Shown: positions 1 to 64,000 of the stretch, one piece after another | Position numbering within the stretch: position 1 is the stretch's first letter | Layout: each line of letters begins with the position of its first letter | Assembly (NCBI GenBank): GCA_963675785.1 | Contig: OY776562.1 | Coordinates: 1,504,001 to 1,568,000, forward strand | From: Anaerolineae bacterium | Lineage (GTDB): Bacteria; Chloroflexota; Anaerolineae; UBA1429 | Reading direction: 5' to 3' | DNA: 64,000 nt | Notes under the pieces: model-generated | What the model was told of the DNA's origin: nothing | Seen by the model: only the letters and a program-made list of their open reading frames with translations | The model's database searches: none | Program-made: the position numbers and the translations under genes

Positions 1-121
1 AGATTAGGTGGTTTCCATAACCAATCTCCTTTCTTCTGTCAACATTCTTTAGACGTTGATCTAATGTTGAATCATACTGGAACTTATGATCTGCCAATAT
101 CACATCCATCAAACGAAAGAT

Positions 122-150
122 ATTATAGCACACAATAAACTACATGTCAA
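122..150 (-). promoter_or_regulatory. consensus sigma70-type promoter pointing out of the left edge
   Basis: Minus strand TTGACA (150-145), 17-nt spacer, TATAAT (127-122), with TG just upstream of -10; RBS GAAAGGAG near 26-33. Confidence 0.7.
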
Positions 151-276
151 TATCAGTAACCATGATATTTGACAATCTTACAACTATAAAACAGGAAAAA
201 ACAAGTGCCAGTGGCTTATTATAGGTATTTTTGAATGCGGAGGCTCAAAACACCTGGGGTTCATATGACAGAATAA

Positions 277-307
277 ACCACCCTGCCACTTGGTCTGACA
301 GGGTGGT
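277..307 (-). terminator. probable intrinsic terminator of the ABC operon
   Basis: ACCACCCTG...CAGGGTGGT stem just downstream of the stop at 314, followed by TTTATT on the minus strand. Confidence 0.55.
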
Positions 308-313
308 CAAAAT

Positions 314-1075
314 CTAGTGAAGGATCTTGCTCAAAAACTCGCGGGTGCGCTGTTCGCGGGGATTATCATAGAGCTCCTCGGGTGTGGTGTCTTCGACGAT
401 GGTGCCGCCATCCATAAAAAGCACGCGATCGGCAGCATTGCGGGCAAAACCCATCTCGTGACTGACTACCACCATGGTCATGCCCTCTTTGGCAAGCTGG
501 AGCATGACGTCCAGCACTTCTTTGATCATCTCGGGATCGAGTGCACTGGTGGGTTCGTCAAAGAGCATGATCTGGGGACGCATCGCCAGAGCACGAGCGA
601 TAGCCACACGCTGTTGCTGCCCACCAGAGAGCTGGCCCGGGTAGGCTTCCGCCTTTTCGTGAATACCCACCTTGTCCAGCAGGTCGCGCGCAATGGATTC
701 GGCCTCAGCGCGACTCTGCTTGCGTACCACACGCGGCGCCAAAGTAATATTGTCCATCACACTAAGGTGCGGGAACAGGTTAAACTGCTGAAAGACCATG
801 CCGGTCTCCATGCGCACCCTGTTAATATTCTCGGCCTCGGTAAGGGGCACGCCATCCACCACGATCTCGCCCGAATCTGGCACCTCGAGGTGGTTGATGC
901 AGCGCAGCATGGTGCTCTTGCCCGTGCCGCTGGGCCCAATGACCACCACCACTTCGCCGCGGCTGATGGTCGTAGTGACGTTGTCCAGAGCGACAATGCG
1001 CCCGTGGTTGAATGTCTTGGATAGATTGCGAATCTGAATGATGGGATCAGCAGCCGGAGCGGCTATTGTTGTCAT
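314..1075 (-). CDS. glnQ: polar amino acid ABC transporter ATP-binding protein
   Basis: Walker A GPSGTGKS, signature [15 protein letters not shown], Walker [22 protein letters not shown]. Confidence 0.93.
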
Positions 1076-1093
1076 GATTTGCCTCCTCTCGGC

Positions 1094-2494
1094 CTAGCGC
1101 TCTGCCTTGGAGCGCGATTCGATATACTCGACGATTCGTGAAGCGAACAATGTCAGCACCAGATAGCACAAGGCCACCAAAATCCAGGTCTCAAAGCTGA
1201 GAAAGGTGCGCGACATGTATTCGCGTCCGCGACGGGTGAGATCGGATACGGCCAACACCGATACCAGGGTCGAGTCCTTGAGCAGAGCGACGAACTCGTT
1301 GCCCACCGGCGGCAGGATGACACGAATAGCCTGGGGCAGGACGATGTAGCGCATAGCCTGAAAACTGGACATGCCCAGGGAGCGAGCGGCTTCCAACTGG
1401 CCTGAATGGATACTGGCGATGCCGGCACGAAAGACCTCACTGCCGTAAGCGCCGTAGCAGATGGTCAAACCGACCACCGCAGCCGTAAAGGCATCGAGCC
1501 GCAGCTCAAGAAAATAGTTGGCAGCGCCCTCTAGCGAGGGTGATATGGCCAACAGAGCATTGCCAATGCCATCGAACACCTGCGGTAGTGCGTACCAGAT
1601 GAACAACAACTGGACGAGCAAAGGAATGCCGCGGATGACCTCGACATAGAGTGAAGAGATGCCATAAATGACGGAATTCTTGCTGAGCCGCCCCAGGCCG
1701 CCCAACAAGCTGACCACCAAAATAAAGGCAAAAGAGACGACCACCAGCTTGAGCGTAACAACGATGCCATCCGAGATGAACAACCAGATATCATAATAGG
1801 GATGCGGCATAAAGCGAGCCAGCAGCCAGATGGTAAGAGCTGCCACAAAGACCAGCACCCACCAGCTAAAGACCTTGCGATTGGTAAGACGCGGCAAATA
1901 GAACAGTGCAGCAGCGGCAGTTAGGACGGCACCGGCCAACCAGATGTAGAAAGAGGGCGTGGGAGCCAGGCGACCATCCAGTGGCAGCAGGTCCATGTTG
2001 AAATCGATGGTTTCGAGCCAGGCAAAGGGCACGGCCAACAAAGCCAGCAGCGCAAGATAGACCGCCGGCTGAATCAGCTTGTGGGGAAAGGGCACCCCTT
2101 GAAATACCGCCCTGGCCGTAGGAATACCAATGAGCAGTCCGGCGGCAAGCGGCACCAGCAGCCACAACATAAAGCTCCAAAGCTGCAGGACCTGTGAACT
2201 GATGACTGCCTGAACAAACCAGGTGAGCGGCGCCCCCCAATGGCCGCGCACGGCAGCCACCACGATGGAAAGACGTTTGAGGCTCTCGCCCACTGTCGGT
2301 GCTTCGTCTTGCTCATAGTGCTGATTGTGCACCAGCACGTCATAGGTGCTGCTTATCACGGTATCGTCGCTAAAATGCGAGATAGCCCGAGTTACGCGAT
2401 CGGGGAAAACGGGCAGCAGCATACCCACAAGCAACAGAACACAACCTGCAAGCAAGAATTTGAGCTGCCATGGAGCCGGCCGAGTCTCATCCAT
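1094..2494 (-). CDS. polar amino acid ABC transporter permease with long N-terminal membrane extension
   Basis: C-terminal RGIPLLVQL, AYGSEVFRAGI, EAARSLGMS, LPPVGNEFVALLKDS; start placed at the ATG after RBS AGGAG (2494). Confidence 0.88.
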   Translation of the reverse strand: MDETRPAPWQLKFLLAGCVLLLVGMLLPVFPDRVTRAISHFSDDTVISSTYDVLVHNQHYEQDEAPTVGESLKRLSIVVAAVRGHWGAPLTWFVQAVISSQVLQLWSFMLWLLVPLAAGLLIGIPTARAVFQGVPFPHKLIQPAVYLALLALLAVPFAWLETIDFNMDLLPLDGRLAPTPSFYIWLAGAVLTAAAALFYLPRLTNRKVFSWWVLVFVAALTIWLLARFMPHPYYDIWLFISDGIVVTLKLVVVSFAFILVVSLLGGLGRLSKNSVIYGISSLYVEVIRGIPLLVQLLFIWYALPQVFDGIGNALLAISPSLEGAANYFLELRLDAFTAAVVGLTICYGAYGSEVFRAGIASIHSGQLEAARSLGMSSFQAMRYIVLPQAIRVILPPVGNEFVALLKDSTLVSVLAVSDLTRRGREYMSRTFLSFETWILVALCYLVLTLFASRIVEYIESRSKAER

Positions 2495-2622
2495 AGAACT
2501 ACTCCTAAAGCGAACGGGGCCAGGTGGACGCCGAATTCGGCGCATCACCAGGCCCCTTTGCTTGATGCTTTTCACAACACCCGATTTAGCACATGAACGC
2601 TACATACGGGCAATAACCAAGA

Positions 2623-3384
2623 TCAGACGGGCATCCACTTGTTATAGATCTCTTCGTAGGTGCCGTTGTCCTTGAGAATCTGCAACCCCTCGTTGAACAT
2701 CTCCAAGAACTCGGCATCCTCGCCCTTGCGGACGAGCGCACCAAAGAACTCGTCAGTGATCATGTCACCAACAACTGTGAGCTTGCCAGAGAACTCTTCA
2801 GAGGAGAGGGCAAAGTCCACGGCCACGGGCATATCACAGATGACGGCGTCGACGTTACCATTGACCAGGTCAAGCAAGGCCAGATCGACGTTGTCGTATT
2901 CCTTGAGCTCGGCAGTGGTCATATCCGTTACAGCAAAAGCACCCGTGGTGCCAATCTGGGCGCCCACAACCATGCCTTCCACCAAATCCTGAACACCTGT
3001 AATATTCGTCTCTTCGGTACGAATGACGACAGACTGACCGGCGTTGATGTAGGGATCGGTGAAATCGTACAGTTCCTGGCGATCTTCGCGGATGGTCACA
3101 GCCGACATGACAACGTCATAGTCGCCCGCTTCGAGACCAGCGAAAATGCCATCCCAAGCCGTGTTCTTGAACTCGACCGTAAAGCCCATCTCATCAGCGA
3201 TGGCGTTCATGAGGTCGATGTCGAATCCGACGATTTCTTTGTCATCATCGACGTACTCGAACGGAGGCCAGGCGGCGTCGCAAGCGACGATGTAGGTGTC
3301 GTTGGATGCAGACTTGCTGCAACCAGTGAGGACGGTGCTGGCAAGCAAGAGTGCTACCAACACAAGCGCAACGGTTCGTTTCAT
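2623..3384 (-). CDS. amino acid ABC transporter substrate-binding lipoprotein (SBP family 3)
   Basis: Lipobox LTGC, DAAWPPFEY, GFDIDL, GAQIGTTG; start MKRTVAL at 3384. Confidence 0.92.
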   Translation of the reverse strand: MKRTVALVLVALLLASTVLTGCSKSASNDTYIVACDAAWPPFEYVDDDKEIVGFDIDLMNAIADEMGFTVEFKNTAWDGIFAGLEAGDYDVVMSAVTIREDRQELYDFTDPYINAGQSVVIRTEETNITGVQDLVEGMVVGAQIGTTGAFAVTDMTTAELKEYDNVDLALLDLVNGNVDAVICDMPVAVDFALSSEEFSGKLTVVGDMITDEFFGALVRKGEDAEFLEMFNEGLQILKDNGTYEEIYNKWMPV

Positions 3385-3620
3385 GAGGTCTTCCCCCTGT
3401 GCAAAATAGTGCATCTGACGACAAAGTACATCGTCATGATGCGAACAGCACACTGCATCTTCATCGACGGGTAGGGCCTCCGGGCAGGAGGATACCGTTT
3501 CCCAGGCAGCATTGACCGGGAAGACCAGGGCCATATTGACTGATTCGCAGATTATACGCGCGTTGGCCTTCAAGAGGCAAACTGTTAAGCGAGAGCGTAA
3601 AGAGGCCTCAGCCGCCAAAC

Positions 3621-5210
3621 TTAGCGATCAACGCAATAGACGATGCCATCGCCCAGTCGGGCAAGGGGCTCAATGTTGACGATAGTTTGCAGCTCGGCAG
3701 GGGTGTAGAGATAGCTACGGCCAGCGTTGTCGAACCATACGAGCAGAGCTGGCGAGCTCTCTGGCCAAGTATTGGCAAGTTCATCCAAGGTATTGAGCAC
3801 CAGTGAAGATCGCCCCGCAGTTTCCTTTGGGCTAAATAACGTAGGACGATCCGCCAAGATATATGTTACATCAGGCGCGTTGGAAAAGGTTGGTCCGTCA
3901 AAAGAGAGCGACCGCAGATAGGCGACGGTCTCACTGGTCTGCCAGGAATCGGTTGCATATCCCCCCGCGCCTTCAGTAAGACACTTGGTCAGCCGATATC
4001 CCGAGACTATCCCGCCATAGAGAATAAAGACCACGACAAAGAGCGTCAGCGGCAAATGCCGTAGCCAGGTTCTCCCCTGCCAGCGTTGAGCGAGCCGAGC
4101 CATCAACACAAGCACGAGCCAAAGCAATGGCACGAATAGAGGTGACATCAGTCGCGAATCGATGACATCAATGGCCGCAGTGCTGGCACTGATGACGAGA
4201 AACAGGCCATAGATACAAGCGAACAACAAGGCAGAAAACGTCTCGTGCTGTAAAAGATGCACAGCACAATGTAACAAGGTGCCGCGCAACGCCCTATGCC
4301 GAGCCCATCGAACGAGCAGTATGACGGCAGCAGCAAGCCCTGCAGCCAATGCACCCACCGCCAGAGCCAGAGATATCTGAGGAAAGAGTTTGTAGGGCGT
4401 GATCCAGGAGACGAGCGCAGTAAAGGCTAACACGAGATTACACCCCAAACCATCGACCGAGGGAGCCCTACTGCCCATGAAAGAACCACACACAATCCAA
4501 TTCCGCCAGAGCCAAAGGGCCAACGGCAGAGCCGCCGCAAGAGAGAACAGCACACCCTGGCGCATCCGTACCATCCAACGCTGGCGGTCATCAAGCAGGA
4601 CGAGCACCAAGCCAGTGGCGATGAGGGTAACACCAATATAGCGCGTAAGAGCTGCCAGCGCCGCCACGATACACATACTCACCAGGGAACCCCATCCAGC
4701 GAAGCGTCGCCAACGTTGGGCAAACAGCAGAAAAAGCACCACCCACAGGATGAATAGCAGCTCGCTCAAGGCCATGCGTGAAACCGACAAGAGAGGCTCG
4801 GCGAGGACCAGAGCAATCGAACCGAACAAAGCAAATGGGCGTCCCCCGCATTCTGAACGGACGAACAGCAACGAGCCCGTCCCCGCAATCAGCCCAAAAA
4901 GCAAGGTATTCACCCATGCCGCGGAGTACAGTGGATCTACGCCAGTGAGCCAGTAGACCGCGGCCAGCAGGGCGGGATAGAGCGGCGGCCAGTTGACCAT
5001 GGGCTCGCCCAGATACGTGGTCAGGGTACCATCCGTAACCAAACTGCGGGCCGCGCTGATATAGCCCACCGAATCGGAAGAGAGGCCCGCCCCATAGCGA
5101 CTGGTAGCCAGCAAAACCAGGGCGCAACCAAGCAGGCCCGTGCAAACTGGCAGCAGCCAATCGTGTCGGTGGTGCATACAAGTATCGGAGAGGGGTATTT
5201 CCATGCCCAT
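3621..5210 (-). CDS. ArnT/PMT-like (GT-C) membrane glycosyltransferase
   Basis: Many TM helices; DSVGY, WPPLYP, SE and LTRYIG motifs. Confidence 0.75.
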   Translation of the reverse strand: MGMEIPLSDTCMHHRHDWLLPVCTGLLGCALVLLATSRYGAGLSSDSVGYISAARSLVTDGTLTTYLGEPMVNWPPLYPALLAAVYWLTGVDPLYSAAWVNTLLFGLIAGTGSLLFVRSECGGRPFALFGSIALVLAEPLLSVSRMALSELLFILWVVLFLLFAQRWRRFAGWGSLVSMCIVAALAALTRYIGVTLIATGLVLVLLDDRQRWMVRMRQGVLFSLAAALPLALWLWRNWIVCGSFMGSRAPSVDGLGCNLVLAFTALVSWITPYKLFPQISLALAVGALAAGLAAAVILLVRWARHRALRGTLLHCAVHLLQHETFSALLFACIYGLFLVISASTAAIDVIDSRLMSPLFVPLLWLVLVLMARLAQRWQGRTWLRHLPLTLFVVVFILYGGIVSGYRLTKCLTEGAGGYATDSWQTSETVAYLRSLSFDGPTFSNAPDVTYILADRPTLFSPKETAGRSSLVLNTLDELANTWPESSPALLVWFDNAGRSYLYTPAELQTIVNIEPLARLGDGIVYCVDR

Positions 5211-5302
5211 TACAGCAAAACAACCGGCAGAATGAGGCGCGAGACGTGCGCGATATCGTAAAAACTGGTACTACCTCGCTCGATGATGTAGGTTTTGTTC
5301 AT
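5210..5302 (-). CDS. 30-aa small ORF translationally coupled to the glycosyltransferase
   Basis: RBS GGAGG before ATG 5302; MNKTYIIERGSTSFYDIAHVSRLILPVVLL; stop overlaps next ATG (TAATG). Confidence 0.45.
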   Translation of the reverse strand: MNKTYIIERGSTSFYDIAHVSRLILPVVLL

Positions 5303-5608
5303 GAGGGCCCTCCGTATGTGCTGCGGGTATGTTAGCGCGAGGTGCGGTGAGGGGTCAAGAGGAATAACGCGGCAAACTGAAATCCATCACTGAAACAAAA
5401 CACGACAGAGGGTTTTAACCCCACGAGCACTATGGACACCCAACCCTACCAGTACACGCGCACAAACCCTCTGAACGCAGCATTACCCGACAAGCCTGTG
5501 GAACACGTCCGGATGGACCGAGTTATCGCCGTCGTGGCCTCCGGGGTTTGCCAGCTTATCCATTAATAAGCAGTTGGGCTTCTTTAAAGAGACGTACAAG
5601 CGCTAGAT

Positions 5609-5797
5609 CTACTTTTGCTTTACCGCATCAATAACTCTTATAAAAGCACCGCAAACGGCACCGAGAAAAGACATCGCCATTCCCAACAAAATATAACGAT
5701 TATCCGTTACCATGTATCCCCATAAAGCGAACATGCCAAGTACTACCAAAAAGTGGATGAATATCTTGTGACTCAATACAGAACGAAGCGTCTTCAT
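5609..5797 (-). CDS. small two-TM membrane protein
   Basis: 62 aa, two hydrophobic segments, low GC, GGGGGT RBS. Confidence 0.6.
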   Translation of the reverse strand: MKTLRSVLSHKIFIHFLVVLGMFALWGYMVTDNRYILLGMAMSFLGAVCGAFIRVIDAVKQK

Positions 5798-6071
5798 CTC
5801 GATACCCCCAAAATTACCAGCCTGACAAATACTCTTCCCCGATTAGCTCGTATCATCCACAATTCATTGTGATTAACCCGAGTTGATATGTCAACAGAGT
5901 CTCTCAAAACCTGCTTTACCTATCGAAAAGCAAACACGCCTTACGGCAAAAAAAGGCCTCTGGAAGCATCATGATGCATACCACCCTTTTGGGGGACGCG
6001 TTTGGGGTGCATTTTTAGAAGTGAACTTTCATCACTAATACGACATAGTTACCAATCTGTTCGTATTCCCA

Positions 6072-6551
6072 TTACTCTGTGTGAAGATCACTTTTCGCAA
6101 TTAGGATTATTGCATCTAGAGCGTCGCGATAAGCTTTATAATTCTCATTGTATGCGCTCCATAAATCCTTCTCCCAATCAGGATCGGGGCGTTCTATAAG
6201 TGTTTTGATGACTTGGCTGGCATCTTCTCGAACATAATAGTTGCCGGCATAATACGCCTTCTTGACTCTACGAATAGCCTGGCGCCAAAGGATATCCACC
6301 TTCTTATCTGATTCAGGTTCATCTGCCGAGCTCAAACACCTCGCCTGTTCGACTTCGCAATACTCCAAAAGATCAGTCAGCGCTTCCACAATAGCATCAT
6401 AGGCTTGTGCTCTACGCTCCCATCTTTTCTCAGAATAGAATTGGCGAAGGCCAGATCTAACAGCGAAAAATGAACCTATACCTGCAGAAATAATGCCGAG
6501 AAGAAAAGTAATTCCGAATTCAGCTGCTGTTTGAAAGGATCCCGTCGGCAT
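6072..6551 (-). CDS. hypothetical protein with N-terminal TM helix
   Basis: RBS AAGGAG, low GC, 159 aa helical. Confidence 0.7.
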   Translation of the reverse strand: MPTGSFQTAAEFGITFLLGIISAGIGSFFAVRSGLRQFYSEKRWERRAQAYDAIVEALTDLLEYCEVEQARCLSSADEPESDKKVDILWRQAIRRVKKAYYAGNYYVREDASQVIKTLIERPDPDWEKDLWSAYNENYKAYRDALDAIILIAKSDLHTE

Positions 6552-6622
6552 GGTCTCTCCTTAACGAATTCAAGACCTTGGAGCAATAGGCAACTACAAA
6601 AGAGCATTCTACCAAAACCTCC

Positions 6623-7186
6623 CTACGCCCCCACCCCTCGCCCCAGCGCATACGCCGCCTCAATCGCCTCTGGCTTGGCCATCAAATCATCCAGACAATC
6701 CACCTCCGTCACCGAAAGGCTACCCACGGGCGTAATACCCAAGTGCCCGTAATAATGCGCGATAGAGGCGATGATATGCTGATTCTCTCCCTCAGAGGAG
6801 CCAGCCCGCAAAGCAATAGCCAGCCCCACCTTGCCCGCAGGCACCAGTGGATGATTGGGGTTCGTGTTGCAATAGGGCGTGTTGCGGTCAAAAAACACCT
6901 TCAACTGGCCGGTCACGTCGCCCCAATATGAGGGCGAAGCGATGAGCACGATATCAGCGGCCAATAAGTCAGCCATGATGGTATCCATGTCGTCGTGCTG
7001 CACACACTGGCCGCCCGGCTGGTAGCAGGCCTTGCAGCCGCGGCAATAGGCGATGTGCGCCTTTCCCAAACAGTAGCGGCTCACCTCGTTCACCCCACCA
7101 TCGCGCAGGCCAGCAATCGCCTGATCAACCAGGTGTGCCGTGCTGCCGTTATCGCGGGCACTGCCGTTGATACAAATTGCGCGCAT
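6623..7186 (-). CDS. flavodoxin family / iron-sulfur flavoprotein (FMN reductase-like)
   Basis: GSAR..GST, CxGCxxC...C, ASPSYWG..TGQLKVFFDR. Confidence 0.9.
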   Translation of the reverse strand: MRAICINGSARDNGSTAHLVDQAIAGLRDGGVNEVSRYCLGKAHIAYCRGCKACYQPGGQCVQHDDMDTIMADLLAADIVLIASPSYWGDVTGQLKVFFDRNTPYCNTNPNHPLVPAGKVGLAIALRAGSSEGENQHIIASIAHYYGHLGITPVGSLSVTEVDCLDDLMAKPEAIEAAYALGRGVGA

Positions 7187-7230
7187 AAAACCCTCCCGAG
7201 GTTACGTTGACTCCCCCACAAAAAGCCGTT

Positions 7231-8589
7231 TCACAATCGGGCTGGGCTGGGAGCCAGGCGCCCCGGTAGTTCGCCCATACGCTTCACCAACGCTGAGAGC
7301 GAGTGCTCGTAAAAACTGGATAGGCCAAAACGAATCTCGTCGTTGAAGGGATCCACCCAGCGATCCTCGATGCCCTCCAGCCCAAACCACACGCCCAGCA
7401 GAGAACCGGCCGTGGCACCAAAGCTGTCGGTGTCGTTGCCCTGCATCACCTGCAAACACACCCCATGCCCCACATCCGCGGCGTGGTGCAACGTGTTGAT
7501 CAGCGTGCCCACCTCTTGCAGCACCTGGCAGTGGCCGTAATCGCCATAGGCCGCATGAATGGCCATATAGGTTCCCAGCCAGCTTCCCCGGGTTCGCACC
7601 ATTTCCAGGCAGCTAAACACACTCTCGGCAAAGCGGCTGCGCTGAGGGATATACTGGCTGGCGATCTCAAAGGCCTCAATGGGCTGCGAGACGCAGTACA
7701 TGCTGGCAATGGCCGCTGCAATGTACATGGTGGCATAAACCCCGGTACGATTGTGAGTCAGCGAGGCATCGGCAAAGGCCAACTTGGCAGCCAGGTCGGG
7801 CCGACCCGGTGTGGCATAGCCGTAAGCATCGGCGCGAATGGCGGCCCCGCACAGCTCGTCGCCGGGGTTCCACACTGCCGCCCACTCGTCATACACATCC
7901 TCGGAATAATCGTCCCTGTTGTAAGCCAGGCGAGCCAGCGCCATGCGCGCAAAAATCGTGCGCTCGGGGCCAAACACCCAACTCAAGCCCTGATGCTCCT
8001 CCCAGGTGCGCCGCACGCCATCACGAGTCAGATCCAGCCCATAGCGCTCCAGGGCCAACATGCCCAGCACGTCATAGTGCAGGTCATCGTCGGCGGCCAC
8101 GTAATGAATGTGCCCGCGCGTAGTTTCCGCCCACGAGTTGTGCCGCCGCCCCAGCGCCTCCAGAAAATCGACCGTAACGTAATCGTTCAACGGCCACTCG
8201 CCCACGGCTGCGCCAGCGGCTTCCAGCTCAGCCAGGCTGGGAGAAACCTCCAGGGGTTTTCCCAGGATGCAGCCTATCACCGACCCCACAAACCCCGCCT
8301 TGGCCCTTTCCGCAGCTCGACCGAGATCGATTGGCTCTAGCGGCCGGCCCACCAGGCGCATCGGGGCCATCTCGGCTTCCACCTCGTCCCAGCGTATCGG
8401 TTCCACATAGGGCCAATCCGGGCGCAGGGGCAGTTCGGCCAAGCGGTGGGCAAAGGCGTCCAGAACATCGTAACTATCGGGCAACGCCGCCAGCTCTTCT
8501 CGCACCCCCGCCACCTCAACCCCCTGGCGCTCCTTATCGTTAATCGCCTTCCTGAGAATACTACGCAACGTATCGTATTGCAGGAACAT
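7231..8589 (-). CDS. ADP-ribosylglycohydrolase family protein
   Basis: GCILGKP.E, DDDLHY, GAAIRAD, DASLTH, GNDTDSFGATAGS. Confidence 0.88.
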   Translation of the reverse strand: MFLQYDTLRSILRKAINDKERQGVEVAGVREELAALPDSYDVLDAFAHRLAELPLRPDWPYVEPIRWDEVEAEMAPMRLVGRPLEPIDLGRAAERAKAGFVGSVIGCILGKPLEVSPSLAELEAAGAAVGEWPLNDYVTVDFLEALGRRHNSWAETTRGHIHYVAADDDLHYDVLGMLALERYGLDLTRDGVRRTWEEHQGLSWVFGPERTIFARMALARLAYNRDDYSEDVYDEWAAVWNPGDELCGAAIRADAYGYATPGRPDLAAKLAFADASLTHNRTGVYATMYIAAAIASMYCVSQPIEAFEIASQYIPQRSRFAESVFSCLEMVRTRGSWLGTYMAIHAAYGDYGHCQVLQEVGTLINTLHHAADVGHGVCLQVMQGNDTDSFGATAGSLLGVWFGLEGIEDRWVDPFNDEIRFGLSSFYEHSLSALVKRMGELPGRLAPSPARL

Positions 8590-8664
8590 ACTCTCGCTCC
8601 TTGTACTCTAGTTGCAGCGAGCATATCCCAAGCCGCAACACCACGCAAGCCCAAAGCTGTCCAA

Positions 8665-9200
8665 GTATGCCTGCCCGCAGGGCAGATTTTGCTAAGCCTC
8701 TGTCGTGGAGAATCGGTGGCCCGATTCTCCTAAACCGAACCTGCGGTTCGGTCGTTAGCCCTCGGTGCTTGCGCAACGCACACTAGAATCTACACAGCCA
8801 GGGACTGAACGCCGTAGACGGCGTCTGACGTCTCCTGGCTAGGATTAGCGCGTCCTGCGGACGCCTCCGCTCAACACACAGCCTCCGCCAAAGTCGCCTA
8901 TCCTAGGCCCGCACCAGAGGTGCGCCGAGGCGTAGGCGGTCAGACGACCACAAGTCCTAGCCAAAGCAGTACAAAGCCCTGCCCGCAGGGCAGATTTTGC
9001 TAAGCCGAGGGCTTTAGCCCTTGGCCACACGACGAACTAAAAATCTCCGCGCGCACGTCTGTTCTGTCAGCGTGGGGTTTCAACCCCACGCGCCCAGCAG
9101 AACTAAACATCGCAAACGCGCAAGTCCTGGCCAAACATCACCCCATCCTGCCCGCAGGGCAGACCTTGCTGAGCCGAGGGCTTTAGCCCTCGGTTCCCCC
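8665..9200. repeat. composite REP-like hairpin array
   Basis: CTGCCC-GCA-GGGCAG x3, GAGGGCTTTAGCCCT x2, GCGTGGGGTTTCAACCCCACGC, ACCGAACC-TGC-GGTTCGGT, GCGTCC-TGC-GGACGC. Confidence 0.85.
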
Positions 9201-9212
9201 CCCCCACAACAC

Positions 9213-9246
9213 AAAACCCCCGCCCTATAAAGGACGGGGGTTCTTT
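9213..9246 (-). terminator. intrinsic terminator after citrate synthase 1
   Basis: AACCCCCG...CGGGGGTT stem flanked by A/T runs. Confidence 0.6.
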
Positions 9247-9255
9247 CACCTCACC

Positions 9256-10602
9256 TTACCTGCGCTCACCCAACGGCACATAGTTGCGATGCTTCACCAC
9301 GCTCTTGTAGGCCGGACGCATGATCTTACCGCCGACAATGATCTCCTCCAGACGGTGAGCACACCAGCCGGCCACGCGCGATACAGCGAAAAGCGGCGCA
9401 TAGAGATCCGAAGGAATGCCCAGAATGTCATAGACAAAGCCAGAGAAATAGTCCACATTGGCCGAGATCACCTGATCGGTGTGCTTGACCTCATGAAAGA
9501 CCTCGGGCACAAGGCGCTCTACCAGCAAGTAGAGGTCCATCTCGGCGGTACGCCCCTTTTCAGCAGCAAGCTTGATGGCCATGTCGCACAGCAACACAGC
9601 ACGTGGATCGCTGGCGGTGTAAACGGCGTGGCCGAAACCATAGATGAGCCCGCTCTTATCAAAGGCCTCTCCATTGAGCAGCGCCTTGAGGTAATCACGC
9701 ACGGCGTTCTCGTCAGTCCAATCCTCCACACTGGCCTTGAGATCGGCCATCATGCGCGCTCCCGCTAGTGTAGCACCGCCGTGTCTGGGACCTTTGAGCG
9801 AACAAATGGCTGCGGTAACGGCCGAGTACGTGTCCGTGCCAGTGGTCGAGACCACGTGGGTGGTAAAGGTCGAGTTATTGCCGCCACCATGCTCGGCGTG
9901 AATCATCATCATCACATCGAGGGCATGGGCCTCTAGCGTCGTGTATTCGCTGTTATCCCGCGTCAGGTGCAGCAGGTTCTCGGCATGAGAAAGACAGGGA
10001 TCAATCTGGTGGATGACCAGGCTCTGGCCCAAATAATAGTGGCTCTTCACCTGGTAGCCATAGGACGCCATAACCGGCATGCGCGCGAGCAGAGCAATGC
10101 TCTGGCGCACCACATTCTCGACGCTGTTATCGTCGGCATTGTCATCATAGGCATAGAGAGACAGCACGCTGTGGGCCAGCTTGTTCATCAAGTCGGGGCT
10201 GGGCGTACGCATGATGTTGTCTTCCAGCAGGCTGCCGGGCAGCTCATAGTAAGAGGCCAACAGCTTTCTGAACGCTGTCAATTGATCAACAGTCGGGAGT
10301 TGGCCAAAGAGCAGCAGAAAAGCAATCTCTTCAAAGCCCATACGCCCTTCGGCAAAAGCCGCGGTGACCAGGTCTTCCAGATTATAGCCGCGATAGAGGA
10401 GCCTGCCGGGCACGGGCACGGGCTCGCCTTCGTCAATCACGTAACCGTGCACCTCGCCGATCTCTGTAAGGCCCACGAGCACACCGGCTCCGTTATCGTC
10501 GCGAAGGCCGCGCTTGACCTGGTAGAGCGAATAGAGATCGGGCGCAATCTGGTTGTTCTGCCTCACCAATGTAGACAGCTCTTGCATAAAATCAGTCGTC
10601 AT
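9256..10602 (-). CDS. gltA: citrate synthase (copy 1)
   Basis: LLYRGY, HAEHGGGNNSTF, GPRHGGA, GFGHAVY..DPR, NVDYFSG, SRVAGWCAH. Confidence 0.92.
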   Translation of the reverse strand: MTTDFMQELSTLVRQNNQIAPDLYSLYQVKRGLRDDNGAGVLVGLTEIGEVHGYVIDEGEPVPVPGRLLYRGYNLEDLVTAAFAEGRMGFEEIAFLLLFGQLPTVDQLTAFRKLLASYYELPGSLLEDNIMRTPSPDLMNKLAHSVLSLYAYDDNADDNSVENVVRQSIALLARMPVMASYGYQVKSHYYLGQSLVIHQIDPCLSHAENLLHLTRDNSEYTTLEAHALDVMMMIHAEHGGGNNSTFTTHVVSTTGTDTYSAVTAAICSLKGPRHGGATLAGARMMADLKASVEDWTDENAVRDYLKALLNGEAFDKSGLIYGFGHAVYTASDPRAVLLCDMAIKLAAEKGRTAEMDLYLLVERLVPEVFHEVKHTDQVISANVDYFSGFVYDILGIPSDLYAPLFAVSRVAGWCAHRLEEIIVGGKIMRPAYKSVVKHRNYVPLGERR

Positions 10603-11007
10603 GTGGTCATCCTTACTTGATAGTACGTGTGATTACTCGGCTCAAGCTCAGCGAGCAAGAGGGGGGTGATGGTGCAAGTTTCGCGGGATCGTGGTCGTAC
10701 AAAAGAGGGTAACTTTTCTAGTATACAATAAAAAGGAGACTTTCGCAAAGACTGTTATCTCGCCAAGTATAGCATACTGTTAAATTTAGCAGTCAGACAA
10801 TAAAAAAAATAGATTCGACACCCCAAAGAAATGCATACTGCTGAGATCGCCACAGAAACAAGCCGTGATTGCCAAGATCAAAAGTGTAGCGGAAAATCTA
10901 GCACAGTACACTTGAAAAACTATCATATTCGAGTTATCATCAACCATAGAACATAGAAATTGAAAACGGAGTATAATTGAGTCAAGATTAGAGAAAGAAG
11001 GACAGCG

Positions 11008-12177
11008 ATGTCTGGGCATGTATTACGGCGCCGGAGCAGCCTTCTTGCATTAGCACTGGCCGTCTGCCTTGTCTTGACAGCCTGCCAGACCCCCACACTT
11101 GCCACAACCACCCCACCACCCGACGCGAGTTCCACCCCAACAAGCGCACCAACGCCAACAGTGATGCCATCAAGTAACGCCGAACCTCTCCTCACCCAAG
11201 GCCTGCCCGTGCTGTACGTTCGCGATGGCGACCTGTGGTGCTCTGACCTGAGCGGCACAGAAACCCTGCAGCTCACCCAGGATGACGCCCTCAACATTAT
11301 GGAGCCCGCCCCCATAGAAGGCGCAGTCGGGGCCCTGAACGCCTACTATCGTCCCAATCTCTCGCCCGATGGCCGCTGGATCGCCTTTTATCACCATTCC
11401 AATTACGGCTTTCTCACCATCGCCCTGCCCCTGGCAGAGGATGAAACCCGCCAGCTCATCGATAACACCTGCTACGGCGTCTGGTCTCCCGATGCCACCC
11501 GCCTGGCTTATGCCCCCAATATGCAAATGACCCAAAACCTGAACCGTACGCCCGTGGTTTGCGTCTACGATGTGACCACGCGCACGCGCAAAACTTATTA
11601 CCCGCCAGAAGGTCAGGATTGGAGCGACCTTGGCAGCAGCCACAGCGCCATTCTCTGGGCAGCCGACGGCCAGTCGATCACCTTTAGGTGTCGGGCGGAG
11701 GCCAGTAGCGCCGCAGAGGATCAGTACGAAACGGATGTGGTGCGCTTGGATCTATCGAGCGGCCTGAGCGAAATCGTCGGCCATGCCACCTGGGTTTCAG
11801 AGAATCAAGCGGTGTTTTGCTTGGATAGAGCCGGCGAATTCACCACCGATGCCGCCCTGGCCGCAACCTGTTCGACGGATGAGGAGAGCCCTTACACGCC
11901 CGCCGATGGCCGTCAGGTAAGCATCACCACCCTTGCCGGCACCGCAGGTTCGATCATCACCATGCGAGACGCCGAGGGCGTCGTACTTTGGGTCAACGAG
12001 ACCGGGATCACCGTGAACAAGGTGCTGTGGTCGCCCAATGACGCCTGGTTGCTGCTCGATGACGATACGGACATGGATACGCCCATCTGGCGCTTGTCCG
12101 CCGATGGCAGCGGTGAGCCGGAACAGATCGTGGCCGAGGGCTATTTATACGCAGTGGTGCCCGCCTGGGCTGAGTGA
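11008..12177 (+). CDS. lipoprotein with TolB/PD40-like beta-propeller (family member 1)
   Basis: Lipobox LTAC, Pro/Thr linker, SPDGRW/WSPD/WSPND repeats. Confidence 0.8.
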   Translation: MSGHVLRRRSSLLALALAVCLVLTACQTPTLATTTPPPDASSTPTSAPTPTVMPSSNAEPLLTQGLPVLYVRDGDLWCSDLSGTETLQLTQDDALNIMEPAPIEGAVGALNAYYRPNLSPDGRWIAFYHHSNYGFLTIALPLAEDETRQLIDNTCYGVWSPDATRLAYAPNMQMTQNLNRTPVVCVYDVTTRTRKTYYPPEGQDWSDLGSSHSAILWAADGQSITFRCRAEASSAAEDQYETDVVRLDLSSGLSEIVGHATWVSENQAVFCLDRAGEFTTDAALAATCSTDEESPYTPADGRQVSITTLAGTAGSIITMRDAEGVVLWVNETGITVNKVLWSPNDAWLLLDDDTDMDTPIWRLSADGSGEPEQIVAEGYLYAVVPAWAE

Positions 12178-12204
12178 CGGGCCCAAAAGATAGCTAAAAC
12201 AAAA

Positions 12205-12285
12205 AAGAGGCGGCGAGGGTTTAAACCCTTGCTGCCAAAAATGCTGCTAAAGGTCAGCGTGGGGTTTCAACCCCACGCACCTGCA
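12205..12285. repeat. REP-like hairpins
   Basis: GAGGGTTTAAACCCTT and GCGTGGGGGTTTCAACCCCACGC. Confidence 0.7.
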
Positions 12286-12382
12286 CGGCTCTCGCACAAC
12301 GCAAGTCCGCATCAGATATTTGCAATAACACCCTTGTACCAGGCGCCTTTCAAGGATTATTGAACAGCGAAAGAGGGAGATT

Positions 12383-14527
12383 ATGTCACTCAAAAAATGC
12401 TATTCGGCGCGCTTGCGCAGAACTCTAGCATGTATCCTCTGTAGTCTGCTGCTGAGCGCCTGCCAGCAAACCGTAACCGTTACGCCCATCCCAATAAAAG
12501 CTCTGACCAGCGAGCCAACAGCCACAACCGCAGTTGAGGCGACGAATACCCCTTCACCTACAGCCACTGCTGAGGTCGCCACAGCGACACCCGCCAGCAC
12601 CAGCGAAACACTCGTCACCGCCAGCAGACCCCTGCTGTATGCCAGTGGTGGCGACCTCTGGTGCAGCGATATGTCCGGTGAAAACCGACTGCAGCTCACT
12701 CATGATGACGCCCTCAACCTGGTCGCGCCGCCGCCGTCAAGTGGTGTAGATGTCGCCCTGAGCTGGGGCTGTGCACCGACCGTCTCCCCCGATGGCCGCT
12801 GGCTCACCTATTCTCTCCAATCAAGCTGGATGCGAACCCTAATGGTGATGTCGTTGGAGGACGGCAGCCTGCAGGAAGTGGATAACACCTGCTACGGCAT
12901 CTGGTCACCCGATTCCACCCGTCTGGCTTATGCAGCCAACCTGGATTCGCCCGCCAACGAGGGTCTGGAGCCAGTCCTTTACGTCTATAACGTCCTCACC
13001 CAAGAGCGCATCACCTACTATCCGCCGGATGACGAGAATACCTGGGAATTCGCTTCCGCTATTCTCTGGGCACCCGATGGCAATTCCCTGGCCTTTCGGG
13101 GCACATCGGAAATCATCTATAAGGATGGTGAATACACTGGCGAAGGACTGTGCAACGTCATCAAACTGGACCTGCTGACGGGAGAGAGCACAGTTGTAGG
13201 CACTGTGTGGACGGCGATCGCCAGCAGCCAAACCTTCTGCTTGGATAGCGAGGGTAACTTCACCACCGATAGAGAACTCGGCGTGGTCTGCTCGAGAACC
13301 TATACCAGCTATACCTCTCCCAACGGCCTGTGGACCTATAACATTTCCACAGAAGCCTCAAATTCTACGGTCAGTATGCTCGACGCTGAGGGTGATCTAA
13401 TCTGGAAGCGTGCTCTTGATTTTAGCATCTCGCCTGACAGAATTCACTGGTCTCTTGATGGAACATACTTGCTAATCGATGACTATAACATGACCACGCC
13501 CATCTGGCGCCTGGCCGCCGATGGCAGTGGCGAGTTGGAACAAATCATCGAAGAAGGCTATCTGCTCCAAGTCGTCTCCCCGTGGGATACAGTGGCCCCA
13601 ACCGACGAAACCGAAAACACGCTCGCACCGCCCACAGCCGCACCCGCCAGCGCCAGCCAAGCACTCATCACCAGTGGCTTGCCCGTGCTCTATGTCGATG
13701 GCGGCGATCTGTGGTGCACTGACATCTCTGGCACAAAGACGCTACAGCTCACTCAAGAGGACGCGCTCAATCTGGTAGCGCCACCTCCCGCGGGAAGCAG
13801 CGTAAGTGGAATACTCTCCTCTGATTGCGGCCCCAACGTCTCTCCCGACGGCCGCTGGATCGCTTATTATCCCTACTCGGAATGGATGCCAACTTTGATG
13901 GTCTTGTCGCTAGAGGACGGCAGCGTGCAGGAAGTGGATAACACCTGCTACGGCCTCTGGTCGCCCGATTCCACTCGCCTGGCTTACGCCCCCAGCTTGG
14001 ACGCCCCCTGGAACGAAGAACTAGAGCCCGTGGTGTACGTCTACAACGTCCTCACCCAAGAACGAACCGCCTATTACCCACCGGATGACGAGAATACTTG
14101 GACTTATGCATACCGCATCCTCTGGACACCCGATGGTCAATCGTTAGCTTTTCGGGGAACTACGGGGCCAGAGCAAATAGATACAGAGTCTGGTATCGAG
14201 TATTACATGTGTAACGTCATCAAGCTGGATTTGCAGATGGGTGCAAGCACAGTAGTAGGGGCTGTGCGAACGAGTATAGCCAGTGAGCAAGCTTTCTGCC
14301 TGGATAGCGAGGGCAATTTCACCACCGATATAGACAGCGGCGTGGTCTGCTCCAAACATTACACCCCGCAAGAGGCGACAACCTCTCCCGATGGCCGTTA
14401 CGTGCTGGTGGATGATACCGACATGACCACCCCCATCTGGCGGCAGGCTGCCGATGGCAGCGGTGAGCGGGAGGTCGTGGTAGATGAGGGCTATCTGCTC
14501 CAAGTCGTCTCCGCCTGGGCAGAATGA
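12383..14527 (+). CDS. lipoprotein with two tandem TolB/PD40-like domains (family member 2)
   Basis: Lipobox LSAC; internal duplication of GGDLWC...DNTCYG.WSPDSTRLAY...FCLDSEGNFTTD...TPIWR. Confidence 0.82.
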   Translation: MSLKKCYSARLRRTLACILCSLLLSACQQTVTVTPIPIKALTSEPTATTAVEATNTPSPTATAEVATATPASTSETLVTASRPLLYASGGDLWCSDMSGENRLQLTHDDALNLVAPPPSSGVDVALSWGCAPTVSPDGRWLTYSLQSSWMRTLMVMSLEDGSLQEVDNTCYGIWSPDSTRLAYAANLDSPANEGLEPVLYVYNVLTQERITYYPPDDENTWEFASAILWAPDGNSLAFRGTSEIIYKDGEYTGEGLCNVIKLDLLTGESTVVGTVWTAIASSQTFCLDSEGNFTTDRELGVVCSRTYTSYTSPNGLWTYNISTEASNSTVSMLDAEGDLIWKRALDFSISPDRIHWSLDGTYLLIDDYNMTTPIWRLAADGSGELEQIIEEGYLLQVVSPWDTVAPTDETENTLAPPTAAPASASQALITSGLPVLYVDGGDLWCTDISGTKTLQLTQEDALNLVAPPPAGSSVSGILSSDCGPNVSPDGRWIAYYPYSEWMPTLMVLSLEDGSVQEVDNTCYGLWSPDSTRLAYAPSLDAPWNEELEPVVYVYNVLTQERTAYYPPDDENTWTYAYRILWTPDGQSLAFRGTTGPEQIDTESGIEYYMCNVIKLDLQMGASTVVGAVRTSIASEQAFCLDSEGNFTTDIDSGVVCSKHYTPQEATTSPDGRYVLVDDTDMTTPIWRQAADGSGEREVVVDEGYLLQVVSAWAE

Positions 14528-14711
14528 GCAAACTCGTCCCCTTCCCGCAGCGCAGATATTACCGAGCCGAGGGGCTTTTAGACCCCGGATTTTGCCCCAG
14601 GCTTTGTACTAATCCTATTGTCCGCTTGTACGCTCTCGAGTAAGGAGTGCGAACAAAAGTATAACAAATGAGAACTCTTATCCTCGAAAAAGTGGAGGGG
14701 GTTACAGAATC

Positions 14712-15239
14712 ATGAAAAGATGGATTTTACTTCTCATGTTAGTGGTGTTTCTGATGCCTTCCCTATCGGCTTGTTCAAAGGATACAACTGTCGGACGGGA
14801 TAGGAACCTGCAATTGGAGTTAGTGTGCTCCCAGTCTGTCTATGATTCGAATGAACCGATAGATTGCACAGCGATTTTATCCTATATAGGTGAAGAGGAT
14901 TCTCTTGATTTTTACACAGGTGATCCTGCTGTAATGTTTGCAATAGGTGGTGGTCAATATTTCAATGGGCAGAGGGATTTACTACAGAGACACTCACTTA
15001 ATCAACATACAATTGAGAAAGACCATCCTATAGAGTACCCCTTTATAAAGTATATGGGAACACACTCGAATAAAGATCAAGATGCTGTTGATTTCTGGAA
15101 CGAGTTCCTTGCAAAAGATGAATTTCTGTTAGAGCCTGGAGATTACGAAATATTTGCGGCAATTTCGTACATGTTAACTCCTGGTACTGGTGATACCTCT
15201 TCTACCATCATTGTTAGCAAGACGATTACTGTGGAATAA
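14712..15239 (+). CDS. low-GC lipoprotein, Ig-like (copy A)
   Basis: RBS GGAGG, lipobox LSAC, LEPGDYEI motif. Confidence 0.78.
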   Translation: MKRWILLLMLVVFLMPSLSACSKDTTVGRDRNLQLELVCSQSVYDSNEPIDCTAILSYIGEEDSLDFYTGDPAVMFAIGGGQYFNGQRDLLQRHSLNQHTIEKDHPIEYPFIKYMGTHSNKDQDAVDFWNEFLAKDEFLLEPGDYEIFAAISYMLTPGTGDTSSTIIVSKTITVE

Positions 15240-15442
15240 CAGAAAAGTAACATCATGTTTCGTTTTTACAGCAATCAGCACAGCCTTATACAAACTCGAT
15301 TCTGGTGTGGCCCCAGTTGTAGAGAGACTGAATCAAAATCATCCATGTGGCAAAGTCCGCTTGTGCGCTCTCAAGGAGTGCGGACAAAAAGTATAACGAC
15401 GAGAACTCTTATCCTCGGAAAAGTGGAGGGGGTTACAGAATC

Positions 15443-15958
15443 ATGAAAAGATGGATTTTACTTCTCATGTTAGTGGTGTTTATGATGCCTTCCTTATCGG
15501 CTTGTTCAAAGGATACGAGACGGGATAGAAACCTGCAATTGGAGTTAGTGTGCTCCCAGTCTGTATATGATTCGAATGAACCGATAGATTGCACAGCGAT
15601 TTTATCCTATATAGGTGAAGAGGATTCTTTTGATTTTTACACAGGTGATCCTGCTATGATGTTTGCAATAGGTGGTGGTCAATATTTCAATGGGCAGAGT
15701 GATTTACTACAGCTAGACGTATTTAATCACTTTACCATTGAGAAAGACCATCCTATAGAGTTCCCTTTTGTAAAATACATGGGATTCCACTTGGGTAGAG
15801 ATCAAGATGCTGTTGATTTCTGGAACGAGTTCCTTGCAAAAGATGAATTTCTGTTAGAGCCTGGAGATTATGAAATCTTTGCGGCAGTTTGGTATGTCTT
15901 AACTCCTGGTGACAAAAGTTCTATCATCACTGTTAGCAAGACGATTACTGTGGAATAA
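15443..15958 (+). CDS. low-GC lipoprotein, Ig-like (copy B)
   Basis: Near-identical to 14712-15239 including about 90 bp upstream; start at MKRWILL. Confidence 0.78.
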   Translation: MKRWILLLMLVVFMMPSLSACSKDTRRDRNLQLELVCSQSVYDSNEPIDCTAILSYIGEEDSFDFYTGDPAMMFAIGGGQYFNGQSDLLQLDVFNHFTIEKDHPIEFPFVKYMGFHLGRDQDAVDFWNEFLAKDEFLLEPGDYEIFAAVWYVLTPGDKSSIITVSKTITVE

Positions 15959-16131
15959 AAGCCGTATATTCTACATTTGAATGCTTTCCCCCGCTCTCCC
16001 TCCTGCCTGTAGGGCAGATTTTACTGAGCCAAGAATCGCAGGAATGACCGTGAAGGCATTCCGTTGATTCTCCAACAATAAAAATCCCCGCCCCCAACGG
16101 GGGCAGGGATCGTCTCTCCAAAAGCTGCTCT

Positions 16132-16503
16132 TTACTTGCAAACAGCGACCACTTCCACTTCGCAGCGAAAACCGAGCGGCAAATCCTTGACCGCAATACA
16201 GCTGCGAGCCGGTTTCCCTGTAAAATATCGCTGATAGATCGCATTAAACGCGGCAAAGTCATTCATATCAGCCAGAAAACAAGTCGTTTTGACCACATCC
16301 GTAAACTGAACGCCGGCCTCCGCTAATATGGCCGCAATGTTTTTCATGGTCTGCTCTGCCTGGGCTTCCAATCCCGAAAGCACTCGACCGTCGGCGGGAT
16401 CGATACCCCCCTGTCCGGATAGGAACAGAAAGCCATTGGCTTTGATCGCCTGCGAATACGGCCCCACTGCCTTTGGCGCGTTGCTCGTGCTGATTACTTC
16501 CAT
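16132..16503 (-). CDS. ridA: RidA/YjgF enamine deaminase
   Basis: APKAVGPYSQAI, LSGQ, VVKTTCFL, PARSC..V..LP. Confidence 0.92.
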   Translation of the reverse strand: MEVISTSNAPKAVGPYSQAIKANGFLFLSGQGGIDPADGRVLSGLEAQAEQTMKNIAAILAEAGVQFTDVVKTTCFLADMNDFAAFNAIYQRYFTGKPARSCIAVKDLPLGFRCEVEVVAVCK

Positions 16504-16679
16504 GTGTAACTCCCTTTAAGTAAACCGACGCAATGCATTTTACTCTATCCAATATATCGTCCAGTGCTATGTTACAGCAAAAAAAGTATTGCCCACAATT
16601 CTGCAATCGTCAAGCCCTATCGCCCAGCAAAAGATCTACGCCCAAACCGCAGAAAACGCTCAACCTAGTCTCAACCACA

Positions 16680-17080
16680 CCAACCCTGCCCTCAGGGCAG
16701 ATTTTGCTGAGCCTCTGCCGTGGAGAATCGAGTCACCAATTCACCTAAACCGAACCTGCGGTTCGGTCATTACTCCTCGGCCACACGACCAACTAAAAAC
16801 CTCCGCGCGCGCCTTTTCTCTGTCAGCGTGGGGTTTTAACCCCACGCGCCTAGCGGTCGGAACGACTGCAAAACTTGACCCCACTCGCACTCCCTAGCCT
16901 CCGACCATAGATCGGAGGGTTCGCAAACCTAGCATTAGGGTTTAGCCTAATGCGCTGCATGGACACACCTCACGCGCCACACATGCCTCCGTAGATTGTA
17001 CCTAACCTAGGCCGAAAACAACATTCAACCCTGCCCGCAGGGCAGATCTTGCTGAGCCGAGGGCTTTAGCCCTCGGTACT
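16680..17080. repeat. composite REP-like hairpin array
   Basis: Same units as 8665-9200, plus AGCCTCCGACC-ATA-GATCGGAGG. Confidence 0.85.
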
Positions 17081-17103
17081 TTCCCCCACCACACACACCA
17101 ACC

Positions 17104-18450
17104 TTACCCGCGTTCAGCCAGCGGCACATACTCGCTGCGCTCAACCACGCTCTTGTAGGCCGGACGCATAATCTTTCCGCCGACGATGACCTCTTCCAAC
17201 CGATGGGCGCACCAGCCGGCCACGCGTGAAACAGCAAACAGCGGCGCGTACAGGTCAGAAGGGATGCCCAGAATATCATAGACAAACCCACTGAAAAAGT
17301 CCACGTTGGCCGAGAGCACCTGATCTGTGTGCTTGACCTCGCGGAAAACCTCGGGCGCCAGGCGCTCTACCAGCAGATAGAGGTCCATCTCGGCGCTGCG
17401 GCCCTTTTCCTCGGCAAGCTTGACGCCAATCTCGCTAAGAAGCACGGCACGAGGATCGCTGGCGGTGTACACCGCATGGCCCACGCCATAGATGAGGCCG
17501 CTCTTGTCAAAAGCCTGCCGGTTGAGCAGCGCCCTTAGATAATCACGCACGGCGTTCTCGTCGGTCCAATCCCCCACACTGACCTTGAGGTCGTCCATCA
17601 TCCGGGCCACTTCCAGCGTCGCGCCGCCATGCTTGGGCCCCTTGAGCGAGCCAATCGCCGCAGTGATGGCCGAATAGGTATCGGTGCCGGTGGTCGAGAC
17701 CACGTGCGTGGTAAAGGTCGAGTTGTTGCCGCCGCCGTGTTCGGCGTGAATCATCATCATCACGTCGAGGGTGTGCGCCTCGAGGTCGGTGTATTCGCTG
17801 TTATCGCGCACCAGGTGCAGCAAGTTCTCAGAATGCGACAGGCGCGGATCAATCTTGTGGATGACCAGGCTCTGGTTGAGGTAATAGTGGCTCTTCACCT
17901 GGTAGCCATAGGCGGCCATCACCGGCATCCGCGCGATGAGGGCGATGCTCTGCCGCACAATATTCTCGACGCTGTTATCGTCAGGGTTGTCATCATAGGC
18001 ATAGAGCGAGAGCACGCTGTGCGCTAACTTGTTCATCAGGTCGGGGCTGGGCGTGCGCATAATGTTGTCTTCCAGCAGGCTGCCGGGCAGCTTGTAATAG
18101 GAGGCCAACAGTTTCTTGAATTCCTCCAACTGCGTAGCGGTAGGCAATTGCCCAAACAGCAGCAAAAAGGCGACCTCTTCATAACCCATGCGCTTTTCGG
18201 CGAGTGCGGCGGTGACCAGGTCTTCCAGGCTATAGCCGCGATAAAAGAGCTGGCCGGGTACTGGCACACGTTCACGCTCGTCAACAAGGTATCCGTGCAC
18301 ATCGCCGACCTCGGTAAGCCCCACGAGCACGCCGGTGCCGTTTTCGTTACGCAGACCTCGCTTGACCTGATAAAGCGTATAAAGCTCGGGCGCTATCTGG
18401 TTGTTCTGCCGCGCCAATGTGGATAGCTCTTGCATGAAATCAGTCGTCAT
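17104..18450 (-). CDS. gltA: citrate synthase (copy 2)
   Basis: Same length (448 aa) and motifs as copy 1 (HAEHGGGNNSTF, GPKHGGA, GHAVY, NVDFFSG). Confidence 0.92.
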   Translation of the reverse strand: MTTDFMQELSTLARQNNQIAPELYTLYQVKRGLRNENGTGVLVGLTEVGDVHGYLVDERERVPVPGQLFYRGYSLEDLVTAALAEKRMGYEEVAFLLLFGQLPTATQLEEFKKLLASYYKLPGSLLEDNIMRTPSPDLMNKLAHSVLSLYAYDDNPDDNSVENIVRQSIALIARMPVMAAYGYQVKSHYYLNQSLVIHKIDPRLSHSENLLHLVRDNSEYTDLEAHTLDVMMMIHAEHGGGNNSTFTTHVVSTTGTDTYSAITAAIGSLKGPKHGGATLEVARMMDDLKVSVGDWTDENAVRDYLRALLNRQAFDKSGLIYGVGHAVYTASDPRAVLLSEIGVKLAEEKGRSAEMDLYLLVERLAPEVFREVKHTDQVLSANVDFFSGFVYDILGIPSDLYAPLFAVSRVAGWCAHRLEEVIVGGKIMRPAYKSVVERSEYVPLAERG

Positions 18451-18636
18451 CTGGATCCATCCTTGCCTGATGGTGCGGGTGTGCTGCTTGGATCAATCTC
18501 TGCATGTGAGAGGTGCGCGGCATCGCGCAGGATCGCGGTAGTGCGAAAGAGGTTACTTATTGTGCATAGTATATAACAGATGGGGTGCGTTTGAAAAGGG
18601 GCATTGTGAAGGGTGTCGTAACGCCCCTGCCCCAAC

Positions 18637-19110
18637 CTATTCTACCAGCCCACAGCGCAGCAGAATCAACACACGATCCTCTTCAGGAGCAGCGAGCATC
18701 TGCACGCTCATACCATCTTGCTCCCAAACGATGAGTCCGCCAGCAAAGCTGGAATAGACATCCAGCGCCTTGTGCCAATCCCCAACAGGCGCATACTCGC
18801 GATAATAGCCAAATACCTCAGAGCAGGTAGCATCAGCTGTGTAGATGGCCAGATCGCCATCCGCTACGCCCGAGTTCATCGCCATTTGCTCGATAAACGA
18901 GACCAGCTCGGCGGGGTCGCGCTCTGCCGTCACCGCGTCAGGGTAGACCGGAACCCCCTCCAAACAAGTAGGCACGGGGGTAGGCGTAGGCATGTGGGTA
19001 GCGGTGGGTAACGGCTCGACAGCAGAAGCAATCGGTGAGGAAATCTCGGGGCCATTGGGTGTGCAGGCAGCCAAGAGCAGCAAGCAGACAAGAATCGCAA
19101 TCGTCTTCAT
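18637..19110 (-). CDS. lipoprotein of unknown function
   Basis: RBS GGAGG, lipobox LAAC, PT linker, VPVYPDA. Confidence 0.75.
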   Translation of the reverse strand: MKTIAILVCLLLLAACTPNGPEISSPIASAVEPLPTATHMPTPTPVPTCLEGVPVYPDAVTAERDPAELVSFIEQMAMNSGVADGDLAIYTADATCSEVFGYYREYAPVGDWHKALDVYSSFAGGLIVWEQDGMSVQMLAAPEEDRVLILLRCGLVE

Positions 19111-19333
19111 GATCTCCCTCCCCAGAGTCGCAATGCGAAACTGTGGCTGCTATCAGCAGGGGCCATGAGCTATCGACGCTGCTTGTTATTCCATTCTAGA
19201 ACATGCAGTAGCAAAGGTCAATGGGCGATAGAAAGGGGCTAACCGCCGCAGGCGGCAGCCCGAAAGCCAGCGGTACGCGATTCGTATTGCCTTCTCTATG
19301 CAACATCCTATAATCGGGCAAGAGAGGAAGGCG

Positions 19334-19789
19334 ATGGAAGAGCACTTGTTCACAATTGGTTACGAGCAACTCGACACAACACGTTTGATCGCCGAGCTGC
19401 GCGCTTGTGGTATTCATACCCTGGTCGATGTGCGCGAGCTGCCTCTTAGCCGCAAACCCGGGTTGAGCAAAAACGGCCTCAAGCAGGTTCTGGCCGAAAA
19501 CGGCATAGCTTACTGGCACCTTCGCGCTCTGGGCTGTCCCCGTGAAATTCGCCACGCCTATCGCGCCGATCACGATCGCCAGCGTTACACCAGCGCTTTT
19601 CTCGCCTACTTGGCCACCCAGCAAGAGGCCGTCGACGAACTGGCCCAATATGTCGTCAATCATCGTTGTGCACTATTGTGTTACGAGGCCGACGCCGCCA
19701 CCTGCCATCGCAGCTATATCGCCGATGCCGTCCAACAGGCGCTGGCTCCCCAACCCCTACAGATCGTCCACCTCCGCCCGCAGGCATAA
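19334..19789 (+). CDS. DUF488 family protein
   Basis: FTIGYE, LVDVRELPLSRKPGLSK, LLCYE..A..CHR. Confidence 0.88.
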   Translation: MEEHLFTIGYEQLDTTRLIAELRACGIHTLVDVRELPLSRKPGLSKNGLKQVLAENGIAYWHLRALGCPREIRHAYRADHDRQRYTSAFLAYLATQQEAVDELAQYVVNHRCALLCYEADAATCHRSYIADAVQQALAPQPLQIVHLRPQA

Positions 19790-20036
19790 TCAGTCAAAAA
19801 ACCTACCTACATCACCATGAACGCAAGATGCGTAGGTCTCAGGGCCTGCGCAAATAACACCGCCTGTACTCGAACAAACCAAGATCCCGCTTTGCGCAAT
19901 CTCCAACGAGCCTTCGTCCATCGCCAGCACGTTACCATAGCGTTTGCTGATCTACTCGTACTGAACAGCTGTAGAAGGAATATGTGAAGAAGTCATTTGG
20001 AGGAGTAAGCAACACACATGAGCAAATCACTACGGA

Positions 20037-20909
20037 TCAGGAGGCGGATTGATTAGTTCTATTACGGCGCAAAGCCATATAGGATATGTAAATCTTACGA
20101 AGCAACATAAGCAGAAATAAGTAAAAAAAGATAAATATAAAAAATGAAATAAAAAATAAAAATAGCAAATTGACGGAAAAACCAGATATAATAAATCCCT
20201 TTATAGAGCTAGGAATATCCGGATTCTTCACCCACTCTGCAGACAAAGTTTTTGCCTGAGTCAGTATGCTAGACCCATCAATACAATAGAGAAGAGAGCT
20301 ATGTATAGCCGCTAGCCCAATTCCACCAATCAGGATGTTGTTTGCTGCTTGATTATCTTCCTGATGTATCTGTCGCTTGGCCATCAAAGCTTCATTAGAT
20401 CCCTTATTACCGAAACCTATTTGAGGCACAGCCACTTCTCCGTCACAGATACACTTGAGCTGAATTTGTTTGCCAGGTAACATCGTATTGAAATTGACTA
20501 CCACTTTATCTTGATCTACTTCAATGACGATATCCTTATGCTCCGCTTCTGCACCATCAAGATATGCATCAAGGAATCTAGTTTCGGTCGAGAATTCTAA
20601 AACTAGGGGGCAAAGCCCTTGATAGTCATTTATGGGAAACTCGCGATGATTTTTCAGTTGACACGAGAAAACAAAAGGATCCGACACCCTTTCACCATCG
20701 AAAAACATTTCTAAAGCCCCATCTTCTTCAAAAGATGGTTTTGTTTCAGCAAGGACGCCCAATTCGAATGGAGCATCAAAACTATACAGAAGCACGGCAT
20801 CCCGACGGCTTCTATAATTTTTGATCTTTATTTTAATTAAATAGATAAAATATAGAAAAATAACTAGCAACAATAGTAACAGAGATACATCATCAAATGA
20901 AAGAGTCAT
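20037..20909 (-). CDS. low-GC membrane protein with soluble beta-rich domain
   Basis: N- and C-terminal TM segments; core aligns with 20951-21718. Confidence 0.65.
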   Translation of the reverse strand: MTLSFDDVSLLLLLLVIFLYFIYLIKIKIKNYRSRRDAVLLYSFDAPFELGVLAETKPSFEEDGALEMFFDGERVSDPFVFSCQLKNHREFPINDYQGLCPLVLEFSTETRFLDAYLDGAEAEHKDIVIEVDQDKVVVNFNTMLPGKQIQLKCICDGEVAVPQIGFGNKGSNEALMAKRQIHQEDNQAANNILIGGIGLAAIHSSLLYCIDGSSILTQAKTLSAEWVKNPDIPSSIKGFIISGFSVNLLFLFFISFFIFIFFYLFLLMLLRKIYISYMALRRNRTNQSAS

Positions 20910-20950
20910 AAAAATACCTTTACTATTTTCAAAGATTATCTAGTGGATGA

Positions 20951-21718
20951 TCAATCAATATCGTTTTTTTTATTGATAGAGGAAAGAACAAAACCTATCA
21001 AGTTACCAAAATCTGAAATCAAGCCAAATCCCAAGAAAAGAAATAAAAATAAATAAATTATAAAATAAGGAATAAGATCTCTACCAAAAACGCATATAGA
21101 AAATATTCCGACCAAACCTCTACAACCAATGTATATGAAAAATGTAAGGATCAAAGAAGCAAAAAAACTCAAGATGGGGTCTATAGTTATAATTGGTCTA
21201 CGAACTCGATACCCCCATTGCATTTTCACAAGCTTTCGAATTTTTCCCATGTGAAATTTGATTTGGGGAATAGTTATAGGTCCCTCACATACAAGAAGAA
21301 GATAAAACCGATTTCCTGGATTCAACAAAGGAAAATCTACAGTAACGTCATTAAGATCAGAGTTTACAGTGACTTTCATACATTCTGGTATCTTTTTTAC
21401 CAGACTCACGTCGAGAAGTCGAACACCTAGAGGGAATTCAAGAGTAACGGGTATAGATATTTGTTCTTTTGTAATATCTGTATTACCGATGTTTTCTAGT
21501 CTGCATTCGAAAACAAAAACGTTCGATACTTCTTGTCCTTTATATTTGACAACAAGAGACGATGCTGCCCTCAAAGATTGATCAATCCGATGCTGTGAGA
21601 TGAGTTCAACTTGCTCACTGAAAGCATATGCAAGAGAATCCCTGGGGTGTTTAAATACTTTCAATGCTTCTGGCAGGAGAGCAGCCAATATTGTTATAAT
21701 AAGATCATGTATATTCAA
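20951..21718 (-). CDS. low-GC membrane protein, paralog of neighbour
   Basis: RBS AAGGTG, TTG start; FECRLENIG...LEFP...LNPG...CEG...PQI core. Confidence 0.65.
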   Translation of the reverse strand: MNIHDLIITILAALLPEALKVFKHPRDSLAYAFSEQVELISQHRIDQSLRAASSLVVKYKGQEVSNVFVFECRLENIGNTDITKEQISIPVTLEFPLGVRLLDVSLVKKIPECMKVTVNSDLNDVTVDFPLLNPGNRFYLLLVCEGPITIPQIKFHMGKIRKLVKMQWGYRVRRPIITIDPILSFFASLILTFFIYIGCRGLVGIFSICVFGRDLIPYFIIYLFLFLFLGFGLISDFGNLIGFVLSSINKKNDID

Positions 21719-21829
21719 TAGAAATCACCTTAATAATGTTTTTTTATGAATTTAAGCATATTGGTAAGAAAGTAGTCAGTAAAGTGGGTTAACGTTAGTA
21801 TATTCACATGAATTCAGCGGTCACCTTAG

Positions 21830-22060
21830 CGCATCGGGTTGAACCCCGATGCCACCCAACGAACCCTGGCCCTGCGGACAGGCTCAACCCCACACTCCCT
21901 AGCCTCCGATTTATCGGATGGTTCGCAGACCTAGCACCCAGCCTTGCAAAGCAAGACAGTTCAGCCTGGTGCGTTAATCCCCTGCTTTACCTCCGAAGGA
22001 GGTGCCTATCCTAGGCCGGCGACGCAAGGCGTCGCAGACGCCAAGTCCCGGCCAAATGGC
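21830..22060. repeat. composite REP-like hairpin array
   Basis: CATCGGGTTGAACCCCGATG, AGCCTCCGA...TCGGA, CCTCC-GAA-GGAGG, GACGC-AAG-GCGTC. Confidence 0.75.
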
Positions 22061-22089
22061 ATAATGAGACCCATCGCGACAAGAAAAGC

Positions 22090-22710
22090 TCAATTCACCA
22101 ATTCTTTCACCTTAGGATTAGCCAGTTCTTCAAAGATTTGATCTGCTCCCCATGCTTGTGCAGCTGCAAAAGCGCATCTACGTTCTTGGTCATATGTCAA
22201 TTTGCCTGCCGCCTTATAAACCAAATCATGGTTGGCCTCAGCCCAAGCATGCTGAAAAAGCGTAACCACTTGAAGCTCAAAAAACTCGGGCTCCTCTACT
22301 CTGAATCGCTTCTTGACACGAGGGGGAATAAGGAACACAAAATGTTTACCCTCATACCCAAATTGCCAAGGACACTCTATGATATGCTCGTTGTCTTCAA
22401 TTGGGTTATAGTAATCACACAATGCATTTCGTATTGTATCAACATCAGACTTGTAAAAGACTATGACCCTAGCACCTATTTGATCCTGTATCTGAATTAA
22501 TGGATGGGAATACTTCGGAATACCGGGAGCTTTTTGTTTTTGCGCCTTTTCAAGAAATCTATCAACGCTCTTAGCGCGTGCACAGATACGGTCGATATGA
22601 GAAAAACCATTTAGCTGCCGCTTTAAATCAGCCTCAAGACGCTCAGCCACCGGAACCAACACATCCTCAAAACGCCGCGAATAGGTTTCTTCCAGATTTT
22701 CTGAGCTCAT
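22090..22710 (-). CDS. RelA/SpoT-domain small alarmone synthetase (no hydrolase domain)
   Basis: RAKS, QDQIGARV, GYEGKH, ELQVVT..QHAWAEANHDLVYK. Confidence 0.88.
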   Translation of the reverse strand: MSSENLEETYSRRFEDVLVPVAERLEADLKRQLNGFSHIDRICARAKSVDRFLEKAQKQKAPGIPKYSHPLIQIQDQIGARVIVFYKSDVDTIRNALCDYYNPIEDNEHIIECPWQFGYEGKHFVFLIPPRVKKRFRVEEPEFFELQVVTLFQHAWAEANHDLVYKAAGKLTYDQERRCAFAAAQAWGADQIFEELANPKVKELVN

Positions 22711-23711
22711 AGTCGCTTAACCAGCCTTTGCCGAACTATATGCCCTGTCGTCGTATATTGGACAAGCCCTTCCTGAAGGTTGACTATCTCCTTTTTAAAG
22801 GCTTCATTGAAATCCTGGGATGTGGCACTCAAGTATGCGCCATTATCGAGTATGACCCGAACATATGGAAGATATTTTTCAAGCGTTTCCTCGTCAACCT
22901 CAAAATACTCGTCAGCTATATCGGAGCTCTCCAGACAACTAATAACGAGATCAGAGGTTTCTTCCTCAATACCATACTGCTCAAGTACTCCACGAATAGA
23001 GATTGTCTTCCCTTTAAGACTGGGCAAGAGCAAAGCCATACTGACTAATTGATCCTGGATGTCAGGATCTTTAGCAAGTGCTGTCGCTTCCCTAAGAGCG
23101 TCCGTAAGGATAATCGTACCATCCACAGAAGTCGTTTGTCTCACTGAAGAGAGAAATTCTTGGGACCAGTAATCTGCTATACCAGACTGCTGACGATCCT
23201 GGGCTTTTCCAGTCCAAAAGCTCCCCAAGATCGCCAAACCCTGATATACAGCTGATTTGTAGTGCTTTGAATTCTTCATGAAAACCCGTTCAACAAACTG
23301 AACGCTAAGGCTATCTTGATCAATATCAGCCAAAACACCTTGATCTGCCGGAAAACGCGAAAACATGACCTTATGTTTTTCCCCATCGCAACCATGAACG
23401 AGAAAGAGCAAACCTAATTTAGAGCGACCCGTCGTGTAGGAACAAAGACGTCTAGCTATAGGCTCTGAAGTTAAGCCGCTAGGACTAGAAACAAAATCCA
23501 GAATTAACCCACGAGCCTCGTTAGATTGAGTGCCGTCCTCTGATTTAAACATAATCGAGATATTACAGTCGTGTTCTGCTTTGTCGTAGATATCTTTGAG
23601 CATCTCAAAGAGCTGTCCCGACAACGGGATTTCAGTCCCTCGCAGTGGCTCAAGATCCTTCTCCCCTTTTCCCGGCGGAACCAGATAACTGAAAATGTGA
23701 TCGATGTCCAT
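22707..23711 (-). CDS. hypothetical protein, possibly nucleoid-associated NdpA/YejK-like; coupled to the SAS gene
   Basis: RBS AGGAG, ATGA overlap with SAS gene; family call from a faint resemblance (GLLFL, YKSAVY, ADYWSQEFL) only. Confidence 0.6.
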   Translation of the reverse strand: MDIDHIFSYLVPPGKGEKDLEPLRGTEIPLSGQLFEMLKDIYDKAEHDCNISIMFKSEDGTQSNEARGLILDFVSSPSGLTSEPIARRLCSYTTGRSKLGLLFLVHGCDGEKHKVMFSRFPADQGVLADIDQDSLSVQFVERVFMKNSKHYKSAVYQGLAILGSFWTGKAQDRQQSGIADYWSQEFLSSVRQTTSVDGTIILTDALREATALAKDPDIQDQLVSMALLLPSLKGKTISIRGVLEQYGIEEETSDLVISCLESSDIADEYFEVDEETLEKYLPYVRVILDNGAYLSATSQDFNEAFKKEIVNLQEGLVQYTTTGHIVRQRLVKRL

Positions 23712-24014
23712 TTCAAGTCACTCCTGCGCTAGAAAAGTGTATTCATCACACAATATCAACGCCGAGAAAAGCTATACATAACATAGAAGGAGTATAACAA
23801 TAAACCAGAGATTTTCAATGGGAAGCCTCCAATAACGCGCATCTATACTGGCAATTTCGAACCATACCAAGCTAAACCAGAAATTACACAGGCCAGGCAT
23901 TCCCCTCCCCTCCCAACTCCACCTCTTTCCACCTTCACCCTCTACCAACAGCACCTCCTCTCCGCACACACAAGAACGCCAAACACCCAGGTTCAAAGAC
24001 CTGCAATCAACAAA

Positions 24015-24305
24015 AGCATCTGCCCTCCGGGCAGATTTTCCTAAGCCGAGGGCTTTAGCCCTCGGGCAGTAAAAACGGAGAGGGTTTGAACCCTCTCCGC
24101 GCGCATTTCTGTCTGTCAGCGTGGGGTTTCAACCCCACGCGCGACGTCCCCACGCCCCGCTTTACCTCCGAAGGAGGCCTATCCTAGGCCGGAGACCCCA
24201 GGCGGTCGCAGACGCCAAGTCCCGGCCAATTGCCCCCACTTTAAGCGCAGCCCTGACAAAGCCAAAGGCTTTGTCAGAGAGAATCGGTCTACCGATTCTC
24301 CCACA
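24015..24305. repeat. composite REP-like hairpin array upstream of portal gene
   Basis: CCGAGGGCTTTAGCCCTCGG, GAGAGGGTTTGAACCCTCTC, GCGTGGGGTTTCAACCCCACGC, GACAAAGCC-AAA-GGCTTTGTC, GAGAATCGGT..ACCGATTCTC. Confidence 0.85.
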
Positions 24306-24355
24306 AAAACCCCTCCCCTCCACGTGGTACCTCAACAGAAAGGAGGAACCCCACC

Positions 24356-25501
24356 TTGACCCTCTGGCAACAACGCCTCGCCGACCGCCTCTTTGGCAAA
24401 ATCATCCAAGAACGCATCACCCAGGCCGTCAAGGCCGTCGACGACGCCCAATGGCGCGCCGTCAACACCCCGCCCCTCGGCACCGATCGCCCCTGGCACG
24501 AGCACATCCAAGAGCTCGAACGCATCGAGCGCCTCTGCCACACCAACCCCCTCGCCAGCCGCATCATCTCCCTCACCACCGATTTCGTCGTCGGTCGCGG
24601 CGCCACCCTGCAGGCGCCCCAGCACCTTCACGATTTTTGGCATCATCCCCAAAACGACCTCGACCGCCGCCTCTACCGCTGGTGCGACGAACTCGCCCGC
24701 AGCGGAGAGCTCTTTCTCGTGCTCAGCCGCGTCCCCGGCAGCGGACTCTCCTACATCCGCGAGATCCCCGCCCGCTGCATCGACCGCATCGAAACCAACC
24801 CCCACGATCTCGAAGACGAGCAGCGCTATCACCAGCTCACCGCAAATGTCGATGGCCGCTGGTGGCCGGCTGCTGCCCGTCCCGGTCGCCCCCTCTGCCC
24901 CGATGACCAGGTCATGCTCCACTACGCCGTCAATCGTCCCCTCGGGGCCCTGCGCGGCCGCTCTGATCTGGCCCAACTCACCGACTGGCTAGAGCACTAC
25001 ACCATGTGGCTAGAGGATCGCGTGCGCATCAACCGCTACAAATCCGCCTACCTCTGGCACGTCACCATCAAAAACCCCACCCGCGGCGCCATCCAGGCCA
25101 AACAATCCCAATACGCCCGACCGCCCCAGCCCGGCAGCATCATCATCAGCGATGACAGCGAGATCTGGGAAGCCCTCAGCCCCCACATCGACGCCCCCTC
25201 CGTCGAGGACGACGGCCGCGCCCTGCGCCTCATGATCGCCGCTGGAGCCGGTGTGCCCCTTCACTACCTGGCCGAAACCGAATCCGCCACCCGCGCCACC
25301 GCCCGCGAACAGGCCGCCCCCACCTTTCGCCATTTCGCCCACCGTCAGGCCCTTTTCAGCCGCATCATCGAGGACCTGCTCCGTGTCGCCAGTCGCCGCG
25401 CCGGTCATCCTGAAACCGCCAGTGACCCCGACATCCACGTATCCTTCGAGCCCGTCGAGACTACCGAGAATGCGGACACCTCAGGAGACGAGCATGACTA
25501 A
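24356..25501 (+). CDS. phage portal-like protein
   Basis: RBS AAGGAGG plus TTG; NPLASRII...DFVVG.G, GELFL, HYAVN...RGRSDL, AGAGVPLHYL; directly upstream of capsid gene. Confidence 0.75.
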   Translation: MTLWQQRLADRLFGKIIQERITQAVKAVDDAQWRAVNTPPLGTDRPWHEHIQELERIERLCHTNPLASRIISLTTDFVVGRGATLQAPQHLHDFWHHPQNDLDRRLYRWCDELARSGELFLVLSRVPGSGLSYIREIPARCIDRIETNPHDLEDEQRYHQLTANVDGRWWPAAARPGRPLCPDDQVMLHYAVNRPLGALRGRSDLAQLTDWLEHYTMWLEDRVRINRYKSAYLWHVTIKNPTRGAIQAKQSQYARPPQPGSIIISDDSEIWEALSPHIDAPSVEDDGRALRLMIAAGAGVPLHYLAETESATRATAREQAAPTFRHFAHRQALFSRIIEDLLRVASRRAGHPETASDPDIHVSFEPVETTENADTSGDEHD

Positions 25502-27371
25502 CGATCCGCTCTCCGACCCTCATCGCGTCACCCTCAGCGGCGAGCTACGCCCCCGTTCGCCCGGCTGTTACACCGCTCTGCTCATCCGCGCCTGCACCGC
25601 CAACGGCCTCACCTTTGGCCCCCAGGTGCTGCGCCTGGCCGCGCCCCTCTTTGAGGGCGTCCCCGCCTTTGTAGATCACGCCCCGGGCGGCCGCTCCGTC
25701 CGCGATATGGCCGGCCTCTTCGACGCCGTCTACTACGATGACGACGCCCAGGCCGTCTATGGTCGCCTCAAGCTCTTCCCTCAGGCTGCTTGGCTGGGCG
25801 AGATGGCCTCCGAGGTCGCCAATCCCGCCATCTTGGGGCTTTCCGCCGTGCTCTGGGTTCAGCGCGATCGCCAAAATCCGGCTCATGTGGCCCGTATCGA
25901 ATCCGTCGAATCCTGCGATATCGTCGTGCGCCCCGCCGCTGGTGGAGCCATCCTAGCCCCACAGCCCACACCGCCCGCACCCGCCGCCTCAGCCCTTGCC
26001 CAAGGAGAAGTTATGTCAACAGAAAACCCCGCCGAATCCGTCCCGCAGCAACCCGAAACCGACGCCCTGCGTCAACTCGCTCGTGAGAACGCTCGCCTCA
26101 AGATCGAGGCCAGCGGCCTGCCCGAACCCCTGCGCGTCCGCCTGCAGCTGCGCTATCTGCCGCCCCAGTCGGTCCAGGGCACGCCCGAACCCGCCCAACC
26201 CCTCGATGCCGCCATCGCCGAGGCCCGCGAGGCCCTGGCTGCCGCCACCGAATCCCAAACCGTCCGCCACTTGGGGCCTCTCTCCACCATGCGCACCCCG
26301 CTGGATCGCATCGAGGCCGCCTTTGGTCAGCTCATGGGCCTCCCCCAAACCACTTCCGAGGCCGATGTGGCCCATCTCAGCGGCATCCGCGAGCTCTACG
26401 ATACCCTCACTGGCGATTGGGAGCGCCGCGGCCTCTTTGTGCCCCAGCGCGTCACCCTGGCCAACGCCACCACCACAACCATGGCCGAAGTCACCCGCAA
26501 CGTCCTCAACAAGGCCCTGCTCCAGGCCTACAACCGCCGCCCCCACTGGTGGCAGCCCCTCGCCCACGAGGAAGATTTCGCCACCCTCCAGCCCGTGCGC
26601 TGGATCGGCCTGGGCGGCTTTAGCGATCTCTCTCCCGTCGCCGAAGGTGCCGCCTACACCGAGCAAACCTGGGACGACACCGCCGAGACCGCCAGCTTTG
26701 TCAAAACCGGCAACTACATCGGCATCACCCTGGAAATGATCGACCGCGACGACGTGGCCGCAGTGCGCGCCATCCCCCAAAAGCTCGGTCTCGCCGCCTG
26801 GCGAACCCTCAGCAGCGCCGTCTCTGCCCTCTTTACCGCCAACGAGGGCCTCGGCCCCGTCCTTAGCGATTCCCACAACCTCTTCGATGCCGCCCATCAC
26901 GGCAACCTGGCCAGCGCTGCCCTCTCCGCCGATAACTGGCAGGCCACCACCGAGGCCATCTTCAAGCAGAGCGAGTACGGTTCGGCCAAGCGCCTCGGTG
27001 TGCGTCCGCGCTACTGCCTCATCCCCATCGAACTCGAGCGCACCGCTCTAGAAATCTTTACCTCCGACGTGGTACCTACAGAGAGCGCCTTTTATCGCAA
27101 CGTGCTCCGCCGCGGCGCAGATAGCGTCATCGTCGTGCCCGAATGGACCGATGCCGTCAGTTGGGCTGCTGCCGCCGATCCCGCCGATCTCGAGAGCGTC
27201 TGCATCGGCTATCGCTACGGTCGCGCCCCCGAGCTTTTTGTCGCCGATTCGCCCCTCATGGGCAGCATGTTCACCAACGACGAGATGCGTATCAAAGTGC
27301 GCTTTGTCTACGCCCTGGGCGTAGCAGACTATCGCGCCCTCTTCAAGCACAACGTCAGCAGCGGATCCTAA
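25494..27371 (+). CDS. prohead protease fused to Mu gpT-like major capsid protein
   Basis: N-terminal FVDH..RSVRD, GLS, ESCDIVVRPAAGG (maturation protease); C-terminal ITLEMIDRDD..A...IP..LG.AA.RT, LFDAAHHGNL, KVRFVYALGVADYR; RBS AGGAG, overlaps portal stop. Confidence 0.8.
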   Translation: MTNDPLSDPHRVTLSGELRPRSPGCYTALLIRACTANGLTFGPQVLRLAAPLFEGVPAFVDHAPGGRSVRDMAGLFDAVYYDDDAQAVYGRLKLFPQAAWLGEMASEVANPAILGLSAVLWVQRDRQNPAHVARIESVESCDIVVRPAAGGAILAPQPTPPAPAASALAQGEVMSTENPAESVPQQPETDALRQLARENARLKIEASGLPEPLRVRLQLRYLPPQSVQGTPEPAQPLDAAIAEAREALAAATESQTVRHLGPLSTMRTPLDRIEAAFGQLMGLPQTTSEADVAHLSGIRELYDTLTGDWERRGLFVPQRVTLANATTTTMAEVTRNVLNKALLQAYNRRPHWWQPLAHEEDFATLQPVRWIGLGGFSDLSPVAEGAAYTEQTWDDTAETASFVKTGNYIGITLEMIDRDDVAAVRAIPQKLGLAAWRTLSSAVSALFTANEGLGPVLSDSHNLFDAAHHGNLASAALSADNWQATTEAIFKQSEYGSAKRLGVRPRYCLIPIELERTALEIFTSDVVPTESAFYRNVLRRGADSVIVVPEWTDAVSWAAAADPADLESVCIGYRYGRAPELFVADSPLMGSMFTNDEMRIKVRFVYALGVADYRALFKHNVSSGS

Positions 27372-27383
27372 GGAGGTAGGTTC

Positions 27384-27557
27384 ATGGAACTGTTTACCGG
27401 CACCTGGTGGCAAGAGCTCCTCGTCCAGTTGGTCATCGCCATCCTCACCACCGTGGTGGGCATGCTCACCTACGAGGCCCGCGTCGCCGCCCCGCGAGAT
27501 CAGCAGCGCCAGGAGGAGATCGACTCCCTCACCCGCCGCACCGATCACACCCTCTAG
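27384..27557 (+). CDS. 57-aa single-TM peptide, holin-like (absent from ORF track)
   Basis: RBS AAGGAGG; MELFTGTWWQELLVQLVIAILTTVVGMLTYEARVAAPRDQQRQEEIDSLTRRTDHTL. Confidence 0.65.
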   Translation: MELFTGTWWQELLVQLVIAILTTVVGMLTYEARVAAPRDQQRQEEIDSLTRRTDHTL

Positions 27558-27573
27558 CCCTCCCCCTCTCCTC

Positions 27574-27603
27574 AGCGTCCGGCTGCCCCCACAGCCGGAC
27601 GCT
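27574..27603 (+). terminator. GC-rich hairpin ending the head operon
   Basis: 12-bp stem AGCGTCCGGCTG/CAGCCGGACGCT; no U-tract. Confidence 0.45.
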
Positions 27604-27727
27604 CCCCTTATCGCCAACATCCTCGCCGCCCAACAAAACACGGACCCCGAACGCCCATCAGCGTCCAAGGTCCGTGTAATGTTATTCTAGTTGTAGGCGG
27701 CGAGTTCCCTAATGCCGCCCCCTCTCC

Positions 27728-28975
27728 TTAGGGAAAGTTCTCCGGGTCGACTCTATCGGTGCCCACCGTGCCGCCAGCCACGCCGTACAGCGTAACCTCC
27801 CAGGCGGTGTACTGGGTCGAAGTCGTCTCAAAGGGAATCGTGGTGTCCATCTTTTGGTAGCTGGCGTTCCGCGTAAAGCGATACGTCTCCGCGCTGAAAT
27901 CCTCGCCCTTGCTGTAAAAGAGCAAATAAGTCCCGTCGACGATGCCGGTCATGTTGAATGACTCTCCGGCCCGAATATAGGCCGTCTTCACCGCCGCCTC
28001 ATCCATATTGGTGAGAATCACCAGCGCATCCGAGTCGGTGCCATTCTTGATGAGCAGTTCACCGGCGCCGCCAGGTGCATTGTCCACCAGCATCCCTGTA
28101 CCCGGCCTAAAGGGCGGCAGGGGTGTATTCGTCGGTTCCGGCGTAGAGGTCGGCGTCGGGCTGGGCCCCGGCGTCACGGTTGGCGTTGACGTCGGTGTAA
28201 GCGTCGGCGTCGGCGCGATCGCGGTCAGGTGCGCCACCTCGGCAGCCATGTCCGCTGCATCCTGAAAGACAACCTCGCTGTACGTAACAGGCTCGCCGTT
28301 GCCGCGCGTGGCCAGCCCGATATAGCCCTCGCGATTGATATCTGGCCCGAGCGGCGCCCTGGCTACCAGTTGCCGATCGATGAAAAGCCAGGCCTCGTCA
28401 TCCGTCACCCGAATGGCCACCAAACAGCTGTCGGCCACCATGAGCAGCTCCTCGTTCTGCACCAGCCACGCAACCTCGGAATCATCGATCGAATTGGCAC
28501 AGATGGCCTGCCCGTACCCGCCTATATCAAAGATCAGGCACCCGGGCGACCACCCCTCTCCGTCGCCGTAGGCCACAATGATCGCCTCGCCGCTGCCCAG
28601 CCAGTCGCTCTCCACGGTCGCTTCAAGGGTAAATGGCCCTTCGACGATCTGCTCCGACCAGGCGAAAGCCTCATCCTCGCCCTCGGTAGCGTAGGTGCTG
28701 TCCTCGTTGGTCCACAGGCTGCCACCCGTATTAAAGGACAGCGAACCAGATTGGGCCACTTCCGGCGCCACCGTAGGTTCCGTTGTCGCAGTGGCAACCC
28801 TCTTCTCCGCCGTAGGCTGCGTGGTAGCTGTGACGGCTCTGTCCACCACTGCCGTTTCGCCACCAGCATCACAGCCGGTCAGCATACCAAGCAGCAGGCC
28901 CAGCATCATGAGCTGGACGAGCGCGCGCCTTGTTAGCACGCCCCGCCAATGGCAAGAGAGTTTTGGCATGGTCAT
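27728..28975 (-). CDS. two-domain lipoprotein with PT-rich linker
   Basis: Lipobox LTGC; lectin-like beta domain; PTPT linker; C-terminal GELLIKNGT domain. Confidence 0.75.
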   Translation of the reverse strand: MTMPKLSCHWRGVLTRRALVQLMMLGLLLGMLTGCDAGGETAVVDRAVTATTQPTAEKRVATATTEPTVAPEVAQSGSLSFNTGGSLWTNEDSTYATEGEDEAFAWSEQIVEGPFTLEATVESDWLGSGEAIIVAYGDGEGWSPGCLIFDIGGYGQAICANSIDDSEVAWLVQNEELLMVADSCLVAIRVTDDEAWLFIDRQLVARAPLGPDINREGYIGLATRGNGEPVTYSEVVFQDAADMAAEVAHLTAIAPTPTLTPTSTPTVTPGPSPTPTSTPEPTNTPLPPFRPGTGMLVDNAPGGAGELLIKNGTDSDALVILTNMDEAAVKTAYIRAGESFNMTGIVDGTYLLFYSKGEDFSAETYRFTRNASYQKMDTTIPFETTSTQYTAWEVTLYGVAGGTVGTDRVDPENFP

Positions 28976-29205
28976 GGCCTACCTTATCCTGTCTGTGCGG
29001 TTGTTCCCTGTTCGTAGCCGGTCATTCCCTTGGCCCGATAGCACGAGCCTCCGAGATACTAGCGCTTGAGCCGAGCCGAGTCAATACCGAGCGCCATGCC
29101 CTGCACCAGAAAACCTTAACTTTAACGTGGTTTTTATAGAGCACTTCTTATCGCAACCTGCTCCGTCGAGGAAGTGAGTGCGGCGGTGACTTGCGGGGCT
29201 TCAGA

Positions 29206-29529
29206 TCAGGCTCGGCGATAGGTCGCGCCTCTAGTGAATAAGGGATCATCAGGTGTCGGAGTGGGTTCCCCGTCAACAATGACGTATCCCTGAGCCTCCA
29301 TCACCTGCCTGATTAAATGCCCCGTGAATAGCCTGACCCGATGCTGCTTGACAGGCTCGCCACAGATAGCCAGCAGCAACTGTCCAACGGCCCCAGCAGC
29401 GGGCTGTCTGGCGTCTGAAGCATCTGTCATCCTTTTGACGATATCAGGCCAAGTGAGGAATGCCCAGAGTCGATCTCCCCATTCGGGTGCTACATCAGTA
29501 AAAGAAGCAATGTCATAATCGTAAGTCAT
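29206..29529 (-). CDS. hypothetical protein
   Basis: RBS AAGGAG, 107 aa. Confidence 0.7.
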   Translation of the reverse strand: MTYDYDIASFTDVAPEWGDRLWAFLTWPDIVKRMTDASDARQPAAGAVGQLLLAICGEPVKQHRVRLFTGHLIRQVMEAQGYVIVDGEPTPTPDDPLFTRGATYRRA

Positions 29530-29613
29530 CGTGCTGTTTACTCCTTTTGCTTTTCTCTGCTCAACCCGAGCAAAGCGTCAGACAATCTCGTCAATATGCC
29601 AAGTACAAAAATC

Positions 29614-32097
29614 CTAATCAGATGATTCGGATGTAGCAGGTGGGGGAAAAAATGCGTCGCCACAAATGCAGTAGAGCCGATTTTTGTCAGAGTTAAACTT
29701 CAAAAGTTTTCCGCACGAACAACAGCAGAAAAGCTTGGTAAATTCGATAAAATTTTCCCAAACGTACTTCACATCACCAATGGCTGGCCACGCGTAAGGA
29801 TTGGCTTGATAGTGGCTGTAGTAATTTATGATCGAAACAGCCGACAGCCGTTTATATGCGTTTGAAGTAAATACAATATCCTTGAATCTAGGATTCAGAG
29901 TCTTTACCCGTGTAAGAAATGGTTCCCAATAGTCAAAGAGAGTACGCTGATAGTCGTGAGGCCCTCTTTTATGAGGGGTATATGCATCGTACTTCGCACA
30001 CATTTCGTCAAACCAATCTTCCATATACTGTCGAACTGCATTTCCAGCGATCTGTGAGTCCCCATCGTTTATAAGCCTAGAGATCTCATCACAGGTAACA
30101 ATCTCGGACTCCCTCCTTGGGCCCAGATCGAACTCATAACCTGTAATCCTGTCGAAACGCCAGTTTTCGCTCTGGAGTCTTTGTTTCAAATGTGTGAAGA
30201 ATCTTTCATCGTGAGTAGTGAGAAAAATCTGGAATCCCTGCATATACTCGGCTAACAGATCTACGATTCGGGCTCTGTTATCGGCATCGTATGAAGACAC
30301 GATGTCATCCAGAACGAGAAATGGAAAAGTCTTGTTGAACCGGCGCACAGCACTAAGGAAGAGAGCCAAACCAAGCGTGTTAATCTGGGATTCACTTAGG
30401 TATCCGGCTGGTGGAACAACACGATCATCGGAATGGAAGCTCACTCGAAAAGTCAGATCCCTTTTTGCCGCATCTATCCCAATATGAACATGAGGAACTG
30501 CTTCATCCGGATATATTTGCTTATATATGTATTCCACCTCACTCCTGAGTAGCGCCACAGCATCTTCCGTAAGTGCTTTCGCCTGCGTACGTATTTCGTC
30601 GGCGACTTGTCCAAACTGTTGTTCCACTTCCCTGACTGCCGCTTCACGTCTTTGTAGTGTTTCAATCTTTTGAATCGCTTCATTCAGAGCCTGTAGGTTG
30701 GCGATTGAGGTACCAATCGGCAAAGTAACTTGAGAAGCCACCTCTTCAGGCATGCTATCCAACGCTTGCGGTATCTGTGTATGCACAAACTGATCACAGG
30801 AAGAGTAGAAGTTAGTGAATTGCGAAGTCAGTTCCTGCAAATTTTTGTCGCTCTTCATCATCTGTTCACAAGTAGTATGAAGCTGTGAAGCTTGACTGAC
30901 AACCTGAGGGAGCGAAAGAGTTTCAGCCAATTGATTGACCTGTAGTAGCCCACTGTCAAGAGCTGTAAGTGTATCTTGCAAGTTTTTCCGTTCCGTCAAG
31001 CATCGTTTACTGACAGCCTCGAATTCAGCCAATTCGTCCAAGCTAACGGAAAGAGCAACGCAAGCATCATCAAGTGAGCCTACTTTAGTTTTCTCCCAAG
31101 GAGTCTGACACACAGGACAAACCTTAGGCTTTTCAGAATTCAACAAGTCTTGGGCAGCTTGCCAGACTTCCCGAAACACGCTTTGACTCGCTTCGCTTTG
31201 GGCCTGGTCTCTATCCTGTTCAGCCTTTAGACTTTGAGAAAATGTGGATTCAAGCTTGCGAATAATACTAGGGAGTGCGCCAGCTTTTTCCCCTAGTTGT
31301 CTCTTTGTTTGAACAGCCCTAGCACCCTTAGATTGCTGAACGATCTCTTCTCGGCGCTTATTTAGCAACTCGATCAGTTCAGGAATTGTCTTCGCCACAT
31401 CCTGAGGCGTAAATTTCTCTAGATGCTTTTCAGCTTCTGCCGTGCACCAGTTGAGAATTCCCTGCAAGTCAAAGGTCGAGACAGCTTCCAAAGTATGAGA
31501 ACGGATGCTATCTAGATGCTCTGAAATCTCCCGATCTAATCCTGCGTTTTTTAGCGTGTTTTGCGTTGTTTTCAGATGTGTAAGTATGTTATCAATATCC
31601 TCTATACCTATCCATTGAGAAAACTCGCTGAACTTCTCGCTGGGTGACATATCCACAACAAAATGGCGAAGGTCATGTTGACGTAAGATATTGTAGGCAG
31701 GAGCTTGCGCTAGGACTGTATCAATCTCTCCCGGTCTAGGATCAACCCTACCCGTTTGAATAGGACGTTTTGCGAATAGTCTGTCTCGGGTTTCCGTATT
31801 AATGAATTCGATAGATACCTCTGGAGCTATGCCCTTTTCTTCTGCCAACACGTGAGGGATTGCATGTTTTCCACCAAGTTCACTGTCCGCCCCTCCCTTT
31901 CCAAGATGCTTGACCTCGCCATCAAGCGAGAACATGTACTCAATGGCATCAGCATATCCACTTTTTCCGCATCCATTTGGACCAAAAATCGCAATTGAAA
32001 CTGGTTTCTCCTTTTTATAGCCAAGTTCAAATTCACCAGCCCTATTCAACACACCTTTTACTCCAGAGATCGAAATGGAAGAGACAATCCACGTCAT
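29614..32097 (-). CDS. Rad50/RloC-like ABC ATPase with zinc hook and C-terminal HEPN-like domain
   Basis: Walker A GPNGCGKS, coiled coil with CPVC, signature LSESQ, Walker B LVLDD, LTTHD; C-terminal NAVRQYME...INYYSH and CCSC...CIC; low GC. Confidence 0.78.
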   Translation of the reverse strand: MTWIVSSISISGVKGVLNRAGEFELGYKKEKPVSIAIFGPNGCGKSGYADAIEYMFSLDGEVKHLGKGGADSELGGKHAIPHVLAEEKGIAPEVSIEFINTETRDRLFAKRPIQTGRVDPRPGEIDTVLAQAPAYNILRQHDLRHFVVDMSPSEKFSEFSQWIGIEDIDNILTHLKTTQNTLKNAGLDREISEHLDSIRSHTLEAVSTFDLQGILNWCTAEAEKHLEKFTPQDVAKTIPELIELLNKRREEIVQQSKGARAVQTKRQLGEKAGALPSIIRKLESTFSQSLKAEQDRDQAQSEASQSVFREVWQAAQDLLNSEKPKVCPVCQTPWEKTKVGSLDDACVALSVSLDELAEFEAVSKRCLTERKNLQDTLTALDSGLLQVNQLAETLSLPQVVSQASQLHTTCEQMMKSDKNLQELTSQFTNFYSSCDQFVHTQIPQALDSMPEEVASQVTLPIGTSIANLQALNEAIQKIETLQRREAAVREVEQQFGQVADEIRTQAKALTEDAVALLRSEVEYIYKQIYPDEAVPHVHIGIDAAKRDLTFRVSFHSDDRVVPPAGYLSESQINTLGLALFLSAVRRFNKTFPFLVLDDIVSSYDADNRARIVDLLAEYMQGFQIFLTTHDERFFTHLKQRLQSENWRFDRITGYEFDLGPRRESEIVTCDEISRLINDGDSQIAGNAVRQYMEDWFDEMCAKYDAYTPHKRGPHDYQRTLFDYWEPFLTRVKTLNPRFKDIVFTSNAYKRLSAVSIINYYSHYQANPYAWPAIGDVKYVWENFIEFTKLFCCCSCGKLLKFNSDKNRLYCICGDAFFPPPATSESSD

Positions 32098-32309
32098 GAT
32101 TCGCCTCCGGTAGCTCTTTTCTCTGCTATATCAAGTAGATCCTTAGCCAGATTAGACCCAGCCTTTGAATGAATCGAAGCTGAGTCCAAATGAAGACGTG
32201 TTATCTGTACAATCTCTTGATCAAACTGATTGCTATCGACTAATGCCTCATCAAAGAGTTTCCGCAACAACTCAGATGCTTGAAATAACTCGGATGATTG
32301 CTCAGACAT
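32094..32309 (-). CDS. 71-aa protein coupled to the ABC ATPase
   Basis: RBS AAGGAGG; ATGA overlap with the ATPase start. Confidence 0.7.
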   Translation of the reverse strand: MSEQSSELFQASELLRKLFDEALVDSNQFDQEIVQITRLHLDSASIHSKAGSNLAKDLLDIAEKRATGGES

Positions 32310-32565
32310 AAGACCTCCTTGGCAAGATTCACTAGGGAATATCCCCGCTAGTCATCAAATCGTCAGATCAAAGCAATACGAAACACAACTCACCTTAGCT
32401 AAACGCCAAAACACAAAAGCCAAGTGTTCTAGTCCTCTCACACAAAAACATTATGTCTATCACTATACTCGAATCCTCTTCGATAATCAATAAAATGACT
32501 TAAGACAAATAGCCTACTCGTATAGCCACCAAACTCGCCTTCCCCAACCTCACCCACCCTCACTT

Positions 32566-32636
32566 GGAGGTACCCCATGCCCCTCACCCTGTCCGAACAC
32601 CTTGCCCGCCTGCGCGCCACCCTCGGCGATTCCCCC
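32566..32636 (+). repeat. 71-bp direct repeat (orphan copy of RBS and 5' end of gene 33917)
   Basis: Identical to 33906-33976: GGAGGTACCCCATGCCCCTCACC...GGCGATTCCCCC. Confidence 0.92.
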
Positions 32637-32638
32637 AC

Positions 32639-33646
32639 CTAATCTTTGGCCGCCAACTCTCTTTCGAGCGCAGAGATGCAGTCTGTTATCTCCTTCACCC
32701 AGTCGTCGTACCCAAGGGTTTCTGCAATCGCCAGTGCCTGCTGGTAACACTCTTGGGCCTCGGCCAAGCTGTTCAGGGTATAGTACAAGCTGCCCATGCT
32801 CACCAGTATATCCGCCTCACCCTCCAGATAGCCCACCTCGTGGGCGGTTTCTAGTGCCTGCTCATAGAGCTCCAGCGCATGATACCTCTCGGCACGATCT
32901 TCGGTGTATCTTGCGCGGTTGGTGAGCGTCATCACCTCGCTAACCCCGTCGCCCGACTCTCGGGCCAGCGTGAGCGCTTGCTCATAGATTTCCAGAGCAT
33001 CTTCCTTTGAGCTCATCCAGGCGATGTTGTTGAGTGCCATAACCTCACCTGCCGAGTCGCCGATTTCACGAGAAATCGCGAGCGATTGCTCATAGGCGTC
33101 CAGGGCCTTGTCGTACTGCAACTGATCGAGGTGCACCTGGCCAATAGTGTTGAGCAGCATCGCTTGGATCCTCGGGATGCCCAGTTCACGGATGACGTCG
33201 AGCGACTGCTCATAGAATTCCAGGGCCTTGTCATACTCTTCCTGCAAATACCACGTAGCGGCAATGTTCCAGAGCGAGTCCCCCTCGGCGTATGGGTCGT
33301 CCGCCTCGCGGGCTAGCGTCAGCGCCCGTTGGTAATAGGCCCGCGCCTTGCGGTAGCGGCCCTCCTGGTAGGCGGCATTGCCGGCGGCGGCCACATCCTC
33401 AAACGTGTCGTTCATTGTGGTTATAGCGACTGTCGTGGTGGCAAGACCATCCAGTCTTTCGCTCACCCAGGCCCGTGGCCGGGGATCTGTGGCCATTCCT
33501 ATCAGAAACAGAACCACAAGCAGGGCCGCAAAAAGAATGATCCTCCTGAAAAGCCATGATTCGTGCTGCCAGCAGTAGCGTCGCCCTGGCACGGCTCGTC
33601 TTTTACATGCGTCACCATTGCTCATCAAGAACTGGCATTGTTTCAT
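32639..33646 (-). CDS. membrane-anchored TPR protein with N-terminal C3H zinc-finger-like motif
   Basis: CQ.......GDAC.........YCWQH, TM helix, repeated ALE.YEQ.L...RE.GD TPRs. Confidence 0.8.
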   Translation of the reverse strand: MKQCQFLMSNGDACKRRAVPGRRYCWQHESWLFRRIILFAALLVVLFLIGMATDPRPRAWVSERLDGLATTTVAITTMNDTFEDVAAAGNAAYQEGRYRKARAYYQRALTLAREADDPYAEGDSLWNIAATWYLQEEYDKALEFYEQSLDVIRELGIPRIQAMLLNTIGQVHLDQLQYDKALDAYEQSLAISREIGDSAGEVMALNNIAWMSSKEDALEIYEQALTLARESGDGVSEVMTLTNRARYTEDRAERYHALELYEQALETAHEVGYLEGEADILVSMGSLYYTLNSLAEAQECYQQALAIAETLGYDDWVKEITDCISALERELAAKD

Positions 33647-33916
33647 CTTTACCTCTGGGTAATAGCAATCTACTTGTCCCGGCCATCGTTGTAGCGCCTG
33701 CTTCTCGAAATCGCATCTACAAGGGACAGGGCGAATCTGCGATGTGTCGCAATAGTTGGGCTAGAATGGCACCAAAAGGCCGATACAGGAACCGAGTAGC
33801 ATTCTAGCGTTGCCCAGGTTCATCCGCAAGCGTTCCCCTAAAAGGACACGCTTCTAGAGTAAACCATCGCACCCCACTCAACCACCATCCATCCGCCCCT
33901 CACAAGGAGGTACCCC

Positions 33917-34546
33917 ATGCCCCTCACCCTGTCCGAACACCTTGCCCGCCTGCGCGCCACCCTCGGCGATTCCCCCGCCGAACTCTGGACCGACGACCAG
34001 CTCACCGACTGCCTGCGCACCGCCCTGGCCCGCCTCGATCAGTCCCTTCCCAGCCAGCAGCAAGCCGTCCTCACCCTCATCCCCGGCACCCCCACCGTCG
34101 ATCTCTCCTCCCTCGGCCCGGACGTCCGCCCCTACGCCGTCGTCTACCCCTACGACCCCGCTTCCCCGCAAAATTTTCAAAACCGTGTCGGCTGGCACCA
34201 AATCGAGAATATACTCCATATACTCGGTATACTAACTATAGATAAAATGTTGCTTCTTTGTTACGAATGCCCCTACGCCCTCTCTGGCCTGGATGGCGCC
34301 ACCTCAACCACCCTCCCCGCCCCCTACGAAGCCGCCTTGCAGGTGGGCGCCTGCGCCCAGGCCTTCAACCTGGCCCTCATCGGGGCCGTCAACCGTGCCG
34401 CCGTCAACCGCCCCTACGCGTATTACCGTGAGGCAAAGTCCGCTGCCGAAAGCACCTTCACCCGCTGGCTCGACGCCCAGGTGCGCCAGCAGTGCCAATC
34501 CCTCAACAACACCCTCTCCTGGGAGCAAGGAGCGCACCATGGCTAA
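33917..34546 (+). CDS. phage head-tail adaptor-like protein
   Basis: RBS AAGGAGG; LARLRATLGD....WTDDQL...LRTAL and TTLP..YEAAL resemble adaptor proteins; same codon style as portal and capsid genes. Confidence 0.55.
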   Translation: MPLTLSEHLARLRATLGDSPAELWTDDQLTDCLRTALARLDQSLPSQQQAVLTLIPGTPTVDLSSLGPDVRPYAVVYPYDPASPQNFQNRVGWHQIENILHILGILTIDKMLLLCYECPYALSGLDGATSTTLPAPYEAALQVGACAQAFNLALIGAVNRAAVNRPYAYYREAKSAAESTFTRWLDAQVRQQCQSLNNTLSWEQGAHHG

Positions 34547-34757
34547 AGTCGCCCGAGCCCGCATCATCAGCTACAACGAATCCACCCACCGCGCCGCCTT
34601 GCTGCTGCTGGCCAACCCCCAGGTGCGCCTGGAGGGCGTGCCCGTAGTGCGCGGCCTCACCGGCCTGGCCCCCGGCGATCATGCCGTGGCCCTCGTCTGG
34701 CCCGAGGCCAGCGCCCTGGTGTTGGCCCTCTGGGATGAGAGCGAGGTGGGCGCATGA
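34539..34757 (+). CDS. 72-aa OB-fold-like protein resembling baseplate spike N-terminal domain
   Basis: RBS AAGGAG; ARIISYN....RA.L......LEGVPV...L.PGDH.V; overlaps both neighbours. Confidence 0.5.
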   Translation: MAKVARARIISYNESTHRAALLLLANPQVRLEGVPVVRGLTGLAPGDHAVALVWPEASALVLALWDESEVGA

Positions 34758-36697
34758 GAACCCTATCACCGACCTTGCAGGCGGCGCTGGCCGCCAAGCA
34801 GCCTCGCCCGGTCGTCTCGCTGGAGGTGGAGGACCACCGCCGACGCCTGCGCCCCCTGGGCAGCGGCGCCGCCTCCTCGCTGCCCCACCACATGCTGGCC
34901 CTGGGCGGCTCCCTGCTGCGCTGCTGTCTGCAAAGCGGGGGCCTCTATTGGGCCGTGGTGGCCGATCCCGCGGAGGAGGCCAACTGGCCGCCTGTTTGGC
35001 AGCTTGCGGTCAGCGATGGCGCCATCCAAGCCGGAGATGTGGCCCTTGCCGTGGCCCCCGCCCAGCCCGACCGTTGGCTGGTGGCTTATCAACAGCTCAG
35101 CGGAGCCATCCGGGTGGCCTACACCGAGGATGCTGGCACCACCTGGGCCACCCCTTTTACCGCCGCCACCGCCGAGGTGGGTGCCAGCATCGCCCTGGCG
35201 GGCAGCCTGGCCCTCTACAACGTGGGCGGCACCCTCTATGCGCGGCCCTGCCGCAACGACCTGGGCGCCCCCATCGCCTGGAGCGGGGGTCGGGCGCTCA
35301 ACCCCGATTTGCCAGCCTTTACGGCCGTGCAGGGTTTGGCCGCTTGCCCAGAGCCCGGCACCGCCGCGGGTTACCTCTGCTTGGCCTGCCTGGACGGCGC
35401 CCTTTACGGCTTTCGCTACAACCTGGCGGCGGAGACCCTGAGCGATCTGGCTGCCCTGCTGCCCGGCGGCGATGCCCCCGCATCGGCCTTGGCCAAACGC
35501 TGCCTGCCCGCCCTGTGCATCCGCAACACAGAGGTGTATGCCACCGTGCTAGATGCCTTTGGCGACAGCGACCTGACCGCCTGGATGCAGCCGCTGCTGT
35601 TGGGCGGCGAGGTGAGCCGGTTCCCGCGGATGGCGCGCCTGGCCGCGCCGGATATGGCCTGCACCCAGGAGGAGCGGGTGGTGCCGGCGGTGCTGGCCAG
35701 CGGAGAGCGGGCGGGGTGGCTGTTCCTGGCAGATCAGGGGCGGGGGATGGTTAGCCCGGCCTACAGCGCCGAGGAGAACCGCCTGGGGGCGCTGGTGCCC
35801 AGCCAGTTGAGCCTGCAGGTGGATGAAGGGGGCTCGCGATTGAGCGTGCAGGTGCCCAACTGCGCGGGGTGGCTGACCCCGCAAGAGCTGCCAGCCTGCC
35901 AGCCCCTGGCAGAGGTGCGGGCCACCCGCGGACTGTGGACGGCCAGCGGCGCGGAGACCAGCCCACTGCCTCCCCATTACCTGACGCGCGTGGAGGTAAC
36001 GGCGGAGGTGGTGCAGCTGGAGGCAGTGGACGGTTTGGGGCTGCTGGCGCGGGTGCACCCGGCAGAGACGCTGGTGTACCAGGGGCGCACGCTGGGCCAC
36101 ATTGCAGAGGAACTGGCGGCCTTGGCGGGCCTGGAAGTGGTGGGCAGCAGTGACGCGCTAGAGATGATGGTTCCCCGCTATGCCCTGGCACCGAGCCGCT
36201 CGGCGGGTGAGGCACTGGTGGCCCTGCTGCGTGACTACGGCCTGGGCGCCCGTTGCGACACCGCTGGCCGCCTGCAGCTAATCGACCTGGGCGCGGCCAC
36301 TACCGCCAACCTGACGCTGGCAGCGGGCGACCTGCTGGATTGGCGCTGGTCCACCACCCTGCCAGAGGCCAACACGGTGCGGGTGCTGGGCGGCGAAGGC
36401 GACGGCCTGCTGTGGAGCGCGGGCACGGGCGCGGGGCTGAACAGCGGCCTGCTGCTGCCGCAGGTGCTCACCGATGAGACGCTGTGCAGCGAGGCGCAGG
36501 TGCGGGCCAGGGCCGAGGCCCTGTGGCAGGCGGCGCAAGCCAGCACTGGCGGTGCAGAGGTGGTGCTGCGCCTGCACCCCGCCCTAGAGTGGGGCGACGC
36601 GGTAAGTGTGAGGGGCGTGGTGCGGCGGGTGCAAGGGCTGAGGGAGAGGTGGGTGGCAGGAAAGAGGGTGTGGCAGAGTGTGCTGGTGTTGGGGTAG
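34754..36697 (+). CDS. phage baseplate hub/tail-like protein with Asp-box N-terminal region
   Basis: MRTLSPTLQAAL start, Asp box YTEDAGTTW; C-terminal EAVDGLGLL...TLGHI..EL...AGL, A..RAEA, HPALEWGDAV typical of hub proteins. Confidence 0.6.
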   Translation: MRTLSPTLQAALAAKQPRPVVSLEVEDHRRRLRPLGSGAASSLPHHMLALGGSLLRCCLQSGGLYWAVVADPAEEANWPPVWQLAVSDGAIQAGDVALAVAPAQPDRWLVAYQQLSGAIRVAYTEDAGTTWATPFTAATAEVGASIALAGSLALYNVGGTLYARPCRNDLGAPIAWSGGRALNPDLPAFTAVQGLAACPEPGTAAGYLCLACLDGALYGFRYNLAAETLSDLAALLPGGDAPASALAKRCLPALCIRNTEVYATVLDAFGDSDLTAWMQPLLLGGEVSRFPRMARLAAPDMACTQEERVVPAVLASGERAGWLFLADQGRGMVSPAYSAEENRLGALVPSQLSLQVDEGGSRLSVQVPNCAGWLTPQELPACQPLAEVRATRGLWTASGAETSPLPPHYLTRVEVTAEVVQLEAVDGLGLLARVHPAETLVYQGRTLGHIAEELAALAGLEVVGSSDALEMMVPRYALAPSRSAGEALVALLRDYGLGARCDTAGRLQLIDLGAATTANLTLAAGDLLDWRWSTTLPEANTVRVLGGEGDGLLWSAGTGAGLNSGLLLPQVLTDETLCSEAQVRARAEALWQAAQASTGGAEVVLRLHPALEWGDAVSVRGVVRRVQGLRERWVAGKRVWQSVLVLG

Positions 36698-36950
36698 TGT
36701 GTTTATGCGCTTCGCCAGGGACTGGACGCCACAAGCGGCGTCTGGTGTCTCCTGGCGGGGAAGAGCGTCCTGCGGACGCCAAGCGAGGAGAAGGTCATCG
36801 CTGAACGCGTGCACCAGGCTAAATGCGAACTCTGCGAGTTCGCTTGTGAGAAAGGATGCAAGAGCAAGCTTTGCATCCTTTCTCAAAGACAAGGCCAGGC
36901 CTTGTCAGTGCTACGATTGCAAAGCCTGCTCTGCGGGCAGGCTCTAGGAG
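36697..36950 (+). repeat. long composite repeat A, copy 1
   Basis: GTGTGTTTATGCGCTTCGCCAGGGA...GCGTCC-TGC-GGACGCC...GCGAACTC-TGC-GAGTTCGC...GGGCAGGCTCTAGGAG; recurs at 39111, 42411, 44100 and inverted at 42651. Confidence 0.85.
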
Positions 36951-37071
36951 TTTGGGCGAGGAGAGAAGTGTAAGGGGCATGTTTATCGTTTCGCCAGAGA
37001 AGATTATCGCACAAGGAGAAAAAGTTAGTGCTGGCGAGAGTAAAGCGCTACTCGAACAAAACAGAGGGGCC

Positions 37072-38982
37072 TTAATCGGCCCCATCCAGTCGCTCATATT
37101 CGGCCTGATCAGCCGCAGCTAACCCATCTTCACCAAGAGCAGCATAGGCCAAGCTGCGATAATAATAGGCCAGAGAGAAATCCGGATCAAGTCGGATAGC
37201 CTTCGAATAGTCATCAACCGCTTGCTCTAGATCGCCTTGGTAAGCGTAAGCAACGCCTCTATTTAGATAAGCAGCTACATACTTGTAATCAAGATGAATA
37301 GCTTCAGTAGAGTCTCTAATAGCGCTCTCGCTGTCCCCCAGAGCTAAATACATAACACTGCGGTTAAAATAGCCTGTAGCATCTTCGGGCATAAGGCGGA
37401 TAGCTTCTGTGTAATCCTGAATTGCTTGCTCATAATTCTCTAGCATGCCTTGATAAAAAGCACGATTATGAAAAGCAGCAGCATAACCTGGCTCAAGCCG
37501 AATAGCCTCATCACAATCCTGAATAGCTAATTCGTATTCGCCTTGATCACCATGGGCAAGCCCACGATTGTAATAAGCTTCCACATAATCTGGTTCTAAA
37601 CAAATAGTTTCCGTGTAATCTTGAATGGCTTTATCGTATTCTCCTTGGATGTAATAAGTAACCCCACGGAAAAAATAGCTATATGCATGGGTAGGGTCTA
37701 GTTCAATAACCCTAGTGTAATCTAAGATAGCTCCATCATATTGAGCTTGCTCGCCTAAAACTGATCCGCGATAAAAATAAGCCTTTGCAAAATCAGGTTC
37801 AAGTTGAATAGCTTCTGAAAAGTATTGAATAGCTTGCTCATAGTCATTCTGGAGAAAATAGATATAGCCACATTGATAATAAGCCATTGCACTATTTGCC
37901 TGCAGGTGAATGGTACTGTCACAATCTTGAAGTGCTTGATCATTATTGCCCTGGCTGCTATATGCAATCCCACGATTCAAGTAAGCTGAAGCATAATTAG
38001 GTTCAAGCTGTAAGGCTTTTGTATATGCAGTAATCGCTTGCGCAGAATTTCCCGTGGTTTGGTAAAGCCAGCCCAGCTGAAAATAAACTTCCTCTGAATT
38101 ATCTGGCACCGAGCTTTCAACTATTGAGTCACTAGCTCTCTTAATGGCCTGAAGAGCATTTGTATAATCCATAACAGAAATATAAGACTGACCAATGCCG
38201 AAAAAAGAGAGATAGGGTAGCTGTGTCGACAAATCATCTTGAGACAGCGTGCAAAAACAATACGTACTGGGGGTGGCGAGGCCACTGTACTTGATATCAC
38301 TAATCGGCGTCGCCGGATCAAAATCTGAATCTACGAGATTCAGGTAATTCACAGTGATTCGCGAACCTGTATCACTCCCCCAGATTACCATCCTTGCGCC
38401 ATAACGCTGCCCTAAGGCTTCGGCCCCCTCACGATCGTTCATCTCTAAATTGAGGGCATGGCGCTCAACACGAAAATCAGACAATCCTAAAGATTCGGAA
38501 GCATTCGCGATTTCGCGATAAATTTCACTATCGACATCTGTATCTATTGCCCCTTTAGCAACATCAAAATCTGCAATAAGAATCAGCACTCCGCCTTCAC
38601 TCGCCGGCTTCACCACGGTGAGCAATGGATCCCACTCTCGCCATAGCTCCTTGGGAGATTTCCAACCCAATGAAAAGCCAGCTATGACTATCACCGCAAT
38701 GAGCAAAGGTAATGCTATGCCCAGGTAAAAAGTCCAACGATGTTTGGGGACATCTGGCGGGACGGGCGTGGGAGCACTTGATGTAGTATTCTGGTGCAGC
38801 CAAGCCTTTATTGCCGTTTCTGGTATGTGCCAGCATCCACGGCTATCTTTTTCAACACCCGGAAGATGGCCATCACGACAGTAACGACGTACGACATCTT
38901 CTGCCACACCCATACGTCGAGCAGCTTCAGCCACATCAAGATACATCAATTCTTCAGACGTATTTTCTGTGCTCTCAGCCAT
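37072..38982 (-). CDS. excisionase-type HTH - TM - TPR repeat protein
   Basis: YLDVAEAARRMGV..DVVRRYCRDGHLPG....GCWHIP, TM helix, about 9-10 TPRs (AY.NRG..Y...G.Y..AI.DY..AI.L.P). Confidence 0.85.
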   Translation of the reverse strand: MAESTENTSEELMYLDVAEAARRMGVAEDVVRRYCRDGHLPGVEKDSRGCWHIPETAIKAWLHQNTTSSAPTPVPPDVPKHRWTFYLGIALPLLIAVIVIAGFSLGWKSPKELWREWDPLLTVVKPASEGGVLILIADFDVAKGAIDTDVDSEIYREIANASESLGLSDFRVERHALNLEMNDREGAEALGQRYGARMVIWGSDTGSRITVNYLNLVDSDFDPATPISDIKYSGLATPSTYCFCTLSQDDLSTQLPYLSFFGIGQSYISVMDYTNALQAIKRASDSIVESSVPDNSEEVYFQLGWLYQTTGNSAQAITAYTKALQLEPNYASAYLNRGIAYSSQGNNDQALQDCDSTIHLQANSAMAYYQCGYIYFLQNDYEQAIQYFSEAIQLEPDFAKAYFYRGSVLGEQAQYDGAILDYTRVIELDPTHAYSYFFRGVTYYIQGEYDKAIQDYTETICLEPDYVEAYYNRGLAHGDQGEYELAIQDCDEAIRLEPGYAAAFHNRAFYQGMLENYEQAIQDYTEAIRLMPEDATGYFNRSVMYLALGDSESAIRDSTEAIHLDYKYVAAYLNRGVAYAYQGDLEQAVDDYSKAIRLDPDFSLAYYYRSLAYAALGEDGLAAADQAEYERLDGAD

Positions 38983-39101
38983 GTCTCCCCTCCTGAAGGT
39001 CTACTTGATCCATTATAGTAGACTTTTACCTATAAATCTATGCAATAAAGTCCTGGGGGCTATCATTTTGTAGAGAAATGGTACACGTAGGAATTGATTC
39101 C

Positions 39102-39395
39102 TCGTAAGGGGTGTATTTATGCGCTTCGCCAGGGACTGGACGCCGCAGGCGGCGTCTGACGTCTCCTGGCTAGGCCAAGCGCGTCCTACGGACGCCGAGT
39201 GGGGAGAAGGTTATCGCCAAAGGAAAGCAAGCCTAGCCAAAATGCACGTCAGACTGAATTGCCTTGCTACGCAGGGCTAGGCGCTGCGGTAGCAAAGTCT
39301 CTGCGAGGCTCTAGGAGTTAGCCTTGCTGATACGAGCCTCCGACCAAAGGTCGGAGGGTTGGCTAACCTAGCACTGGGGTTTTGTCTAGTGCGCC
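39102..39395 (+). repeat. long composite repeat A, copy 2, plus REP hairpins
   Basis: GTGTATTTATGCGCTTCGCCAGGGACTGGACGCC...; AGCCTCCGACC-AAA-GGTCGGAGG. Confidence 0.85.
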
Positions 39396-39593
39396 GCGCT
39401 GTATAAACTCATTCGTGTAAAATCAAAGTCCGACAAGAATTATGAGAAATAATTCAATCCAGACATTAAGAATACGCAAAATATTAACGAATTGATAAAA
39501 TTATGTCTACTAAATGCAGTATACTTACAATGTTGGTTTAGTAGAAGGAAGGCAAAGATGTCTGTAAAGTTATTGAGCCGACTAGAGGACAGC

Positions 39594-40802
39594 ATGTCTA
39601 AATACCGTTCAAGACTACGGAAATCAACTTTTGCTTGCAGTCTAATAAGTGCCCTCGTCCTTTCAGGGTGTCAGGTGCCTGCAACAGTGACACCCGTGCC
39701 AGAGGCCACATCTGCACCCACAGAAACGCCTATCGCGACTCTTGCCACTACGGAAACCGCCACGACCACGCCAACCAACACTGCCTCCCCCACAGCGACC
39801 GCAAAACCCACGGTGGTCATCAGCGATGAAAAACCCTTTACTATAGGCATGCCTATTTTCTACGTTAGCGGCGGTGATTTGTGGTGCAGTGATTTGGAGG
39901 GAGAAAACGCCTTGCAGCTCACTGAAGACGATGCTCTTGATTTAGTGGCACCTCCTCCAGCAAGTGGTGTAAATACTACATTGAGCTCAATATGCAAACC
40001 CAGCGTTTCTCCAGATGGTCTTTGGGTTTCCTATCATCCTCGTACAGAGTTTGGATCTACAATGGTCTTGATACCTACTGTAAAAGGAGTATCTACGCGA
40101 AGAATCGATAACACCTGCTATGGCGTCTGGTCCCCTGATTCGACCAGACTAGCTTACACACCCCACATGGATATTGAATCGGTAATTTATGTGTATGATG
40201 TTTATACACACAACAGAATTAGTTACTATCCACCAGATAATGAAAATACATGGTACTTTGCAAATCCTCTTCTCTGGGCGCCAGATGGCCAAGCGTTATT
40301 TTTCAGAGGTACAACAGAACCTCTTAATACAGAAGATACCGAAATTGATTATAATATACATAATGTCATTAGACTAGATATTCAAACGGGCATAAGCCAG
40401 GTAGTCGGTACAGTACGAACAAGTATTGCCAGCAGTCAAACTTTCTGCCTAGATAGCAAGGGTAATTTTACTACCGATATCGAGAATGGAGCTATCTGCT
40501 CTAAAGACCGCAACTATCCAATTTCGCCAAATGGCTTGTGGATTTATCAAGTCTCCTCTGAAGCCCAAAATACGACGATCAGCATGATGGATGTTGAAAG
40601 GAACGTGATCTGGGAGCGTGAGCTCGATTTTGGGACCTCACAATCTAGGGTTCATTGGTCGCTTGATGGGGAATATTTGTTAATTGACGATTATAGCATG
40701 ACCACCCCCATCTGGCGGCTGGCCAGCGATGGCAGTAGCGAGTTGGAGCAGGTGGTAGATGAGGGGTATCTGCTGGATGTAGTGTCTTCCTGGACAGAGT
40801 AA
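39594..40802 (+). CDS. lipoprotein with TolB/PD40-like beta-propeller (family member 3)
   Basis: Lipobox LSGC, PT linker, same conserved blocks as 11008 and 12383; start uncertain (39558 or 39594). Confidence 0.8.
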   Translation: MSKYRSRLRKSTFACSLISALVLSGCQVPATVTPVPEATSAPTETPIATLATTETATTTPTNTASPTATAKPTVVISDEKPFTIGMPIFYVSGGDLWCSDLEGENALQLTEDDALDLVAPPPASGVNTTLSSICKPSVSPDGLWVSYHPRTEFGSTMVLIPTVKGVSTRRIDNTCYGVWSPDSTRLAYTPHMDIESVIYVYDVYTHNRISYYPPDNENTWYFANPLLWAPDGQALFFRGTTEPLNTEDTEIDYNIHNVIRLDIQTGISQVVGTVRTSIASSQTFCLDSKGNFTTDIENGAICSKDRNYPISPNGLWIYQVSSEAQNTTISMMDVERNVIWERELDFGTSQSRVHWSLDGEYLLIDDYSMTTPIWRLASDGSSELEQVVDEGYLLDVVSSWTE

Positions 40803-41060
40803 ATCTGACAGAGCTTCATGTGCGAGTAGAGGTCGAGAGGGGACGATCCCTCTCGACCTTTGGTTTTAGGATGGGGTTCGATGTATTGTTGAGGATGTGA
40901 TCGTGCGGTTCGCCAGAGATTTGCATTCACTCATGACCACCCCCGGATCCCCTAGCAATAATGTTAAAAATACGCAAATTATCGCCAAATTGATAGAATT
41001 ATACCCACTAGAATATAGTATAATCATGGTGTACAAGTAGATTTTAAGAGGGGACTAACA

Positions 41061-42293
41061 ATGTTTATTTGCCGTACCAGCCTTGGTAAAGCATTGATCA
41101 TTTGTGGCTTGATAAGCACACTCGTCCTTTCAGGATGTCAGGGGACTGCAACAGTGACACCAGTCCCAGAAACCACATCTGCACCCACTGAAACAACTAT
41201 CGCGACTCTTGCCCCTACGGAAACCGCCACAACCAAGCCGACCAACACTGCATCCCCCACAGCGACCGCAAAACCCACAGTAGTACTCAGCGATGAAGCC
41301 CCCTTTACCCTGGGCATGCCCGTTTTGTATGCCAAAGGCGGCGACCTGTGGTGCAGCAGCTTAGACGGCGAAAACATTTTGCAACTCACCCAAGACGACG
41401 CTCTCAATTTGGTAGCACCGCCGCCCCCAAGTGGTGTGGGACCTGCACTATCATGGACATGTAAACCCAACGTTTCCCCCGACGGACGCTGGATCGCCTA
41501 TAATCCTTATTCGGGCCAAGATTCAACACGCATCATCCTATTGTCCACCGTCGAGGGAATGTCCCCTCAAACGGTCATGCGTACCTGCTATGGCGTCTGG
41601 TCTCCCGATTCGACTCGACTGGCTTTTGCACCTAATTTGGAGAATCCTTTCAACAAGGACTTACGCCCCTCGGTCTACGTATATGATCTCACCACACAAT
41701 CCTCCACCATCTATTACCCGAACGAAGGGGATGAAGCGGCTTGGGGAAAGATCAATACTTTTCTATGGGCGCCCGATGGAAATTCGATAACCTTCAGGGG
41801 CTTGGCGGATTTCGAAACTGAGGGAGAACAGCCCGATAGTCACGAGGCTCAAGTCTTTACGATTGACCTGACCAGCGGAAGCAGTGAAGCAGTAGGTGAA
41901 GTTTGGGTGAGTATTGCCAGCAATCAGACTTTTTGCCTGGACAGCGAGGGTAACTTTACGACGGATGCTGACAGCGGCGTCATCTGCTCCCTCGACTATA
42001 GCTATTTCACGTCACCCAACGGGTTGTGGACCTACAGTCGTCGTCAATCTAGCGAAAATGAAGGGGCGACAACAATTGCAGTCCTAGATGCCGATGAAAA
42101 TGTGCTCTGGGAACGAGACCTTGAATTTTCTCCTGGCAAAGTTCGCTGGTCGTCCGATGGAGCCTATTTGTTGATTGATGGAGATGATATGACGGGGCCT
42201 ATCTGGCGGCTAGCCAGCGATGGCAGCGGTGAGTTGGAGCAGGTGGTGGACGAAGGGTATTTGTTGGATGTGGTAGCTGATTGGGCAGAATGA
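41061..42293 (+). CDS. lipoprotein with TolB/PD40-like beta-propeller (family member 4)
   Basis: Lipobox LSGC; tandem paralog of 39594. Confidence 0.82.
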   Translation: MFICRTSLGKALIICGLISTLVLSGCQGTATVTPVPETTSAPTETTIATLAPTETATTKPTNTASPTATAKPTVVLSDEAPFTLGMPVLYAKGGDLWCSSLDGENILQLTQDDALNLVAPPPPSGVGPALSWTCKPNVSPDGRWIAYNPYSGQDSTRIILLSTVEGMSPQTVMRTCYGVWSPDSTRLAFAPNLENPFNKDLRPSVYVYDLTTQSSTIYYPNEGDEAAWGKINTFLWAPDGNSITFRGLADFETEGEQPDSHEAQVFTIDLTSGSSEAVGEVWVSIASNQTFCLDSEGNFTTDADSGVICSLDYSYFTSPNGLWTYSRRQSSENEGATTIAVLDADENVLWERDLEFSPGKVRWSSDGAYLLIDGDDMTGPIWRLASDGSGELEQVVDEGYLLDVVADWAE

Positions 42294-42299
42294 ACCAAG

Positions 42300-43005
42300 C
42301 AGACGTGGGGTTAGAAACCCCACGCTGAGCAAGCTACAAAAACAGAGGACGAGAGGGTTCAAACCCTCTCGTCCTTATTTTTGGCGATGAGGTTCAATCT
42401 ATTGTACGGGGTGTGTTTATGCGGTTCGCCAGGGATTTGCGATCACGGCGATGCAACGCTAGGGGAAAGCGTCCTGCGGACGCCGAGCAAGGAGAAAACT
42501 AAAGCTCACTAGCGCACTAGGCTAAATGCGAACTCTACGAGTTCGCTTGTGAGAAAGGATGCAAGAGCAAGCTTTGTCAGTGCTACATATGCAAACCCTG
42601 CCCTACGGGCAGGCTCTAGGAGCTCGTCTTGCTGATACGAGCCTCCGACTTACTCCCCGCCCAGCGTCCGCAGGACACCTTTACTAGCCAGGCGATGTCA
42701 GGCGCCGCTTGCGGCGTCCAATCCCTGGCGATACAGATAAACACACCCCTTACGATTGTTTGTTGCAGATACCTAGACGCATCGGGCTGAACCCCGATGC
42801 TACATATGCAAACCCTGCCCTACGGGCAGGCTCTAGGAGTTCGTCTTGTTGATATGAGCCTCCGACCAAAGGTCGGAGGGTTGGCTAATGTAGCATTGAC
42901 AAAGCCAAGGCTTTGTCGAGCGAACTCGTAGAGTTCGCATTTAGCCTGAGGCGTTGTAGATGGCGCTTTTAGTCACACCGCCAGGGATTGGACGCCGCAG
43001 CCCCT
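42300..43005. repeat. large composite REP-like array with direct (42411) and inverted (42651-42753) copies of repeat A
   Basis: CTGCCC-TAC-GGGCAG x2, GCGAACTC-TAC/GTA-GAGTTCGC, GACAAAGCC..GGCTTTGTC, CATCGGGCTGAACCCCGATG. Confidence 0.85.
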
Positions 43006-43007
43006 TA

Positions 43008-44024
43008 TCACCCCAACCTACCTTGCAACAGGACAATCTCAGCCTCGATGAGGCGGGAGAGATCGTGGAGGCCAATGGCGTTGTCGAGTTGGAGGGCCTG
43101 CTGCAGGTTCTCCAGAGCCTGCGGGTAGCGGCCCTGGGCCTCGTAGAGAAGGCCGATATTGGCGAGGACGGCGGCTTCGCCCGCGCGGTTGCCCACCTCA
43201 CGATAGATCGATAGAGCCTGCTGGTAGTTCGGCAAGGCCTGTTCGTACTGTCCCTGACCAAAGTGGACCATGGCGATGTTGTTGAGGGCGTGGGCCTCTC
43301 CGGCGCGATCGCCTATCTCGCGCAGAATGAGGAGAGCCTGGGTATCGTGCTCCAAAGCCTGTTCGGGCAGACCCAGGTTGTCGCAAGCGCTGCCGATGCT
43401 ATCGAGGGCATTGGCCTCGCCCCGTTGATCGCCCAGATCACGCATGATTCGCAAATCCTGCTGATAGCCCACCAACGCTTGTTCGTAACGCCCCTGCGCC
43501 TCGTACACCCCGGCGATGTTGTGGAGCGTGCCAGCCTCACCCGAGAGGTCACCGACCTCATGGCGGATCTCCAAAGCCTGGCGATAGTACGCTAGCGCCC
43601 GCTCATAGTCGTCGAGGTTGTAATAGGCGACGCCAATGTCGTTGAGGGTAAGGCCCTCTCCTGCGCGGTCGCCCACCTCACGACGAAGGAGCAGGGCCTG
43701 CTGGTAGTATTCCAGGGCCTGGGCATAATCCCCCTGGCTGTCATAGATGCCGCCGATGCTGTTGATGGTGGCAGCCTGGCCAACACGATCGCCCATCTCG
43801 CGCATCACCGCCAGGGCCTGTTGGTAGAGGTCCAGGGCACGAGCATAGGCGCACAGGTAGTCGTACATGCTGGCCATGTTGTGAAGGGCGGTGCTCTCCT
43901 CCTGGCGGTTGCCCTGGGCGCGGGCGAGTTCCAGGTTTTTGCTAAAGTGTGACAGGGCCTCGGGGTAGTTGCCCTGGCGATAGGCGGACAGCGCTGCTTG
44001 TTCGTGGCGGTCGTATTTTGACAT
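43008..44024 (-). CDS. TPR repeat protein
   Basis: Eight about 40-aa repeats GDRAGEA.TL.NIG.VY...G.Y..AL.YYQQAL. Confidence 0.88.
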   Translation of the reverse strand: MSKYDRHEQAALSAYRQGNYPEALSHFSKNLELARAQGNRQEESTALHNMASMYDYLCAYARALDLYQQALAVMREMGDRVGQAATINSIGGIYDSQGDYAQALEYYQQALLLRREVGDRAGEGLTLNDIGVAYYNLDDYERALAYYRQALEIRHEVGDLSGEAGTLHNIAGVYEAQGRYEQALVGYQQDLRIMRDLGDQRGEANALDSIGSACDNLGLPEQALEHDTQALLILREIGDRAGEAHALNNIAMVHFGQGQYEQALPNYQQALSIYREVGNRAGEAAVLANIGLLYEAQGRYPQALENLQQALQLDNAIGLHDLSRLIEAEIVLLQGRLG

Positions 44025-44094
44025 GTGCCCCTGCTTTATGTTGGATGGCTAGGACTATAGCTGAAACGGGTGGGGGTTTCAATGAAGGGGGGGA

Positions 44095-44185
44095 GGGGGT
44101 GTGGTGCGATTCGCCAGGGATTTGCGATCACGGCGATGCGACGCTAGGACAGGCGCGTCCTGCGGACGCCAAGCATGGAGTAAGT
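44095..44185 (+). repeat. repeat A, partial copy
   Basis: TCGCCAGGGATTTGCGATCACGGCGATGC...GCGTCC-TGC-GGACGCC, nearly identical to 42426-42485. Confidence 0.8.
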
Positions 44186-44274
44186 TGACGTCTATGCGTA
44201 TCCCTTGCAATCACGCTGGGGCTGGCTAATATACGACGCAAGTGCATTCAACCAACGGCAAAGGAACGGCGATT

Positions 44275-45543
44275 ATGAGTGAGAGTCTCAGCCCATGGCA
44301 AGCGGGCGAGTTGGATATCCACCACATTAGCACGGGGCGCGGCGAAAGCACGTTTTTCATTTTGCCGGACGGCACGACGATGCTGATCGATGCCGGGGAG
44401 ATGGACCCCACCAACCCACGCACGACGGGGCCGCGTAGCACGCCGGCACGTCCCAGCGACGAGCGGCTGCCCTACGAATGGCTGGTGCGCTATATCCAGC
44501 GGGTGCATCCGAATCCGCAGGCACCGACGTTGGATTACGCGGTATTGAGCCACTTTCACGACGATCATCTGGGGATGGTGCATCCACTCTCTCCGTTGGC
44601 CGAGTGCGGAGCCTATTCTCTGACGGGTCTGGTCGGTGTGGGGGATGCGTTCTCTATCGGCACCCTGCTCGATCGCGGGTATCCCACTTATGATTACCCG
44701 ATGGGGTTGGAGGATCCGCGCCTGCTGGCCTGGCTGGAGGGGAGCTCCAAGTCTCAAGAGGAATACGGCAAGCAAAAGCGGACTATCGACAATTATCGGG
44801 CGTTCATCGCCTGGCAGCAGGATCATCAAGGGATGAAAGCGGAACGGTTCCGCGCAGGGAGCAAGACGCAGATCAAGCTGCAGCACGCGCCGGAGCGATA
44901 TCCCGGCTTTGAGGTGCAGAACATTGCGGTGAACGGCGAGGTGTGGACGGGGCACAACGAGGAGACTGAGAAGCGGATTCCGCCGGTGGAAACGTTGAGG
45001 CCACAGGATATGCTCAACGAGAACCTCTACAGCACGGTGATGGTGATGCAGTATGGGCGATTCCGCTATTACACGGGCGGCGACATTGCCGGGAACGTGG
45101 ACCTGGGTGAACCCAAGTGGGTGGATTTGGAGACGCCGGTGGCACGCGTGGTGGGCGCGGTGGACGTGATGAAGATGAACCACCACGGCAACCGCAGTTC
45201 GTCCAATGCGTTTTTCGTGAGCACATTGCAACCACGGGTGGTGACGCAGAACGTGTGGTGTTCTAACCATCCGGGCGAGGACGTGCTGCGACGGCACGTC
45301 TCTAGGTATTTGTACCCCGGCGACCGCGACCTGTTCGCCAACGACATGTCGGAGGCCAACCGCGCAGTCATTGGGCCGCTAGTGGATCGCTCTTATGCCA
45401 GTATGCACGGGCACACGGTGCTGCGTGTAGCTGAGGGGGGCGAATCCTATAGGGTGTACACTGTCGAAGATCGGGATGAGTCGATGCGGGTTACCGGCGT
45501 GTTTGGGCCGTACGAGGCGCACACCGGCTCGACCGAGGATTAG
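44275..45543 (+). CDS. metallo-beta-lactamase fold hydrolase (ComEC/Rec2-like)
   Basis: LIDAG, SHFHDDH, NEN..S, GGD, KMNHHG. Confidence 0.82.
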   Translation: MSESLSPWQAGELDIHHISTGRGESTFFILPDGTTMLIDAGEMDPTNPRTTGPRSTPARPSDERLPYEWLVRYIQRVHPNPQAPTLDYAVLSHFHDDHLGMVHPLSPLAECGAYSLTGLVGVGDAFSIGTLLDRGYPTYDYPMGLEDPRLLAWLEGSSKSQEEYGKQKRTIDNYRAFIAWQQDHQGMKAERFRAGSKTQIKLQHAPERYPGFEVQNIAVNGEVWTGHNEETEKRIPPVETLRPQDMLNENLYSTVMVMQYGRFRYYTGGDIAGNVDLGEPKWVDLETPVARVVGAVDVMKMNHHGNRSSSNAFFVSTLQPRVVTQNVWCSNHPGEDVLRRHVSRYLYPGDRDLFANDMSEANRAVIGPLVDRSYASMHGHTVLRVAEGGESYRVYTVEDRDESMRVTGVFGPYEAHTGSTED

Positions 45544-45643
45544 TTGAGCAGCGCCAATCCAAAAGAAAAACAAGGCCGGAAGCGAGATGCTCCCGGCCTT
45601 GACATAGATCGGCGCCCAATCGCCATCGCTGCCCACGTAAATT

Positions 45644-46084
45644 CTATTTCGGGGGGCGCGGGGTGAGTTTGATCTGGATTAGCTTGCAGACATCGACCAG
45701 GTCGTCATCGTCGAGGACGCGGTAGTGCAACCAACCGCCCTGCTCGCCGCAGGGGTAGCGCTTGGCCCACAGCTCACGGGTTTTGAGGAGAAGAGAATCG
45801 AGTTGGGCGATCAGGGCGGGCATACAGTCATCGCCGAGCTGGAGCATGACCGTAAAAGCGCCCTCCTCGAAAAAGGCATAGCAGAAGTGCTTGCTCTTGT
45901 GGCCGTATTTATAGCCCCAGCCGTATTTGTTGCCAAAGGGGAATTTGAGAGCATGGGTGAGGCTGTAGTTGGCATTCAAGAAAGCCTCGAACTGGTTAAG
46001 GCGCGCGTAGGCCGCGGAGGTCAACGTGTCACGGATGGCCTGTTCATCAGGTTGTTCGGCTTTGTTGAGCATTCTCTCGTACAT
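45644..46084 (-). CDS. DUF3788 family protein
   Basis: YERMLNK, PFGNKYGWGYKY, GGWLHYRV; RBS GGAGG. Confidence 0.75.
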   Translation of the reverse strand: MYERMLNKAEQPDEQAIRDTLTSAAYARLNQFEAFLNANYSLTHALKFPFGNKYGWGYKYGHKSKHFCYAFFEEGAFTVMLQLGDDCMPALIAQLDSLLLKTRELWAKRYPCGEQGGWLHYRVLDDDDLVDVCKLIQIKLTPRPPK

Positions 46085-46165
46085 GGGGGTTCCTCCCAGT
46101 GTATACCTTACGTTGCTATACATGTGGGAGGAGTATAACACGTGATTTTGGCGAATGCTTGCCAC

Positions 46166-46196
46166 AAAAAAAGGGCACCCCATGGGCACCCTTTTT
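46166..46196. terminator. probable bidirectional terminator
   Basis: AAAAAAGGG-CACCCCATGGGCA-CCCTTTTT. Confidence 0.5.
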
Positions 46197-46215
46197 ATTC
46201 TGCTGCGCGGGACGA

Positions 46216-46782
46216 TCAGATCATGATGCCCACATCGAGGAGCGAGGCAGCGACAAACAGGGGCAGGCCCAAAAGCACACCAAGCTCTTGCCAGATGGTA
46301 AAGGCGCCGTCGTTGCGACCGCGAAAGCGATTCAAAAAGCGCTCCAGGGCAATGCCCATGATGTTAGCTACCATCATCATCGAGGCATAGGCGCGAATAT
46401 CGCGAGCCAGTTCCTCGCCGTAAAGATGCACCAGCCTGGCGTCCGCCTCGGGGTCGGGCTGACCACCAGATTCGGCATAATGTTGGGCGTACAAAAGGGC
46501 CACGCGCTCCCATTCGGGGGCGGTGCTGATATCGCCGCCGAGCATCCCCTCGACCTCTTGCTCACTCATGCCGGTCTTGAGGGCCATGCCAGTGTGGGCA
46601 TAGCTGCAATAACGGCAACCGTTCACTTCGGTGACGGCCAACATGATACGCTCACGAAAAGCAGGGGAAACACGCCCTGCCTTGTTAGCTCGGTGCAGGG
46701 CACGCATGTTCGAGACTAGATCATGGACATATCGTTCAAAGGTGGGTACTTCCACCATACGTTTTTGAGATTGTAGTGCCAC
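46216..46782 (-). CDS. carboxymuconolactone decarboxylase/AhpD family protein
   Basis: RERIMLAVTEVNGCRYCSYAH. Confidence 0.85.
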   Translation of the reverse strand: MALQSQKRMVEVPTFERYVHDLVSNMRALHRANKAGRVSPAFRERIMLAVTEVNGCRYCSYAHTGMALKTGMSEQEVEGMLGGDISTAPEWERVALLYAQHYAESGGQPDPEADARLVHLYGEELARDIRAYASMMMVANIMGIALERFLNRFRGRNDGAFTIWQELGVLLGLPLFVAASLLDVGIMI

Positions 46783-46882
46783 TTTTGCTGCTCCTGAATG
46801 AAAATTTACCCCTGCAGGGTATTTTGTTAGGATACACCCAATGGCCCGACAAGGTCAAAAACCAGTGGAATTGTATACCGCA

Positions 46883-47356
46883 TCAAGCCGCATCAACACG
46901 CAAGGCCGCCAGCGAAGAAAACAGCATGATCGCAAAGGTTACGCCAGAGAGTGCCCAGGCCAGCGAGCCTAGCTCCCAGAGGGTGCCCCACATCATCAAC
47001 AGGCCGCCAAAGAGCAGGATAAACAAGGGCACCACGACGCCAGAGCGATGCATTCTACTGTTTTTATCACCGGGAATGACGCTAAAGGCGAAAGTAGCTA
47101 CGCAAAACAAGGCATACACCAGCGGCGAGATCCAATACAAGGCGCCGAAATCATAGGCGGAGGAATAGCCACTGAGCAGGCCGACCACGGCCGTCATTAA
47201 AGCAGGCAACCCCATGATGAGGGCCAGGTTACGCCAAAGCTTGGGGTGTCCGGTTTTGCGGGTGCGAGCGATGAACATGGCGCCGTTAAAGAGATTGGCC
47301 AGCACCGCAATGACGCAGATGCTCCAGAGGTAAGTTTCAAGGGGGAACGGAAACAT
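46883..47356 (-). CDS. membrane protein (paralog A)
   Basis: Multiple TM; YLW...LANLF..AMF, GYSSAYD.GALYW. Confidence 0.75.
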   Translation of the reverse strand: MFPFPLETYLWSICVIAVLANLFNGAMFIARTRKTGHPKLWRNLALIMGLPALMTAVVGLLSGYSSAYDFGALYWISPLVYALFCVATFAFSVIPGDKNSRMHRSGVVVPLFILLFGGLLMMWGTLWELGSLAWALSGVTFAIMLFSSLAALRVDAA

Positions 47357-47485
47357 ACGAGCCTCCTGACTGCAGACAGATGGGCTTGTCCGACGGATGT
47401 AGTTTGGCTCGCAGCATCCATATACAGTATAGCACAGGAGCAGGTGCGTTCCCAGTCAGTCAGATTGCCTCGGACGCACTTTTTT

Positions 47486-47959
47486 TTAACCCACGCCGTT
47501 GCGTAAGGCGTAAATAGAGGCCCACACCATGGCAAAATAGCTCAGCCCGGCGATGGCCCAGGGGAGAAGGCCCAGGTTCCAGAGCATACCCCACATCATC
47601 ATCAGACCCACATAGAACAGTACAAGATAGGGCGCCAGAATGGCCGACCGGCGGGGGTTGCGAAACTCGATGTGCAGGATGTAATCGAGGAAGAGATCGA
47701 GCAGGCAAAAGGCGGCATAGATGAGCGGGGCAAGCCAATAGAGGGCGCCACCCTCATAAGCCGAGGAATAGCCGCCCAACAGCCCGCCCAGGGCCAGTAA
47801 CAGAGCAGGCACGCCCATCAGCAGAGATAGTATGCCCCACAGTTTCGCCCGTTCGGGGCGTTTGACACGACAATAGAACATGGCCGCAATAAAGAGATTG
47901 GCGAGAGTGCAGACGCCAAAGATCGCCCAGAGATAGACCGTCAGAGATATTGTGTTCAT
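47486..47959 (-). CDS. membrane protein (paralog B)
   Basis: RBS AGGAGG; YLW...LANLF..AMF, GYSSAYE.GALYW. Confidence 0.75.
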   Translation of the reverse strand: MNTISLTVYLWAIFGVCTLANLFIAAMFYCRVKRPERAKLWGILSLLMGVPALLLALGGLLGGYSSAYEGGALYWLAPLIYAAFCLLDLFLDYILHIEFRNPRRSAILAPYLVLFYVGLMMMWGMLWNLGLLPWAIAGLSYFAMVWASIYALRNGVG

Positions 47960-48015
47960 AGGCCCTCCTGCGCCCAGATTAGCACAAGAGGGCCTCGATG
48001 TCATCTGGTGTTATG

Positions 48016-49311
48016 TCACCCAAGCGGTAGCTCATAGACGCGCAACTCGGAAGGAGCGGGTGCGCCATCCTCATAAGGACGATCACGATGCTCGGGACGG
48101 GTCTCCCAGCGGAGGGCATAGCGCTTGTCGGCGTTGGCGATAGTACCGCGATCAGTGAGCCAGTGTACCTCGATGGGGCCATCCCAAGCGAGGGTGGGTG
48201 TGGCCAGATCCTCGGGCAGGTCGTCCAGCGAGAAGGGATAGCTGCCGATGATCTCGAGGGTGTCGGGAGCCAGCTTCCAGACGCCGCGACCATAGACGAC
48301 ATGCTCCCAGGGGAGCGCCAAGCCGCCATCGGGTTGGACGGTGAGGCCACGCAGGGCAATCTCACCAATGACGCAACCGCCGCCCTGGAAGGCCCAGCGG
48401 TAATCCCAATGGGTGAGCTGATAAAAGGCCCAATGGCCATCTTCCAAGCGGGCGCAATAGACCTGGGAGTTACCGTCCTCATCGTACTTGGTATAGGCGA
48501 TGACGGGGCGACCAAGAGCATCCAGGCCCATATCCTGCACCATGTTGATGATGCCAGCACCCGCAGGCACGGGGTCGATGATGGCACCGCTCTGCAGGGT
48601 GATGGGCAGCGTCAGCGGACGGCCGTCGCCGGTCTCCCAGTGCAGTAGATCGCGGCTGCGGGCGTAGGAAAGGTCGTGGTTGGTGGCGCAGTCGGGGGTA
48701 TCGCGCCAGACCCAGTTCATGTGATACCAGCCATCGGGGCCGAGCAGTGGCGGATGGGCATAGGCGTTCATCAAGCCTTGACCATCAGTGAGGGGCACAT
48801 CCACCAGACGGCGCCAGGTGCGCGTCTCGGCTTCGTAGACGTTATAGATGTCGTTGCCATTGCCGCTAGAGCCATCACGATAGCGGAAAACGAGCTCACT
48901 CGCCGGGCCAGTGATGAACACCGGGTAGGTGCAGCGGGTCTCTAGCTCGCCGGTCATGAAATCGACCTGCTCAAAGGTGGTGACATCCAAGGGCACGTTG
49001 GTGCGGAAGTAGATGAGGGGATCGACGTGCATGTTGCCAGAGAGGTGCAGATAGCCCAAGCTGTCAATGGCCAGGGTGACATAGTTGTGGCTATCCCAGG
49101 CGAGCTGGCTGGAAAGACGCCCGCGCTGCTCTAGCCAGACACCCTGAGGATGAGCCAATGTCCAATCGGTGGAACCCAGATGGCGCGAAGCTACGGTCAT
49201 GTTCCGATCGGCATCATAAAAGGCGGCGAACTGGTAATCGCCATGGGTCAACAAATCGAAACCAACAGGGTGCCCCGACCAAGTGGTCGTGAGCAAGTGA
49301 GATGTGTACAT
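48016..49311 (-). CDS. BNR repeat-containing (BNR_4) protein
   Basis: WDSHNY, LHLSGNMH, TYPVF, YRDGSSGNG, WVWRDT...NHDLSYARS.D...W. Confidence 0.82.
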   Translation of the reverse strand: MYTSHLLTTTWSGHPVGFDLLTHGDYQFAAFYDADRNMTVASRHLGSTDWTLAHPQGVWLEQRGRLSSQLAWDSHNYVTLAIDSLGYLHLSGNMHVDPLIYFRTNVPLDVTTFEQVDFMTGELETRCTYPVFITGPASELVFRYRDGSSGNGNDIYNVYEAETRTWRRLVDVPLTDGQGLMNAYAHPPLLGPDGWYHMNWVWRDTPDCATNHDLSYARSRDLLHWETGDGRPLTLPITLQSGAIIDPVPAGAGIINMVQDMGLDALGRPVIAYTKYDEDGNSQVYCARLEDGHWAFYQLTHWDYRWAFQGGGCVIGEIALRGLTVQPDGGLALPWEHVVYGRGVWKLAPDTLEIIGSYPFSLDDLPEDLATPTLAWDGPIEVHWLTDRGTIANADKRYALRWETRPEHRDRPYEDGAPAPSELRVYELPLG

Positions 49312-49400
49312 ATCTCCTCCAAGTGAGGTGAAAACAACAACCTGTGCTCGGTACTGCATGAGCACAGGTTGTAAGCGTAAGCCAAGGTGGTGTCAAGCGG

Positions 49401-50366
49401 CTAGTCGTTCATGAGGCGCCGTTCGCCGAACTGCTTGTAGTAGGCCGCAGAGGTCAACGTAGGTCGGAACCCGATATGCTGGTAGAACGTCTTTTCGGTG
49501 CCTACCCAAACCTCGTTGCAGCCGCGGGCGCGGGCCCGACGGGCGGCCTCGTAGACCACCTCACGGCCAAAGCCCTGCAGGCGATAATCGGGATGGGTGC
49601 CTACTGGTTCGAGAATGCCGATCTTGTTGTGTTCATCGACCCAAATACCGCACATGGCCACGCCCTGCCCCTCGGGGCCAATGACGACCAGGTCCAGGTC
49701 GGGGTCATAATCGGGGGCCTTGCATTGCTCACGATAGGTATAAGCATTGACGAACTCGCGCGGATCGGTGTGACCAAAAGCACGCCCCTTGACCTCGGCG
49801 TGAAAGGCGGGATTGCCGGTTTCAGCCACCGAGCGAATAACCCAGCCCTCGGGCAAGCCGTAGGGCGGAACGTCGCAAGTACGCAGCATAGCATCATGCT
49901 CTATGTATTTGGGATCCATGAGGTAGCCGCGCCGCCAGACGGCATCCAGCAGGGGCTGGTCGTAATCATAAACGAGCACCAAGAGCCGTCCCTTGTCCGA
50001 AACAAGGTTTTGCTCGGCCCATTCCAGCATCTCGGGGAAAAGAAACTCGTAGCCGGGGCGACGCTGAATCCAGACTGCGCCCGGACGGGGATCCTCAGCA
50101 TGGGCCAAGGCGACGATGCGGCCGTAAGCGTCTGCCCAAACCATGGCGTGGGATTCCCACCAGCCGATGCCGGCCTGTTCGGCAACGCCCTCAGGGGCGT
50201 CGAGGTCATCGAAACGAGCCAGGAGCGGAGCGACCATGTAGCGGGCGTAATTCCAGCGCTCCAGACGCCAGTTGATTTGACGGGGCCAGGCGCGATAGGT
50301 TTCGATGAGCATGTCGCGCACGGGCATGAAATCAGCCGGGGTGTAGGGGCGACAAATCGTCTTCAT
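49401..50366 (-). CDS. GNAT family N-acetyltransferase
   Basis: EPVGTHPDYRLQGFGR, FYQHIGF; start MKTICRPY after GGAGG. Confidence 0.85.
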   Translation of the reverse strand: MKTICRPYTPADFMPVRDMLIETYRAWPRQINWRLERWNYARYMVAPLLARFDDLDAPEGVAEQAGIGWWESHAMVWADAYGRIVALAHAEDPRPGAVWIQRRPGYEFLFPEMLEWAEQNLVSDKGRLLVLVYDYDQPLLDAVWRRGYLMDPKYIEHDAMLRTCDVPPYGLPEGWVIRSVAETGNPAFHAEVKGRAFGHTDPREFVNAYTYREQCKAPDYDPDLDLVVIGPEGQGVAMCGIWVDEHNKIGILEPVGTHPDYRLQGFGREVVYEAARRARARGCNEVWVGTEKTFYQHIGFRPTLTSAAYYKQFGERRLMND

Positions 50367-50451
50367 GACATTTCCTCCAACGGATGTATGCGCCGCTACG
50401 ATAACACAACCAGGCGATTGTGCCAATCGTATTTGTGATGAAAGGACAGCC

Positions 50452-51072
50452 ATGCCCGACGATGTTTTGCTGACGCTGCTGGACGGATTGACCCTACCCG
50501 ATACGCTGAGTGAGGCGGTGCCCCTGCTGCTGCGCGCGCACGACCATCCCAAGACGGCGGTACACAGCGCCGCGGTAGCCGCGGAGGCCCGCCAGATGGC
50601 GGAACGCTTCGGTATAGACCCCGACAAGGCGGAGACGGGCGGCTGGCTGCACGACATTAGCGCGGCTTTTGCTCGTGACCAGCGTTTACCAGCGGCCAAG
50701 GCCCTGGGGCTGGAAATTCTGCCGGAAGAAGAGCTAGTGCCGATGATCGTCCACCAAAAGCTCTCGGCAGAGATGGCCCAGCAGTTATTTGGGGTGAACG
50801 ATGAGGGTGTGCTGAGCGCGATTCGCTGCCATACGACGCTACGGCCCGGCGCGACGCCGCTGGATATGGTGGTGTTTTTGGCGGACAAGATCGCCTGGGA
50901 CAGGGAATACCGTCCGCCCTTTTTGGAGGAGCTGCTGCAGGCGCTGAATGACGAGGGTCTGCCGGGCGGGTGTTTGGTGTATATGCGCTGGCTGAAAGGC
51001 GAGATCGTGGTGGTGCATCCGTGGTTTGCGGCGGCGCTGGAAGAGTTGGAGAGAGAGGCTTCGGAGAGATAG
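50452..51072 (+). CDS. yqeK: HD-domain Ap4A hydrolase YqeK-like
   Basis: HS..VA..A..MA..F, LHDIS, HQKLSA, AIRCHTT, FLADKI. Confidence 0.8.
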   Translation: MPDDVLLTLLDGLTLPDTLSEAVPLLLRAHDHPKTAVHSAAVAAEARQMAERFGIDPDKAETGGWLHDISAAFARDQRLPAAKALGLEILPEEELVPMIVHQKLSAEMAQQLFGVNDEGVLSAIRCHTTLRPGATPLDMVVFLADKIAWDREYRPPFLEELLQALNDEGLPGGCLVYMRWLKGEIVVVHPWFAAALEELEREASER

Positions 51073-51114
51073 AGAAACATTCTCGTTTGGCCGGGACTCG
51101 TGGTCATACTGACC

Positions 51115-51760
51115 ACTGACGTCTCCGGCCTAGGTTAGGGCCTCCTTCGGAGGAAATGTTTTACGTGGAAGTGTCCTTTGACACCGCATACGGCAGGTCG
51201 AGGGCTCGGGAGCGTGAGATTAGCTGATAGAGATTGCCCAAAGGCAGGCTGAAGACCCAGGGCTAATGACCGAACCTACGGATCGGTTGGGGATATTGCC
51301 CAGGGCTAAAGCCCTGGGCTTAGCAAGATATGCCATCTACGATGGCAGGATGCAGCGCGGCTTTGCAAGCAAAGCTGGGTTAGCCCGAAGCGTGTAGCGC
51401 GGCATCCGTGCGAGGAAGAAGGTTCAATGAAGGCACCAGACTAAAGTCTGGTGCTGCGGGAGCAAAGCCTCCAGCCATAGGCTGGAGGCTCGTATTTGTG
51501 AGTTTGGCTGATAGAGCCTGCCCGAAGGGGCAGATTTTGCTAAGCCCGAGGCTTTAGCCTCGGGAGACAGAACACGCAGAAAAGACACACTGGGCTAATG
51601 ATCGAACCATAGGTTCGGTTGAGGATATTGCCCAGGGCTAAAGCCCTGGGCTTAGCAAGATATGCCATCTACGATGGCAGGTGTAGCGCGGCTTTGCAAG
51701 CAAAGCAGGTTCAGCCTGGCGTGTGTAGAGCAGGTGCGACGGGTTTCAACCCCACGCCTG
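51115..51760. repeat. composite REP-like array with internal about 115-bp direct repeat
   Basis: 51261-51375 resembles 51593-51706: CCCAGGGCTAAAGCCCTGGG, TGCCATC-TAC-GATGGCA; also GCACCAGACT-AA-AGTCTGGTGC. Confidence 0.85.
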
Positions 51761-51868
51761 TTCATGAATACGATGCAACGCCCCACAAACAAAGAACATC
51801 TCCCGAAGCGCGATCTGGCGAGTGCGACCGGCCCCGGGAGATGTGGGGGTGTAAAAACTACCGCTGTG

Positions 51869-52420
51869 TTAGCGCAAGAATTTGCTGACAAATGGCGAGG
51901 TTTCGCCGCGCCGCATAAAGTGCCCCGAAGGGCCCTCACCCAGGAACTCACTGAACCAGCTCTCATGCTCGATCTCTTCATTTAGAATAGCCAACGAAAG
52001 ATCATAGGTGCGATGATCCTTGCCTGCCGTCAGGTTGCAGATGGCGTTATAGCCCTGCACCGCACAGCGTTCGGCGTTGACCAGCACCTTGAGCATGGCC
52101 TTGGTATCGGTGGGATCGGCGGGCAGGCTGGCTGGTGGACAGGCAGTCATGTCGTGAAAGACTTTCATGTCACCGGGCAATGCGCCGCCCAGTTCATAAA
52201 TGCGGGGCACAAGGGCCTCAAAGTGGTTGCGGTCCTCTACACGTGCCACCTCGGCGATCTCTTTGATTCCCTCGCCCTCTAGCCCGATGAGGTTCACCCG
52301 AAGAACGGTATAGTAATAGTATGTGGTGAGCTCAGCAGAAGCATTTTTGACGAGCAAATTTACCAGAACGTCAAGGTCGATGCCAGCGTTCTCTACCATC
52401 TTACGTGCCATTTTAGCCAT
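51869..52420 (-). CDS. DPS-like ferritin-superfamily protein (DpsL)
   Basis: AELTTYYYY, EDRNHFE, CPPA...ERCA cysteine pair, EEIEHE. Confidence 0.9.
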   Translation of the reverse strand: MAKMARKMVENAGIDLDVLVNLLVKNASAELTTYYYYTVLRVNLIGLEGEGIKEIAEVARVEDRNHFEALVPRIYELGGALPGDMKVFHDMTACPPASLPADPTDTKAMLKVLVNAERCAVQGYNAICNLTAGKDHRTYDLSLAILNEEIEHESWFSEFLGEGPSGHFMRRGETSPFVSKFLR

Positions 52421-52534
52421 GTGGTTTCTCCTGTATAAAGCGGCATACCATTATGTTAACTGAAAAGAAGGCTCAGCGCAAGAGGCAATTGCACAAAAAG
52501 GGGAAAGATAGGGCTATTTGCACAAAAGGGGAGG

Positions 52535-52975
52535 GCTTTAGGCTTGGGGAATAGAACTCGCAGGGCTTGCAACACCAGGTTGAAATCTGGTGTTGCAAGA
52601 GCCAAGTCCCCGACCTGCGGTCGGAGGCTAGGGAGAGTGAGTATCCCTCGGAGATGCCAGTTTGGGACGCGCGAATGCCCAGGGCTGAAGCCCTGGGCTC
52701 AGGAAGATCTGCCATCTGCGATGGCAGGATGCAGCGCGGTTTTGCAAGCAAAGCAGGTTCAGCCTGACGCGTGTAGCGTGGCATCCGTGAGAGGAAGAAG
52801 GTTTAATGAAGGCACCAGACTAAAGTCTGGTGCTGCGGGACCAAAGCCCCCGACCATGGGTCGGGGGCTGGGAGTAGTGAGAATATCCCTTGGAGACGCC
52901 AGTTTGGGACGCGCGAACGCCCAGGGCTAAAGCCCTGGGCTCAGCAATATCTGCCATCGTAGATGGCAGATGTAT
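52535..52975. repeat. composite REP-like array
   Basis: About 52705-52840 repeats about 51329-51461; CCCAGGGCT(A/G)AAGCCCTGGG x2. Confidence 0.85.
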
Positions 52976-52989
52976 GAAGCGACAAGTCA

Positions 52990-53604
52990 TTAGCAAAAAC
53001 CGGCCTCTTGTTTGATCGTGTTATACAGTTCGGGGAAAGAGCAAGGTTTGGCTCCAATTGCCAAGAGCCCAGACAAGGCAATGTTTTTCTGTTTGGGAAC
53101 GACTGCATTCAAAGTAGATGTCGCCAAGACGTAAAAGGCCCATTGTGATAAGTCCAATGGATTCAAAGTTACTTGGTCTTTGTGTTTGAGGACACAGAAC
53201 ACATAGACATCCGCCTGACGCTTTTCTTCTTTAGCGTACAAGCCAGTTTCTTCATCCCAAGCATGGGTTGGCCCGATGCCAAAACGCAGTGCAGAGAAAC
53301 GCCATTGTTTCCAAGTTTGGATGTATGCGCTCGTCTTGATCTCAATACGGATACCCTCTTTCGATAACAAATCATAGTTATCCCAAGTCATCGAAAGCTG
53401 ATCTTCGACGCCAAGGGCCATGGCGACGATATATTCAGCCAGTTTTCCCCGCTCTGTGTTGTCAACCAGATCAGAATGTGCCCATGCCCAGTAATCTTTT
53501 AGCGAGTTGGTGTGCCCTTCAGCATTCAGGAAAAGCTCATCCCCCGTTTTGAGGCAAGGCTGGATCGTTCCAAGTTCGTTGTTTGAGAGATTGTTATCAG
53601 TCAT
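52990..53604 (-). CDS. PD-(D/E)xK restriction-endonuclease-like protein
   Basis: RGKLAEYIV, YDL, RIEIKTSAY.Q.W; low GC. Confidence 0.6.
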   Translation of the reverse strand: MTDNNLSNNELGTIQPCLKTGDELFLNAEGHTNSLKDYWAWAHSDLVDNTERGKLAEYIVAMALGVEDQLSMTWDNYDLLSKEGIRIEIKTSAYIQTWKQWRFSALRFGIGPTHAWDEETGLYAKEEKRQADVYVFCVLKHKDQVTLNPLDLSQWAFYVLATSTLNAVVPKQKNIALSGLLAIGAKPCSFPELYNTIKQEAGFC

Positions 53605-53639
53605 TGATTTTCCTAGTTGAGAGGCACAATACATTGAAG

Positions 53640-53975
53640 TAATGCCCAAGGCCAAAGCTCTGGGCATAGTAATATCTGCCATCTGTGATGGCAAGCGTAT
53701 TCGAAAGTGCACTGGACCAATGAACAAACCTACGGTTTGTTTTGGGAGAATCGGTAAACCGATTCTCCAAGACAAAGCCAAAGGCTTTGTCAGTGCTAGG
53801 CATACAAACCCTCCGACCTACGGTCGGAGGCTAGAGATAGAGAGATTAGCTAGTAGAGCCTGCCCAAAGGGCAGGGTTGGCGACCCTAGCGTCAGGGTTC
53901 AGCCTGACGCGCACGCGAAGACACCCAGGGCTAAAGCCCTGGGCTCAGTAAGATCTGCCATCTGCGATGGGAGGT
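53640..53975. repeat. composite REP-like array
   Basis: CTGCCATC-TGT-GATGGCA, GAGAATCGGT-AA-ACCGATTCTC, GACAAAGCC-AAA-GGCTTTGTC, CCTCCGACC-TAC-GGTCGGAGG. Confidence 0.85.
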
Positions 53976-53993
53976 ATGTTTGAGAAACTTTTC

Positions 53994-54332
53994 TTAGCGC
54001 TCAGGCCTGATGCTACCGCTACAAGCTATTCCCCACTTTGTCATTGCGTTGTTTAGATGTCCACTGACCACGAAATCTACAAAACGACCATCCTTCAACT
54101 CAAGAGTTAGTGTATTCGCTCCCAAAAAATCAAACAGATTATTGCCCTCTTCAGCAATAAAGCCTCTTCGATCAACCAGACCAGGCAGCTCTTGTTTTGG
54201 GCTTCCCCCACGAGGCTGAATACTTGTAAACTCTTGCCATTCTGTGATCTCGTAGTCTACTGTAGCAACCTGTTCTTCCCCACTCCATACTTTTCCTCGG
54301 CCATTTAATAAATCAATCTTCTTTCTCGGCAT
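53994..54332 (-). CDS. hypothetical protein
   Basis: RBS AAGGAGG, 112 aa, low GC. Confidence 0.65.
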   Translation of the reverse strand: MPRKKIDLLNGRGKVWSGEEQVATVDYEITEWQEFTSIQPRGGSPKQELPGLVDRRGFIAEEGNNLFDFLGANTLTLELKDGRFVDFVVSGHLNNAMTKWGIACSGSIRPER

Positions 54333-54463
54333 CTATAGCCTCCTTCTTGAGCAATTTCTCACCGCTAATTAACTTGATGTGATTCTATCTTCACCATCCA
54401 GTCCTCCGCAACCAAAAACGCCCCCGACGCGTAAAGAACATAACCTCACCCAAAGGAGCACAC

Positions 54464-54622
54464 ATGGCCCTGCGCATCGCTGGCAGCCTCATCGTCCTGC
54501 TGCTCGTCGCCTTTATCGTATTCACCTTTATGTCGGAGCAGCTCTTGGCCATTGCCGCCCTGGTAGGCGTGGTCATTATTCTGTGGGGCATACACATGCA
54601 CACTCGCGGAGGCGCTGACTAA
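54464..54622 (+). CDS. 52-aa two-TM small membrane protein (absent from ORF track)
   Basis: RBS AAGGAG; MALRIAGSLIVLLLVAFIVFTFMSEQLLAIAALVGVVIILWGIHMHTRGGAD. Confidence 0.65.
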   Translation: MALRIAGSLIVLLLVAFIVFTFMSEQLLAIAALVGVVIILWGIHMHTRGGAD

Positions 54623-54773
54623 TATGAGTCACCCCCTCTGGGCGCTAGTCCTCTCGTTTATTGTGTTGGTTGTATTTATGTTAACTTACCACCGTATGCG
54701 CCGCCGCGATTGACTTGCGCTACCCCGCCCCAGCGCGCTAGAATAAGGCACGCATACAAATAGGAGGCGAGGA

Positions 54774-55805
54774 ATGCAATACACAGAGCTTGGCAGAAGC
54801 GGCCTACGCGTCAGCCGCCTCTGTTTGGGAACCATGAATTTTGGCGTACGCACCTCGGAAGAGGAATCCCAGGCCATTATGGACCGCGCTTTTGAGCTAG
54901 GCCTCAACTTTTACGATACCGCCGACCGTTACGGCACCCCGATGGGCCAAGGCGTCACGGAGCAGATCGTGGGGCGCTGGCTCCAAGCCTCGGGCAAGCG
55001 CGACGAGATTGTGTTGGCCACCAAGGTATTCGGCCCGATGGGCGCGGGCGCCAACAATCGCGGGCTTTCGGCTTATCACCTGCGCCGGGGCTGCAATGCC
55101 AGCCTAGAGCGCCTGCAAACCGACCACATTGACCTCTACCAAATGCACCACATCGATTTGGGCACGGTTGCGCCACATCATAAAGAGATCCTCGGTGAAC
55201 AGGTCGATTTCTACGACGGGCCGTGTGCGCGTCCGGGAACACCGTGGGCTGAGGTGTGGCAAGGATTCGGGCAGCTCATCAACGAAGGCAAGATCACTTA
55301 TGTGGGTTCCAGCAACTTTGCCGCGTGGAACATTGCCCAAGCCAATGAGACGGCAGCAGCCCGGCAGATGCTGGGTTTGGTGAGCGAGCAGAGCAAGTAC
55401 AATCTGAGTATGAGATTGCTGGAGCTGGAGGTCATCCCCGCCTGTAAGGCTTACGGCGTGGGCCTGATGTGCTACAGCCCGCTGGGTGGCGGCTATTTGG
55501 CTGGCGCACTGCAAAGCGAGAAGGAAGGCCGCCGGGCCACGCTGAACGTGAGCCCCCAGCAGCGCAAACAGCTCGAAGATTACGAGGGGCTCTGTGCTGA
55601 TATCGGCGAAAAGCCGGCCCAGGTAGCCCTGGCCTGGCTGCTGCACCAGCCCGTGGTGACCTGCCCTATCATCGGGCCGCGCACCATGGAGCAGTTGGAG
55701 AGCGCCGTGGCTGCTATGGAGATCAAGCTTTCGGCCAGCACGCTGGCCCGGTTGGATGAGATATTCCCGGGGTACAAGCAGGCCCCCATGGAGTACGCCT
55801 GGTAA
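54774..55805 (+). CDS. aldo/keto reductase
   Basis: LGRSGLRVSRLCLGTMNFG, DTADRY, LATK, DLYQMH, YSPLGGG, PIIGPRT. Confidence 0.93.
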   Translation: MQYTELGRSGLRVSRLCLGTMNFGVRTSEEESQAIMDRAFELGLNFYDTADRYGTPMGQGVTEQIVGRWLQASGKRDEIVLATKVFGPMGAGANNRGLSAYHLRRGCNASLERLQTDHIDLYQMHHIDLGTVAPHHKEILGEQVDFYDGPCARPGTPWAEVWQGFGQLINEGKITYVGSSNFAAWNIAQANETAAARQMLGLVSEQSKYNLSMRLLELEVIPACKAYGVGLMCYSPLGGGYLAGALQSEKEGRRATLNVSPQQRKQLEDYEGLCADIGEKPAQVALAWLLHQPVVTCPIIGPRTMEQLESAVAAMEIKLSASTLARLDEIFPGYKQAPMEYAW

Positions 55806-55838
55806 GCAACTTTTAGCACGCTCAATGAGGATACGCCC

Positions 55839-56555
55839 GTGACAAGTGAGAAACGCCGCAAGTTCCTGTTGCCCGTCGTTGTTGCCGCCATTGTCTTTTT
55901 GGGATTGCTGCCCAGCCGTGTTCAAATCTGGCTGCCGGATAGCTGGCTGGGCAATGCTTATGTCGATGAGTTGCTCAAGACACAGGTACTGGGCCTGGCC
56001 GCCCCACTTTTGGTGGTGCTGAGTGCTCTGTTGGCAGGCCGCCTGACCGCCCAGCGCTACCTGACACTTGGGGATCGCGATGCCGATATCGAACCCATGC
56101 CGCGCATCGGCCTGACACTCGATCTCTCTTATGACTGGAAGAAAATGGGCACGGCCCTGTCGCAGATCCTCACCTCGTTCACGGCCATTGTGGCCTATTT
56201 CGGTATCATTCGCGGCAATGTCATCGCCCTACACAATGTCGGCCTGGTTCCCTGGATATTTGTTTTTGCGGCGCTCACCGCCCTTACCCAGGAACTGGTC
56301 ATTCGCTATGGGCTGGTTACTTCTCTGGTGGGGTTGGTGCCCGACAGTTGGATCCACTGGACCTCGGCCGGGGTGTCCGCAATTCTGGCTGTCTTTCTCA
56401 CCAAGGCGGGGTTGGCCGGATTCCTGCTGGGCGGCATCTATGGCTACTTTATGGCCAAGGCCGTGCTAGAAACCCGCGGTCTCTACTGGGCCTGGTTCCT
56501 GCGCTTTTGGCAGCAAGTCATCCTCTATGGCGCACTGTTCGCCATTTACCTCTAA
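55839..56555 (+). CDS. CPBP/Abi-family-like membrane protein
   Basis: Multi-TM; degenerate QELVIRYG and ETRGLYWAWF motifs (catalytic EE and H apparently lost). Confidence 0.6.
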   Translation: MTSEKRRKFLLPVVVAAIVFLGLLPSRVQIWLPDSWLGNAYVDELLKTQVLGLAAPLLVVLSALLAGRLTAQRYLTLGDRDADIEPMPRIGLTLDLSYDWKKMGTALSQILTSFTAIVAYFGIIRGNVIALHNVGLVPWIFVFAALTALTQELVIRYGLVTSLVGLVPDSWIHWTSAGVSAILAVFLTKAGLAGFLLGGIYGYFMAKAVLETRGLYWAWFLRFWQQVILYGALFAIYL

Positions 56556-56559
56556 CCAG

Positions 56560-56599
56560 AACTGCCCCGTCATGGCCTCACGACGGGGCAGTTTTTTTG
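56560..56599 (+). terminator. intrinsic terminator
   Basis: ACTGCCCCGTC...GACGGGGCAGT followed by T-run. Confidence 0.8.
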
Positions 56600-56847
56600 T
56601 GGTATCCTCCTGCGAATCTACGTTCCATTGCATCCTTGACAACATCTTGTTGGCCGCTTAACCACCTCTTAATTCCTCTTGAACAACTCTTCCGTAGAAT
56701 TGGCAAAGCAAGGTACACAGCAGGGTTTGCCTTGTAGCGATTGAGCGTGGAGGGGGCCAAATTGCAGCTCGTTTGTGCTGCAATTTGGCAATATAAGATG
56801 AAGACCTATCAACCCGGCGACAGAGAGCATCACACAACCATAGCCTC

Positions 56848-58653
56848 ATGCTAATTGACTCGCGGAATCAGGTACGCTCACCGCTGGAGCGAGAGCGCCG
56901 TTCGACTCTACTCAAGTTTGGAGCGGCTGCCTTGCTAGTCAGCGGCATGCTGACCCTCTACAGCCTCTACCCCGTCTTTGCCGAACCACGCACCATTCAG
57001 GCTACGCCCTCCGCTGGCTATTACGACGCAGCCGTCGAGATTGAGCTGGAAAACGTGCTGCCCATCATCTATACGCTAGATGGCAGCGTGCCCACAGAAG
57101 AAAACCACATCGCCTATGAAGAACCCATCGCTCTGGAGACAGGCACCGTCATCACCATCCAGGCGCGCACACTCGCCCCTTCTGGCAAACTAGGCGACGT
57201 GCAGACCTTTTTTTACGCCGTCGGCACCGACACCACCTTGCCTATTCTCGCTATCACCTCGGATCCCGAGGGCCTATGGGGCGAAGAAGACGGTATCCTT
57301 ACCAACTATGGCGAAAAGGGAACCGAGTGGGAGCGACTGACACTGATCACCTATTTGGATTACGGCTATAGCGACGGCACGGCCCCCTCGTTCTCGGTAT
57401 GGGCGGGGCTGCGCGTCCACGGCGATTACAGCCGGCAATTCGAAAAGCGCTCGTTACGCATCTATATGCGTCGCGAATACGGCCAGTCAGCGTTGGTTTA
57501 CCCTCTTTTTGATGAGACCACGGTGGATACGTTCGAATCGTTGGTCATCCATGCTGGCGGAGAAGACTGGCAATCTGTGCCAGACCGCGAATGGTCAATA
57601 CTGTGCAATCAACTGGCCGCAGACCTTGCCTTTGACCTGGACTTGGCAGCCACCCACTCGCAACCCGTGCTGCTTTACATCAATGGCGAACCCTGGGGCA
57701 TCTATTACTTGCGCGAACGCCCGGATGCACAGTGGTTAGCCAGCGAGTACGGCATCACCAATTCGGACATGATCGACGCCGCCGAACACACCGAGGATCG
57801 CAATGTGGTCAATGGCAGCATTGAGGATTGGGATGCGCTCATTGATTATCTAAATGAGGCCGATCTCAGTGATCCTGAAGCGTATGCTTATACAGCCTCT
57901 CAGGTGGACTTGGAGAGCCTCACGAACTGCTATTGGCTGCAAATCTATGCCAACAACGCCGATTGGCCCCAGCACAACAACCTTACCTACCGCGATCTCG
58001 ATGGCAGCGATAACCGCTGGAAGTTTGCCGTATGGGACACGGACCACGGGTGGGATATCGACTGTGTCAAAGATTTCGATATGGTGGCCTGGCTCTACGC
58101 GGAACACCCCCACACTGTGGATCGCCAGGATACGGTGCTCATCCGCGCCCTGTTAGAAAACGACGATTTTCGCGAAGCGTTCATCGCTCGAGGTTGCGAC
58201 TTGCTCAATACCTATTTCGAGGCCGACGGCGTCATCAGCCGCATCGACGAGTTGGCCGCCGAGATTGCACCCGACATCGAGATAGAGGAAGAACGCTGGG
58301 AGAGCACCACCGAGTGGAGCGACCACATCCAGCGCATGAAGGACTTTTGCGTAACACGTCCTGATGTCGTACGTGAAGATATACAGCAGCAGTTCGGCCT
58401 GGGCGCGATGTGGACATTCACTATGACTGGCTTGGACGAATCCGCCGGCCAGGTGTTGGTCAATGGGATTGTGCTAGCAAGCAGCGATTTCGAGGGCACC
58501 TATTTTGAGGGAATGGAAGTAACGGTAGAAGCTATTGCCGCCGATGGTTATACATTCGTGGGTTGGGAGGGCTATGAGAGCCAAGCGGCGACGATTACGC
58601 TCACTGAGCCCATCGCGTTACAACCTTTGTTTGAAGAATCCCAAACCGATTGA
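56848..58653 (+). CDS. CotH kinase family protein with chitobiase/FN3-like N-terminal domain
   Basis: IIYTLDGSVP, GKGxEWER-like motif, G.YSR.F.KRSLR, YINGE.WGIY.LRE, N.DWP..N, WDTD. Confidence 0.85.
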   Translation: MLIDSRNQVRSPLERERRSTLLKFGAAALLVSGMLTLYSLYPVFAEPRTIQATPSAGYYDAAVEIELENVLPIIYTLDGSVPTEENHIAYEEPIALETGTVITIQARTLAPSGKLGDVQTFFYAVGTDTTLPILAITSDPEGLWGEEDGILTNYGEKGTEWERLTLITYLDYGYSDGTAPSFSVWAGLRVHGDYSRQFEKRSLRIYMRREYGQSALVYPLFDETTVDTFESLVIHAGGEDWQSVPDREWSILCNQLAADLAFDLDLAATHSQPVLLYINGEPWGIYYLRERPDAQWLASEYGITNSDMIDAAEHTEDRNVVNGSIEDWDALIDYLNEADLSDPEAYAYTASQVDLESLTNCYWLQIYANNADWPQHNNLTYRDLDGSDNRWKFAVWDTDHGWDIDCVKDFDMVAWLYAEHPHTVDRQDTVLIRALLENDDFREAFIARGCDLLNTYFEADGVISRIDELAAEIAPDIEIEEERWESTTEWSDHIQRMKDFCVTRPDVVREDIQQQFGLGAMWTFTMTGLDESAGQVLVNGIVLASSDFEGTYFEGMEVTVEAIAADGYTFVGWEGYESQAATITLTEPIALQPLFEESQTD

Positions 58654-58673
58654 GCAAGTAAAAAGGATTATTC

Positions 58674-59357
58674 GTGGACGACATCGATATCACTCAGCTT
58701 CTTTCATCCAGCGAACCGGTTGACCTCTGGCTTCTCGTGATCGAGATGGTGCTTTGCGCCATCATGGCTTTTATCCTGGAGCGCGTCTATATCCAGTGTG
58801 CGCAGACCTTTAGCAACCGCGCCAAATTCGCCCGTAACTTTTACCTACTCTCGCTGACCATGGTGGTCATCATCAACGCCATCAAGAGCTCGATCGCCCT
58901 TTCGCTGGGGCTGGTGGGCGCGCTCTCTATTGTGCGCTTTCGCACAGCCGTCAAAGAGCCCGAAGAGCTGATGTACCTGTTCATTGCCATCGCGCTGGGC
59001 CTTGGCCTGGGGGCCAATCTCATCGCCGAGACTGCGGTGTCCCTGGGCATCATCATTGTCTTTATCCTGTTGCGGCACTTGATGAGTGCCAAGCGCCGGG
59101 CGCGTGCCGTCTACTATTTGGATATCAGCAGCACCGACAAGGATATCCTCGAACGTTCTCGGCAGGTTCTATCCAAATATGCCGCCCAGTGGAAAACCAC
59201 CCGCTATGATCAGACAGACAACCGCATTGAGCTTACCTATTTGATTGGCAACATACGCGACGATGAATTGAACCCCTTGTTGAACCTGCTACAGGAAGCC
59301 CTGGGGGTAGAGAGCGATATCCACCTGATTGCCCAGGACAGCGCGCTGGAGGTTTAG
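58674..59357 (+). CDS. DUF4956 membrane protein
   Basis: SIALSLGLVGALSIVRFRTAVKEPEEL.YLF. Confidence 0.9.
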   Translation: MDDIDITQLLSSSEPVDLWLLVIEMVLCAIMAFILERVYIQCAQTFSNRAKFARNFYLLSLTMVVIINAIKSSIALSLGLVGALSIVRFRTAVKEPEELMYLFIAIALGLGLGANLIAETAVSLGIIIVFILLRHLMSAKRRARAVYYLDISSTDKDILERSRQVLSKYAAQWKTTRYDQTDNRIELTYLIGNIRDDELNPLLNLLQEALGVESDIHLIAQDSALEV

Positions 59358-59359
59358 TC

Positions 59360-60043
59360 TTGGATGATCTACGGTATGAGATCAAAGCCACCTGCCCGGC
59401 AGCGCTGCGCCCTTACCTTCTGGTGCGCTTGAGGGAATGCGGCATGCGCAACCTCTACCCCGTGCGTACGGTCAATTCGCTTTATTGGGATACCCCCAAC
59501 GGCGGTGCTCTGGCAGCCAACCTGAGCGGCCTAGCCAATCGCGACAAACTGCGCCTGCGTTGGTATGGTGAACACGACATCCATGAGCCGCTGCTCGAGC
59601 TAAAATACAAGTGTGGATCAGTTGGCGGCAAAGAACAATTCGTCCTGAACCGAGGTATTGACCTCACTGCAAGCTATAGGATCATTCGCCAACAGCTTTT
59701 GGAAGAGGTACCGACGGGAATTTGGCGAGCGCGGCTAAAGCAGTATCCTCGCCCGGCGCTCATCGAACGCTATGTGCGCACCTATTACGGCTTGCCCAAC
59801 AGTGAGCTACGCGTCACCATTGACGAGGGGCTCACCTCGTATCCGCAACAGACAGCCAGCAGCCCCAACCTATCCCGCTATAACCCACAGTCTGCCGCAT
59901 TGGTCGTGGAGATCAAGGCACCCAGCGATGATCTACTCCGCCTCACGCGCCTTGCGGGAATTTTGGGATTGGATTACGCCAAGCACAGCAAGTTCGTCCG
60001 GGGGCTCATCAGCGATTATACTGGCAGTGTGCCAGCGGTATAA
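59360..60043 (+). CDS. VTC (polyphosphate polymerase-like, CYTH) domain protein
   Basis: RYEIK, VNSLYWDT, KLRLRWY, LELKYK, RVTID, VEIK, SKF. Confidence 0.85.
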   Translation: MDDLRYEIKATCPAALRPYLLVRLRECGMRNLYPVRTVNSLYWDTPNGGALAANLSGLANRDKLRLRWYGEHDIHEPLLELKYKCGSVGGKEQFVLNRGIDLTASYRIIRQQLLEEVPTGIWRARLKQYPRPALIERYVRTYYGLPNSELRVTIDEGLTSYPQQTASSPNLSRYNPQSAALVVEIKAPSDDLLRLTRLAGILGLDYAKHSKFVRGLISDYTGSVPAV

Positions 60044-60151
60044 TACTGGTAACGCATGGTTGAAATGTCAGTGCCTCTCCGAAGGTAAACGAGGAGTTGA
60101 ATCATCGGCCGCACGCGTCCTTCCCTTACACAACTATGGATAGCTCTGGGG

Positions 60152-62224
60152 TTGTTCACATTAGCAGCCCTGGGCTTTATGCTGTTGACTCCGCCACTCG
60201 ATGCACCCGATGCCCCCGGCCACCTGGCCTATGCTGCCTACTTGGCCGAAGGCGGCGGACTGGTAACGCTGCAAGAGGCTGCCGAAATCTCTCACGAGAT
60301 GGTACAGCAGCCACCGCTCTATTATGCCCTGGCGGCACTGTTCGATCACAACGGCTCGATGGCGCTGGCCCTGCAGTATGCGCCAGAGAACCCCTATATC
60401 GTCGATTGCGTAGGCCACAAGACCACCGTGCTCTTGCCCGATATGCCCTCTCTGGCGCAGATCGGCTTTCTCATCCCTCGGCTGTTGAGCCTGCTGGGCG
60501 GCCTGTTGGCCGTGGCCGGGTGCTGGTTGTGGCTGGCGCGCGCACTGCCCGAAAAGAAGGGCAAGCCGCATCCCGCAGCATTCGGCGCCGCCCTGCTGCT
60601 GGGCTTAACGCCCATGTTCGCTTACGAATCGGCGGCCATCACCAACGACATTCTCACGGTGGGGCTGGCTGTTTGCGCTGTAGTGCTGGGCATGGCTAGC
60701 TATCGCGACAATCGCTGGTGGCAGTGGTTGGCCGCTGGCGCGCTGGCGGGGTGTGCTGCCCTGACGAAATACAGCGGCCTATTGGCCATCGTGCCACTTG
60801 GCGTCATTTGGCTGTGGCATTTATCCGAGGATCGTTCCTGGCGCGCTGCCAAGCCAGCACTGCTGATGATCGGCGGGTTTGCCGCCGTGGCCGGCTGGTG
60901 GTTCGTACGCAATATGGCGCTCTATGGCGAATTGGTGCCCATGACGACGCTAGAACCCTTATTACCCGGCTTGATACGCACTGACAACCTTACCTTGAGC
61001 GCGCTATTTGCGCAGTTTGGCAGCACCTGGCGGAGCTTTTTCGGCATCTATGCCTGCGGCATTGCGGCCCCAGAGTGGTTGATGTGGGGCTGGGCCGGGC
61101 TGTCGCTTGCCGGATTGGTGGGGCTGGTGGTTGGCATCCTACGGAAAAAGCTGGACAAGCGGCGCTGGATCGTAGTGAGCAGCTCCTCCGCCTGGCTAAT
61201 CGCCTCTCTGTTAATGATGGCCGTGTGGGCCAACAGCCTGCTGTACACCGACCAAGGCCGTTTGCTGTTCATCGCCGCACCGGCTTTTTATGCTCTGGTA
61301 GCCCTGGGCTGGGACTGCCTCATCGATACCAGCCATAAGCTGGGGCGCATTGCCCTTATCGCCTGGCTCATCATCAGCCTGGTGTTCAGCGGTGTGCAGC
61401 TCTATGCTGTGTATGGCCCGGTGGAAACGCTGGCGGCGGTGGCGGCCGACTATCCCGTGGAGGTTACGCTAGACAGCGGCATTCGCATCGTGGGGGTGGA
61501 CATGCCCGAGGGCGCAGCCCTCTCGACGCCGGGCGAGCTGCCTATCACCATCTACCTCAGTGCCGACCAGCAGATCAACGCCTTTTACACGCTCTATGTG
61601 CAACTGGTGCTGGACGATGACACGCGTGTTTACAGTTGGAGCGGCCTGGCCAGCAACGGGCGGCTAACCACCATCGAGTGGCCGGTGGGGGAGATCATCA
61701 CCCTCGACCTGAACCTCAGCGTGGATGAGCCCATCGACGATCTGGCCACGCTGGTGATCGGCGCCTATCCCGAAGGTGAGCTCGAACAGAGCGAGACCGT
61801 ACGCGCCGCGCGGGTGCGCCTGCTCGATGAGACAGCATTGACTGGCTGGGATGACAACATCGCGCCACTGGTGACCTGGGACAACGGCATCGCCTTACTT
61901 GAGGCCGAGCCCCTGCTTAGTGATGATGGCTCGTTACTGGGCGCCACCCTGCACTGGGGGGCCCAACAGAACATCACCACCGATTACACTGTCTCGCTGC
62001 AAGTGTTGGGCGCTGATAACCAACTGCTGGCTCAGCGCGATCAGGCGCCACAAAACGGAATCTACCCGACCTCCACCTGGACTACGGGATTGCATTTGGA
62101 GGAGACCTACACCTATGACCAAGCTGTGGAGGATTGGCAGCAACTCATCGTATTGCTGTACGACGCTCAAGGGCAACGCCTTATGGTGAACGGCAGCGAC
62201 TATTACGTCATCGCCAGCCGCTAG
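60152..62224 (+). CDS. GT-C (PMT-like) membrane glycosyltransferase with C-terminal extracellular domains
   Basis: APD..GH..Y, QPPLYY, ITND, LTKY, WWFVRN..LYG, QGRLLF, YPTSTW; true start uncertain. Confidence 0.8.
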   Translation: MFTLAALGFMLLTPPLDAPDAPGHLAYAAYLAEGGGLVTLQEAAEISHEMVQQPPLYYALAALFDHNGSMALALQYAPENPYIVDCVGHKTTVLLPDMPSLAQIGFLIPRLLSLLGGLLAVAGCWLWLARALPEKKGKPHPAAFGAALLLGLTPMFAYESAAITNDILTVGLAVCAVVLGMASYRDNRWWQWLAAGALAGCAALTKYSGLLAIVPLGVIWLWHLSEDRSWRAAKPALLMIGGFAAVAGWWFVRNMALYGELVPMTTLEPLLPGLIRTDNLTLSALFAQFGSTWRSFFGIYACGIAAPEWLMWGWAGLSLAGLVGLVVGILRKKLDKRRWIVVSSSSAWLIASLLMMAVWANSLLYTDQGRLLFIAAPAFYALVALGWDCLIDTSHKLGRIALIAWLIISLVFSGVQLYAVYGPVETLAAVAADYPVEVTLDSGIRIVGVDMPEGAALSTPGELPITIYLSADQQINAFYTLYVQLVLDDDTRVYSWSGLASNGRLTTIEWPVGEIITLDLNLSVDEPIDDLATLVIGAYPEGELEQSETVRAARVRLLDETALTGWDDNIAPLVTWDNGIALLEAEPLLSDDGSLLGATLHWGAQQNITTDYTVSLQVLGADNQLLAQRDQAPQNGIYPTSTWTTGLHLEETYTYDQAVEDWQQLIVLLYDAQGQRLMVNGSDYYVIASR

Positions 62225-62240
62225 CCGTTTTAACAACAAT

Positions 62241-62282
62241 AAAAACAGCGCCCCTGCATGGTTCATGCAGGGGCGCTTTCTT
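62241..62282. terminator. bidirectional terminator between convergent genes
   Basis: AGCGCCCCTGCATG-GTT-CATGCAGGGGCGCT flanked by A and T runs. Confidence 0.8.
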
Positions 62283-62297
62283 GTAAGCAGAGGGCTG

Positions 62298-63863
62298 CTA
62301 GATCTCTTGCCGCTCGATGACCGCCACCGAACCGACCAGAGCCAGTTCCATCAAGGCGAAAGCCACGACTAGAGCACCACCGGCGGCAACACCTGTGGGC
62401 ATCGGCGCATCTACCGGAATAGCCAGTGCCCAGCTGGTGAGTGCGCCGGGCGCATAGGGTGACAGTGCCGGAATGCTGCCCAGCGTCATCACCAGGATGC
62501 ACAATCCCAGGGCAAACCCTGCAGCACTGCCGATGTTTTTGCCCAGTGTGCTGCCCAACAGAGTGAGCGTAGAGTAGACCATGGCCCAGACATACATCAG
62601 GCCGGTAGCAGCGAGAACAGAGCCAAATTGGGCCGTACCGTAGAGCTGCCAGATGTAGAACCAGGCGCAAAGCATGGAACCGGCAAAGCCCAGGGCATAG
62701 ACCCCCATCTGAGCGACCCATTTGGCCAGCACAAAGGTGCTGCGCGACAGGGGTTTGGAGAGTATCATCGGGGCCGTACCGCGCATCTTTTCACCCGCCA
62801 CAGCCGTCATCCCCACCAAAATGATGACCATAAAACCCGTCTGGGTGACATTCTGCACGTACTCGCTCATGGCATCGGCCGGAGAAGGATCGGCGAACAG
62901 CCCAGCGATCTGCTCATAACCCTCGACACCACTGAGGATCTGCGGCAGAAAATAGGCCATCAGGGGTGAGAGAATGCCAAAAAGCACCAGCACCACCACA
63001 ATGACCAGCAACCGTCGCGTACGCCACATCTCTGTAAGCTCTTTGCGCAGCTGCCAAAAGAACAGACGGCGTTGTGAAACCAATGGCGCTGGCACAACAT
63101 CATCCCTAGCGGGGCGCGGCCAAAAGTGAGCCACAATCGCCCAGGCGACAACCGCCAACAACGCTTCGGCCACAGCCAGCCAGCCCAGGCTCAGCTTGGC
63201 CGCGGCATACACCGCACCGGCATCCACCGCGGCGTGGGCTAACACAGCCAAGAGGACAAAAGCCGCACCCTTGAAGGCACTGCGCTGCCTAAAGGCTTGC
63301 AGCACCAGCAACGAAAGACCGATGTGTATGCCCAGAGTCATCAGACGCTCCAAGGCGGGCAACAGGGCAATCAGCGGCTGTGCCTTTAGAAGACTGAGTT
63401 GCCCCGACACAACGGCAAGTTGCGCCGCGCTGAGGCCCAACGTCGTCAGATCAGCATTCCACAAGGACCACATCTGCCCCAGACTAGAGCCCAGCATCAC
63501 AGCGACGAGTCCGATGCACTCGATGCCGCCATGGCCAATGCCCAGCATCAGGCCATCGGCCGTATCGCGGCGATTCTTGAGCAGGGCAAAGGCACCGGCC
63601 CGAGCCAGCTCTTCGCAGAGGCCCGCGGTCAGGCCAGCTATCAAAGCCGTTTGCCAAAGCGGCGCCGTAGCGCTGAGCCAACCGATATCGGATAACCAGT
63701 TGTTCAGCGGAATATGCACCGCCTGTGAGACGGCAAAAGTGGCCGCCCCCACCAGAAACAAGTACCAGGGCGTGCCCCGGCGCCGACGCCGCAACAACGA
63801 GGCGGCGGCAATGGGCAACGCCATGATGATCAGAATGGATACTATATATAACCAGAGGGCCAT
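62298..63863 (-). CDS. YhfC-family intramembrane metalloprotease fused to ABC-2 permease
   Basis: AGLCEELAR, GIGHGGIE, ER...HIGLS, H..VD; then KELTEMWRT, AGEK.RGT..ILSKPLSR.TFVLAK. Confidence 0.82.
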   Translation of the reverse strand: MALWLYIVSILIIMALPIAAASLLRRRRRGTPWYLFLVGAATFAVSQAVHIPLNNWLSDIGWLSATAPLWQTALIAGLTAGLCEELARAGAFALLKNRRDTADGLMLGIGHGGIECIGLVAVMLGSSLGQMWSLWNADLTTLGLSAAQLAVVSGQLSLLKAQPLIALLPALERLMTLGIHIGLSLLVLQAFRQRSAFKGAAFVLLAVLAHAAVDAGAVYAAAKLSLGWLAVAEALLAVVAWAIVAHFWPRPARDDVVPAPLVSQRRLFFWQLRKELTEMWRTRRLLVIVVVLVLFGILSPLMAYFLPQILSGVEGYEQIAGLFADPSPADAMSEYVQNVTQTGFMVIILVGMTAVAGEKMRGTAPMILSKPLSRSTFVLAKWVAQMGVYALGFAGSMLCAWFYIWQLYGTAQFGSVLAATGLMYVWAMVYSTLTLLGSTLGKNIGSAAGFALGLCILVMTLGSIPALSPYAPGALTSWALAIPVDAPMPTGVAAGGALVVAFALMELALVGSVAVIERQEI

Positions 63864-64000
63864 CAGGCGCTTACCTCCAAAAAGATATCTTCCAGGGAGG
63901 GTCTCACCCAGCGGAAAGAGTCCAACACGATACCTTGAGACACCACCAGTGGCAGCAGGCCCACCCGAGCCGCCTCCATGTCCAGAACTTGTACATGCAG
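63863..64000 (-). CDS. 3' end of ABC-2 transporter ATP-binding protein (partial)
   Basis: C-terminal RPSLEDIFLEVSA; TGA overlaps next ATG. Confidence 0.7.
   Translation of the reverse strand: MHVQVLDMEAARVGLLPLVVSQGIVLDSFRWVRPSLEDIFLEVSA

What the first reader, a model, noticed from the sequence alone, without database searches (positions are those of the whole stretch)
24356..36697. Minimal split phage-particle module: candidate domesticated gene transfer agent (GTA)-like system
Seen: six co-oriented intact genes with strong RBSs and overlapping stops/starts: portal, protease-capsid fusion, TM peptide, then after 6.3 kb adaptor-like, spike-like and hub-like genes. All six intervening cargo genes are on the opposite strand. 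No terminase, integrase, repressor, replication, tail tube, sheath, tape measure or lysin genes, and no decayed phage fragments are apparent. Established: GTAs (RcGTA, BaGTA, VSH-1) are host-maintained phage structural genes, often split across loci. Inference: an intact stripped head-plus-hub set tolerating insertions fits a domesticated, possibly tail-less particle better than a decaying prophage. To my knowledge no GTA is characterised in this putative lineage.
Basis: partly seen in the sequence, partly recalled or inferred. Interest (0 to 1): 0.85.

Follow-up and report, generated by a model that had tools for sequence, protein, structure and literature searches.

The report
SOS-controlled domesticated phage head system
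A small set of phage head, DNA-packaging and tail-tip genes has been kept intact and inherited with the chromosome across a whole family of uncultured Anaerolineae bacteria, wired to the host's DNA-damage switch, which makes it a strong candidate for a new, independently evolved gene-transfer-agent-like particle.

Summary
The window carries portal, protease-capsid fusion, a small membrane protein, then 6.36 kb of foreign minus-strand genes, then adaptor, OB-fold spike-like protein and a gp27/Mu gp44-type hub. In relatives these genes are contiguous.

- Distribution: capsid in 30 of 42 genomes and 21 of 24 genera of the family, one such copy per genome.
- Phylogeny: the portal+capsid tree agrees with RpoB, r 0.81, 5 of 14 splits shared against a random mean of 0.24.
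- Selection: dN/dS is 0.06-0.45 in the closest pairs.
- Terminase: a large terminase lies 59 kb away, outside the window, and 11-142 kb away in relatives.

New here:
- The terminase sits in a conserved trio: small protein, TerL, ECF-like sigma factor.
- Its sigma70-type promoter is overlapped by the host LexA box in 12 of 12 loci where that region is in hand.
- Capsid, TerL and hub occur together (23 genomes) or vanish together (11).
- A compact 8-kb LexA-boxed version exists in another family.

Particle formation, cargo and transfer are untested. No tube, sheath, lysin or integrase was found.

The parts
24356..25501 (+). portal protein (381 aa)
   Evidence: phrog_10963 3.6e-29, PF05136 2.7e-5. 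Orthologs are 53-64% identical in relatives.
25494..27371 (+). fusion of an N-terminal S77-like prohead protease candidate, a linker and an HK97-type major capsid protein (625 aa)
   Evidence: PF25209 5.9e-30; phrog_4523 8.3e-45. The N-terminal 175 aa match Peptidase_S77 clusters at 0.95 in the Atlas. His62, Ser117 and Asp142 are invariant.
27384..27557 (+). 57-aa single-pass membrane protein, conserved after the capsid gene; holin-like role is only a guess
   Evidence: A homolog sits in the same place in 15 of 16 genomes inspected. No family hit.
27558..33916 (.). 6.36-kb lineage-specific insert between the head block and the hub block
   Evidence: Absent in 9 of the 10 relatives' loci compared; G020 has its own ~5-kb insert at the same junction. 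GC is 42-62% against 64-71% for the module.
29614..32097 (-). LmuB-like (Lamassu) SMC-type ATPase inside the insert
   Evidence: PADLOC LmuB 1e-37. PF02463 SMC_N 9.9e-15, AAA_21, AAA_23.
32639..33646 (-). TPR protein inside the insert
   Evidence: TPR_12 1.2e-31.
32557..32657 (+). duplicate of the adaptor's ribosome-binding site and first 22 codons, ending in a stop: a footprint of the insertion event
   Evidence: 101-nt direct repeat with 33897-33997, 89% identical, about 80 nt exact.
33917..34546 (+). head-to-tail adaptor (209 aa)
   Evidence: PF24175 SU10_adaptor 9.6e-9. Orthologs follow the capsid gene in relatives.
34539..34757 (+). 72-aa OB-fold protein, candidate central-spike OB domain
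   Evidence: AF2 pLDDT 92.6. The Foldseek OB-fold rows include Mu gp45, P2 gpV and the R2 pyocin spike at E 0.02-0.04. In three relatives (G013, G014, G023) the homolog carries a C-terminal extension of ~130 aa.
34754..36697 (+). hub protein: N-terminal beta-propeller plus C-terminal gp27/Mu gp44-type hub (647 aa)
   Evidence: AF2 pLDDT 85.8, pTM 0.81. Foldseek 7aef_q 7.6e-18, 1wru 2.6e-16. phrog_177 baseplate hub 6.1e-5.

Best explanation
This is one half of a host-domesticated, phage-derived DNA-packaging particle system of the gene-transfer-agent or viriform kind. It has been inherited vertically in one family of Anaerolineae.

The window holds the structural half: portal, protease-capsid, a small membrane protein, adaptor, an OB-fold spike-like protein and a gp27-type hub. 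The other half lies 59 kb away, at G000:C1:1586714-1589317 on the minus strand. It is an operon of a small protein (a candidate small terminase), the large terminase and an ECF-like sigma factor.

Proposed working:
1. DNA damage leads to LexA cleavage. This opens the sigma70-type promoter of the terminase operon, which the LexA box overlaps. The sequence shows the box and promoter; the regulation is inferred.
2. The sigma factor made from that operon switches on the two structural operons in trans (inferred; no promoter motif was established).
3. The fusion protein builds a procapsid on the portal and trims itself through its S77-like protease domain (inferred).
4. TerL, whose ATPase and nuclease motifs are all invariant, fills the head. 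The system's own genes lie 11-142 kb apart, so one head cannot carry them all. The cargo must then be mostly other DNA, probably host DNA (inferred).
5. Adaptor, hub trimer and OB-fold protein close the portal as a short, tube-less tip. The fast-evolving beta-propeller of the hub is the likely receptor-binding part (inferred).
6. Release is presumably by lysis (not shown).
For: Distribution and co-occurrence
- The capsid domain is found in 30 of 42 genomes and 21 of 24 genera of the family, at 61-70% identity, with one such copy per genome (G004 also carries a divergent prophage-like copy).
- Capsid, TerL and hub are all present in 23 genomes, all missing in 11 and partly present in 8. Most of the partial cases are cut by contig ends.

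Architecture
- The gene order portal, procap, small TM protein, adaptor, OB protein, hub is kept in relatives, and no other flanking gene is shared by more than 3 of 11 loci.
- In a capsid tree of 81 rows the window's 30-row clade (support 99) holds 18 of the 19 rows with a hub hit. It holds 0 of the 21 rows with TerL next to the portal.

Vertical descent
- Portal+capsid against RpoB, 17 family taxa: patristic r 0.81 (0 of 5000 permutations as high).
- 5 of 14 splits are shared (random mean 0.24, maximum 3; 0 of 2000 as high).
- TerL against RpoB: r 0.66 (2 of 5000).

Selection and intactness
- NG86 dN/dS in the ten closest pairs: capsid 0.06-0.29, portal 0.14-0.32, hub 0.21-0.58, adaptor 0.19-0.43.
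- All reading frames are intact. The only stops lie at the natural C-termini.
- TerL motifs are invariant: RQAGKNE, LLEGDEAQ, WGTAWT, D288, D310, D364, HDD.

Split loci
- TerL lies 59 kb from the portal in G000, 132 kb in G019, 53 kb in G020, 11 kb in G008 and 142 kb in G014.

Host wiring
- The sigma factor (PF08281, 2.4e-6) follows TerL in 17 of 18 family loci and in 0 of 6 TerL loci outside the family or of second, prophage-like copies.
- A TTGACA-N17-TATAAT-like promoter is followed at once by TAGAAC-N4-GTTCTA in 12 of 12 loci where the region is in hand, and in 0 of 5 such outside or second-copy TerL loci.
- The same box type sits in front of the genome's own lexA.
- A compact version in family f34 has the same promoter and box, then a small ORF, TerL, portal, procap, adaptor and hub within 8 kb. 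It has no sigma factor.

Composition
- The module genes are the most GC-rich in the genome. Its two blocks are 2 of only 3 among 1608 2-kb windows at 64% GC or more. GC3 is 0.78-0.86 against a median of 0.59.
Against: - No data on particles, packaged DNA, transfer or expression. No RNA run was available.
- The small protein upstream of TerL has no recognisable family. A small-terminase role rests on position and on an Atlas lead under 0.9.
- No sigma-specific promoter motif could be established upstream of the portal or adaptor. The best 8-mer occurs in 10 of 16 sequences, against 8-9 in shuffles.
- No endolysin or proven holin was found.
- A gp27-type hub normally sits on a tail tube. None is encoded here, and the only tube and sheath genes in the genome belong to a separate, complete contractile injection system. 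How the hub would dock to the adaptor has no precedent that I know of.
- The system is dispensable. It is missing from 11 of 42 genomes, some 99% complete, with losses inside genera g3, g8 and g20.
- Some tree discordance exists. G001+G014 have support 98 in the module tree but not in RpoB, and G011 pairs with G003. Some transfer within the family is therefore not excluded.
- The strong GC3 excess would also fit foreign origin or repeated re-import.
- dN/dS of hub and adaptor in random distant pairs is 0.6-0.9, with dS near saturation.
Confidence: 0.6

Rival explanations
1. It is a domesticated SOS-induced particle that does not serve gene transfer. It could be a PBSX-like killer or altruistic-lysis particle, or a head that packages DNA without delivering it, kept for competition or for release of public goods.
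For: All the evidence for domestication and LexA control applies equally. SOS induction plus a dedicated sigma-like factor is the pattern recalled for PBSX, and is shown for the LexA-repressed SigN of pBS32 (PMC6751061; abstract and passages read). The fast-evolving hub propeller (25-31% identity between genera) fits a targeting part.
Against: A killing particle needs no terminase, portal or capsid, yet these are the best conserved parts. No toxin or lysin is linked to the system. Sequence cannot tell delivery from non-delivery.
Confidence: 0.22
2. It is a mobile element: a small capsid-forming satellite or mini-phage that spreads horizontally among Anaerolineae, and the window holds a disrupted copy.
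For: A compact 8-kb version with TerL attached exists in family f34. Hub homologs occur in 48 of 301 genomes sampled across the class. The GC content is far above the host's. A few branches disagree with RpoB. A divergent prophage-like second copy exists in G004.
Against: No integrase, replication or repressor gene lies next to the module in any of the 11 loci compared or in the window flanks. There is one such copy per genome. The nearest capsid domain anywhere is 70% identical, on a par with RpoB at 72%. The loci are split by 11-142 kb, so they cannot move as a unit. The trees are congruent with the host.
Confidence: 0.08
3. It is a decaying prophage remnant without function, still intact only by chance.
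For: It is interrupted by a 6.36-kb insert. It is repeatedly lost. In G055 the hub match comes in two adjacent pieces, and G029 has a truncated TerL.
Against: All six genes plus TerL, the sigma factor and the small protein are intact after divergence to 50-65% identity in more than 20 genera. dN/dS is well below 1 in the closest pairs. Catalytic motifs are invariant. A conserved regulatory box is kept. The insertion left a duplicated 5' end, so the adaptor gene stayed whole.
Confidence: 0.05

Closest known systems
RcGTA-type gene transfer agents of Alphaproteobacteria
   Same: Phage head and packaging genes are kept by the host and inherited vertically under purifying selection. The genes are spread over several loci and placed under host regulators. 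GC1 and GC2 are raised compared with the host (PMC7360931, passages read; here).
   Different: There is no detectable sequence kinship beyond the general HK97-type head. RcGTA has a siphovirus-like tail with tube and tape measure, whereas here only adaptor, OB-fold protein and hub are kept. GC3 is also strongly raised here, which that paper did not find for RcGTA. Control here is a LexA box directly on the terminase operon plus a linked sigma factor. The host phylum, Chloroflexota, has no reported GTA in my searches.
PBSX-like defective prophages of Bacillus, and the LexA-repressed sigma factor SigN of pBS32
   Same: DNA damage acts through a host-controlled switch on a dedicated sigma-type factor that drives a phage-like gene set. 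For SigN, a SigA-dependent, LexA-repressed promoter is shown (PMC6751061; abstract and passages read). That PBSX is SOS-induced, uses the sigma-like Xpf and packages host DNA is recalled, not seen in a call.
   Different: PBSX is one contiguous 28-kb element with a contractile tail. Here the genes are split and there is no tube or sheath. There is no sequence kinship. The SigN regulon was reported not to include the prophage-like region.
Capsid-forming phage-inducible chromosomal islands (cf-PICI)
   Same: A small gene set for portal, protease, capsid and head-tail connectors, without a full tail (recalled; no paper read).
   Different: Those are mobile islands with integrase, replication and helper-phage dependence. 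None of these was found here, and inheritance is vertical.
Baseplate hubs of Mu (gp44), T4 (gp27) and VgrG of type VI secretion and contractile injection systems
   Same: The C-terminal ~330 aa of the 647-aa protein have this fold (Foldseek E 7.6e-18 to 1e-9; TM normalised to target 0.6-0.7 for the single-domain hubs). An OB-fold protein is encoded next to it, as with Mu gp45 or P2 gpV.
   Different: An N-terminal beta-propeller is fused to it. No tube, sheath or baseplate wedge genes accompany it. It follows a podovirus-type (SU10-like) adaptor.

Membership tests
Gene transfer agent / viriform | Phage-like structural and packaging genes encoded in the cellular genome | tested here: met
   Portal, capsid, adaptor and hub in the window; TerL 59 kb away.
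Gene transfer agent / viriform | Vertical inheritance with the host and purifying selection | tested here: met
   r 0.81 with RpoB; 5 of 14 splits shared against a random mean of 0.24. dN/dS 0.06-0.45 in the closest pairs. Present in 30 of 42 genomes.
Gene transfer agent / viriform | No means of self-propagation: no integrase or replication genes, and genes too dispersed to fit in one particle | tested here: met
   Loci lie 11-142 kb apart. No integrase or replication gene among the flank ORFs scanned. No further shared neighbours. Head capacity itself is unknown.
Gene transfer agent / viriform | Production under host regulatory control | tested here: met
   At sequence level only. The host-type LexA box overlaps the terminase-operon promoter in 12 of 12 loci. 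The same box type sits before lexA.
Gene transfer agent / viriform | Particles package more or less random host DNA | not testable with these tools
   Needs purified particles and sequencing.
Gene transfer agent / viriform | Particles deliver DNA to recipient cells | not testable with these tools
   Needs a transfer assay.
PBSX-like defective prophage / phage-tail-like bacteriocin | Contractile or flexible tail (sheath, tube, tape measure) encoded with the head genes | tested here: not met
   No such genes lie next to the module in 11 loci. PF04985 gave no hit. The PF04984 and PF04865 hits belong to a separate, complete contractile injection system 263 kb away with its own spike.
Capsid-forming PICI / phage satellite | Integrase, replication module, mobile and patchy distribution | tested here: not met
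Intact temperate prophage | Contiguous genome with terminase next to portal, plus lysis, replication and lysogeny modules | tested here: not met
   TerL is detached in all 12 clade members that have 5.5 kb or more of upstream sequence. The prophage-like relatives (TerL-portal-procap contiguous) all fall outside the window's clade.

The most novel reading that the evidence does not exclude
An independently evolved gene transfer agent in Chloroflexota. It would be a minimal, tube-less particle built from about nine genes. Its ancestral form was a single LexA-controlled 8-kb operon. In one family this operon was split into separate loci that are now held together by a recruited ECF-type sigma factor encoded behind the terminase. 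DNA damage would then trigger packaging and export of host DNA.
Probability: 0.35. Interest if true: 0.88.

Novelty: new variant of a known kind. Interest (0 to 1): 0.78.

Why it matters
Only a handful of independent phage domestications into gene transfer agents are known, and none comes from Chloroflexota. That phylum is abundant in sediments, digesters and wastewater and is almost without genetic tools.

This case offers three things.
- A very small part list. It could define the minimum needed for a DNA-packaging particle, including an unusual head-to-hub junction without a tail tube.
- A readable regulatory logic, LexA to sigma factor to structural genes. It makes a clear and cheap prediction: induction by DNA damage.
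- A natural series of architectures across families, from compact operon to split loci to loss. It shows how a domesticated virus is taken apart and rewired.

If the particles move host DNA, they would be a route of gene exchange in a major uncultured lineage and a possible delivery tool for it.

Tried and rejected
More parts by composition. I looked for further module parts through the high-GC signature. There are 27 runs of 62% GC or more. The 10 proteins scanned from 5 of them are ordinary metabolic genes such as the pyrimidine operon, GH32 and PfkB. The remaining runs were not scanned.

Tail genes elsewhere.
- PF04984 and PF04865 hit a cluster at G000:C1:1.249-1.274 Mb.
- That cluster is a complete contractile injection system: Pvc16_N, eCIS_core, AAA ATPase, sheath, gp19-type tubes, a VgrG-like spike and Baseplate_J.
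- It has normal GC and its own spike, so I rejected it as the missing tail.
- PF04985 gave no hit. Siphovirus-type tube families were not searched.

Sigma-dependent promoter. K-mer and motif inspection upstream of the portal and adaptor gave TTC[AG]TCCC in 10 of 16 sequences, against a shuffle maximum of 8-9. It also gave a loose GTAGATA-like element. Too weak to claim.

Complex prediction of hub residues 300-647 with the 72-aa protein gave no verdict: score 0.00, controls not run. It is evidence neither way.

Sequencing runs. No RNA holder was listed.
- Laying contigs of four runs showed a joint 24065 to 36713 in X5 and X6 that would skip the whole module. Its sides are only 37 and 25 letters and lie in hairpin repeats present at both ends with very high depth.
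- I therefore treat that joint as a repeat artefact.
- Parts without cover in these runs are not interpreted.

Cultured phages. The nearest record is Microcystis phage Mae-JY22, 35.7% identical over the capsid half. The hub has no match in 50,697 phage records.

The small protein before TerL has no Pfam or PHROG hit. In the Atlas it matches only unnamed clusters whose members with a known phylum are mostly Chloroflexota (0.94). A T5 small-terminase lead scores 0.79.

The compact f34 small ORF is not detectably similar to it (BLASTP E 0.5).

A PDB sequence search with the procap profile gave one weak capsid hit (0.028).

Literature.
- 'gene transfer agent' with 'Chloroflexi': 36 papers, 15 listed; none has a title or abstract start about a GTA of that phylum.
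- 'gene transfer agent' with 'Anaerolineae': 1 paper, unrelated.
- 'Anaerolineae'+'prophage'+'terminase'+'capsid': 4 papers, 2 listed.
- I saw listings only, so a mention in body text or in supplements (closed) cannot be excluded.


Full report
**What is in the window.**

Between 24356 and 36697 lie six co-oriented, intact plus-strand genes in two blocks.

Block 1:
- A portal (24356-25501): phrog_10963 3.6e-29.
- A 625-aa fusion protein (25494-27371). Its C-terminal half is an HK97-type capsid protein (PF25209 5.9e-30; phrog_4523 8.3e-45).
- A 57-aa single-pass membrane protein (27384-27557).

Block 2:
- An adaptor (33917-34546): PF24175 SU10_adaptor 9.6e-9.
- A 72-aa protein (34539-34757).
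- A 647-aa protein (34754-36697).

An AlphaFold model of the 647-aa protein (pLDDT 85.8, pTM 0.81) has two parts. The N-terminal part is a beta-propeller. The C-terminal ~330 residues match the central hubs of contractile systems: 7aef_q 7.6e-18, Mu gp44 1wru 2.6e-16, T4 gp27 about 1e-9.

The 72-aa protein folds as a five-strand OB barrel (pLDDT 92.6). Foldseek finds generic OB folds first (IF1, 4e-3). The OB domains of Mu gp45, P2 gpV and the R2 pyocin spike follow at 0.02-0.04. This is consistent with a spike but does not prove one.

The N-terminal ~160 residues of the fusion protein have no Pfam or PDB sequence hit. The Atlas places them with Peptidase_S77 prohead proteases (0.95; 29 of 30 named hits). 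His62, Ser117 and Asp142 are invariant in the alignment.

The 6359 nt between the blocks hold five minus-strand ORFs. Among them are an LmuB-like Lamassu ATPase (1e-37) and a TPR protein. Their GC is 42-62%, against 64-71% for the module.

Left of the TPR gene lies a 101-nt copy of the adaptor's ribosome-binding site and first 22 codons. It is a footprint showing that the insertion duplicated the 5' end and left the adaptor gene whole.

**The same genes elsewhere.**

The capsid fusion is found in 19 of 24 other genomes of the same family, each a different genus except g3, which has two. It is found in 1 of 16 other families sampled.

In ten loci from nine relatives the order is portal, fusion, small membrane protein, adaptor, OB protein, hub. 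The genes are contiguous, and nothing else is shared by more than three loci. G020 has its own ~5-kb insert at the same junction as the window. The small membrane protein is present in 15 of 16 genomes inspected.

Record titles of related loci in the public genome collection name Anaerolineae or Chloroflexota metagenome bins in all but two of the 80 listed; 108 relatives were found in all.

These loci fall into two kinds.
- Those at about 48% identity or more have the hub and never show a terminase upstream.
- Those at 32-47% mostly have TerL, portal and capsid in the usual phage order and no hub hit.

In a capsid-domain tree of 81 rows the window sits in a 30-row clade with support 99.
- The clade holds 18 of the 19 rows with a hub hit.
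- It holds none of the 21 rows with an adjacent TerL.
- Twelve of the 30 rows have at least 5.5 kb of upstream sequence and no TerL.

**The terminase.**

A divergent second copy in G004 (L022) has a 510-aa gene before its portal. The window's genome has one homolog of that gene (51% identity) at G000:C1:1587418-1588887 on the minus strand. That is 59 kb beyond the portal and outside the window.

It hits terminase large-subunit families: phrog_38 5.8e-9, and PF17289 in the G008 ortholog at 4.7e-5. Its Walker A and B, coupling and RNase-H-type nuclease motifs are invariant.

It occurs in 17 of 24 family genomes. It lies 11 to 142 kb from the capsid gene in the genomes where both sit on one contig.

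Over all 42 family genomes held, I counted a gene as present only for strong hits.
- Capsid, TerL and hub are all present in 23 genomes.
- All three are missing in 11.
- They are partly present in 8. In at least three of those the contig ends inside the module.

Losses occur inside genera g3, g8 and g20, and two loci disappear together. That argues for one functional unit. These genomes are kin, and many are fragmented bins, so the counts are descriptive and not a test.

**Vertical descent and selection.**

RpoB was recovered from the same genomes and trees were built.
- For 17 family taxa, patristic distances of portal+capsid and RpoB correlate at r 0.81 (0 of 5000 permutations as high).
- 5 of 14 splits are shared (random mean 0.24, maximum 3).
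- For TerL, r is 0.66 (2 of 5000) and 2 of 13 splits are shared.

Disagreements exist. G001+G014 have support 98 in the module tree only, and G011 pairs with G003.

Identity to the window is 67-72% for RpoB, 61-70% for the capsid domain, 53-64% for the portal and 54-66% for TerL. No sampled lineage could be a recent donor.

Nei-Gojobori dN/dS in the ten closest pairs:
- capsid 0.06-0.29
- portal 0.14-0.32
- hub 0.21-0.58
- adaptor 0.19-0.43

Random distant pairs give higher values, with dS near 0.9-1.0, which I read as saturation.

**Regulation.**

Around TerL three genes are conserved.
- A ~130-aa protein lies just upstream and overlaps the TerL start.
- TerL itself.
- A ~200-aa protein with sigma-70 region 4 lies just downstream (PF08281 2.4e-6; weak ECF match).

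The sigma gene is present in 17 of 18 family loci. It is present in none of the 6 TerL loci outside the family or of second, prophage-like copies.

Upstream of the small gene every locus that reaches that far (12 of 12) has three elements in order: a TTGACA-like box, 17 nt later a TATAAT-like box, and immediately after it TAGAAC-N4-GTTCTA. The six loci without it are cut off before that point. None of the 5 such outside or second-copy TerL loci scanned has the box.

In the window's genome the same box type sits about 50 nt before the LexA DNA-binding domain gene. It also follows similar promoters at two other places. So it is the host's LexA operator, of the GAAC-N4-GTTC type. That this type is used by Gram-positive bacteria is recalled; PMC4234289 was seen as a search listing only.

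The structural operon itself has such a box within ~230 nt of the portal in 5 of 17 genomes, but not in the window.

In family f34 (G074, L198) the same promoter-plus-box precedes a small ORF, TerL, portal, fusion, adaptor and hub. All lie within 8 kb and no sigma gene was seen there, and the last ORF on the contig looks like a host gene by its N-terminal sequence (not checked against any family).

I read this compact SOS operon as the older state. The family of the window split it and, on this reading, recruited a sigma factor to couple the pieces. That last step is inference, because I could not define a sigma-specific promoter.

**Composition.**

The genome has 53.6% GC. The two module blocks are 2 of the 3 windows at 64% or more among 1608 2-kb windows.

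| Codon position | Module genes | Median of 1146 long ORFs |
|---|---|---|
| GC1 | 0.66-0.75 | 0.61 |
| GC2 | 0.47-0.55 | 0.43 |
| GC3 | 0.78-0.86 | 0.59 |

In every relative the module, TerL and sigma genes are richer in GC than rpoB. RcGTA clusters also have raised GC. There it is in GC1 and GC2 but not in GC3 (PMC7360931, passages read). The persistent GC3 excess here is unexplained.

**What it most likely is, and what remains open.**

The set is too conserved, too intact and too host-congruent for a decaying prophage. It is too dispersed and too bare for a mobile element. It contains everything for making and filling a head and closing it with a short tip. It is wired to the host SOS switch. 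That is the profile of a gene transfer agent or a related host-kept particle.

Several things are not shown:
- that particles form;
- what they carry;
- whether they deliver it;
- how cells release them;
- how a gp27-type hub docks without a tube.

The only tube and sheath genes in the genome belong to a separate, complete contractile injection system 263 kb away.

The hub family is wider than the family of the window. It occurs in 48 of 301 genomes sampled across the class, concentrated in certain families. Arrangements elsewhere differ: TerL, an unknown gene, then hub in f2; a LexA-like box directly before the hub in f29. The origin may therefore be older than the family.

Noticed in passing
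G000:C1:1249228-1274231 (outside the window, about 263 kb before the portal): A complete extracellular contractile injection system: AAA ATPase, eCIS_core, Pvc16_N cap, sheath, three gp19-type tube proteins, CIS_tube, a VgrG-like spike with GPD and OB domains, and Baseplate_J. A 2106-aa ORF follows it. Its GC is normal at 50-58%.
   Followed up: partly
window 24000-24330 and 36700-36950: Runs of short GC-rich hairpins (REP-like) flank both ends of the module. Contig depth spikes there (up to 1187 at 24126), and contigs of other runs join the two sides. The repeat family is therefore abundant in this genome and its relatives.
   Followed up: partly
window 20037-23711 and 29206-32309: Low-GC (34-45%) islands sit next to and inside the module. 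They hold a RelA/SpoT-domain protein (22090-22710; PF04607 5.9e-13; PADLOC PDC-S33) and an LmuB-like Lamassu ATPase (29614-32097) with a 71-aa ORF overlapping its start. The module junctions seem to serve as landing sites for defence-type genes.
   Followed up: partly
window 32639-33646 (N-terminus) and L026:199-666, L030:2994-3509, L033:1005-1487: The TPR protein inserted beside the adaptor begins with a Cys...G..C...A..G...C..H motif. It is very like the N-terminal zinc-ribbon-like motif carried by the small pre-terminase protein in 6 of the 11 relatives read; in 4 relatives and in this genome's own copy the motif is absent, and G014 was read in the wrong frame.
   Followed up: no
G000:C1:1388396 and 2347819: Two more promoters of the form TTGAC-N17-TATAAT followed by a perfect LexA box. 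Each stands before a small unannotated gene. The one at 2347903-2348427 has 65% GC and GC3 0.79, as high as the module.
   Followed up: no
L017:9447-9677, L135, L144, L006 and upstream of the portal in G008: An extra small gene ending in ...YDTT.N.L..SNGT.WETV occurs in 5 relatives. It lies between capsid and adaptor or before the portal. It was not seen in the window's module region; the rest of the window's genome was not searched for it.
   Followed up: no
L022 (G004:C264): One family member carries a second, divergent copy (35-42% identity). It has TerL, a 551-aa portal, a 794-aa fusion protein and a long fibre-like ORF before the adaptor. It looks like a true prophage relative.
   Followed up: partly
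L197:12216-13478 (G155): In family f33 a Y-family (ImpB/MucB) polymerase gene, a typical SOS gene, lies directly after the hub gene.
   Followed up: no
L112, L115, L119, L128: One metagenome bin holds four near-identical copies of a TerL-portal-capsid-adaptor set of the prophage-like kind. This suggests an active element, or several strains in one bin.
   Followed up: no
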